Positions 1 to 55,525 of a DNA stretch of 55,525 nt are shown here, piece by piece; the stretch's first letter is position 1, and the number at the start of each line of letters is the position of its first letter. The translations under genes and the position numbers were made by a program. The notes under the pieces were generated by a model. The model ran no database searches, had not been told where the DNA came from, and worked only from the letters and a program-made list of their open reading frames with translations. This DNA comes from Phoronis australis (lineage: Eukaryota > Animalia > Phoronida): NCBI GenBank assembly GCA_002633005.1, contig NMRA01000850.1, positions 1-55,525 on the forward strand. Reading direction: 5' to 3'.

Positions 1-968
1 GTGCAAAGTTTCTGAGAATATACACATAACCACCAGATGCTGAGATTATGTCTATAAATTATTTGCAGACTTCGATACGCTCATATTTGGCGAAACTTTT
101 ATTCGGCAATTGTGACGAGGGAGTAAAAGACCAAATAATTATTATTATTTATCTCAATATATCTTAAGCCCCTTTCATTAAACAGGTCACTGAAAAAAGA
201 ACAGGTGTATAACAAGATTAATAAAAAAGATAACAATATTTTTGGTTTTCACATCAACCCCAGGAAAGTTAGGGTGCATGAAGTGTGACAAAGAATTGTC
301 ATCTTCAACATCGTAAGTAATATTCAGCCAGTTTTCATAACATTGGCACTCAGTACAAGGTCAAAAGGCAACAATGTTTCAGTTTATAAAGCCTCTTTTA
401 CGAACATGAGATTGCCATGAAGGTGAACACATTAGGCTAACATTCAGATGTTTAGCTTCATGTTTTGTCAAAAACTTCAGTCGTACTTACATTTCTAGAG
501 GTGGGATAAGAATAACGTTATCAATTATAAATAAACTATTATGGATATTGGATCATATCGATTGTTCTTAACAACGTTCAAACCTAGTGACAACAGGGAG
601 TCATTTTTCTCATCAAACATAAAACTTGTTCATGAAATGAGACCAACGCCTGTTAAAGGATTCCCTGTACTATTGCTAGAGGTTTAAACTTAAACGTTTC
701 CATAAAAAACAATGAGAACCTAACTTGCCCACATAGATACACATCACGTGACCTAGCAGTTGCAACATTTCTGTCCAGGCCGCGGGTCAGGCCAGCAACC
801 TTCTGTGTCTATCTCTATGCACATACGGTGATAGAATCTGTGATGCTCATCATTCATATTGCTGAGGTCTTCACTTGTTTGATTGCACTGGTATCTACTT
901 GCATGCACATACACTTTGAATGCCATACAATAGCACAGGAGAGAATATGAATTTAAGTGAACAAAAAA

Positions 969-1343
969 GGGAATAAAATTGTTACCCGTCAGCGGCCTGA
1001 TTGTATTCGAGGACCTAGTTCTCAGGTCCATCCCGGGCCCTTCGTCTAGCCACTGGCAGGAATCTTCGTGTCCCGAGGCCATGACCGGTAATTAATATCA
1101 ATCTCGAAATCATGAGCAACAAGCCAGAGCTAAACAGTGCATTCAAATTACCAGCCATTTACCAGCACTTCCTCTCAAGTGATGGCCACCAGGTGGTGTT
1201 TGACAACTACCACGTACTACCCAAAGGTGGCCATGTGACACGAAGATTCCCGCTAGTGACCCGACACAATGACCCCAGGACGGGTGCGAAAGCTAGGTCC
1301 TCAAATACAACCAGGCTGCCAATAGGTAACAACTTTATTCCTT
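969..1343. mobile_element. MITE-like foldback element in the HAP2-like intron
   Basis: 969-1081 and 1228-1343 are imperfect inverted repeats of about 115 bp (for example gacacgaagattcc...ctaggtcctc(g/a)aatacaa...ggtaacaa(t/c)tttattcc). This also explains the similar peptides in ORFs 753..1082 and 1112..1354. Confidence 0.75.
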
Positions 1344-1482
1344 ATACAATGTAACAGTGCCAGCTATAAACATTCATTCAACAAATTTAACGATCTTTTG
1401 CCTGGTTTCGATAACCTCAAACGATTAACACTATAAAATTTAAGAGTTCTATCGACAAATTCCATATGGCAGCACTACTCAC

Positions 1483-1671
1483 TTGCTTATTTGGGACGTG
1501 TACAGATATCAAAACTTTCTCGGAACAGTTGGTCAGTCCAGACGATACTACCATCTCTTGGCACTTCAACACTTGTGTACTAACATGGATTAGATCATGG
1601 CTTCCAGTTGTAGTCCACACAAAGCAAGCAGCCATCACAGCAAAGCAGAGAGAGGCATGCTTGAAAAACAT
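1483..1671 (-). CDS. HAP2: HAP2/GCS1-like gamete fusogen, first coding exon (gene continues off the left end of the window)
   Basis: ATG at 1671 follows an acceptor (ttgtag, 1682-1681). Translation MFFKHASLCFAVMAACFVWTTTGSHDLIHVSTQVLKCQEMVVSSGLTNCSEKVLISVHVPNKQ ends at a phase-0 GTGAGT donor (1482-1477). A signal peptide is followed by the pattern S-x-x-L-x-C...NCS-x-K-(V/I)-(L/V)-x-x-x-VP, which resembles the HAP2/GCS1 N-terminus (from memory, plant ...SKLEKCE...NLNCSTKIVLNLAVP). Only one exon is visible, so the call is provisional. Confidence 0.65.
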
Positions 1672-2480
1672 CAGTGTCTTCTACAACATAAGTGGGGTTC
1701 CAGCAGTAAACGCAACTGCTTACTCTTGATTACGGCCAATATATAATTATCAATACACAGAACTCCAGGATTGGGATGCCAACTTCCATAACGTGCCTGA
1801 GGTTGCAATGTACATGCATAGGAAGTTGTTTACATTCATTTGTTCCGGTGCTGATTCTTGCAAAGGAATATAGGGCTCAGGGTGCAAACGATAAAGTTTA
1901 GAACTATTATCACTGAAAACTTCTTCGGAACAAAATTCATAAAAAAATATTTGGAATATTTTGCAGTCTAATGGCCCCAAGTGTTGACAATGGGAGGGTC
2001 ATCTTCTTGTGATCCAAAATTCATGAAGCCAGCCGTGGGCACCAACACTGCCTAGCTGACTGGCGAAACGTGAAACCATCTAAAAAAATTACAAAAAAAT
2101 CAAAAGTTTACAATTTCCTCATAATGTGGAATTGTTGTGAGGACTTGACAGGGACCTCAGGGGTCTCACACTCCACTGACTTATCTACACTATTTTGAAA
2201 AGATTTTGCCCAGTCACGTGTTGTGCCTCATAAAAGAGATAATGATACCTGCAGCTGACGCAGCAAGTAGAACTACTTTTGTATATCACATTTGGTGTAG
2301 ACTCACACTAGCACTGTGGTTTTTCTGTTGAGCCCAGACTGTTTGGTGTTGCACCATATACCAACTCCGGACGGTCTCTCACGATGATTTAGTGTTATGT
2401 TAAAATACATCCACATGACCAAGCACCATGTCATACCACCTTCCGCGTGCAGTGTTAAAAATGGTAAGTTTCAGATTTTG

Positions 2481-3070
2481 GAACTGAACGAAGGAGTGCT
2501 CGAAGAAAAAGTTAGAAAACCGGAATACTTGTTCGAGCTGGGAGGAATTAAAGACATTGACGGCCTCTTAAGATGTCCCTCTATGTGCAAAAGGTATTTA
2601 TAACAATTTGACTTTGATGTTTTAGTCAGTGTGAGGCATAATTTGCAGAAAAGCTTCTGGCGTATGAAGCTCCTATAGGGCTACACCGTCTGTAGTTCAA
2701 CTAGAGACGGTGGTCACAGTCAGAGGCTCTTAGACAGTGACCACCATCTCTAGCTGGTTCAGGGCACTGGTCAGATATAGCGGTCGCCGAGTTAGTAAAC
2801 CAGTTTCATCCAATAACTAAGAGGCCCGTTATTCAATGATAGCCCGGTTCTCTACATCAGGGACCACAAGGCCTATATCTGACCAGTGCTCTGGCTCAGT
2901 AAAGATGGTATTACTATAGCTCCTATGTCAGAAGCTTTTCCGTGAATTACACTGTTTAAAAATAAAAATTCACGTTGTTATTAGCACCACTGATGTCTTT
3001 CATTCTTTCCAACTTAAACAAATACTGCCACTATCAAACTTTTTCTTCGAGTAGTCCCTCAATATTCAGA
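2481..3070. repeat. Nested inverted-repeat (foldback) element, probably nested MITEs
   Basis: Outer arms about 2486-2560/2990-3068; inner arms about 2638-2678/2914-2949; two central hairpins at 2701-2753 (ctagagacggtggtcac...gtgaccaccatctctag) and 2761-2892 (gcactggtcagatatag...ctatatctgaccagtgc). Confidence 0.7.
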
Positions 3071-3228
3071 CTTCTTCACTCAGTTGCCACGGCAAAATTG
3101 GAAACTGGTGACGAGCAGAACAACCCAGCGGTGTGAAATTTTGAGACAGGCTAGTAAACCCAACACCATCACAAGCTGCTAATGCCATGGAATCTGCATT
3201 CATGAAAGTGGTATAATGTTCAACTTAC

Positions 3229-3880
3229 TTTTATTTTCACTGAACGAGACTACTTGTTTAATTTTTTTCACATTCTTGCACAACACAAGTGTGTCCTTCA
3301 AATACACCGCCACCTGACGTTTCCGATAAGTAAATAATAGAATTTCGATCATTAACTTTCAAAGTAATGATGCTTACTAGCATGGTTTTATGGGTATTTA
3401 GTGTATTTTATATCATTTTAAACATGCTTGTTAAGACTTTTTGTCTCAAAAATACGGAGATTTTTTAAATCATATCATCGAAAGAAACTTTTAGTGAACA
3501 GCATAGACTGGTGAACAGTAAACATTCTGACAGGTCTGGTGATTTGCCCAGATGGTTCTTGGGACCTGAGTTTTGTTCTGTATTCTGGTTCAACTGTCAG
3601 GAAAACTAATGAAAATTCTGTTATAGCACCTCTACAAGATTACGGTGGACCTTCCGGCAGTGTTGCACTGAGTGTGAGTCTTCTGTTTTAAAAGTTGAGT
3701 GATGAGATCGACCACGGATTGGCGGATGCTGCGTCAGGAGGTCATTGACCAGCAGTGTTGACCATTGTACTCAGGCGGAGTAGAAGTGGTCAACGGTATT
3801 TACCTGGATGGCAGATGCGTCTAACTGTCTGCCTGCTGACTCTGAGCGTTGACATCAGGAAGTTGGCCAAGAAAACTGGT
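3229..3880. promoter_or_regulatory. Putative bidirectional promoter and non-coding first exons of the HAP2-like (-) and SLC46 (+) genes
   Basis: Minus-strand GTAAGT donor at 3228-3223; plus-strand GTGAGT donors at 3674 and 3879; ETS-like CTTCCGG at 3651. Both coding exons are preceded by acceptors (1682-1681 and 4497-4498), so both genes need upstream UTR exons in this interval. TSS positions are inferred. Confidence 0.4.
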
Positions 3881-4608
3881 GAGTTACTGTTTGTTACTGG
3901 TGGAGATGACGTTTGACTGGGGTTGATTCAAGTATAAGTTAAGCAAAATTTTCATTTTGCAGTACCGAAAAAAATAACAAAAACAAGTGCTAGTAAGGAT
4001 CCTATAAATCGCTATTAAGTGCTACTATGCTAGATGACCACTTTGCCGACCCAAGTGCTGACCGCAGAGGCGACTCAGCAGACGGCTCCTAGCAGATCAT
4101 TGTTGGTCGGCTAGACGGCCTGTCGTCGACCGGTCGTCGGACAAAAATCTGTGATGTGTGCTGTATGTAAACTTATTGTATACCGTCGTTTGCACCATTT
4201 CTGAAAGTTGTCGAGCAACTGGTTGATATCTGAATTTCTGAATGAATTTTGGTAGTTTCTGGCTGACTTAATTACGTGACATGCAGATAAACTGTGAAGA
4301 ATAAGAAATAATTAATTTTTCATCAAAGCAGAAATTTTATGTGGGAATTTGGTAATGACATTCACTATTTTGTTTAATCGGGCTACTTTAAGTACAGGTT
4401 TCATAAAAAATATCCACTTTTCTTGTAGTGGCACACTCATACGTATTCAGTACACAGGTGGCAATCTCTGGTGTATTTGCTATTGATTTATATTTCAGGA
4501 TCGAGGAAGTGGTGTGTTGCCGTTACACCCACTTTTGAGCCCCTTAAAAAGGTGTCCTCAAGAAGAAGTTCATCCTAGATGTGATTGCTTATAGCTATCC
4601 ACACCAAA

Positions 4609-7600
4609 ATGTGCTCAGTGGTAAACACACAATTTCCTGTTGAACCTGTGATTCTGTTGTATTTTCTGGCTACGCTCAGCACTCTTCCCATCATACAGCA
4701 ATTCATCTACTACCACATTGGTCTTTCCTATGGATTGCCTGGTGTAACCTTTGGCAACGAGAGCTTGTGTGATTCTAGAGCCAACAGTACGTACAGGGAG
4801 GCTGAGCAAAAAGCGCAACAGCAAAGCTCTCAGTGGATGTTCTATTTAGGATTGGCATGCACTATCCCAGCACTTATTACCATTCCATTATTTGGCGCAT
4901 TCTGTGACCGTGTTGGTCGCAAGTCAACTCTGCTTGTAGCAATTGTGAGCCACATGCTCTACCTGATTAATAATTTGGTAGTGGTCTATTGTGATCTGGA
5001 TGTCCAGTATTTGTTGATCGGCTCTTTGGCTTTGGGATTTCTTGGTTATTACGGTGCAATAGGCATTGGTGGAACTGCTTTCATTGCTGACACAATTCCA
5101 CGTGACCAGCTGTCATTCCGCATAGCAGTGCTCGGGGGTGCCACTGGAGTCGCTGGAATAATCGCTAACATCGGCATGGGTTACTGGATACGACTTAGTG
5201 GAAGCTTCTTTTACCCTCTGCTTTTTCCTCTCGGATGCCAAGTTTTAAATCTGCTTTATGTGTTGATTCTTCTACAAGAGACTGCTTCCAGCGCATTTAT
5301 TGCTAAACAAGAAAAAATATCGGATGTTTTCTTCTCCTATCTCACCAAGACCTTTCGTTTGTACATCCAGGGACCAAACACTTGCATGCTGCGCATCGTA
5401 ATCATTAGTTTTTTCTTCACCGCCATGGTCGATGATTCGAAATCGGACGTGCAAGCATTATATCAAATGAACTCGCCGTTATGTTGGAACTCTATAAAGA
5501 TTGGTTACTTCAATAGCATCACTTCGTTCACATTTTGCATACTGACTATGGTGGCTATCAAGATACTCAGTCGCTGGTTGAAAGACGTTCACATGGCAAT
5601 GCTGGCTTGCCTGTTCAAAATGGCCTCACTGATACTGGAAGCTTTTGCCAGGACAGAACTCTTGATGTATTTAGGTAACTATTGTTTTACATCTAGTGAC
5701 CCTGGTTTTCTGCAATAACCCAAGATGGAGGGAATTCACGGAATCAGATTTAGCGTAATTCACACATTTCATTAGTAGGAACCAGAATTCAAGCATTAGA
5801 AATTTATTGAACAAAAGTTTAAAATATAGTCATAAAATTTATTACCCGACACCAATTCTGGCCACAACTCAATCAATGTCCACTTTGTGGCAGACATCCT
5901 CAAATAGTTTTGCGATCTTTTGAAGGTGGCTCTGCTGTGCGTGAACTTGGAATCCTGCTTATTCTCGAGATTGTGTATGCGAAAACTTTGAATACATGAG
6001 GAAACTTGACAAGTTCACTTTCATGTAATGTAAATTTTAACCAACTTTTTATCTATTGGCGATCTTATTCACCAAACAATAATTGATTTAACTGTTCACA
6101 TATTCCTCCGATTTTTTGACACAAGTTCCAGTAAAGGAAAAAATGGGTGATCGTGAGGCCAATAATTACAAAAAAAATTTTACGTTGAACAAAAAATTTC
6201 ACCTGATTGCCCTAATGAATATTCAATTCCAAGTTCATGCATACACGTCCTTGAGATTAAACAGTATTCCAAGTTCATGCACAGCAGCACTGTTCTTTTC
6301 TGGTTACTGCCAATTGAGAAGCAATAATTACCGTGATGGTGATGTACGGCAAGTCATTGGTAAGACCATAGACTATAGTACATCCACTGCCAACTCCGTA
6401 TATTTTCAATGGATGAAATCTGTGATCTTACGCATAAGGCGCGACGCAAGTATTCAACAGCGACACCTGTCAAAATTAGCAACTTTTACTTCTGGCAAGT
6501 ACGTCGTCTGCTAATTGTGGTCGGCTGTTATGTGATCGGGTTGCCAAAAGTACTCACGATACCAACAGTTCTACTATTGGAAGACTTTGAATAGTGTTTC
6601 AATGCAGAAATTTTTTTTTCATTGTACTAGACAGTAAAGTATATGCGAGAATTTCGTGTCACAATACACTAACCGAAAACTGAAATTGGTAATTTAAGAG
6701 AGTGGCGTCTCCTCTAGGATATTACACAAGAAAATATGGGAGTTGCAAATCCGTTGTCTATAATCTATGGTAAGACAGAGCTGTGCCATGAAAGCAGTAA
6801 AAAGACTAAGGCACCAAGGACTTGTATTAATTGCTTTGGAAACACGTTATTATTATGAATGAACTTTTATCATCAAAATGAACATGTCATGGAAAAATCA
6901 AGAGTTCATTTTCAGAGTGACCTTGCGGATTCATGAGATCGATTAACAGTAGTTAAATGGAATTTGCTAATATTTACAAGAAGGGAAAATTAAATTTAAG
7001 TGTGCTAAAATGGATTTCTCTGTTTTTGAAGATGGAAAACCAGGGTCCAATTCTTAATTGATAAAATTAAGAAAATGAAACCTGCCTGTGTAGATGAAGT
7101 AAATGAATGCAGAATGTTACCTTTTGTAAAGGCTTTTTGGTCCATGTGACCTATTTTACTAACAACAAATAGTATTTTGAATCTTTTAGCCGATTTCTTT
7201 AAAAACAAAATGTGTAAAAATAGCAGTTCCTTGAACCAGAAGTAATGAGTGTGACACGCTTCGCAAAATTGAAAACCGTCAATTTGTCCGAGTGATCTAT
7301 TCCCTCACTTTTCAGGTCTCATAAAGCACACAGAATTTCTGTCCCAATCCCGTTGCATGATTTACCTTTGACTCGAGCAATGATGCCTAAAACACGTAAT
7401 AAAACTTCTATTGTGCGCTGGATTCAGCTGGTCAGACTCACAGCGCTTGCTCACAATGTTAGATTTCTGGTTTGAATAATTCCTTAGCATATGGTATGGT
7501 CTGGGAGTAATATACATATTGGTCCTAGGTATGATCTAGATTGCGTTGTCATTGTTTTGTATTATGTTTTTTTCCGTTTAGTTCCTGTTGTTGCTTGTTT

Positions 7601-10253
7601 CGCATATGCTGCCCCTCTTCACAAGTCAATGTTGTCCAAGTTGGTCACAACAAATGAGCAAGGTAAGTTGAACCGTCAATTGTCAGTTCAGGAGACACAC
7701 ATCACCATTCAGAGTTGAAAAGACCATTTGCTTTTAGTTGTATGTAAAGGGCGTGGACATTGTGGTAAAAAGATCTTTTAATTCCCGACATTGAAAATTA
7801 ATGAAAGTCGTGCAGGGTTGTGTATAGATCCCTTTCTGATGAGTTTCATTGTCGTAAATTTAAGAAAAATCCTTGATGCTATTTGTCTCGTTTTTATGAA
7901 CTTTGATCATTGTCTCGTGGTTTTAGGTGTGAATTATTAAACTTAAACTTGACACGATACCAGATATCTATGTGTGTGACAGTACATGCCAAAAGTAGTG
8001 GGACAGAATTCCATCGTGATGGGTGATGACCTGTCACGATGGTCCTTCCAGCTATTAATGGTGAACGTTACTTGCATTCATTACTGGGAATTCTACTATC
8101 ACTCGGCCATAATGACGAGGATTTATGGGTCATTTCGACTGCATAATTTTGACTGGTACTGCACCAGCTGCCCTAGTGAGAATAAAATGCAGTGCTATGT
8201 GTCTGAGTCGAGTAGTCTAGTATGTTTTGTGTGACGTCAGGCTGCACTTACTTCAAAGAAAGCCAACCCATATGAGAATATAGTGAATTAATAAGTAGGT
8301 CACCGACTGCATGATAATATGCCATCAGAATTACTGCAGCATTTTTGATAACTATCAATCATTTTAGCTAGTGTGTATTTAATGGCATATTGGGCAAATA
8401 ACCCAAAATTATGACAGAACTACGAGAATTGGTATTTTCAGCTTAGAAAATCAGAAGAAAAAAAATCTTAGAAATTTTTGATTTTCAGGGAGAAAATTAT
8501 ACTTGGTTTGTGGAAGTAAATTTAAGGTGAATTTTTGCTAAAATATTTTTTCCGGTTTTGAGCAAAAATTTATTTTGTCATTGTTCAACAATAAGCCAGC
8601 CACAAATTCAGGATCATGACCAAGGGGGGTCTGACAATGAATAGACATTGGGGGCACTCTATATTCCTCCAATGCAGCATTATGAAAGAGGTCGACCAGG
8701 AAGGGGTTCAAACACCCCGGACCCCTTTCTTCTGGACCTTTGTGTATTTTCATTTTGCATTTCCTTCTTGCACAGGTGCCGTAATGTCCAGTGTTGCTTT
8801 CTCCGAAGTACTGTGTGCCTTGCTTGGTACTCTCACCTTCAACAATATCTACAGTGCAACATTAGCCTTCCTTCCGGGTTTCGTCTTCCTTTACATGACA
8901 GCTTTGGTGTTCATTGGATTCCTATTTCTGATGTAAGTGGAATTTTCAGGGCATTTGTGCAAACACTGATTGTCCTTTGTTCTGATATTTTGTGTTATTG
9001 CTGATGCAAGTTTTAGGTTTGAGTCATACTGAGAATTAACTATGCATTAAATTCTTAATATTATGAAAACTAGTTAAAAAATTTTTCTTACAATGCCCCT
9101 AATTTAAGGACTTTATTCTTATTGGAATAAGGACTCAGTTTTCACATATGTCATTACAAGATCTTATAAGTAATAAACGACCTCACAATCAAGATAAAGT
9201 GAGAGAAAATAAAACATTTTGTAAACAAACAAATTCTACAGATGCACTGAAAGTATGTACCTTATTCACGCAGTAGTCATTTTACTAGTGAGCCTCTTTT
9301 TAAGTTTGAAAAACAATGCATTTGAGATATAAATATGACGAGGCATGAGAAAAATCATGCTTTGCGTTGTGATTGAGCACAGGATGCATTGTTTATAAAA
9401 CCTAAACAGAGGCTCCGTTTTTAAATGGTGACTGCGTGAATAAGGTGTATAGGTAGCAGGTGAGGCCCTGTTTCATGCAACCAATCACTAGAGCCCACTT
9501 TGTCAAGTCATAATTTTGATCATTGCTAGGATGGTCGTAGTGACGTTATTCTAAATCACCATGCTGTGTTTTATAGAATACCAATGTTGTAACAGTTGAT
9601 AATTCTCATATCCAGACTTCACGACCATGTTCAGCAGTGCTGGTAATGAAACTGTACAAATCAAAATTGAAATTACGTCCGTCTTTGCTAATGCCGGACT
9701 TATGGCCATGTTGAATGATGAGTAAAACAGTAGAAATAAAAAACAGTAAGTAAGGCTTTTGGTTAGAAATTTGCTTCTGTACACTCATTGAACACTGGTT
9801 TGTGAGTGGTTCGTTTGAGAGGTTTTCCATTTTCAGATCTCCTAGAAGTGATGACTGGCTAATAATTACATTTGAACAAAGCGTATTGTTGTAATGCAAC
9901 ATGTTTGGGTAATTGTTTCCTCGCCATTCTTACATTTACTGTGAACTGACCAGCTTGAAGCTGTTTGAAAATTTACCTGAAATTATTTGTTATACAATGA
10001 CATGACAAGTGCAGAGGCAAAAAAGGCTCGCACTACTTGAGCATTCAGAAACCCATTTCCCACAGTGCATTTCAAAATATTTTTAACAAAAGTTGTTCTA
10101 TTTGATATGTATATTAATTAATCATTGAACAGTGAATCTGATTTTCTCCATTTGTTTCATTTTTGTTTCAGTGTCTATTGGTATATAGAAAAGAAAGCTC
10201 CCTCTTGTGGCAATATGTATGAAGAGTTACCAGGTACAACTGTGGAGAAATGA
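4609..10253 (+). CDS. SLC46A3: SLC46-family MFS transporter (SLC46A3/PCFT-like), 461 aa, 4 coding exons
   Basis: Exons 4609-5674, 7582-7662, 8776-8932, 10172-10253 (1386 nt; all GT-AG; phases 1,1,2 consistent). N-terminal VEPVILLY, MFS motif GAFCDRVGRK, LYQMNSPLCW, KSMLSKLVTTNEQGAV and FNNIYSATL are typical of SLC46. The C-terminal tail has YEEL (YxxPhi). An in-frame stop lies just upstream of the ATG. The paralog assignment is tentative. Confidence 0.9.
6366..6770. mobile_element. Non-autonomous DNA transposon with 5-bp TSD
   Basis: Termini ccatagactatag... and ...ctataatctatgg form a 13-bp TIR with 1 mismatch. Both sides carry TAAGA (6361-6365, 6771-6775). Confidence 0.7.
9256..9451. mobile_element. 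Short MITE
   Basis: TIRs accttattcacgcagt...catttt and aaatggtgactgcgtgaataaggt; about 195 bp; in SLC46 intron 3. Confidence 0.65.
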
Positions 10254-11475
10254 ATGGAACTCATAAAGGGGGATTGCGGTTGTGGTGCTATGGTGTTATT
10301 TTTAGCCACAGTTTTAAATGCGAGCCAGAGACGGACAAAGAAGCAGTTTACAGATGGTCCTTGAAGTCGAAAACTTGGGAAACTGTGCAATGTGTTTTTC
10401 TATCTTCGAAAGAGGAAAGTTCAGCTCAAGACGTATCTTATGTTGAGATGGTAACATCAGCTGTTTTCAGACTGCACATCTTGCATTGAACTGTAATTAT
10501 CCATGATTTATTATAGCTGGTTGCAGGAAGGACAAAGATATTGATTCATGTACATCAATAAAACTAGCATAGTCAACAGCATTTGTCTGTGAACACTTCT
10601 CAATGTCGTTTTGCACACTTTGACAATCTTTTTCAGGCTTCAATTTTTTATGCACACATTGGGCTTGAGAGTTTCTTGAGAACAAAGGTGTGATATAGGT
10701 ATTTTATAGGCTGTGAGATGATATTTGTCCTTAAGATCTATCTGCCAAATCGGTTTGTGTAAGTGTGCTGAGCAGTAAACTTCATATTTTTTGGAATTGA
10801 TAAAATATTTACTAGAAAGCTGTAATGCAATGTACCCAGCATTCTGTTATCATGTTTTAAATTTATTATTATGTGTCCACAGACTTGTCTGTGGGTGCAT
10901 ATTGCCATTATCTCTGTCTGGGCTTCCAATGTCCGTTGCTGTATCTCCTAAATCCTTTGCAGCATCTGAATGAGATTTGGCAGATGTGTTCTTATGGAGC
11001 TGATGACATTGTGATTAGTTTCAGACCCATACAACCATTGGTGTGCCTTCTAGGGCCAGTTTTGTTTTTTACATTTCCCTTTGATTTTTAGTGGTCACTT
11101 TTCTTCTTTTTCCTTTGAAAAATGTTTGTGAGATTTTCCAAGTGTTGTGCTATAAATGTGATTAGGTCTGCCTACTACTTTTGGATGTTGGTGGCAATTT
11201 TGGTTTTTATATTTCAATTGCCTCTCTATCTTTAGAGTTCTGTGACGGTTTTTAATGGAATTTGGCAAAGAAGTTTCTGTTACCATGGCGATAGCATATT
11301 TCCATTTTGATGTGGAATTGATTCATTCTGTGTCACCAAGTGGCCACTTTTGATACTAGTAAACTCTCCTAGAAGCATTTCAACGTTCCGCGTTTCTCTT
11401 ATTAATTATCGTTAATTATTATTGATCTGTTTTATTATCTTAGATGTCCGACCAATTTGCAGCAATGAAAATGTA

Positions 11476-11696
11476 TGGTAAAAATTCCCGAATTTAGTAC
11501 AGCGAAAAAAATAACTATTTTGAACCTGTCCAAAATTTTAGAAATAGGCAATATTGGCCATCCGAAATTCGAGAAATATGAGAAAGACATCATATTCGAC
11601 TGTGTCTCAAATTTCAGAATCAAAAAAATTCAGTTTGGAATTGGATTTGGGTGTCCAAAATTCGGGAGTCTGTCCTAAATTCGGGAATTTTTACTG
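11476..11696. mobile_element. Tc1/mariner-like MITE
   Basis: TIRs gtaaaaattcccgaatttagtacag and ctgtcctaaattcgggaatttttactg. The CAGT..ACTG-type terminus is intact on the right and TA precedes the left end. Internal copies of cc(a/g)aaatt(c/t) are present. Confidence 0.7.
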
Positions 11697-12659
11697 TGTT
11701 TTTTTTTGTGATTTAGCTCAGCTTTTAACTCTCTTTTCTCCATCTTTATATTTGAACGTATTTTTGTTGTTTGTTTGATTATGCCTTTTCCAAATTTGTG
11801 TTAAAGTGGCTTTAAACCCATGTTCTGTCAGAAAATGTACAATTGATTTAGATGACTTGCCGCTATAGAATTGGTATGAACCTGTATCTTACTCACATGA
11901 GAATTGACTTTTAGGCTTGAAACAAACTGCCAATTCGTTATTCCTTGCTCAGCGAATGAAATGAGCTGCCGTAAAAAGCCAACTTGTGCAGTCTTATCTC
12001 AAGCATTAATGAACTGTTAACTTGTTTCACCTCCAATTTTATTAAGCCCAGACCAATTTCTTAACAATGAGTTGTCTAAAATCAAAAACTAGTTTTTGTA
12101 ATGGCTGGCTTACCATATTGCAAATTTAAGTCATTCCCAGCAAACGTATTGTGTGATGTGTCACTAGGTCACAGTTAGTGTTCAGAAAACTCAGTTATGT
12201 CAGAATTTATGATCTTGTCTACAGGTTGTTATTTGATGTGATAGTAAATTTCAAATTTTAATATATTTACAGCTATGGTCTGCGATAAGCTCGTTGTTGT
12301 TTTCGCTCAGATTGTACTGTTTGGTAGGCACATTGTTGCTTTTTGCGTCACTGATGCTAATACACATAATCAAGGCCTTTTTGGAGAGTTTAGTGATTTT
12401 CTGTGATTGCTGTAATTTTTTCGTTTCTTTCCAGAATTCCCTCATTAAAATATTACTATAAGTGAAGTAGTTGACTGTCTTAAGTTTGGTTGTCTTACTA
12501 TAAACCCACCTATCATAAAACAACCCTTGATTTGTACCACCCAAAATTAAAAAGTTGGTGTCAATTTATTCTTTGGCCAATCCAGCAGACGTGGCCCTGC
12601 ATACTGTTACCTAAGTTCGAAATTCAAGTCAGGGAGAGATTTAAGTTAACAGTATATTA

Positions 12660-12817
12660 CAGGGGTGGATTTAGGATTTTTTAAAAGGGGGCCGGATTAA
12701 GGATTTTTAAAAGGGGGGTCCAAGTCAACAATTTGAAAATTCTAGATTTGATATTCATTAATATCAAAGGAAAAGGGTGTGCCTGGACCCCCTTGACCTC
12801 TCTTGAATCCGCCTATG
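12660..12817. mobile_element. Short G/C-tract MITE-like element
   Basis: Ends caggggtggatttagga... and ...tcttgaatccgcctatg are weak TIRs, with G-runs at the 5' end and C-runs at the 3' end. A related degenerate copy lies at about 8600-8740. Confidence 0.45.
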
Positions 12818-13591
12818 TATTAACACATCCTTTCTTTGTCAAGATAAAAAATATCACAAATTGAAACCAGTCAAGTGTGCGTTCAAAATGAAGGAACTAA
12901 TTGTTGATCGACTGAATGCGTTATCGTTAATGAGGCTTTTGTAACGAGTCTGCCAAGCTAGACAAGAAAATCAATTTTAAGAGTTGTATAACACCCCGAA
13001 GGACGACATGCTGTAGACATACACTCAACTAGACCTATAAGAACGCGATTGCAGAATGGACAAAAAAAATAAAATTGCCGGTTTATAGCGATATGCGCTT
13101 CTTGAAATATACCAGACAAGTTAAATGTAGGAGAAATCGTAATTTTGTCACAGAGTGAATATGTAGCCGTTTTTGTCTCCCCATTATTGTCTACGGACTT
13201 GTCTTCTTTTTATTTTATGTTTTTACAAACCATAATTCAAGTGAGCAAAACTATTATGTCGTGCATATGAGCTCATAGAGGGAATATATGCCTTAGTGCT
13301 GTTAATTTTCTTCCACGAATTATGCGCGTTTGGAAATAAGTTACTTACAAACTCACTCGTCTTGTACTTGACGTCATTTCTTAAGACTATAGACTTAATC
13401 GCTTGGGACACGACAGGAAATTAACTAACTATCAAGCAAATGATGCGCGCGATGTTTTCTTATTAGGCGCGGATACCTTACAGTCTGCGATCGTGCTATT
13501 GAAACTGTAGGTCTACTTATAGTGAAAGGAAATGGAAGTACCTCTGTGACAATTAGTTTTGAAGTTCTGGCAGTCTTTGAGTTATCAAGGG

Positions 13592-14650
13592 ATGGAGAAA
13601 CGTTCTGTCCTACGGTTTGATCCTGTGGTTACAGAAATTTCAGACAGTGAGTCAAAATTGGACGCATGTCCCACGAAGAAAAAAACGAAGTCGATTCTAA
13701 AAAAACGAAAAGGAGTTGAATCGGATGTTGCAAAGATCGCCACTGGACCTGATGCAAACCAAAAGAAGACAAGGTCACTGGAAACGACGGATCATTCGCC
13801 ACTGTTGCCGCCTACAATGCAATGTAGGAACGTAAATTCGTGTGAATCCTATGACATACGTATATCTTTCGACCAGTTTCTGCGTTATGAATTTCTTTCG
13901 CGCACCGGAGATTTCAAACAAATGTGTGATGAAATCGAAGCAGATGAAGTGGAAAACGAACGATTGTCGAAGGAACAAACCCTACCCAAGATTAGAATAA
14001 ACAGTGAGAATCAACGGGCACGTCAAAAACGCCACATAGCCCTCACAAAAGACGGCATGCAAAGGTCAATGCAACGGTTTGAGGGTTCAGCCGCTGCCAC
14101 TGAAGAGCTAGCAAATACGTCAGATAAAAATTCTTCGACGGATGTTTTTCCAAACGTGGACACGAAAAAGAGTCTACCGATTGATAACTCCAGGAAATAC
14201 GGGCGATCAAACATTGCTGATCTAAAATCATCGTCACAAAATTCAGAACACGCGTACACAAAAAACAGAGCAACTGAAGCAAAGTCGCGCAGAAGAAGTA
14301 AAAGAGTTATTGTCCTAGAAGACATCGATGATGGAGATAACTTTAAGATAAAAAATCAGTTGTCAAGGAAACAAACGGTGAAGTTCTTTCCTGCCGTCGG
14401 TGAAGAGTCAGAATATCGTAAGGTTGTATTTAATGACACTGGAACACCCGTTACGGTATTTATGGGTAGTCTGGACCAGAAAAGGAGAAGAAATCCTTAT
14501 GAAGGGATACGAGATTTTGACGGAAACTACCTTCTACCTACGTCTAAAAAGAAACTGATTTTTGGACTTATTTATAATAAACTTACCAAGTCATTTTATC
14601 CGCCACTGTATAGTTCAAATACTAGGAGAAGGAATTTGGGAAAGTCGTGA
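13592..14650 (+). CDS. Intronless orphan protein, 352 aa, Lys/Arg/Ser-rich and probably disordered, with PP1-docking-like motifs
   Basis: 1059-nt open frame from ATG 13592 (ggATGG context), far longer than background ORFs. AATAAA at 14794 and TGACGTCA (CRE) at 13369. It contains KSILKK, RISF, KQTVKF and RKVVF. I recognise no family. Confidence 0.7.
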   Translation: MEKRSVLRFDPVVTEISDSESKLDACPTKKKTKSILKKRKGVESDVAKIATGPDANQKKTRSLETTDHSPLLPPTMQCRNVNSCESYDIRISFDQFLRYEFLSRTGDFKQMCDEIEADEVENERLSKEQTLPKIRINSENQRARQKRHIALTKDGMQRSMQRFEGSAAATEELANTSDKNSSTDVFPNVDTKKSLPIDNSRKYGRSNIADLKSSSQNSEHAYTKNRATEAKSRRRSKRVIVLEDIDDGDNFKIKNQLSRKQTVKFFPAVGEESEYRKVVFNDTGTPVTVFMGSLDQKRRRNPYEGIRDFDGNYLLPTSKKKLIFGLIYNKLTKSFYPPLYSSNTRRRNLGKS

Positions 14651-17576
14651 CATGTGCTACTTATCATTAGTTTTCATCATCAGAATGCGGTCTCTACTCA
14701 GTCATATTGTCTAAGTGCTGTGTAGACCTGTATCAGAATGTTTTGTCAAGTCCATTGTCTTATAATGCGCATGTCTGAGTCTGCTTTTGCAGAAATAAAA
14801 ACACTAGCGTGACCGGTGTGATCTTCGGAAGTGTAGCGAACAGAATATATAGACAACAGAATTTTTCTTTCGTATCCCTAAAATAGTTGCACTGGTCCTC
14901 CACCATGTGATTTTAGTGGAATATATAATGACATGGAAAGTTTAGAACACCGATCATTCACAGACTATAATTATATTGAAATAAACGAAGCGATGTGTGT
15001 ATTAATAAGTTTTGATTTTAAAATGCAACTTAAATTCCATCGTGGATCCGAAACGTCGCTGGTGTCCATCTTAGATGATTAACATTTCTGGGGAGATACG
15101 AACAATCCCAGAGACTGGGCACCCCGGATTTATCTGAAATGGCGCTCTCATAATTGGGTGTATTTTCTGTCTCGACAGTTTCATTTTACCACGTTCATCC
15201 CACTGAGCAAGGTGAAAGTGCGCCCATTCGAAAGCAAATTAAAGGCGCCAGGCCATGGAAATTTGCGGCAAGTGTTGACATTTTTGTCGGGGGGAGGGGG
15301 GTGGGGGTTTCACGTTTAGCTGCCCGCACTGCAGAAGTGGCCGGAAGACTCCCTGTGATGATATTAAGATTTTCTATGGCAAAGCCTATAGTATATGCTA
15401 CTACAAGTCGGATCTAATTTTTGACGTTTTCCGTTCTACATTTGACAGAACTCAAGATAAGTGTGTATTTTTGTACCTTACGTTATGGCGAAAGTTACTA
15501 AAGTTGACTCTTGCACGATTTTGGCACCGGCGTACGTATCCGAAAATCGATTTGGCGCCGTTAAATGTGCCATTTCAACGGAGTCCTGTTTGTGCTGTAA
15601 TTCGCTCTTTTTACGCATTATTTACGCATTGTTCAGCGCAGCAGAAATGGGCCGCAATAGCACGCTGTGACGTGCAAAAGCTTACGGTACTGTGCACGCC
15701 TCCATCAGAGTCAGGACGGTGAACTTTAGTTCTATGGCGCGCAATAACAAGCATACACTGTATGTCAGCACTCCTGGATAACGAGTACTTCGCGACTTAT
15801 TCACGTGACGCAATTCACAGTTGGATTCCCGCTAATCTATGCGTGCCAAATCAAACATTTCTAATTTCTCTAGCACGCACTCCCAGACAGTTCATAGACA
15901 ATTCTTCCTCATTACGGCTGAGTTTATGATTGCCTCGATGATTTGCGTGCCAATTATAAAACATATGTCTTTGGCCACTGCACGCCACTTAATCGCTCAA
16001 GTGTTAGGGTGGTCTCCAAAATGTAGTTTGCACACGACGAGCCTTAAAATTTCAGAGTCTGAACTCAAAATCTCGAGTTTTTCCCTTTGTTCAATCTGTC
16101 ATATTCTAGGATTCATCAAGTGAGAACTAGGTCTAGACACTCATGTTATATAGTCGAGCATAGAATAATAGTTTATTATCTTGAGCTAGTACCATGAAAG
16201 GAATCCCATGCTAACAGCCTCAACCTGTCTAGTTTGGGTAACTCGACCGGTTCGATAGCCTTTAGTACGCCCGCTTCTGTAAACACTGGTGACGACAATA
16301 ATTTTTCGTTTTGAAAGTTTTTAAATCATATTTGAATAGTTCGTGAAAAATTACTCGTGTTTGTGGTTTGAATTTTGAAATTTGGACAAGAAATGTGACT
16401 TTTATAACTTAAAATCAGTAAGTTGACCATAGCCAATATTCTGTTTCATTAATTCTGCAGGGCGCGCAACATAATGGCCAATTACCAAGGACCATTAACC
16501 AGCAGTTGCAAATTTAGGAAAGTCAAGTGTCATCGAGCAATTGATTTGAATTGAAAGAAAATGTCAAAAACGATTTCAAGTTCTGAGATTGAACCACAGA
16601 CCAGTAACAGTATGTTTGAATGGCTTAAATCTTTTTACAGAATGCAGGCGTGCGTTCAGTAGACGCTAGGGAGGAAGGTTGGTTGGCATCAGACACAGTG
16701 ATGGACATGCTGCTGGGGGTTCACCCATTCCCCCTGGATCACCTTCTGGCATGAGCAAACTGAAAACAAGTAGTTGAAATCATTTGTCCGGTGTTGCGAC
16801 ATCAAATCGGCTAGTCATAAAACTGACTAAGAAGGAGCGCTCAGTGAAGTTAAATGAACTGGCCCTCTCGTTACGACATTCACGACAACTTCAAACAGTT
16901 TCATTAGTTAAAATTGTTACGATACACAGTTTCCTCTTCACGCTCAGTTAGTAAAAACGAATTTGAACTGGTTACATATTTTGGGATGTCATAAAAACCA
17001 TCAAGGGCACAGACAAAGAATTTTTCGGTGAGAAAGCAACTGAAAATGTCAATTCGTTATAATTCGCGAGACAGTATGACTCAAAAAATACCTTGCACAA
17101 TTGAACGTTTTACCGTAAAAACCACCATACTAGTAATTCCGTACACTATGAAATATATGGCAAAAACAAGAAAAATTAATAAAACTGGCCTTATACACCT
17201 GATATTCGTTGCACTAAGGTCCGACTCCACAAAATGCAACAGTAACTTTACCTCTCATTGGCTCATCCCTTGACTTGGTAAGTTATGACTAGTTTATACT
17301 TCGCGATTATACAATTTGCATGATTCGCTAGATTGAAAAAAATGAAGCTTGTCAAAACAAGTTTTATTAACAGAAAATCCTATGCATAAAAACAATTATA
17401 CAGAACGATTCCCCGAAATAGGCCCCAAACATTCAACTGCTAATATTTTTTTCCAATAGTGGCAGGAACTTCAAATTTTGCAGACTGTCACTTTTATGTT
17501 TGAGTCTACGCTGATGATGAAGTTTTTTATGCTAGTGTCTGCCGCAGCATGCCAAGAGTTTTCCCTACTCGTGTTG

Positions 17577-17840
17577 CATGGGCGCACTGAGGGGGGCTCG
17601 AGGGGCTCGAAGGAGCTCCTCAATTTGGCGAAATGGGCAAAAAGGTCCGCCTCAAAAAGTAAACGAGACAAAAGTCCACAAAATGTCACGGGAAGTCGGC
17701 GCAGATGCACAATTTGTGGGCCTGAACCTAGTGGCCCCATTTTTTTTGTAGTCCTCGTCAGTTGATTTCTTTCACTAAAAGGTCCGCACACCGAAAAATT
17801 CAAGCCCACCCCCCTATACTTTTGGCTGGGTGCGCAAATG
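17577..17840. mobile_element. MITE with 5-bp TSD
   Basis: Termini catgggcgcac... and ...gtgcgcaaatg; TGTTG duplicated at 17572-17576 and 17841-17845; G-run and C-run subterminal tracts. It accounts for the overlapping ORFs at 17471-17848. Confidence 0.65.
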
Positions 17841-19244
17841 TGTTGCATTTAGTCCTATGGAGCACCAGGAACTGTGAAATAATGTTTGTAAAGATGGGGC
17901 TCGTCCTAAGAGCACTGACTTATCTTTGAAAATTTTAAGGTTTCTTTAGTCCGTTCCAAGAACAATGAAAATCGATCGGATTTGGAAGTTTCAGTTTGGA
18001 GGTTTTGACAAATCTTAAGTATAAAATAAACCCGAGTTGGTATCTTAGAACGGGAATATGATGTGTTTGAGCTGCCAAGAAAGCATAATTGAAAAGAAAA
18101 GTCTTGTAACATTGAATTCAAACACTTTTACGGCAGGTGCTGGAAATGTCCTCCATCAGAATGTAGGCAAACCTCTATGCGCCTTTCCAAAGAGAAAACT
18201 GTGCTGCTCCATGAAATACATCGCGAACTCGACGCACTGCCGAAAAAAAAAACTGGTCAGCCGCTTTGGATAATATTTTGGCGCGTGCCACAGCGTTTGC
18301 TCGCAATAAAGTTGTGCAAGCCTATACAAAGTTTCGGCGCCCTGACTTAAGTAGAAATTAGCACAAAGTTTGGGGTCTGTTACAGGAGATTCGCTCTGTC
18401 GTAAACGTGTATCCAGTCGCGGATTACTTAACCCAAATTTGTGCCTTTTTATGTTTGAAAAGCATGAGCGGCGCAGCACTGAAATAAGTAGGGGCAATAG
18501 CCCACCTCTTCAGCTCTCTATGGTGCGCCGCCAATGAAAATGTAATTCGCCATTTGCTTGTCGTTCAGATTAAGCTTTCATAGAGAGTATAACCCAAAAT
18601 TGTGAAACATAAATCCGTGACAGGTTTTTTGCGAATACTCGCGGGTGTTTTAGGGTAGGTATTCAGCCGTTGGCAATAAAGGGTGGCGATTCAAAAACGA
18701 CGGAACCGGCGAAAGGGTGCATTCTTCTAAGCGATATTTCATTTTAGGTAAAACACGCAGCACAGGACCGAACTCCGCACACTGAATTTGTAAATCATCC
18801 ACAATTCTTCCATTATGCGTGTTACTTCAGAAAGAAGAACATTTCAAAATTTGAAAATTAATATTTAATTAAACAATTATATTGACCAGTCCATATTTAA
18901 TTGAATCAAGGTTATGCAGGACCTTAGAAAATTTTCAAATTTAGCTTTCCGATGCTGCTCTCAAAACAATGTTAGCAATTGTTCTTAATCTGATCCACTT
19001 TTGCATGATAGGCTACTTTCAAGTTTTTGATAAAAAAATCCAAAGTTGCACAAAACGAAATGAAATGATATTTCAGAAAACCGTGTAGTAGCGTTTTTGA
19101 GATCTCATCTTGAACATTTGTTTATGAAGGCCTACTAACCTATACAAGACGAAGTTTAAAATCGAACATTTTAATTATCGACATCTACTGTCAGGTCCAC
19201 ATCGTAGTTAAAACTCTTTGCACATCATCCTCTAGTTTTTTTTT

Positions 19245-21030
19245 TCTAAACCGTGTTTTTCTGGTTGTGGAGCACCGGTTCATCCTGACCCAACCTGAGG
19301 CTTCCATAACCGAGAGTTTTCGAGTCTGTGAAATCCGACGTCTGTTCTCCAACCTAGTCTGCCATCAGTTCGTTCTGTACGTCATTCTCTGTCGTTCCTG
19401 AAACCAAGGTTGTCTGGTTATGAGTTAAGGCCTCCTCACGGCCACCTCCGGAGGCTTCCATGTCTGAGAGTGTCTGGTCATCAGGCCCGGGGGTTCTTCT
19501 AAAGCAGAGGCTGTCTCCCAGCCACAGCCTGATGCATCCATAAACGAGGTTGTGTCAAAGCATCCGTATCCACTTCCTACTTCTCCTTCCACTGTGGGTA
19601 ATCCACCGAAATCATCGTATTCACACTCGTATGTTGTTTTTTTTCGCGACCTTGCCATCATTCACGTAGCCCTGCCGGTGCTAAACTGCCTTATGCAATG
19701 GCACCGATGACCTTGAAGTGTTTTGACACTTAAAAGTCATCGATAGCATATTCATTCTTCAACCTTTATGTTTCTTACACATACGTACAATCTCCGTCAT
19801 TCAGTGTGACGTCATCCTTTTCGGTGTTAAGAACACTCACGATGCCTACATCAGCGATCCCATCATCGCCAGAGTCTGTACCAGATGCAGTGACGGTGGA
19901 AGTGGCGGCCGCGGCGACCGTGGCATTGGTGGAAGCTAGACAGTGTCACCTGAAACGTCGAAGGCACTCTTATCTTTCCCATAACTCTCTTGCTCTATAA
20001 CTATGCCATCTACAGATTCTTCCAAAGTGGCATGCGACTCTAAGTTCGCAAACATCCTCTTGGCAGGCAGGCCAGCATCTTCCATCAATGGTTCTCTTTC
20101 GAAGTCTATGGATACCGACGCAAAGTCGTTCATTTCGCTACGCATTTGTTGTAGTAAAGATCCAGTTTTCTTGTATGTTCTGCTTATTCTCCACCTAAAC
20201 CAGTACAAAATCAACAGATGAAGATATGTGTGTCAGTGCCTGCAATTACGGGCAAGTCCGGTATGCCATGCGTGGCGAGACCTTGTTGATATTGCTAGCA
20301 GGAAGGGAGTTCACCCGACCCGTTCCCAACTGCTGCAACCGTATTATTTCACATTGGCTAATGAAAGACATATATGCTTACAGAGGCTTTCGCATGGACC
20401 ATTAAAAATGAAATAGACCCTTCACCAAAATGCGGACATTGTATGAATATATTCTGCTTTGCTGACAATATTTCTTCGAATGTAATCAGAGACAGTTCCC
20501 CGAATAATCGTAATTTCTGTACGTTTCTTGAAAGATGATGTATCCACAACACCAATATACGGTGTGAAATCGATTTCAACAACTTGCATACGGCTGGAGA
20601 GCTGTTTCACATCACTCGTCGCTTTGTCCAGCGCTTCAATGAGTGTCTTCCTGTAGCCATCGCCGATGTCTTCAAGACTAACAAAGTGATTGCGAAGATC
20701 TTATTGAAAAGACATTTAGTGAGGTGAATCTTTTGTCTGAAATAGATTTTCACTCAGTTGTGATTACATTCACAGACGGGATGCTGGTAATGTAATACAA
20801 AAGTTTGAAGAGCTGTATTCAAAGAAAAACATTTTCGTATTCATTGTAACAACGAACACAACTGCGTGATTACATTAGTCAGCAATTCAGCTCGAGGAAG
20901 GTTTACGATAATAAAGGCCTTGGCGAATTCGATGTGTGTACTGAGTTTATTTCTCTACCAGTGGAAACACAAGGAAACGGTTGCACCAGTATTAGTGTAA
21001 AAACTGGGATACAGCACACCTGATACACCC
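19245..21030 (-). pseudogene. Probable decayed gene for a secreted acidic Ser/Thr/Gly-rich (proteoglycan-like) protein
   Basis: Protein-like minus-strand blocks: a hydrophobic leader-like segment (VCCIPVFTLILVQPFPCVST, about 21020-20960); DLRNHFVSLEDIGDGYRKTLIEALDK...MSAFW (about 20700-20425); an in-phase GT/AG junction to WRISRTYKK...DVSGDTV (about 20196-19936); then frameshifted or stop-interrupted acidic tracts with three M(E/D)ASGxG-like repeats (about 19540-19290). Confidence 0.4.
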
Positions 21031-21156
21031 ATGAACATAGGCATGTAATTCATCACGTTCAAAACACAGTTCACAAGTCCAGCGGAGCTCAGTTCAACGA
21101 CTCACTACGTCGTGTCAGCCGTCTCATACTACTCAGTGCACTAGCTAGGATTATCA

Positions 21157-21772
21157 GCGCCGAGTTCGGAACGGATTTTCTGACTTTCAGTATTGGCCTC
21201 ATTTTCGTGTTGTAAAACAAGCTGAAACACCAGTTAGACTGATTTTTAGCCAAAAAAGCCAATAGTCTCTCTTCGAGAAACATGTCGTTGGCTCGCGTAG
21301 CGTAATTTTGACGTCATTATGACGTTTGGGCGGGCCCATTGTGACGGCATGTCTTTTCTTATTTCCGGGTCCAAACTGCATCACCTACTGTCATAACACG
21401 TCATCACTAAACATCCGAATACGAATGCCAAAGACCCAAAGCTTACTAACAAAAACTTTATAGCTCATCGAGTCACAAACGAAGATTCCCGGCCGCCAAG
21501 CACGGCGCCCCGAACTCCAGGGCCTGTTTCTCGTAGACAAAAGCCGAAAGTCATCATCCGACTACGAACAGCCAAATGTCAATTTTTGTGTTATGCGTTT
21601 ATCAACTACGGATTCCTGTCTTTTGACTAAGCGCCGAGTTCGGAACGGATTTTCTAACTTTCAGTATTGGCCTCATTTTCGTAAAACAAGCTGAAACACC
21701 AGTTAGACTGATTTTTAGCCAAAAAGCTAATAGTCTCTCTTCGAGAAACCTGTCGTTGGCTTGCGTAGCGTA
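21157..21772 (+). repeat. Local direct duplication of about 145 bp
   Basis: 21157-21304 and 21630-21772 are near-identical (agcgccgagttcggaacggattttct...gtcgttggct(c/t)gcgtagcgta), differing by a 5-bp indel, a 1-bp indel and a few substitutions. Confidence 0.9.
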
Positions 21773-24700
21773 TTGTCACGTGATCCCAGGTGGTAGGTGA
21801 ACCAGTGTCTGTGATCTGACAAGTGTGGTTTTGAGAACAGAGGCGTGAGCCGTGTCCTATATGAGTCCACGAACGAGCTTGGAGGGTGGTGAACCTGTAA
21901 GTCCGTCGATGCATGACTTGAGGCGACTGGGCCCATAACAAGGTGACTGAGAAACTATTTTCACGACAACGGAAGCTGTGTATTTTCCACAGCTAGATTG
22001 GTGTTCTTTTAACTACTAAATGAAGGCTCGACAGGGTTCAATAACGCCAGGCCGTCGTAGGACCTTACCAGAAAAGACTTCGCGAGATTACGCGAAATAT
22101 TGTAGTGTGTTTTAAATGAGAACACAAGATTTTGGCTGGATTTTTCTAGCCAGGAGACAGATACTGAACTCTACCCTAGTATGACTTCTGCTCTATTTAG
22201 TTTACATATTTTAAGTGAGATCTTAAGTGAGCCTAATTTTTTGATGCCAAGCTCGCGAAACCCATCTAGGGTGCGAATAGATCAGGTATGGATATGAACC
22301 CGAGTTTTACATTTTTTTTTCTTATATTACTGAAGGTTTTTGCACTTTTCATCTGGATGCCCTTATAATATTTCATTGGCTTCATTTTGCGTGAAAATGG
22401 TAGACCAGTCTTTCAGTGGATTTACAATTCAATTCAAAAGAAAAGTTCATTTGTTTAATAAGTTTAAAAAGCAGTGATTAACTCTGACTCAAGTTTGGTC
22501 TATTTTTCAACTTTCCTTCTGTTATTAGCTAACTTTTTGGTCCTTTTCTTTAGACGTTTCAAATCGATTGCCTCATCTATTAAACAGAATAAGGTACACG
22601 TACCACCATTACGAAATCATTTTGGTCTATTTCTTGAAGATGCGGTTGACGAAAGCAGTCATATTTACATTTGTAAAAGTCATACGTCACTAAGCTTAGC
22701 AGGTACCGAAGTTTTCTGAAAAAGCCTCTAGTCGGAGACATTGATTTTCACTAGAAGTGATTTGCGTCCAATCAGCCGCCAGGGAGCGCTTTCGGGAAAA
22801 GTGTGGACTCTTATGGTAACTGCATTGAATACTGCAGCGCTCGTAGTTTAGAAGTATCCTGTAAGAGGTATAGTTCGTTCTTGTCACCAGCTTTGCAGTT
22901 ACTGTGAAGGACAACCAGAGGTGGTCCTCTTAAGAGCCGAAAACTAAGACACAATTTTTATAATTTTCCAAATAGATAACGTAGGTGCGTAACGGTACAT
23001 AAAATTGCAAATTTGAAAATGATGCACTGATGTACGCGCCTTCCCTGTGACTTGAGTTGGTTACGGAAACGGAAATCCCGGTAAGGAATATCATGAAACA
23101 GATTTTATTAGAGTAAAAGGCCTATTATTCGATTTTAGACAGCTAACGACGGCGATATGCAAATTAACTGTAACTCTTCAATAGCAAGTGCGTCAGTTAT
23201 TTGACCTACGAACTGTGATACTCATAGCGACACCTATTGACCATTCACCACTTAATGTGAAATCGAGAAAATACCAGTGCTGGCCAATTCAAACTGGAAT
23301 AAAACGAATTCTTTGCCTGGATGATAATATTCAATCCGAATTATAACACAAGCTTTGATGAAGCATGCAACTCAATTTGGAAGATATGGCGAGCCTTTTT
23401 TCAAAGCATTTTTATTTGTTGGTTGAAATGTTTTTCGTAATCACAGAAATATAGGTATTACTCTGGTAGGGGAAACTTTAAGGTCAAAATTGTTAGGTTA
23501 AGTGATCTAGTTTTCATGTCAAGTTTAAGAAAATCTGTGACTACCCTCGGAAACTGACCAAGTAGATGCAGGTAGCTTATTTGATAAATTCCACATTTTC
23601 CCCGTTTTATCGGCGATATTTTTCTACACTTTATCGTTCCGTAGTCGGCATGGAAATGTAACCATGCCATGGAATTTTTCGGAAAGATATTACTGTGCAT
23701 GAGAGTACTTAAGGCCTAGTTAACTATACTTTCTATCAAAGCGAGTTTTGGGTCTGCAGCGCTGACCCAAATTGTTACCGCCATGTGACGTTAAGTCTAT
23801 TTGGGCCTGCACAGGGCTATAAGCGAATGTCTCTCCGAGAACAGACATATTATCGTGACAATGAGGTTGAATTTCTCAGTGATGCCTCTCACACTTTACA
23901 ACAGAAGCCAATGTATAAACATGGATATCATTAGACTTGAATCCATGCATTTCCGAGATACAGGGGATCGGGGTATGTCAAATAGTGGATGCCTTGTCAC
24001 TGTAGTCTCCGCTTGGCATGGATATTTTTGGTCCTAGCGGCGTGATAATTTTTCACTCCTGACATGTAAAATATTTTGGTCTCGTGACATGATAAATTAT
24101 AGTTTCTGGTGTGATAAATTCTGATTTTTGAGTTGCCTTTTTGGTCCCGCAAAGTTTTTAGTTGGAGTACTCCAGAATTTTTTCCTCGCTCATGAGCGTG
24201 AATCAAACTGCCGTGGGACAGACCCGCATGGTCGCTGTCCGAGTGGGCGGGCTGCCAAATTCAGTAGCGGTGTCGGACGGGAGACAGCATGGCCGGTAAG
24301 CAGCAGTCGCATTAGAAAATCTTAAACAGACAGCCGATTTGCATGTGGACGAGAAAGCAGACGTCAGAGAATATTTCTCGGCGCGCTTGATGGCCGCCGG
24401 TGCCGTCACGGATTGAAGTGAGCTATAGTCGCATTTCATGGCCTGGCTTCTAAATTATGATTGCCTTGAGATATATTTGGGGTCGTAAACCAACACACCT
24501 ACGTAGGCCTAGTAGCGTGCGAATTTCAAAATCAACGAACAACATGATGAGTCAGGCAAACGACCGGCCATAACGTTTTAAAATGGACAGTAGGCCTAAA
24601 TAGTAGGCCTAGGCCTATTCCGCGTCTTTGCCAATCAAGAGAAAATAGAAAATAGCGAACACTGAGGCTTTCATCGCGTCTCATATAAGCCACGAGCATT

Positions 24701-25950
24701 AACTTATGAATTGATAAGGACAGCTTAGGTATTGGTGTAAATTCCAAATACTAGCGTACAGGCGCAGTTGCCTCATCAGACACTGGGTGGGTAGCCTACC
24801 CGGGCCGGCCGGCGGTTGGGGCACCCCGCGGCGAGAAAGTTCGAGCATATCTCACTATTGTGGCACATGACAGCGTTGGCCGTTCAGTGACTTTCGTAGG
24901 GGGTTCTGAGCGAGTGATAACATCTAGTTTCTTTGTTAACAGCCAAGCACACTATTAATTTGTCTGTTATGACAACAAGCAGGCCTATTACAGACCACCC
25001 TGTCAAATCCAGAGCAAATTCAGTGGTACATTCGGAAACAATAGATTGTCGTAACTTCGGTTGCACCGAGTTGGGCGCCGATTTTGGCGATTCACTAAAC
25101 TAAACATGATCACCATTTGACGACGATTTCAGAAATACTATTGGTTTATGTTCAAGTATGCCATAACTTAACTTTTACTTTTAACAGCGCAGCCCAGTCA
25201 TGGTATACGATATCTTATTGGAGACTAGAGCAATTATCGAACAAAAGAGAGCTGGCCCTCCAACCATGAATGCCACCCGAACTCGTCGGTCAGGCCGGAC
25301 GTGATAAAGGTGTACCCAATGAGATTTATAAATAACTGCTGAGCTATTTATCTCATTGGGTGCACCCACCAGACGGCGCACCATAAAGGTCAAGGTTAAA
25401 CATGTGTTTTATGACCGAAGAGTGTACACAACCAACTGACTAAGTCAGTGCGGTCTTTCTCCGAACAATAACTTCGAGTTGTGTCTAGAAGGTAAGTATA
25501 CTTAAGTAAGTGAAATTCCATCCACACATTCTAATCTTTTTGTTGTTAATTTTCATTATCTCGTCCGCGTCAATGACAATGCCAATGGCCTTGCTCGTTG
25601 GACTTCACCACTTACACACCTTGAAGTTGAACTTGTTGACCTTGTTTTTTGTACTGTCCTTTGACGTACAACGCAGATCTATTGATTAACAACGAAAACT
25701 AATAATCCACCAAGAGGGATACGTTACAAGACGAAGGACCAGTTAGTTTTTAGGTTTGGGAATCGTGGTCCAAGCACCAGTTCAATCTTTTACAGTTAGC
25801 ATTATATTTGACTTTTTTTACTGACATCGGTCCATAGCTGTATAATTTTCAGTTTTCCACCAAGGCTAATTAAAGAGCTGTTTCGGGCAGTTGAGTGACC
25901 AGTACTAGAATATTAGTGTTCATTTTATTTTGTCATTTTCAGAGTTGAAA

Positions 25951-28900
25951 ATGGTGACTACTCGTAGCCATGGAAGACTAGAGGAGAATGGTCATGTGAC
26001 TGATCTGACTGGAGGTTTAGAATCACGCAGTAGTCTCCGTGATGTTGTTGTTCTTGGTGCTTGTAGCTCAGCTGGTATAGTGTTCGGCATTGCACTTGAA
26101 AAAGGCAGAGGTATAGTGCCGGTCATTTGTGTCCTTTATGTCGCGCTAAAACTTACTGCAAAGTCATGATACACTGTGTATTTGTTAAACACAATAGATT
26201 TTAAACTAACTACTTGACTTTGAGGGAGATAGAGGCTCTCTCGTTAGCAGGGACGGAATCTGTCTTACTGAGGAGACATGCGCTCCCTGGTGCTTTCTGT
26301 TTTTGGTGAACTTTGGGCCGTTAGAAATTTGGCCTGTTTTGTGACACTTTGTATTTCTTTAATGAATTTGCACAAGAACAGCTGTTGTGAAGAAGCCTGT
26401 TTAAGTGAGAAATGTGGATCTATTGTTCTTTTGTGTAGAGTTGAGCAATTACTGCATCAGTCATTGGGATTTCATGGCAAGTAAATTTGACATAACGTTG
26501 CTGTCTAGAACTGTCCAGTTCTTGTTCTATTGGGCTTCTAAAATGGAATTTATCATAAAAAGTTGGATTAGGATCACTGTGACCCAAAGAAATACAGTAA
26601 AAATTAGTAAAGATACATGCGTAAGGTTTCGGTTCTCTAGTATCTGTTGATGAAAGTTTTAGTAAGATACCGGAAATTGGCCTGCAAGTCATAATGTTAG
26701 ACAAAAGACCACAGAAACGCTTAAACTCCCGTTTACACAGGAAAGCTTTTATACAGGCTACTGTTGTTGTTGTTGTTGTCATCTTTATATTCATTCAGCT
26801 GTATGAAATACCCAGCATATCATCATTTCTTTTGCAGTATTCGAACCTGCTGTGATTCAAGACCAAATGCTCATGAAAAGATTTGTAATGATGAAAATGT
26901 TCCTTTCTGCTGTATCCTCAGGTCAGTTGCCTGGAGTTTTCCTGTACACTGATTAAGTAAAATGATTAAAAAATGGTTAATCAAATTTGTGAATAAGTAA
27001 ATACTGTTTTTAATAAACACCATAAAATTGTTTATATAAACCTTATATTGTCTAGCCTTCATTTAAACATTGTTTTGTGTGTGAGTCGAGTTTATTAGCT
27101 AGAGAAAAACCAGAAACGTGAGTAACTGACACGTGATAGGGATATTGATATACTTGACCTTCAAGTTCACACTAATGACCTCTTCAGCGGACAGAAATCT
27201 TTCAGATCATAATTTAGATAACACAGATCTGCAGTAGACTCTATGACACCTGGTGACAGAAATTGAGAATTTTTTATGCTAGTACCAGTGGACAGTTGAG
27301 AACTACTCGACCATAAAGTTTGTTCAATGATGCATGGAAATAATACAATTTTGTTGTGATAGACTGGTCCAGGTAGCCAGCACAGCTACTAGGGATGGTT
27401 GAAATTCCTGAATACAACAGAATTCTGAAATTCTGTCCAGTGCATCTCACTAATTCAATGAAAGTAGTTCCACTTACAGCCCAAATGCGGGTATCATGTT
27501 TATTGCTCGTACAGCATGATCGGATAATATAGCCTACACTCGAGTTCTGAATAGCTGTAGAAACTGCAGTAATAGTATACATCGGAAATTTTCAGGATCA
27601 CTAGTATTAGAGACAAGAATAATAAGTACAGACTACAGACCCAACATTTTTGCCTCTTGAAAAAATAAATAGTATAGACGTCCATTATTCCTAAGCAGAA
27701 GTGTTCAAGAAGAGGTAGTGCCGTCTCCTCTATCCGCACCTCATGATGTATGTGAAAGACCAGTGTGATTCTAAGAAGCTATCAGAGATAGCACCTGTTG
27801 AATGCATTTGAGTATTAGTGCTAATGCAAGCTCTATTTCAGGTATGTTTTGTCTATCTGCACTCTCCATGATTCCATCAACTCAGAAGAGGCTAATGCGT
27901 GTCATTGGACCTGTTTATCAGTCAGGACTTAGAAATAAGGGCGTTGCTTCAGCTGTGATTGGCGCGGCTGTTCTCGGATCAGGGATGACATTAGCTGGAG
28001 CTGTAAGTTTTGTTGAGTGGTGACCACCCAAGTGGAGGGACTATCCTGGTATTTTTGTATACCCTCCAAAGTGGCCATTTTTCTTTTACAAATATAGCTT
28101 GGAAATGTGTATTCCTTTAATCTTTGACTTTCTGAAGATAGTGTTATACATTATGTTCGAAAATTTGTACTGTCGGTCTACAAGTTAAAGCAATCTACTT
28201 GGTAGTAAGTGAATTTGCCAATCTGTTTTTGAAATAGCTAAATTTTGAAATAGCTGCGCTGTGTTGAAATTCACTATACTGTCAGATGGCGATTAGGCAA
28301 TCAGCGCCACCTTCAGATCCCATGTTATGTGACCTACTGGTATAAGCAGTGCTTTAACACTTTTCTTACTGTCATAATACCGGACCATTTCCACTGAAAT
28401 ATGGTGGGTTGTACTACTGGCTAACGGAAATAAGGCAAACCTCTTGAAATATCCATATTAGTGAACTGACTGTGGGATTTAGTCCTCTGTTTTTAGATTA
28501 ATGAACCACTACGTAATAATTGAATTTTTGTCCTCTGAACCTGAGTTGGGATCGAGCGGAGGTCGCTTTCTTGCTCTCATTACTCTAGTGAGAGTGTCAA
28601 TATGAAAAGTCCGCAGGTTTAAAACCTGTTGCAGTGCCATCTTTGTTTACCATTGTTTTGGTCCATGTTTTGGAGTGGAATCCAATTTTTAATACAGAGT
28701 TGATATTTATGATTACATTAAGGAAAACCATGGACTTATGGAGATAATTGATTACTTCAACAGGAATATTCACAGCAGGAAACAGGACTTATTTGAGGTG
28801 TGCAATTTCACTTCAAACAAAATTAGCAGTGCATAAACCTGTGAAGAAATGTTAACTTTACCTTTAAAGATGGCCAGTGGTGAAGTTGTCTGCTGCCACT

Positions 28901-31900
28901 GCATTCTCAGTGGGCATTCATTATGTCTACAACCAAAAATTGTGAAACAAGGCTTGAAACATGCCACCTTCTATTTCCCATCTAGTGCCCTGGAATGGTT
29001 CTCGCACAAGTTGGTTCAGGAACACAAAATGCTTTATACACATTCGGTGGTGGTCTGCTGGGTGCTGCCCTCTATGGCCTGGTTGAACCAACGATAACTC
29101 AACTGCTAAAACCAAGAAAACCAATCAGCTGTTACAGGTACGTACAGTATACAATTTGTGAAGTGCAGCTACCAACCAGCCTTTATTTCATGATGGTGTT
29201 TCCAAGGCTGCTGGGTCTCTAACCCCATGATGCGCCATCTTTGAAAATCATTGTTTTGGTTCGTGTTTTGGAGTAGAATCCTTTGTTTTGTTTTATTAAT
29301 ATAGGAAGTTAATTGGTCCTAATTACGCATAATTAAACCAAAGATTGCTTGAACAAGAAGATTCACCTTTTTAACTTGATTTATTCCCAACCAGTTTGAA
29401 GTTTGCGATTTCGGCTTGACCCTGCTGGATGTACTTTTAATAGTTCCCACCATGATCTCAAGCGCGTAAATACAACGTAAAGCGAGTTTTATGTGTTGTT
29501 ATACGGCAAACAAGGTTATCTTAAGTAGTTTTAATCAAGAAATGATGTGAAAATTTTAAGATAAATTATTCGTTATGTCATGGGTGGAAGACATCTCCAG
29601 CAGTCTGTTGAGTAGCTGTAACAGAGTTGAATGAGTTTTGAAGAAATGTTTGTAGAATTCATTCAGCGAGGACTCTGTGTGCATCTACGTATGTCTGAAA
29701 TATTCTGTTCTTCCCCAAAAAAATTACCGATTAGTATTTCGCATGTACCTAAGTTTCACATGTAGATGCAGTGTTCAACTGGTTGTCTTCTGTACATATT
29801 TGGTCTATTTTTAGAATCATTCGGTGGTCATTGTTAAGTTGAATACTCACCAACATTCACCTGTTTGGAACAGAATAGTCGAATTTCACTTACATGCTGT
29901 TTAAAAAATTCCCAGTTCTCGAATTTACTCTTTAGTGTTTACGTAATTAATGCTCTTGTGCTTAATTCTGAATCTCAGTGCAGGTATGCATTTAGGCGCT
30001 TGGGCGTAATTCGCACATATCCAGGATGATACTGGTATTTCCGTAATTGTAACAATTCTTATAATTTCAATTTAACACTATTTCAGTTTGCAGTCCTACC
30101 TACAAACACCGTACAGTATAATCTCACTTCCTGTGGCCTCAGTTTTCGCTATTGTGGTTTTTGGTCTGGAACTGATGGTGCCATGGAAATCTGAAGTAAG
30201 TGCTTTAATCTCACTGGTTTTTTAAGCTGGAACTTGCGTTCAGATTCAGGCGCTCTCATCAATAGCGTTCTTTTCTCGGGCACTGCTATTCTGCTCTGAT
30301 GAATATTTTGTTTCTGACGAATCTTAGTTGTGCTCACAGAGACTTTGCTATGCTCATCTCATGCTACATAATATCAAACACATGCAACTCGTGCTTCCTG
30401 CCAGATAGTGATTAGAACTGGTGTTTGTGAGAAAAGAAATACTAGCCGATTTGCAGTACATGAGAAAACAAGTGTAGCTTGTGATGAAAGAGTTACCAGT
30501 TGAGAAATAGTGTGCAGTGCCTCATGATGTATTTTTAATTAGCTCTCACAGGTTGTCATTGGCAGCAGTTCAAACTTCTTATCGATGCAAGCCTGGTCGC
30601 CAGCCATCGCCGGGATAATCATTGGTGCGCTACAGATTCCCATAGTCCTCCTTGTGGGCGACACCTTGGGCGGTAGCAGCAGCTACTGCACTCTGGTGTC
30701 ACTCCCTCTAGTCACAAGATCTCTGCAGAAGTTGTCTCCTTACCTCACAAACTTCAGGTCCGGTATTGCCAACTGGTGGCAGGTAATTCAAGTAAATTGA
30801 GACATAATAATTAGAGACTTGGTGCATATTGCATGATGCTGGACACTTGCAAGACACTTGCTGCAGGAAAGCTTGCCTTGTGACATGGAAATGGTGTGTT
30901 TACATACATTTTTCCTGTAGCTCAACATTGTATCATCGTCCATCAGTCACTTCAGTGATGGCCATATTGTTGGTATATACTAGGACGATCGTGTGCTGAT
31001 TTGTTCAACATAATTCTTTCACTAGCTTGATCTTGCGTTCTCATGCCAAACTAGCAAGACTCCAAGCCATGCGTAACGCACCAGGGACAATCATGTACTC
31101 GGTTAAAACTGAACCACGACATGTGTAGTGATGTGCGCTGATGTGCTACTGAAACTATTGGAGACTTTATTCCATTTTCTTAAAAGAACCCTAATCTGCC
31201 TGTTGGTTTGCATCAAGGTCTGGGGTGAAATTAGTTCGTTAAGGTTGGAAGGAGGGGAATCGGTCCTGTAAATCGATCCTTTTTTATACGCCCACATATT
31301 TATATGTGGTCGCATATTGCCGTCATCTCTGTCTGTCCGGGCGCCCGTCGTCCGACGTCTGCAGCTGTATCTCCTACACCCCTCACAGGATCTTGATGAG
31401 ATTTGGCAGTTGTGTTCCTATGAAGCTCAAAACTGATGACTACGAATTTCGGTCCTCTCCGACTAGCGGTGTGCCGCCTAGTGGCAATTTTAGTTTTTTA
31501 CGCTTACCTCTGTATTTTCTGAAGTCCTCAACGTATTTTCAAAAATTTTGGAATATGGGCATCTATTGGTGAGGCGAAACTATCCTCTTGTTTTCGGATA
31601 GATTCGACGTAGTTTGCGCCACCTAGTGGCCATTTTTACTGTTTTCGAGTCTGCTTTTTGGCGTCCACCCCTCTATCAATCAAACTGCTCTAAGGATGAT
31701 TGTGAAAATTGGCATGTATATTCTTACCATCAAGAGGATGGTTGACGATGATTTTCCGACGACTTCGGCTACTGTGGCACCTCCTAGTGGCAGTTTTGGT
31801 TTTTGCGCCCATGGCTATATCTCCTAAGTGTATTTATATGATGGTGGCATCGGACAGAGACGACTTTCGCACGGAATCAAATAACCAGTGTGCTCCCTAG

Positions 31901-34900
31901 TGGCAATTTTAGTTTTTTACGTTTACCTTTGTACCTTCAAGGGTCCTCAACATATTTTCATAAAATTTGGAATATAGGCACCTATTGGTGAGATGACGCT
32001 ATCCTTGCATTTCTGGATACATTCTAGGTATTTTGCGCTATCTGGTGGTTATTTTTTTACTGTTTTCGAGTCTGTATTTTGGCGTCCACCCCTCTATCAA
32101 CCAAACCATTCTAAGAATGATTTTGAAAATTAGCGTGTACTGAGTGTAAAGAGGTTGGTTATGCTGACAACTTTGGTTACTGTGGCACCTCCTAGACAAC
32201 TTTTCAGATGGAGTGGATGTGTTGTGCCATCTAGTGGGAATTTTCATGATAGAAATGAACAACTCTAGAAGCACATCGTTTGCGGTGCATTCGTGGGCGT
32301 ATTTCAACGCTCTGCGTTGCTCTTGTTCCTTGATTTGCAGTGAATTTCAATGCATCAGGAAATGATAATTTAATTATATGTTAATTATATATTCATTACT
32401 GTTCAATAATTAGAATACAAACAGGCAAACACTGATCATGTGCAATTTGTTCCAAGAAATGATACACCAATCTGACAAAACTAAGTTCTGCCTTTTCTTT
32501 GTTAAAATCAGTAATATGGTAAATTGTACCCACATTTTTCAAGCCACTCTTTATTTCCTTTGACTGCATTCGTTTTCAGGTATGCTACATAGGTGGTGCC
32601 ATTGTTGGTGGCGGTCTGTCAGCGCAGTTGTCCGGCACGTGGGGTACAGTTCCAGGCGTGTCCCCTGCCTTGGGCATGTTGGGAGGGTTTCTGATGATTA
32701 CAGGTGCAAGGATAGCTGGGGGTTGTACCAGGTATACTTCTTCTGCTGAACACTTCGGTTTTAAAAATGTCAACAGCCAGTATTTCTTCTTAAAAAGTTT
32801 AATTTGAAAGTTGTATTAGCAACGAAACATAAGAGGAGGTGGAAGGTGTGGAGAGACTCTTGCATATGAGTGGCAACCATCTCTTGCAGGTATCTTTTCA
32901 GTGGTATTTTGCCCCCCACCCGATATTGTCTCTGGTGGGCATATTGCCCTCTTGACTGTATCGTCTTCAATGGTTGTTGTAGTTTGTCATGTTGGTAATA
33001 GAGGGCGTGATGACCGTAGGGATCACTTGGTATTGTATTGGGTACCCATTTTTATGCGGCCACATATTTATATGTGGATGCATTATGCTGTCATCTCCAT
33101 CCGTGCGGCGTCCGTCTGTCCGGCATCCGCTGCTCTATCTCCAAAACCCTTTGACATACGTTCATGAAATTTGGCACATATGTTCCATTCATGAATGGGA
33201 CATCATGAGTGAACTTTCGGACGGATCTGACTACCGATGTGCCCCCTAGTGACAATTTTGGTTTTTTACGCTTACCTTTGTATCTTCAAAAGTCCTTAAC
33301 AGATTTTCGTGAAATTTGGTATGTAGGCACCTATTAGTAAGATGACGCTATCGTCCTGTTTTCGGATGGATTTGACATAGTTTGCGCCACCTAGTGGCCA
33401 TTTTACTGTTTTCGAGTCTGTTTTTTGCATCCACCCCTCTATCAACCAAACCGCTCAAAGGATGATTGTGAAAATTGGCATGTATGTGCTTACTATAAAG
33501 AGGACGCTTGACAATGATTTTCCGATGATTTCAACTACTGTGGCGCCTCCTAGTGGCAGTTTTGTTTTTTTGCGCAGGATCTTTACTTAATGTAGCAAGT
33601 GTATTTATATGATGTTGACTACGGATGACGACGACTTTCGGACAGATCTGACTACTGCTGTGCCCCCTAGTGGCAATTTTATTTTTTTACGTTTAATGTG
33701 TATCTTCAAAGGTACTCAACAGATTTTCATGAAATTTTAAATATAGGCATCTATTGCTGTGGTGACGCTATCTTTCTGTTTTTGGATGGAATCGAGGTAT
33801 TTTGCACCACCTAGTGGCCATTTTTGCTGTTTTCAAATCTTGTTTTTGGCTTCCACCCCTGTATCAACCAAATCATTTGAAAATTGGCATACATGTTCTC
33901 AGTGACGAAGACGACCTTTGATGATGGTGACTCACTACTGTGGTGCCTCCTAGTGGTAGTTTTGTTTTGCGCCCATAGTTGTATCTCTTAAACCCACTGC
34001 AGGATCTTTACTAAATTTAGTAAGTGTATTTATATGAAGATAACAACAGACGACGACGACTTTCAGGTGGATCCAACGGACACTCTGTCCACTAGTGGCA
34101 ATTTCATTTTATTCTTTGTTTCTCTGAAGTTCCTTGACAGATTTTTATGAAATATGGCATGTTCCTGTTTTTGGATGGATTGTTTGTTTTTGCGCCATCT
34201 AGTGGCCATTTTTATGATACAAATAAATAACCCTAAAAGCACACCATTTGCAATGCATTTGTGGGCGCATTTCAACGCTCCGCGTTGCTCTTGTCACAGT
34301 TGCTGGCAGATAATTGCTTTTGGATTTTGAACGTTGACAGAACTTTCCTACCCATTATGTGGAAGAGAATTCAAGTTTAGGTAGATGGATGCTTCCCCAG
34401 TTTGCAAATACATTTATTCAGTTATTGTTTTGGGTGCATATCGTCACCTTTTTAGGCCATATTTTAAGTTCCGTCCGTTCTGTGCATAGCCCGCAATGAT
34501 GGTAAAAAAGCTAGTGAAGATCAACTTTATAGCAGTACATGTTTATTATTTGTAATGACATGGACGCATCACAGAATGCAATACAAACCAAATAGACTTT
34601 GTGCGCAATACATCCCCAGCCTCTTGGGTGTACAAGTTTCCTGATAACAATTAAAATGCAATAAGTAGTCTAATTCAAGCGTTGATATTCTTGTTGTCAA
34701 AAATGATGTGTTAGACCTTTAACTTGTCGAGTTCATCACAACTGTGCTAGGAATGATAAGCAATAGCTTCACTCATGTCTTGTTGTACTTTGCCTGTGAA
34801 TTGTAGTGGCTGATTTTGAACTACAAAAATACCATGAGCAGTATGGGTTTAAGCACGTCTTCCTTCTTCTAGTGGACATGGACTCTCTGGGATCGGCGCT

Positions 34901-34990
34901 TTGCAGTTGCTGTCGTTTGCCGCAGTGCCTGCCATGTTTGCTGGTGCGATGGGAATGGCTTTTGCACTGGACAAGTTTGGAGTCATCTAA
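25951..34990 (+). CDS. YeeE/YedE (Sulf_transp) family, thiosulfate transporter TsuA-like membrane protein, 388 aa, 8 coding exons
   Basis: Exons 25951-26110, 26838-26921, 27842-28002, 28986-29137, 30087-30195, 30552-30782, 32580-32731, 34873-34990 (1167 nt; all GT-AG; phases consistent; no internal stops). Motifs: GIVFGIALEKGRVFEP, GMTLAGACPGMVLAQ, LGGSSSY, GARIAGGCTSGHGLSG. A probable upstream UTR exon ends at the GTAAGT donor at 25492. Confidence 0.9.
31281..32327 (+). mobile_element. Helentron-associated non-autonomous element (HINE/DINE-1-like), copy 1
   Basis: Begins in a T-run. The 5' subTIR atacgcccac (31286) has an adjacent palindrome ccacatatttatatgtgg, followed by a GTCC/GTCT microsatellite-like tract and tandem units of about 420 bp. 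The 3' subTIR gtgggcgtat (32293), the hairpin caacgc-tct-gcgttg and the ctcttgtt end follow. Confidence 0.8.
33049..34294 (+). mobile_element. HINE/DINE-1-like element, copy 2
   Basis: Same 5' palindrome (cacatatttatatgtg), CGTC/GTCC tract, about 2.5 units of roughly 420 bp (starting near 33210, 33630, 34055) and the 3' end gtgggcgcatttcaacgctccgcgttgctcttgt. Confidence 0.8.
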
Positions 34991-35116
34991 ATGGTGACCA
35001 ACGTCTGCACTGAAGAAGCACTTGATGATGCAAGGATGTTCTTGGAAGTCATCAATATTTGAGATGCACATTTTTCTTATGGTCCTGGAAGCCGCATTAT
35101 TTATTTTTTCCTAACA

Positions 35117-35481
35117 TTTTTTACACCCACATATATATGTGGTTGCATATTATCTGCTCAAAAACCACTGGTTTTTATGAAACTTGGCACAAGGGTGTAG
35201 GGCATCACTAGAACGATTCATGCCACTTTTCAGTGTGCTTGCCCCCCAGAAGGATGTGGCTTTTTCATTTTTTGGGGGAAGAGTATTTGCAGACGATATC
35301 TAGAGAATGAATTGACCGATGTCTAGGAAACTTGGGTTAGAGGTGTGTGATGACAATGCCCCAGCACCATTTGACCTTTGGGCTCATTTGACTATTGCAT
35401 CACCTCCTATTGGCCCCTAAAGACATATCGTTTGCGATGCACTGTGGGCGCTTGTCAGCGCCCCAGCGTTGCTCTGCTTGT
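35117..35481 (+). mobile_element. Short or diverged HINE-like copy 3, just 3' of the TsuA-like stop codon
   Basis: 5' ttttttacacccacatatatatgtggttgcatat and 3' gtgggcgcttgtcagcgccccagcgttgctct match the termini of copies 1 and 2. Confidence 0.6.
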
Positions 35482-35838
35482 GTATGATTTTTTCAAGCTA
35501 ACTTTTCATTCCAGTCTGGTCTTATTGTTGTTATTCGCTTGACCGGTTGCTTAATTAATTACTTGACTAATTATTTGCTTAGAAAAACTAGTTATTGTAT
35601 TCATGTAAATGACTCAGTCTTGCAAAATAACATGAATTTGTTATAATTTGTGGTATTTGTTTTGTTCAGTCCTTGAGAGGCCTGTCTGCCAGAATGACCT
35701 GTAATACAACCAAACACCATTCACTTGAGTGATATCCCAGCAAGTGTTAGCAGTGCTCCGCTTATCTAGTCTTATTTTTCCTCACCTTTTTACCATAAAT
35801 GCATATAAAGGGACATATCTGTTTTACGCTGAAAAACG

Positions 35839-35947
35839 CATTTTGCGCCATCTAGTGGCCATTTTTATGATAGAAATAAAGAGCCCTAGAAGCACACTGT
35901 TTGCGGTGCATTCGTGGGCGCATTTCAACGTTCTGCGTTGCTCTTGT
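35839..35947 (+). mobile_element. 3' fragment of the same HINE family (copy 4)
   Basis: tgcgccatctagtggccatttttatgatagaaat...gtgggcgcatttcaacgttctgcgttgctcttgtt matches the last roughly 110 bp of copies 1 and 2. Confidence 0.75.
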
Positions 35948-37691
35948 TATAATGGTGTTTATTTTGTGGAACTTTACATTTTTGTAAAAAATATAGATGT
36001 TCCAATTTTGATATCACCATTTTTGAAAAAAATTCCTAAGAGCGATATGCAGAACGGTACAAAAACTTGAGCATCTTGAAATTCCATCGGAATCTGACCT
36101 GGTTGGGATGTGAGGTTCTTAAATTTGCCGAATTTTGTAATTGTGTGGGGTTGTTTGAAATAACCAGCTGAAGGTTTAGAAGCAGAGCCCTCACAAGTCA
36201 GAGACTACTGGTCTTTTATTTTCTTGCCACCATCTCACACTGTTCTCTCTCCCAAATGTTCGTATTGTTGTCGTAACCACAACCGTCATCAGGAGTCTCT
36301 TCATAATCCAGACCACGTTCCTAGAGAAACAAAATAGGGTAAAATTGTTTTCACGTGTAACTTTGCCCAAAATTAAGCTAACGTTAGCCAAGTTTGGACA
36401 TTTTCTAAGGTCGTATCCTATGTAAACTCAAAGGCCTCAGCCTGTGCTGATCTGCAATAAAATGGAAACGTCACAAAATAATACTATCTGAATACCCTCC
36501 CTATAGTCATTTAGAAAGAGTCTGAACCAGGCGTGCGTTCCGTAGACGCAGGAACCTCGCGAAAACAAGATCTCTCGGGATGTTGCGATGTAGTACAGCC
36601 AAGCGAAGCACGTCTGCACACTATGTCTTCTTTGGCGAGATTCTTACCAAATAAGGAATCTAGAATCATCTTAAAATAAAATGAGACGCCTGAAACATTT
36701 CTTGATGACCGCACAAAAGCAAACAGAACGTTCATTTTACTTCAGTCATTGTGAGAGACATTGTGCGACTCTCGGGTACGTCGGTGGTTCACGACAATCA
36801 GAAACACTAAGGCCCGTTTTGAGAGGTATTGAGATTTTTTCTCTCATGATAGACCTACCTGCAAAACATCATTTTCATATCCACAGCATCTATTGAATTT
36901 GCTCCTGCATCTTTGCGGAAAACAGCAACAAAATTTGTCGTAAAGTGATACGAGATAAGCGGGATTGACCTTGTTTGATAAACCTGAAAAAACGAAAGCA
37001 AAAAGCTGGGAGAGTTCACAATTTTTCTATTGATATCTCATTGGCGAAATTTTATCCAGCGAAAGTTTTAATGTACTTTCTGTATACATATTTAAAATTT
37101 TCAAAATACTTTCGTCCATATCAAAATTTTGTGTCCGATAAAAATATTATTTTTAAGGAAATTGTCATCGACTTGTATAATATTAGAGAACTACTTCCAT
37201 GATAAATAGCAACTTCAAGGTTATTGTGAAAGTCATATTTTAGTTCGACCACACTGGAAGATAAATTGTGTCTACTTGTAAATACCACGAAGACCCCACA
37301 AGCCATCGTTATAGAAAGAGAAAACGGAAAAAATTCAAAACACTTTTCAGAATCAAATTGAAGTTCAAAACATTCTTTCAGTGTGCAGGACCATAAAAAT
37401 ATCGTTACAAAACCAGCACTTTCACTTCATATAACACTATGTGATACTCATAGATTCATAAACAGCTCCTCAGTAGTATTTCGTACCATACTATAAGAAC
37501 GAATCATGCGCCAGCAAAATTTTAATCTACTAATAATCATGCAAGGAGCATTTTTCTTACCATTCAGGAGCACGTGAACATCCAGGAGCATGTGAACCCT
37601 CACAGTAATGACGAAGGCTTAGTATTGAGCAACGCCTCGCCAATATTCTGCACATTCTGTTTAAATGCGATGAAATATTTGTAGTCACCAG

Positions 37692-38123
37692 TGCCCGGTT
37701 GCATGAAACAGTCCCAAATAGTTACTGAACTAAGTTTACTATTTTTTGCCTATTTGTGTCTTTCTTTACAGACAGATGAAATCATTTTGTATCATTTCAT
37801 TTTCATTATGAGCCCCTCTTTGATTAACGACATTTTTTAATAATGGAACTAAAAACTGCCCTGAATTCAATGAAAACAAATAGGGACTAAGACCTTAAGT
37901 TAGGAGCGTTGTATGAAAAGATTTCTTTTTATTTTCGATAAAATTTAGAATTCAACGTCGAGTTCACCCTCGATTTGTATCAAAGCCAAGGCTGACTTAC
38001 ATAGTAATGAATCTAAAACAGCACAAGAAATGATTAACAGTGTTTTCACAAGTCTGCAAACACCCAGTAAACTTAGGGAACTTAGTCGAGTCCCTATTGG
38101 GGACTGTTTCATGCACCCGGGCA
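37692..38123. mobile_element. PIF/Harbinger-type MITE with CAG TSD
   Basis: 30-bp TIR tgcccggttgcatgaaacagtcccaaatag and ctattggggactgtttcatgcacccgggca (2 mismatches), with CAG on both sides. CWG target duplication is known for animal Harbinger elements. Confidence 0.8.
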
Positions 38124-38586
38124 CAGATCTCAGATCGCTACCAAAGATTCACCATCTGACTAACCTTCTTGCTTCAAGAGAATGACGTCATTATTTCCAT
38201 GGTCACGTGCTCCTGGGCGGTCTCGTCTTCGTGGTATGACATTTATTTGTACATTTTGCTTGCGTTCATATTTTGTGGTACGTTAAGGTTTTTCTGTACC
38301 ACAGTTTATTGGTGTAAGTGATATATACTTTTTGTACATGTTATAACTCCTGGAATAAATCAGGAAATGTAGATTTATCTTGTTTTGGGCATTATTTTAA
38401 TTTCTTCAGAGCAAAATAAGTGTTTTGATAAAAAAGTTTGCGAAACGCTCTATTGGTAACCAAAATACTCCTGACGAATCGTTTGTAAACTTGACCAACA
38501 TGTGTGAAAAACTGGAATATTTCAATTCCTGGTTCATACTTTATTTAAATGCAGTTTGCAAGAGCCTCGTTTTCAACAGAACCTAC

Positions 38587-41500
38587 CTGTGCACGCGCTT
38601 ATTAATAAACCGATGATGATGGTAGATAAAGCTCCGAGAAAGGGAAGCCACAGATAGGAGATGGTATAGATCTTATTGAATCCAGTACTGGAATTAAATA
38701 CCCGTATATATGTAGTATGTCAGAAAACGTTTGCAACTTTAGGAAGCAAAAACAGAACAATACGTCAATCTCCGAAGACCGTAACATATAGAGATAGAGG
38801 CTTTCAAGAAGTGGCGACTGATCACCGGATACAGTTCAAATGCACCACGTCTAACCACATACATTGTAAAAGGACCTTTTCGAGAAGTCAAAGATTTTCC
38901 TCTATGCATGTGCCACCGGCTACGAAGGCGAAATACCTTGCGTAAAACCTAGTGGGAATAACTCATCAGCTTCCACTGCATCCTTAAACTCTCGCATTGG
39001 ACTTATATACGAATTTAGCCGGCAGAAGTTCACAATTCGTTCTACAATATTTCCTTCCACTTCACTTTAATTAAAATGAAATTAAACGTTAACCACTTTA
39101 GTCAAAACTTCCGATTCGTCCGCTTTCTGAGTCATAAGACAACTCCTACGCTAACATTTGGGGGGTTTGTTACCCCAACGCCTAAGCAAGCTTAATCCAG
39201 ACTGTGACTAACCTGTCCTAATCGATTCACAAATTTACGTGGATTAGCCACGCTGTTGACGAAATTCCAATCGCTAATTTATTATTTTTTTAATGTACCG
39301 ATTTTAAAAATTCGAAGACGGCTAATATTTTCTTTTCAATCTTAAAGTAGCCATGTTAGTGGTTTGCCTGTCTTATGCTTTGTTTCAATTTTTAATTTGA
39401 AACCCTTACACTCAACAGGCGCGTTGGTTTAAGACTTCAATTACCTCTTCTAATCCACATTCAGGTAAGCTCATGAATAGCGACTAGCTCACTTCAATTC
39501 ATGACGGCGACATCGAGCCTTTGCCGATGACTTTGTTAAAAATTCTGGGGTAAACATGGCACTTTTCATCGTCCACTTGCGTGCAAATCCTGTTAGCATA
39601 AGATTTGGCTAATGGTCAAGGTCATCGTGGTAGGTCAATCAAATAAATCTAGTCAAATTTGTTTAAGTAATTGGCTTGGCATGCTGTCTTTGTAAAGGCA
39701 GACACTACTTTAACCGATGAGAGGTTATTTAGCCAAGACATTCTCTTGTTCTTTTAAGATGACCTTTGTCATTGTTGGATTATAGCCACACACATTTACT
39801 CGAATACACCTTGTTCTTATTTACAGCCTGTGTAGACTTATCGGTTCCTGAAAACAGTGATTCAAAGCGGTTGTGTAAACAGTTGTCCACCGTGTCTCTA
39901 TTGGCAGCAGATGTTTACCCAACCTGTTTTGTGCTTTGCCGAGTTCTGAGAATGACCAAATGTTTTTTTTTTTCATTTCTTTCAAAACAACATCAACGTT
40001 TTCAGTAACAAGCAGAATACTAATTTAGCCTATCAAGTTTTATCTTCTGATGGTGCACCAACAAAATGGTCGCCACAGCGGGATGGCCATACATTGGCTT
40101 GACAGTATTGATGGTAAAAGATTCATCACAATTACTTGCAAGGCTGTACTTTACAAAGTGTGCCCGATGTTCTAATAAGATTCAATTGATTCTCTAAATT
40201 GTTGAATAGAAATGAAAGATATTTTTAAACGCAAAATGTCCATTAGAGGGACAAAAACTGGGACAAGCAACAGAGAGGTCTCAAAACATAACAATAGATT
40301 ACATTTGAGTATTATCCGCAGCCGATGTGACGTTAACCGTCGTCCAGCTGAGCGTTGTTTCTGGAGTATTCAAGATAAGTTGACTTGAGTTGACTATACC
40401 CGCTGTGCAGTTTTCTGTGACCGTGGACAGGTAAGTGACGTGCTTTGGAAGGCTGAAATAGGCGCCGAAGCTGATCCACAGAGGCAGAACCAGGCCAAAA
40501 ATTCCTCCAATCACGACGCCCTACAATCAATGTCAGGAACCTTACTCGGATGTTGGCCACGGTTTCGCATAAAACGGACACCGGCGATGAGCTGTGAATC
40601 TCCATTAAAATGTCGTTTATGTGTACCCCCAAATCCCAGGATTGTTCATTAAGAAACATTACGCAAGGGTTCAATTCCTCCCCAGCCACAGCGTGCGTAC
40701 TGTACTATTATATTGTTTTGGCGTACTCAAAATACATCCGACATTTTAAAAGTAAGACGCATGCGCGAATTGTAAAGTTGTTTATGAACTGCTAACGACT
40801 GTCGTTTTACGCTCATCGTTTTACGATGGTTATTTCACGCTCGTTGTTGAGCGTATTTTACTCTCGTCTATTACGAGAGCGTAAGTTAACGGGCGCACTA
40901 CTTTTTCAGAGCTCACATGACCTGATATCTAATCTCTCATTGGTTATGACAATTACGCCCGTAAAACTCAGGCGTGAAAAGCCAGCGTATTATATCGTTG
41001 TCCGCTGGGAAATAACTGACGACAGTCGCACACTCTCCCCTAGTGGCAAACGATACACTAATTACATTTTCACAGATATGATTATGATGCGGGACATCGG
41101 AAATTGACACCTAGTTGTCAGTAACTATTAATTTGTGCATTTGTAAATTACGAAAACTAACGTGAGAGCCGTGCCAAGTTAGTACCAAGGGCAGGTAAAA
41201 TATTACGTTGTCAAAGATAATTTAATACTTGTTGATTTCAAATATTTCTATTACATAGAACTATGAAAAAACACTAATTATTGTTAGAAAGTGTAATTGT
41301 TGTTATATATTCAGAATGCACCACAGTAAATCATGTCAACTTTTTTCTCCCTAGTTTCTCTGAATGTTGGTTGGACGTCCAAGTTGTGCGTGGAATTTAC
41401 ATACATGTCCTTTGTTTGAATTTAAAATCGCACAGTTCCTGGAAATGTAAACACTAATAGTGTCTCTAAAAACTTACCCATTGGTTGACGCAAGGAAAGA

Positions 41501-44500
41501 ATGCACCTAAAATGAACAAGCCCAAGAGTGTTCCTGCCGTGGCACCATTGAAACTGTACGAAGCCTGAAATAGAACGCGTATCGCCCTGTGCACGCACTC
41601 GAAATCATATACGAAAATCGGACTGTGCAGACATAGGTCCGATTATCGTATACGATTTCCTTTGTGTCAATCGAGGAGTTGGAACAAAACCGGTTGTGCT
41701 CTATTTCAACAAACAAATCGTATACGACTTTTTAGATCCAAAAGTCGCCTCGGAACATTTACCTACGCACCCCGATGACGATGAAACTTTCTTTAATACC
41801 ATTTTACTGGATTTGTATTAAAGCTCAACTCTATTCATATTGACTGTTTTTGAAGAAACCTGACAACAGATGGGGGCGGCGACAAAAACGATGACGAAGG
41901 AGATTACCTGAACCAGTTGTCCCTTAAATGTCGACGCCAAGAAAGCCATTCCAACGGCTGCGAGACCAAATAAACACACTGCAACGACAAGTACGGTTTA
42001 GCTTCTTCAAGGCATGAAATGCATGAAACAACGAAAATGCAAAAAAGCTTATTTGGTTCTGGTTTAATTTTGTTGAAAATTGAGTGGTTTTGTTTTTTTT
42101 GGTTGCTCACTTCACATACAAGAAAATGTTGATGCGATACAAAACATTTCACTTGCAATATGGCAAATGATCTTTAATCGCAAAAAATAAATATTTTGCA
42201 GGAAAAATGCGCCCCGGGAATGAAAATAAGAACAATAAGATAACTAAACAAAACGATCGAGCTCAGAGAAGTGACAGTAGGACGAGGAGAAACAAAATAT
42301 TTTAAGGACCGTCTTATTGTGTTCTAGAATTTCCAAGAATTTCAAGCGGCAATAACTTTCGTTCAACCAAATTTTGATTTAGACAACTTATATTTGTAAA
42401 ATTTGTTTCACTTTGTTTCTTAGTCAGATGTGGAGTGATATTGCCTTGCAAAGAACTGACTGTCCGTTATTCCTAGATAGCATGCTCGAGATTCCTCGAG
42501 ACCATGCCCGAGGGACACAATGACACGCAGTGGCGAGTCAAGAGCCTGGTCTTGTGCAATAACGAACCGTCAGTTCTTACCAAGTCTAAAAACGACATCT
42601 CTTAATTTGACTAAGGAACACTTTGAGACCAATTTTATGACGACAACTGGTCTAAATTAAAATTTAGTTCTGTGAAGAAGACATGTCATCACGAGTTAAG
42701 TTTTACAGGCCTACCAATGCCTTTGGTGAACAGAGTCTGTTGCAAATCGGACAGAGATCCCAGCTTCTGTTTGAAAATGTCTTCCCAAAGGTTAGCTGCG
42801 ATTGACGAGAGTGCTGAAGACAAAGAGCTGAAAGAAACATGTCGTCCATTCCAGTATGATATATTGATAATACTTTCGATCATCTTTACAATGTCAGAAA
42901 AATAAGAATAGCATGTTTCTGTGCTCAATCAAGCGACTTATGTTGTTGGAATATACGGGTTAATCAAATGTGAGTACAATTTGTACATTTATAGTAATTC
43001 AAATAATCTCATCTGGCGTTACATCACCACAAAATATGCCGCTAAAAGTTCTGAATATTTTACGAATCATGTAGGAGTTTTTCATTTAGCATTTAAACTC
43101 CTATCTTTGCAACTTAGAATCTTGCAGCAACATTTTATGGATTTTTTTGAGATATTAAAGCGGGGTTTTCGTTAAAATGACCGATGCACAGGGCAAGAAC
43201 ACGCACTCAGTTTCAATTGATTCAACTATTCCCACTAATCGCTGCGCCACCTGCAGGCGGACAGATAACGTACATGACGCCAGCAAAAGGCGCACCAGGC
43301 TCACAACTTGAGAGACACAAAGCATTTCAACTCAGCTGATTCAACTATTCCAACTAATTGATACGCCATCTGTGGGCTGGTAGATAAGGTACATGACGTC
43401 ATCAACAGACTCACAATTTTAGAACCACCAAACACGCATTTCAAGTAATTCAACTATTCCTACTAATCGCTGCGCCACCTGCCCACAGGCAGATAACGGA
43501 CATGACGCCAGCAAAAGGCTCACCATGAGAAAAGCTCGCCTGGTCTCTAGCTACAGCAGTACAGCTCTCGAACTGCTGTTATATTTATTGTTGGTGACAT
43601 TTTTAGATGCTGTACATAATTAGTCTAGTTAAACACAATGTTATGTAATTTTATTGACTGGTGAATAATTAATTAAACGTATTGGTTGTTTACCAAAATT
43701 TGTGACCTCCTAGGAGTGCATGGGAAGTGATTCACCACATGTCTTTTACCAGTTGTGGAATTTTTATAATAACAACTGTGCCTTGTTTTGCTAGTTGTGT
43801 AACTTAAAGTCTTTGAAAACCTGTCAGCTTTAGGGTGAGGCTTTTTGGACAACAAAAATAATCTGTCATTTGTCCATCGGAACTACTCAACTCTTGATTG
43901 TTCTACACCATATTTAGTAATGGATTGGGTTCATTGTTAGAGTCCAGTAACTTTATTCAGAGAATTGTTTTTATGACAGAACTGTTTCAGTTGCGCAATT
44001 ATATGTTCCAGTATAAGTTGGTTATGCAGACGTCACTGGTGTCATCCATTTAAATGAACACCTGTTAGTAGAACAAGACACAAAATAATGTCAGTGTTTA
44101 ATGAAGTTGGCAACTGTTGCCAAGAGAATCTTAGACATTATTAACCTAAATAAGCAATTGTGTTTATTCATAATTTGTATTTTTTCATTTGAATGTGTAA
44201 ACTAAAATGGTCACTACAATGAATTTAACCAAAGTAAACTAATTCTCCATTTTCGTACAGGTATTAAAAGAAACACTCTGAACAAGCTTACTGTACATTT
44301 TATATGCATCCCAAAATGAGACTGAAGCTAAGCAAGGTGGCCTTACAGCTTAGAAATACGCTGATGTCACATTTTTATAAACTTTTCTTTTGTCATGGTA
44401 AAGTACAACCTGTAAATTCATTCGAGAATTCAGGGCCTTTTGTTGCTACCATCATCATTGTGTTCGCTCACAAACTATGTTTTGACTATACATTTTCAGT

Positions 44501-47500
44501 CAAACGTTCCACATATGTGCTTGGTTAACAACACTGAAGTGAACAGGTCAAACACACAGTTGTGTCATATGGCAGTAATTGTATTGCTTCAGTTCCTAGA
44601 ATCCCACGTAAATAGTCTGCATGTGTCTTTTTATTCTATTTGTTGTGATACTGTGAGTTGTGACCTACAACCACTTCAGATAGGAACTGAGACTGATTCA
44701 TATGTGACAGTGGAGATAAAACCAGGAAAAATAGATAGGGAATTTCAGTCCCAAGACGGACCACCAAAGTACCCTTCCAACACATTAAAGCTCCGTCATT
44801 AAGAGAAGAGAAAATAGCGATGCATGAACTCAGGGTACCTATAAATAAATGCTCTTTCGTTAATGCCTGTTCTAAATCATCCAGGGTATTTGTTTTATTT
44901 TCTGTAGTTAATGGATTGAAGACAACGAAAAGTAAATATAGCTGTAAACAACAGTTTGCCTACCGGTACATGAAACTTAATTCTTTCTCAAGGAGATCTT
45001 ATCACACACAGAGAAGAGGATCAGATGATGGCAAAAAAGTAACGCAAAATGACAGGAAATGGTGGCAAACTCCCAAAGAATTATATCCTCTCTCACAAAG
45101 TCTTGATTAGCTATAAAATCGCACTTTTGTTTGATTCTTATGACAGCAAATCAAAGTATCCCCTGGCCTTAAAAGTGGCAGTCCCAGGTGGTCTTCTGGT
45201 TGTTTCCTACTTTATTTTAGATTCTGTTGCAGGAAACACGCCTAAAATCTGAAAAACTACAATTCTCCGAAAAAAGCTGTACTCTGAAGTTTCTGAAGAG
45301 TTTTCTATAAATGAAAACAATTTGGTTATGGAAAAAAGTTCATTTCACTAATAAAACTTACTGAGTGGACTAAACAGAAAGAAAAGGTCAAAATTCCAAC
45401 TGCTAAACACTTGATCAACTTAAGAATAATGAAAACAAAAAAATATTAATTTACAGGCGACATTTAAAAATCTTGTTTGAGAAAAAGAAGAATACTCCAC
45501 TCTATATGGAGCGTGAACAACTCAGATTATTCTAGCGCAAAAACAAGTTCCTTGGTTATTTGGACGTAAAGTCATATATAGGTCAGATTCTTCTGCATTT
45601 TCATCAAATTTGTGCATTGCTACAATATTGTAATTTTGTTCCTGTTCTACATCAGTTTGTCATATTCTGATCTACACCACTATACTTCTAATTAAATAAG
45701 TGAAATACAATTACCGTTATTCTGCATCCATGTTATTTTGATCATTGTTTGCAGTTACCTCTGGTGAATGTTAAAGTTTTACAATGTATTCAGTTCCTGA
45801 AATTTTTGTTCAAATTGTGTCTCATTAGTTGCTCGCCACTATTTCTTGTATAAAAAGTTATGAAGAAAGGGAGATTGTTTATTTTATACAAGCTTAGATG
45901 TTAGAACTATAAGCGGTATTTGATTTTACTGTCTTTTCTTCAAGTTGGACTTTCCTGAGTACTGATTTGATCTGTAGGTTTTGAAAATTTTCCAATGACG
46001 TTGTGTAACTTTTTGTTTAACATCGGTATAAATAATAATGCGATTCTGAGTATATGTTAAAACTGGTATTTCGTGTTTTCATTTGTTTCACTGGTTCATC
46101 TATATAATCCCCGGTGTTCGCATTTACTACAGTAAGCTTGGTTATAAACTGTCCTTTTGGTTTATATCCCTCAAACTGTTTATTAAACTGATGCAGCTGG
46201 TCAAAAGTAGTTCACGTCCATCCGTTCACGTGTGGTTTTGGAGTATGGGTCTGATCTGTCTGTAAGCAATTAGTCCGGTGCTTATTGTACTTAGATATTG
46301 TTTATGATAAGGGTTTTCAGATTTTGAGACTAGGCGAACAATCCTCATGAATTTGAGAGACACCAAATACGCGCATTTCAACAAATTCAACTATTCCCAC
46401 TAATCGCTGCGCCACCTGCAGGCAAGTCAGTGTCACTCATGTCTTTCTTTCTCACAATGCCAGTAATACTTCAGATGGCGCTACAATTGGTAGAGTTAGT
46501 TGAATAGCTCAAAGCTGGACAGATAGGGCTTAGGATTTGTTGGATTCAACTAAAATCAACTAATTCAACTATTCCTAGTAATCGCTGCGCCACCTGCAGG
46601 GGCAGTTTTATAACGAACATGATGGCAGCAACAGGCTTGCATCAGTGGTGATGGCAAAGTTGGGATTAAATGGATACAATTAAACATTCTAACATGTGTG
46701 GTGTTTAGGCCAATGAGGGGATAGAAATATCGCTGGTCGTGTAATATTAAGGTACAAGAATGAAGTGTGATATCTTACGGGCATAAATACGGGAAGTCTC
46801 GAAGTATCTGCACATGCGCATTTACCTTAGAGCCCCGCAGAACAGAGCAGCTACAAAGAGACCCGGAAAGCCAGGGTAGTTGAGGACTTCCATTACAAAA
46901 TATGGAACCAATTGGTTTGGATTGCTGATGTCTCCATTCGCAATAGGGTCGCACCCTTTTTCCACGTAGTAAGCATATATTGGTAATCCTGCCAAGCACG
47001 TTATCGTGACCAATGTAAACAGAAGGGGTATATTTAACAGCACAACTCTGAAATTAAATGCAGAACCTCTGTTGATCTCCCTTTCATATGTCCTTCATGT
47101 CAGGCAAGTTAAATATGCGCGTTTTAATACTTATCCACACCCTTAAATAACGTTTTCTCTAAAGTATGTGTGCAATCTAAAATATACACATCATTGCAAC
47201 CCTGTCTTTCCCCCAGATAAAGGTACACTTTATGGATAGCGCGCGATGTCGTCATCTCGATGAATTAGTGGAAGTCGTTCACGTGCATTGCTGGTTAAGT
47301 ATTGAGCTGCGTTCCGTACGTGTACAATGAAGGAAAAGTTCACGTCCTTATGACATATCGACAAGCATTGCAGGCCAACCACATGATCTTATTACTATTC
47401 ACTCGTGTCTTGCTTCTCGAAGCAGGCCCCCGGTTTATAAACTAGTTAAGTCTACCGAGGGAATCACTGTTAGCAAAGTGACATGGATAAACAAGGATGT

Positions 47501-50500
47501 GTCATGTCGTAGCTCGAAGTCCTACATTTCTATAAAGAGCCTACTCTATGATGCGGTACCAGAAAATGGTCAACGAAATCACAACTAAAACATTCCAAAA
47601 AGGATAAAACTTACATTTGTGCTTCCCTTCGTGTCTGTAAGGCACTGTATCTTTGTACAGATGGCTGATTTACACCGTAAACTCCCGTCCATAGAAATGC
47701 TTGAGCGATGACCAGACCCCACGTTGTATGGCGGACAGTTGGGTCGAAGTTGAAACTAGATCAAAGGAAAAATTTTGAATAATACAATGTCATTTATTCT
47801 ACCCTTAAGTACCATGGAGTTTGTAGTGCCCAGTTAGTAAATAAATAACAAACTGTGTTAACATCATCGGTGCTGGATTATCTATTAAGCCAACTAGAAG
47901 GTTAATAGCGAAGCTTGGGTCGCCAATGCAAGGCTTCGCGAGATATTTCCAAGATTACACGGGAAGCAAGTGATCACAATAGCTTTACTCGCAAGTGTCT
48001 TGGATCTAAGGAACGCAGTCCAGGCGTCTCCACAAACAAAATTTATACCGTGCTGCGTGAAAAATTTGCCAGCAGCAGAGGGGGAGGGTGTCACTCAAAA
48101 TTAAAATAGTGAGATGTGGCAACCGGAGAAAGGCAACTGAAATCAAAACAAGGCCAACAGACTTTACCAGTTTAGAAACCCGACACTTTTTTCTGCTTTG
48201 ATCATTGTAACCATCCACAACTTTTGTTTTTGTTTTGGGTTACAAGTCACTAACTTAACGAAAACGACACTCAAAATTGATCGGACAATTCCTTGCCTAG
48301 ATTAGCAAAATGACCACCATTGCAACGATTGGTCGGCCCCGGTAGAATGCTGAATTACGTGTATGGGGGAAGTTCATAGTTTCCGTTTTATAAAAGAAGG
48401 ATTGTCAGCGAATGTGCCAATGTCTTGCTTTACAGGAAACAGCATGGGTTTCGTTTCTGTTTGAAGACTTATTGTTACGAATTAAAAGACAACCAAAGAA
48501 TACACTGTGTCGCCTGCATGTTTCACAATCTTAGAACTAGGACAAGAAGACACAGCGTAAGGCGCGTAACAGTGAGGTTGAATGCACAAGAGCGTGACGT
48601 GTGTACACCAACTTGAATGAACAGTATGGTGAGCAAGCGGTGTTCCTTACTTGAAAAATTCAATTCTTCCTCCGTTGACGTTTATCTCCCAAACTCTTCC
48701 AATTCCTCCAACTTTAATACATCCCTGTGAAAAATTTTTATGAAGAATTAAAGAAATGTCATTAAAGATATACCATTAACAAGTCGTAGTCTCTTCATTA
48801 TGTAAAATTCAACGCATTTAGGATCCATTAAAGATACCGCACAACGGTTTTTTAGGATCATTCAGTGCAGTGTTTGCTCATTTCATTGTGAAACCAGCTC
48901 ATCAAAGTATAGGGCGAATTTTGATAGTAATTTTGGGAAAAAAGATTTTGAAAATTCAGACCAAAAAGTTTCCATTGTCCGTTAAGGTGTGCTAGGGGGT
49001 GATTTGAAAACGAAATCTGTAATTTGTTAAGAAAATGCCCAATTTCAAACGACCTCTATACGATACTCTTAGTAAAGGATGAAAAGCTTGGTAACGTGGC
49101 TCTTTATTTTTAGGCGAACTGCAACGCACACCTCCCAGTAGCTATCATGTCTGAACTGATAAACCGTTGACAAAATATAGTAGAATTAATGTTCAGCATG
49201 CACATGTCTCGTGTTTAGCAAAGACCGTGCGTCGTCGAAGTTCCGTATATATGTTGTTATTTCGGTGAAATGGCTCCTGTTTTGAAATTTGTTACCTGAA
49301 TTAAAACTGCAATAATCCCTCCAAACATGATGACGGCTTGAAACACGTCAGTCCATATAACCGCTTTCATGCCACCCTGAAACGCAATGCAACGACTGAC
49401 AAGTCCACGTTTCTGAATTTACACGAATAGCTTCATCAAAGCGTTTCACTTTATTGTCTGTATGTACTGCGTTCTAATTTAGCCAATGGATAGCGGAAAA
49501 CATGGTTCCAAACGTTTTCACTCTTTTGATTATGAAGTAACTTAAAATCAATTATAGCGCTTTATAAGTGCTATTTCCAATTGCAGTTTACGCGTCTGGT
49601 CATTTTAAGAACACATTTCGTCAAAAAGTCCATCTCTGAACTCTATTTTCCGAAACGTTATATAGCCGATAGATTAAAACCACGTGTTTACTGCTTTCAC
49701 AGAACAACGATAAAAGTCTTTTTCTTTTAAGCCGCATTCAAACAAATAAATCAAAATTATAAACTTGAAACCTCAGAACTATTTCCGCGGTGAATCTAGC
49801 TTAAAAATGACCAAAGGCCTCCAGTCAGTCCACAGTATAACAGTGTCAAGTTAGGAACGCCGATGACAAGCCACATCAAAATGTTAAACGATCATCAGTC
49901 GTGATCACTGCTTGACTTCTTAGGCCTACTTACCAATGTCGTGTAGAAAGTGACAACGCTGCCGACAATTATGATGGATGCCCAAGCCGGAAATCCAGTC
50001 ACTACAAATTTTCAAATAAAACAACACATCGTTAAAAATTTAAAAAGATCTTCCTGCTACTTTTAATTTTTCGAAAAAACCAACAAAACACTCACTTAAT
50101 GCTGGTTGGTTAATAAGGTTAAATATTCTGATTTGTCTTTTGCAGAGGCTGGTCATGTGCAATCTCAACAAGCATGTGATTGTGTTTGTGTTTGTGTCTG
50201 GATCGGAATACTTCTTCAATGCATTCGTCACTAATACAGCACGCTCAACGGATTACCGTACAATGGTAGATGTCACAGAAAAAAACAAGGAGTTTGTTTG
50301 AGAATGAGTGCATGGAACTCGTTCACAGTGAGATGTTCAAGTGTCCTGCAATCCGGAAGTCCTGCTCACTCTGGTACCCGTGGTAGACTTAAGTCTAGAT
50401 TCTGCCACGGGTACCAGCGAACGATTAGTCATAACCAATGTGAGATAAATAAACATATACGTAGATCACTGATCATAACTCTCGTGTGTGCTTTATCGGC

Positions 50501-52247
50501 GGATTCACAGTCGTATGAACGAATGCAAAGTGATACAATGAGTTGCTATAAATTTCGTTATTCTACTATAATCTGAGCGTGATGTGTATACCAACGACAT
50601 ACGGATTTGTTCGTGCATAGCCACGGAGGCGAGCGTAATGCACTCATATGAACGAGTGCAATGCACGCATTCTCAAAAAAAAGTTGGCTTTCCATAGTTT
50701 TCACCCATGGACTTGGGAGAGCTGTGAGTTGCATTATTACGTTAACTCTTTCATACGATTATTGTTAATAAAGCGTGCATACTACCTGCTTCTAATGCGG
50801 TTGATGGAGCGTAGAGCGATATGCCCATATACATGACCTTAAAAACAAAAATTTTATTAAAAACAAATTAAAATCATCATACATTTAAAACCAGATTATT
50901 TATGTTTACAGGAAATATTTGTGTTCGAGCAAAAATTTTACGAAGAAGACGCCAGGTAAATATTTTGAGATGTCATAGGTACAGCGTTTCCTAAAGTCTG
51001 TCATGTTGAATTTTATCCTTTATTCAAATATATACATATCGGCATAGGCCCAAGTATAACATATACAAGACAGCACATTATCAGGTATTTAAATCGACCA
51101 TGAACCCAGTTTCCATTGGTGAAATTGAAGTTTTGGCATTAAGACCACTTACTGTTGTCAACTTGTTCCATACTCAGATGAGAGGTAGTTTTTGGTCTTG
51201 CAAGGAACTGACAGTTCGCATCATTATGGCTAGGCCACTAAAATGACACGGCGTGACAAGTCAACGTGTAGTCTCGAGAAATAACGAACTGCCAATTCTT
51301 TCTTAACCCGGAGATCACACCTATTTTGACAAAGAAACGATTTGAGCAAAGATGACGAGTGGTCTGAATCAAAAACTGATTTCTGTAACAGGAGCCGGGT
51401 TTATAGCCGAGTGCAATAATCCAAATTCCGCGTCAACTTACCGACGCCAACACTGAGCAGACATTGCCAGTCAAACGGGCTGCTTTGGACTTGAATCGTA
51501 ACTCCAAGTACTAAACGAAAAATAAAAAGAAGCATGGTGTTGAAAGAACTTGCCTCTAAAGGCTGAAGTAGGGGGTTCGAGCACAAATCCAAACCTTGAC
51601 TTCGGTGGAAAAGTCATTTTCTAAAACTGACACGGCGGGGGCGGGCACGGCGGTAGCAACATAGTAGGAGTAGTAGTAAATTCAGTACAACCAGGAAGGC
51701 ACTGACAGTCCTCTGGTAATACCTTACCGTGATAGAACGAAGTAATAGCTATGCGATGGGCAGTGTACTAGAGGAGCTATAAGCACTTGGGCAGCGCAGC
51801 ACTGAAAAAAGTGGGGGCCGGTGGCTATAGCCCGGCCTCCAGTCCCCTATGGTGCGACCGCCATGATAAGTGGTTCAGTAGCAGATGTATAATAACTTCA
51901 TGATTTACCTCATAGGCACTTGTGAGTTTCAGAGGATACAGGAGAGGAACAAATATCACCGCTGACAACAAGCAAGCCAACATCATGCCAACGACAGACA
52001 TCCACTGCTGCGTTCCTCGCGTGTACATCTCAGCGGGATAACCTAGAGTGGAAACGGCTGACATGTAGGAGACGAGCAAAGAGAGTGTCACTGGACCCAC
52101 TTTCATTGTCCGATTTGCCATGAGATATTCTTTGTTGGTTTTCTGTCTGCCACCCGTGCACGCATAAAATAATCCTATACTGGCAGAAATTACTAAGACG
52201 ATAATGAACACGACATAGTCTGCAATATGAAACTGTGGCTGCCCCAT
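38587..52247 (-). CDS. SLC5A8: Sodium:solute symporter, SLC5A8/SLC5A12/SLC5A5 subfamily (sodium-coupled monocarboxylate transporter-like); 13 exons resolved, terminal exon uncertain
   Basis: Exons 52247-51909, 51510-51442, 50837-50786, 50001-49934, 49376-49296, 48724-48651, 47755-47615, 47047-46826, 42827-42715, 41978-41908, 41564-41478, 40520-40303, 38687-38587 (1636 nt, 545 codons +1; all GT-AG and phase-consistent). Motifs: EYLMANR, SAYEYLELRF, GGMKAVIWTDVFQ, GVNQPSVQRY, GCDPI, YPGFPGLFVAALFCGALS. The CDS continues into a further exon between about 36.5 and 38.35 kb. The symbol indicates subfamily, not proven orthology. Confidence 0.9.
43200..43525 (+). repeat. Three tandem units of about 110-120 bp (further copies at 46360-46640)
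   Basis: The unit ttcaactattcc(c/t)actaatcgctgcgccacctgc...agataacg(t/g)acatgacg(c/t)ca starts near 43221, 43340 and 43449. Two direct copies and one inverted partial copy lie at 46386, 46564 and about 46470-46505. Confidence 0.8.
43541..44143 (+). repeat. Dispersed repeat, copy 1 (copy 2 at 53488-54079)
   Basis: 43541-43588 matches 53488-53536 (hairpin acagcagt...actgctgt) and 44000-44143 matches 53935-54079. The blocks keep the same order and similar spacing. Confidence 0.75.
50293..50682. mobile_element. MITE in SLC5 intron 3
   Basis: Inverted ends tttgtttgagaatgagtgcatggaactcgttca and tgaacgagtgcaatgcacgcattctcaaaaaaa. Confidence 0.65.
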
Positions 52248-53235
52248 TCTGATGATCTTTCTGTTCAAAACTGTCCGGTCAGTGGACCAGTGAACGTCTA
52301 TTCAGACACGACCTACCAGCCTTTGTTATAGGTTACCAAAAAAGACGTTATAGAAATCAACAGCTGCTAACGAACTATGAACTTTTCTATATAGGTTAAA
52401 TAAGTTCATAAATAGAACAAGCTAGTAACCGAACCCATGACTATTGTGACAATACGCCAAAGTCGACAAATTATTTAATTTTGTGTTCAATGCGGTGTGA
52501 TAGTGCTACGGAGCGCGTCACTAAGCAAACCCCGGTGTAAATATTGATACCGTGAAAAGTAACCAAATTATCCGTTTTAGGACTGAATCTGTCTCCGTTG
52601 GGAAAACAGCAGTAGGCTAGTGTAGTCAGACGTTATTTAAACTGAATGTCTAGATTTTACTACACAAGTTAAATAATGCCATAGTCCCCTACCTATCGAA
52701 TTGCCATCCCCAACACAGCCAATGACCAAACATGAACTTGTACACTATTAATTTATATAAGATGGTGAAGTTGGCAAAATTAACAGTGCCGCTTTGATAA
52801 TTAATTTTCCCGTGATAATGGTGGCCAAAACGTTTTATTAAGTGGCTCAAAGTTTCATGCTTTAGCAAGGACTTCTGCGTATAACATTCTTTCTCAAAAT
52901 ATTTTCCTCAACACTTTTACTTTTTGCCGGCATCCAGCCAAGGCCACAGGTCGATGCGTATTAAGAATGACCAGTGTAACTGTTGACTAACTTTGTCGAA
53001 ATGTCGCTGGTTATCTGGGATAGCACATCAAGAGTCTCGCTTCATGAACAAACATGACAAACTGAAAATGAAGCAATGGAATTTTAATTAAAATCTTGAT
53101 TTGATAACTACAACACTAAATCAAAACTCAGTCCCGCAGACAGCTGGAAATTTAAGGCTAGTCTTGGGGAAGTAAGCTCTAATAATAGAATCAAAGGTAA
53201 TGGGAAGACTAATCACTAATCTCATTGGCCGCAAC

Positions 53236-53367
53236 CATTGTGTCATGGACCGAAGCGCTGCCTAGTGGGCGTGTGCTCCGAAGAAGTACGGAAGTACAAG
53301 TTTGCACCATATTTGTTTTATTCGGAGAACACGCCCATTGGGTGTGGTTACTGTCCATGAAACAATG
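53236..53367. repeat. Small imperfect hairpin or mini-MITE upstream of the SLC5 gene
   Basis: Arms of about 47 bp: cattgtgtcatggac...gtgggcgtgtgctccgaa and ttcggagaacacgcccat...gtccatgaaacaatg. Confidence 0.65.
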
Positions 53368-53487
53368 ATGTCCACCACTGGCCGTCAAATGGAATTTACC
53401 AGGAGATTCTGTTATGTTTTTGTAATAGAAAGAAGCAGAAACGTATAAAAGAAATGTAAAATATATTGACAGGAATTAAGAATGACG

Positions 53488-54079
53488 TGGTCTCTTAGCT
53501 ACAGCAGTACAGCTCTCGGACTGCTGTTATGTTTATAACTTAGAAAGTGTCAACTTACCGACCCTCTTTTATCACTACTAGTAATAATAGTAAACATTGG
53601 AACTTAACACCCAGCCTGGTACTCTGTACACGTACACGCTATAAATGAATTTTTATAAAATACTTAAAGACTTTTCGTTAAAATATACAAAAACAACACA
53701 AAAAAGTGTATGAGATGACATCAATTTTTTCTACATTCAATATTTACGATTTTACAAAATAATAAGTTGATGTGAAGGTGGTGTATTAATACAAAACTTG
53801 TAGTAATTTTCATTACAGGCTTTGGTGTTTTATTACAAGCTTTTCAGTTTCATTCATGCACTTTCGAGAACGTCATGATATTTTCGTAATAGTGGATATA
53901 ATAGTTTTACAGCTATATCATATATTGAGCACTGTTATATGTCCCAGTGTAAGTTGATTATGCAGACGTCACTGGTATCATTCATTTTAATCAACACATG
54001 TGAGTAGAACAAGATACAAAATAATGTCAATCTTTAATAAAGTTGGCAACTGTTGTCAACAGAATCTTAGACATTATTA
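53488..54079 (+). repeat. Dispersed repeat, copy 2 (copy 1 at 43541-44143)
   Basis: Two blocks co-linear with those at 43541-43588 and 44000-44143. Confidence 0.7.
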
Positions 54080-55525
54080 AAGTCCTTATCTTAAAATGCG
54101 AATGTGCGTCCAGTATCCGAAAATACTTAATAAATAAAATCTTATTTTCGATACCCTTTCGTTATAGTCTTTTCGCCTTTCGTGCCACAAGCGTTTTTTA
54201 CCTGTATTTGACCGTTCTTTGTGAGCAGATAATTACCGGCTGTCATCGGTTATTTCCGTACCCACATTTCCTGCTCGTCAGTTCAGGAACCTGTCCTGAA
54301 CGCCGCCATTTTTCCTTGTAACTGAATGTGCTATCACTTGCTCGAAAAGTCTTCATTATTTTGTTTTATTAGTAATATCTCATGATTCGTTTGTATATAT
54401 GGCGTATTTATAGTTCGTAGTTAGTGGTCGTTAATTTTTTTTTGGAGTGTTACGCGTATTTTTGTTTATTATGTTAAAATAGCATTGGTGTTTAGTTCCT
54501 GTTATGTAGGGCGATAAAACCCAAATGTTTTTTTCGCTTTGATTTTTTTTTTGTTTTGAAAAAGTAATTTCTTAGTGCATCCTACTCAGTAAAAATCGAA
54601 AAAGCATCGAAATTAGGGCAAGTAGTGCAAAGTTATTGCAATTTTTGTGGCGAAATTTACGTCAGTTTGCTCGGATCGGGGCGGCCGTCTTGAACGACAG
54701 CGGGATAATCTACGAGTTTAAAACTTTGTATAAACTGTTTAAGTTTTGTGAGACATATCTTCACTTACTATTCTGCACGATTCTACAGTTTTCACCTAAT
54801 TTCAGCCTCGCAGTTGTTACTTCTTAAGTGATAAATATGCTCACAATTCCCTTGAACTTAGTCTCATTTCTGGCTACACCGACAACATGGCGACTTTTGC
54901 TGAACTGAAAGGCATTTTCAACAGGCCACTTTGTAATTTGTGATAATTTATTGTTGATACATTTTGACAAAAGTTGCTATAAAAAGAAACTTTGTTCAAT
55001 TTTCGTGTTTTTGTGCAAAAAATATAAGGTATATTCGAATTATTTTACTGTGGAAATACCATTCAGATGATCTTACTAAGCTAAAAAATAGTTGAAATAA
55101 TTTTGAAATGGTTTTTTGTTTGACTGTCGACTGCTGATTACATTTGATATTTTGACAATAGTCTTCATACTGCTAGCTCAGTGGCAGGCTATGGTGGCAC
55201 TGAATAGTTAGGCTGCGGCCGCGGCCAATTTGCACTCCCAAAATATAGAAATTTTGGGGTAGGCCAAGTTTGGGGGCATTTTGTAGGTGGGCATTGCACG
55301 TAGGCTCAGTGAATGTGGTTTGTTTGTATTTGTGAACATGCTGTGAATAAAAAAAGGCCACTTTCTTGGCTGTAGCTGCACTCTTCTTCAAGATGGCGGC
55401 CCCCGGCTGCAATTGTGCATTGTTGGGTAGCGACCGAGAAATTGGCTGTGATTTTAGGTAGCCCTCAAACAAGCAAGAATTGCAAAAAAACTAGTTGGTT
55501 GACAGTACTTTTGGACCACATTTTC

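What the first reader, a model, noticed from the sequence alone, without database searches (positions are those of the whole stretch)
25951..34990. Fully intronised animal gene for a bacterial-type YeeE/YedE (TsuA-like) sulfur-compound transporter
Seen: eight phase-consistent exons encode an intact 388-aa Gly-rich polytopic membrane protein with Cys motifs GACPG and GGCTSGH. It sits among ordinary animal genes, so it is not bacterial contamination. Established: YeeE/YedE proteins (E. coli TsuA/YeeE thiosulfate importer, SoxT, PmpA/PmpB) use conserved cysteines to move sulfur compounds in prokaryotes. Mammals lack the family, and I know of no functional study of an animal member. Inference: this animal has an uncharacterised membrane route for thiosulfate, sulfane sulfur or a selenium analogue, for example linked to sulfide detoxification (whose end product is thiosulfate) or exchange with symbionts. 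This is the strongest candidate for an undescribed system in the window.
Basis: partly seen in the sequence, partly recalled or inferred. Interest (0 to 1): 0.8.

Follow-up and report, generated by a model that had tools for sequence, protein, structure and literature searches.

The report
Flipped two-cysteine sulfur carrier in animals
This spliced, transcribed invertebrate gene belongs to an old eukaryote-wide branch of the bacterial YeeE sulfur-transporter family; it keeps two of the three pathway cysteines, is predicted to sit upside-down in the membrane compared with the bacterial thiosulfate importer, and likely carries reactive sulfur rather than importing thiosulfate, a job for which no study of any eukaryotic member turned up.

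Summary
The gene is real. RNA reads from three runs confirm all seven coding introns. They correct one acceptor (391 aa, not 388) and add a non-coding first exon. Its closest homologs are PF04143 proteins with the YeeE fold (Z 33). It is neither rare nor a recent bacterial import: the fused form occurs in many invertebrates, sponges, choanoflagellates, fungi, amoebozoans and algae, and RefSeq already labels many members 'TsuA-like'. This scan met it before in Naegleria and an alga. It is not TsuA proper. It has the equivalents of C91 and C293 but not C22, and scores far below the TsuA cut-offs. Its nearest bacterial relatives are split two-gene pairs, mostly alphaproteobacterial. New here: the loop charge bias of 211 of 222 eukaryote-type members is opposite to that of TsuA and of those pairs, and matches YedE1E2/PmpAB, a tested two-cysteine importer of zero-valent sulfur. 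Best reading: a sulfane-sulfur carrier handing sulfur to cytosolic glutathione (about 0.4). Rival: outward thiosulfate route (about 0.25). Transport is untested, and ten literature searches found no functional study of a eukaryotic member.

The parts
25416..25491 (+). non-coding first exon (5' end approximate)
   Evidence: joint 25491/25943 in 36, 34, 26 reads; 8 molecules end at 25416 in one run; no ATG and an in-frame stop in the leader
25943..26110 (+). coding exon 1 (ATG at 25951): hydrophilic N-tail, helix H1, start of loop LA
26838..26921 (+). coding exon 2: LA/H2 (F55 where StYeeE has C22), start of H3
27842..28002 (+). coding exon 3: basic H3-H4 loop and H4
   Evidence: (weak PF04143 hit on the exon alone)
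28986..29137 (+). coding exon 4: C136 of loop LB (equivalent of StYeeE C91), H5, H6
30087..30195 (+). coding exon 5: linker helix H7
30543..30782 (+). coding exon 6 (acceptor corrected from 30552): H8, loop LC, H9, basic H9-H10 loop
   Evidence: joint 30195/30543 in 7, 17, 16 reads and one contig
32580..32731 (+). coding exon 7: H10, H11, R346 and C351 of loop LD (equivalent of StYeeE C293)
34873..34990 (+). coding exon 8: H12, H13, stop codon
   Evidence: joint in 10, 12, 14 reads

Best explanation
[quoted passage not shown] Shown: gene structure, expression, family and fold of the closest homolog, two conserved cysteines with C22 absent, eukaryote-wide spread, and opposite loop-charge bias. 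Inferred: nine transmembrane helices with four re-entrant loops; mid-membrane C136 would take up sulfur from outside or from an organelle lumen and pass it to cytosol-facing C351, which would release it to glutathione or a rhodanese-type sulfurtransferase. The resulting persulfide would go to persulfide dioxygenase or serve as antioxidant. This is the mechanism reported for bacterial YedE1E2. The membrane (plasma or endomembrane) is not determined.
For: Fold: the model of the closest full-length homolog (54% identical) has pLDDT 93.5 and matches YeeE at Z 33.1, rmsd 2.5 A over 306 residues; the next fold scores Z 5.8. Cysteines: C136 in 216 of 222 and C351 in 220 of 222 eukaryote-type proteins; Cys in about 1% at the C22 column. 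YedE1E2 has the same two cysteines, both essential, and imports zero-valent sulfur, whereas full-length YedE3/TsuA did not (PMC10812762, sections 3.7-3.8). Orientation: K+R counts on the side that is periplasmic in StYeeE versus the cytoplasmic side are 2 vs 23 in E. coli TsuA (control, fits the crystal's N-out/C-in) and 14 vs 6 in this protein. The bias is reversed relative to TsuA in 38 of 38 tree eukaryotes and 7 of 7 short PmpAB pairs, and in 211 of 222 after length normalisation. The paper's TMHMM prediction also puts the C293-type cysteine of YedE1 on the cytoplasmic side. One eukaryote-clade homolog carries a DUF442 sulfurtransferase domain with an intact CRxGxR motif on its N-terminus, the predicted cytosolic side. 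In 21 of 78 bacterial pair loci an immediate neighbour is an ArsR regulator, YgaP-like, FCSD/SQR-like, dioxygenase/rhodanese or TauE gene.
Against: No transport or modification data exist for any eukaryotic member. The nearest bacterial relatives (34-41% identity) are not the tested YedE1E2 (19-25%) but untested longer pairs, and these keep the TsuA-type charge bias in 77 of 78 cases. So two cysteines and flipped orientation may have arisen separately from PmpAB. Orientation rests on the positive-inside rule alone; glycosylation sequons were inconclusive. The DUF442 fusion is a single metagenomic protein, and 0 of 30 other long homologs had an extra domain. The neighbour count has no background control, uses broad families and includes related genomes; most pair loci show no sulfur neighbour. 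StYeeE C22A still complements growth on thiosulfate, so loss of C22 does not exclude thiosulfate.
Confidence: 0.4

Rival explanations
1. It is a thiosulfate conduit like TsuA, but flipped, so that the entry vestibule (C351, R346) faces the cytosol and thiosulfate made by mitochondrial sulfide oxidation leaves the cell or enters an organelle or symbiont compartment.
For: Same fold and nine-helix single-chain layout as YeeE. The two cysteines indispensable in StYeeE are kept and C22 is dispensable there. In StYeeE thiosulfate binds first at C293, the side predicted cytosolic here. Animal mitochondria oxidise sulfide to thiosulfate (PMC12170894 passage), and host-made thiosulfate is proposed to feed symbionts in Bathymodiolus (PMC5270565 passages).
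Against: The vestibule arginine of TsuA (R215/R233) has no clear counterpart in loop LC, where nearby position 262 is mostly Asp. The only tested two-cysteine relative moved zero-valent sulfur inward and not outward. The family is also in fungi, slime moulds, algae and freshwater or land snails, so it is not tied to sulfidic habitats or symbiosis.
Confidence: 0.25
2. It is an inward thiosulfate importer in the TsuA orientation, as the database label implies.
For: RefSeq names many homologs 'thiosulfate transporter TsuA-like'. The nearest bacterial pairs have the TsuA-type charge bias.
Against: Homologs score 19-44 bits against TsuA cut-offs of 400 and 645. There is no C22, the charge bias is opposite, and long hydrophilic N-tails without a signal-like stretch (median 52 residues) fit a cytosolic N-terminus. 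Animals have no cysteine synthesis from thiosulfate as a rule (recalled).
Confidence: 0.1
3. It handles a selenium compound or another small thiol-reactive solute, or relays a sulfur signal (as SoxT1B does) rather than bulk sulfur.
For: Other family members are tied to selenium transport and signalling (PMC11582611 passages). Weak hits to selenium YedE models exist.
Against: The selenium-model scores are 15-32 bits against cut-offs of 200-350. No selenium gene appeared among the named immediate neighbours of 78 bacterial pairs.
Confidence: 0.2
4. It is a recent horizontal acquisition from bacteria by this animal's lineage, or a contaminant.
For: Bacterial pairs are 34-41% identical, close for such distant taxa.
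Against: Eight spliced introns. The protein nests among spiralian orthologs, and a clade of this protein plus the bacterial pairs is rejected (AU p 2.8e-14). A second paralog clade shared by protostomes and deuterostomes has 100/99 support.
Confidence: 0.01

Closest known systems
YedE1/YedE2 (= PmpA/PmpB; C. pinatubonensis, S. meliloti, Serratia), zero-valent sulfur importer
   Same: Two pathway cysteines at the C91 and C293 positions, similar Cys motifs, and the same loop-charge bias (7 of 7 pairs).
   Different: Two 130-150 aa chains without H7 versus one 391-aa chain with H7; only 19-25% identity; not the nearest branch in the best tree, though a shared clade is not rejected (p 0.30).
TsuA/YeeE thiosulfate importer (E. 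coli; S. thermophila, PDB 6LEO, 8J4C)
   Same: PF04143, same fold and helix order, C91 and C293 equivalents.
   Different: No C22, no clear R215 counterpart, about 21% identity, far below equivalog cut-offs, opposite predicted orientation, no adjacent YeeD/TusA gene seen.
Uncharacterised 'long' split pairs of Alphaproteobacteria (about 172 + 205 aa; e.g. Xanthobacter, Elioraea, Tepidicaulis)
   Same: Nearest prokaryotic relatives (34-41% identity), same motifs, two cysteines in 78 of 78, no C22; clade with eukaryotes at 91/97.
   Different: Two genes, in the order C-half then N-half in 78 of 78 complete pairs (the reverse of the eukaryotic domain order), and TsuA-type charge bias in 77 of 78.
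Eukaryotic 'thiosulfate transporter TsuA-like' / 'UPF0394 YeeE-like' database entries (Lingula, Ptychodera, Branchiostoma, Dictyostelium DDB_G0283991, Aspergillus)
   Same: Same subfamily; the best match is 54% identical over the full length.
   Different: Nothing distinguishes this gene from them; all carry automatic names only.
SoxT1A/SoxT1B of Hyphomicrobium
   Same: Same family, sulfur import or signalling.
   Different: Three essential cysteines. Full-length YeeE-like proteins from the fetched loci (not shown to be SoxT orthologs) keep C22 and the TsuA bias.

Membership tests
YeeE/YedE family (PF04143) | Pfam Sulf_transp above the gathering score (27 bits) | tested here: met
   Ten homologs score 114-167 bits. 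The spliced protein was not scanned whole; three single exons give weak collinear hits (15-16 bits), and it scores 512 bits on the homolog profile.
YeeE/YedE family (PF04143) | YeeE fold: nine transmembrane helices with four re-entrant loops | tested here: met
   Model of the 54%-identical homolog P0026: Z 33.1, rmsd 2.5 A, 306 aligned.
TsuA/YeeE thiosulfate importer | Cysteines equivalent to C91 and C293 | tested here: met
   C136 and C351.
TsuA/YeeE thiosulfate importer | Third cysteine equivalent to C22 in loop LA | tested here: not met
   F55 here; Cys in about 1% of 222 homologs and 0 of 78 pairs, against 4 of 4 full-length bacterial proteins.
TsuA/YeeE thiosulfate importer | NCBIfam equivalog score (NF041049 cut-off 645; NF052577 cut-off 400) | tested here: not met
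   Homologs score 19-44 bits.
TsuA/YeeE thiosulfate importer | N-out/C-in orientation | tested here: not met
   By charge bias only (a prediction): 14 vs 6 here, 2 vs 23 in E. coli TsuA.
TsuA/YeeE thiosulfate importer | YeeD/TusA partner | tested here: inconclusive
   None seen next to the gene or fused in 40 scanned homologs; no whole genome was held to search.
TsuA/YeeE thiosulfate importer | Thiosulfate transport | not testable with these tools
   Needs complementation or liposome assay.
YedE1E2 / PmpAB | Two separate half-size chains lacking H7 | tested here: not met
   Single 391-aa chain with H7.
YedE1E2 / PmpAB | One conserved cysteine per half, C293-type cysteine on the cytoplasmic side | tested here: met
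   Cysteines by alignment; side by charge-bias prediction.
YedE1E2 / PmpAB | Descent from the PmpAB clade | tested here: inconclusive
   The best tree separates them; the AU test does not reject a joint clade (p 0.30).
YedE1E2 / PmpAB | Zero-valent sulfur uptake with glutathione persulfide formation | not testable with these tools
   Needs assay.
Selenium YedE/FdhT | NF033796 / TIGR04112 cut-offs (350, 200); domain order of E. coli YedE | tested here: not met
   Scores 15-32 bits with swapped halves.

The most novel reading that the evidence does not exclude
An early eukaryote took a split two-gene sulfur transporter from an alphaproteobacterium (possibly the mitochondrial ancestor), fused the halves in reverse gene order and turned the protein over in the membrane. 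This gave eukaryotes a dedicated cysteine-relay route for sulfane sulfur or thiosulfate. It survives in invertebrates, fungi and protists, and would be the unidentified membrane step of sulfide detoxification and of sulfur hand-over to symbionts in marine animals.
Probability: 0.25. Interest if true: 0.75.

Novelty: new variant of a known kind. Interest (0 to 1): 0.45.

Why it matters
No membrane carrier of this family has been studied in eukaryotes in the papers searched, although invertebrates oxidise sulfide, make thiosulfate and persulfides, and some feed sulfur-oxidising symbionts. The subfamily has members in tractable organisms (Dictyostelium, Aspergillus), so the question can be tested directly. 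The 'TsuA-like thiosulfate transporter' label on many invertebrate genes may be wrong in substrate or direction. A whole-protein flip between close bacterial and eukaryotic relatives would also be a clean case for membrane-protein evolution. The gene itself is an ordinary member of that subfamily.

Tried and rejected
Whole genome: none held, so paralogs and partner genes in this animal could not be searched; only one copy lies in the window. Recent horizontal transfer: rejected. A bacterial fused form of this subfamily: none among the 80 best of 605 loci, but the scan covered 16 of 64 parts. All 7 of 20 looked-up proteins that carried an organism name were eukaryotic, and 13 had no taxon. A plasmid search with a eukaryotic member found nothing. 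Deep relationships: eukaryote monophyly has only 50/67 support, and AU tests reject neither eukaryotes + short PmpAB (p 0.30) nor eukaryotes + full-length YeeE (p 0.34), so donor and direction are open. Mitochondrial presequence: only 3 of 68 mostly animal N-tails look basic and acid-free. Lysosomal sorting motifs: dileucine in 4 of 68 (not above shuffles) and 8 of 98 others; tyrosine motif in 16 of 68 vs 8.7 shuffled; kinship is uncontrolled and this protein has neither, so this was not used. Glycosylation sequons: inconclusive. A conserved bacterial operon: not found; no identifiable neighbouring gene family recurred in more than 9 of 80 loci. C271 in loop LC as a replacement third cysteine: only 26% conserved. 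Earlier notes near this place or by sequence: none.

Full report
Observation. Laying four RNA runs on the locus confirmed splicing. Reads per joint in three raw runs of one study were 15/8/27, 26/22/25, 40/19/26, 13/15/22, 7/17/16, 15/11/21 and 10/12/14, all on the strand expected for a + strand RNA. A contig from a second study shows the first five coding joints. The runs share a species label and need not be the same individual. Two corrections: exon 6 starts at 30543, so the protein has 391 residues, and there is a non-coding first exon ending at 25491 whose leader has no ATG and an in-frame stop. GC3 of the CDS (0.44) is like that of neighbouring exons (0.48, 0.52). The neighbours are an MFS gene most like the proton-coupled folate transporter and an SLC5 gene.

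Family. Single exons gave weak but collinear PF04143 hits. Ten homologs score 114-167 bits against a cut-off of 27. The best full-length match is a Lingula protein, 54% identical. It was folded in place of the spliced protein, which the fold tool does not take: pLDDT 93.5, thirteen YeeE-type helices plus short extras. It matches only YeeE (Foldseek E 1e-8; VIA-align Z 33.1, rmsd 2.5 A, 306 residues; next Z 5.8).

Distribution. Named hits include echinoderms, hemichordates, amphioxus, molluscs, annelids, brachiopods, bryozoans, rotifers, three sponges, a choanoflagellate, chytrids, ascomycetes, Dictyostelium and other amoebozoans, a euglenid, Anaeramoeba, stramenopiles, a cercozoan and cryptists. 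The ESM Atlas cluster has 312 members, all eukaryotic. Many carry the automatic name 'thiosulfate transporter TsuA-like'. No vertebrate, arthropod, nematode, cnidarian or land-plant name appeared, but only 120 of 267 and 120 of 766 hits were listed and many are unnamed, so loss is not shown. Several animals have two or more paralogs, and one paralog clade spans protostomes and deuterostomes (100/99). Two earlier notes of this scan, on Naegleria and an alga, also called it a vertically inherited fused form.

Nearest bacteria. A scan of bacterial genomes (16 of 64 parts; best 80 of 605 kept) returned only split forms: 78 complete pairs, all with the C-half gene before the N-half gene, the reverse of the eukaryotic domain order. 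72 of 80 loci are alphaproteobacterial. These pairs are 34-41% identical to this protein, against 19-25% for seven short PmpAB/YedE1E2 pairs (including the S. meliloti 1021 pSymA pair, which I take to be the tested one) and 18-21% for TsuA and other full-length bacterial proteins. In a 66-row tree (one long-branch row dropped, LG+G4) eukaryotes and long pairs group at 91/97; eukaryote monophyly is only 50/67. A clade of this protein with the pairs is rejected (p 2.8e-14), but eukaryotes + short pairs (p 0.30) and eukaryotes + full-length YeeE (p 0.34) are not. Recent transfer is excluded; the ancient donor, and a mitochondrial origin, stay open. By my hand count, 21 of 78 pair loci have an immediate neighbour of a sulfur-linked type: ArsR 5, YgaP-like 7, FCSD 2, SQR-like oxidoreductase 4, dioxygenase/rhodanese 2, TauE 1. 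There is no background control.

Cysteines. StYeeE lines up C293, C91 and C22 from outside to inside. C91 and C293 are indispensable; C22A still complements, although all three are needed in E. coli TsuA (PMC7449682, passages and section on architecture). This protein has C136 (=C91) and C351 (=C293), kept in 216 and 220 of 222 homologs, and F55 at C22. PmpA/PmpB have the same two cysteines (PMC11582611, passages). YedE1E2 needs both, imports zero-valent sulfur and forms glutathione persulfide, while full-length YedE3/TsuA did not (PMC10812762, passages and sections 3.7, 3.8).

Orientation. I assigned loops to the two membrane sides from the StYeeE topology (N out, C in) and counted Lys+Arg. 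E. coli TsuA gave 2 on the outer side and 23 on the inner side, as the crystal structure requires, and 6 of 6 other full-length bacterial proteins agreed. This protein gave 14 and 6. 38 of 38 eukaryotes in the tree and 7 of 7 short pairs were reversed, while 14 of 14 long pairs followed TsuA. Per residue, 211 of 222 eukaryote-type proteins and 1 of 78 long pairs were reversed; these rows are related, so they are not independent counts. Supporting hints: long hydrophilic N-tails (median 52 residues); cysteines in the H7-H8 loop that come in pairs (24 with two, 9 with one), as in an oxidising compartment; and one homolog, clustering with a cryptophyte, that has a DUF442 domain with a CRxGxR motif fused to its N-terminus. 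DUF442 is a rhodanese-like sulfurtransferase family (PMC11094781, passages). That fusion is a single case (0 of 30 other long homologs). The flip is a prediction from the positive-inside rule.

Mechanism. With C351 facing the cytosol and C136 in mid-membrane, the protein has the arrangement described for YedE1E2. I put sulfane-sulfur relay to cytosolic glutathione or a sulfurtransferase first (0.4). The alternative keeps TsuA's substrate and internal direction, which after the flip means thiosulfate export (0.25). That would fit mitochondrial sulfide oxidation (PMC12170894, passage) and host-made thiosulfate in symbiotic mussels (PMC5270565, passages). The presence of the family in fungi, slime moulds and land snails argues for a housekeeping role rather than a symbiosis adaptation.

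Literature. The abstract of PMC11073785 states that YeeE-like proteins occur in some eukaryotes (abstract and passages). Ten full-text searches listed no functional or evolutionary study of a eukaryotic member. I judged most listings by title and abstract start; a review of S. pombe sulfur metabolism cites only the E. coli protein (PMC8310684, passages). The library lacks most subscription papers. I read no supplements; the supplementary alignments of PMC7449682 and PMC11582611 may include eukaryotic sequences.

Verdict. The gene is an ordinary member of a known, automatically annotated but unstudied eukaryotic subfamily. What adds interest is the two-cysteine core, the split alphaproteobacterial sister group and the predicted flip, which together make substrate and direction directly testable. 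Interest 0.45; new variant of a known kind.

Noticed in passing
window 31240-32350 and 33040-34300 (introns 6 and 7), also 35840-35950: Two related copies, about 1770 bases apart, of a dispersed repeat with internal ~420-base periodicity. It draws up to ~1500x depth of 90-95% similar stranded RNA reads, so the repeat family is highly transcribed elsewhere in the genome.
   Followed up: partly
window 25000-25280: Another transcribed repeat just upstream of the first exon, with reads on both strands and loose ends.
   Followed up: no
window 4585-8936 (+) and 46822-52301 (-): SLC46/PCFT-like MFS gene and SLC5 (SMVT/SMCT-like) gene flank the locus; a 366-codon open frame at 13550-14650 and frames at 19936-20700 (-) have no Pfam match.
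   Followed up: partly
L001-L080 (bacterial loci): An apparently uncharacterised alphaproteobacterial split YeeE pair (about 172 + 205 aa, includes H7), distinct from short PmpAB and with TsuA-type charge bias; often followed by a small YgaP-like (DUF2892) gene.
   Followed up: partly
L083/L093 (Aminicenantes pair): An anaerobe-type split pair shows the reversed charge bias (17 vs 7), and E. coli YedE has its halves in swapped order, so orientation and domain order seem to have changed several times in this family.
   Followed up: no
protein P0095 (719 aa, metagenomic): DUF442 sulfurtransferase domain fused N-terminally to a cryptophyte-like member; single sequence.
   Followed up: partly
proteins P0123, P0052, P0121: A chytrid protein with two tandem copies of the transporter, a starfish model fused to an amidase, and a 911-aa protein with many repeats of loop LC; some may be gene-model errors.
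   Followed up: no
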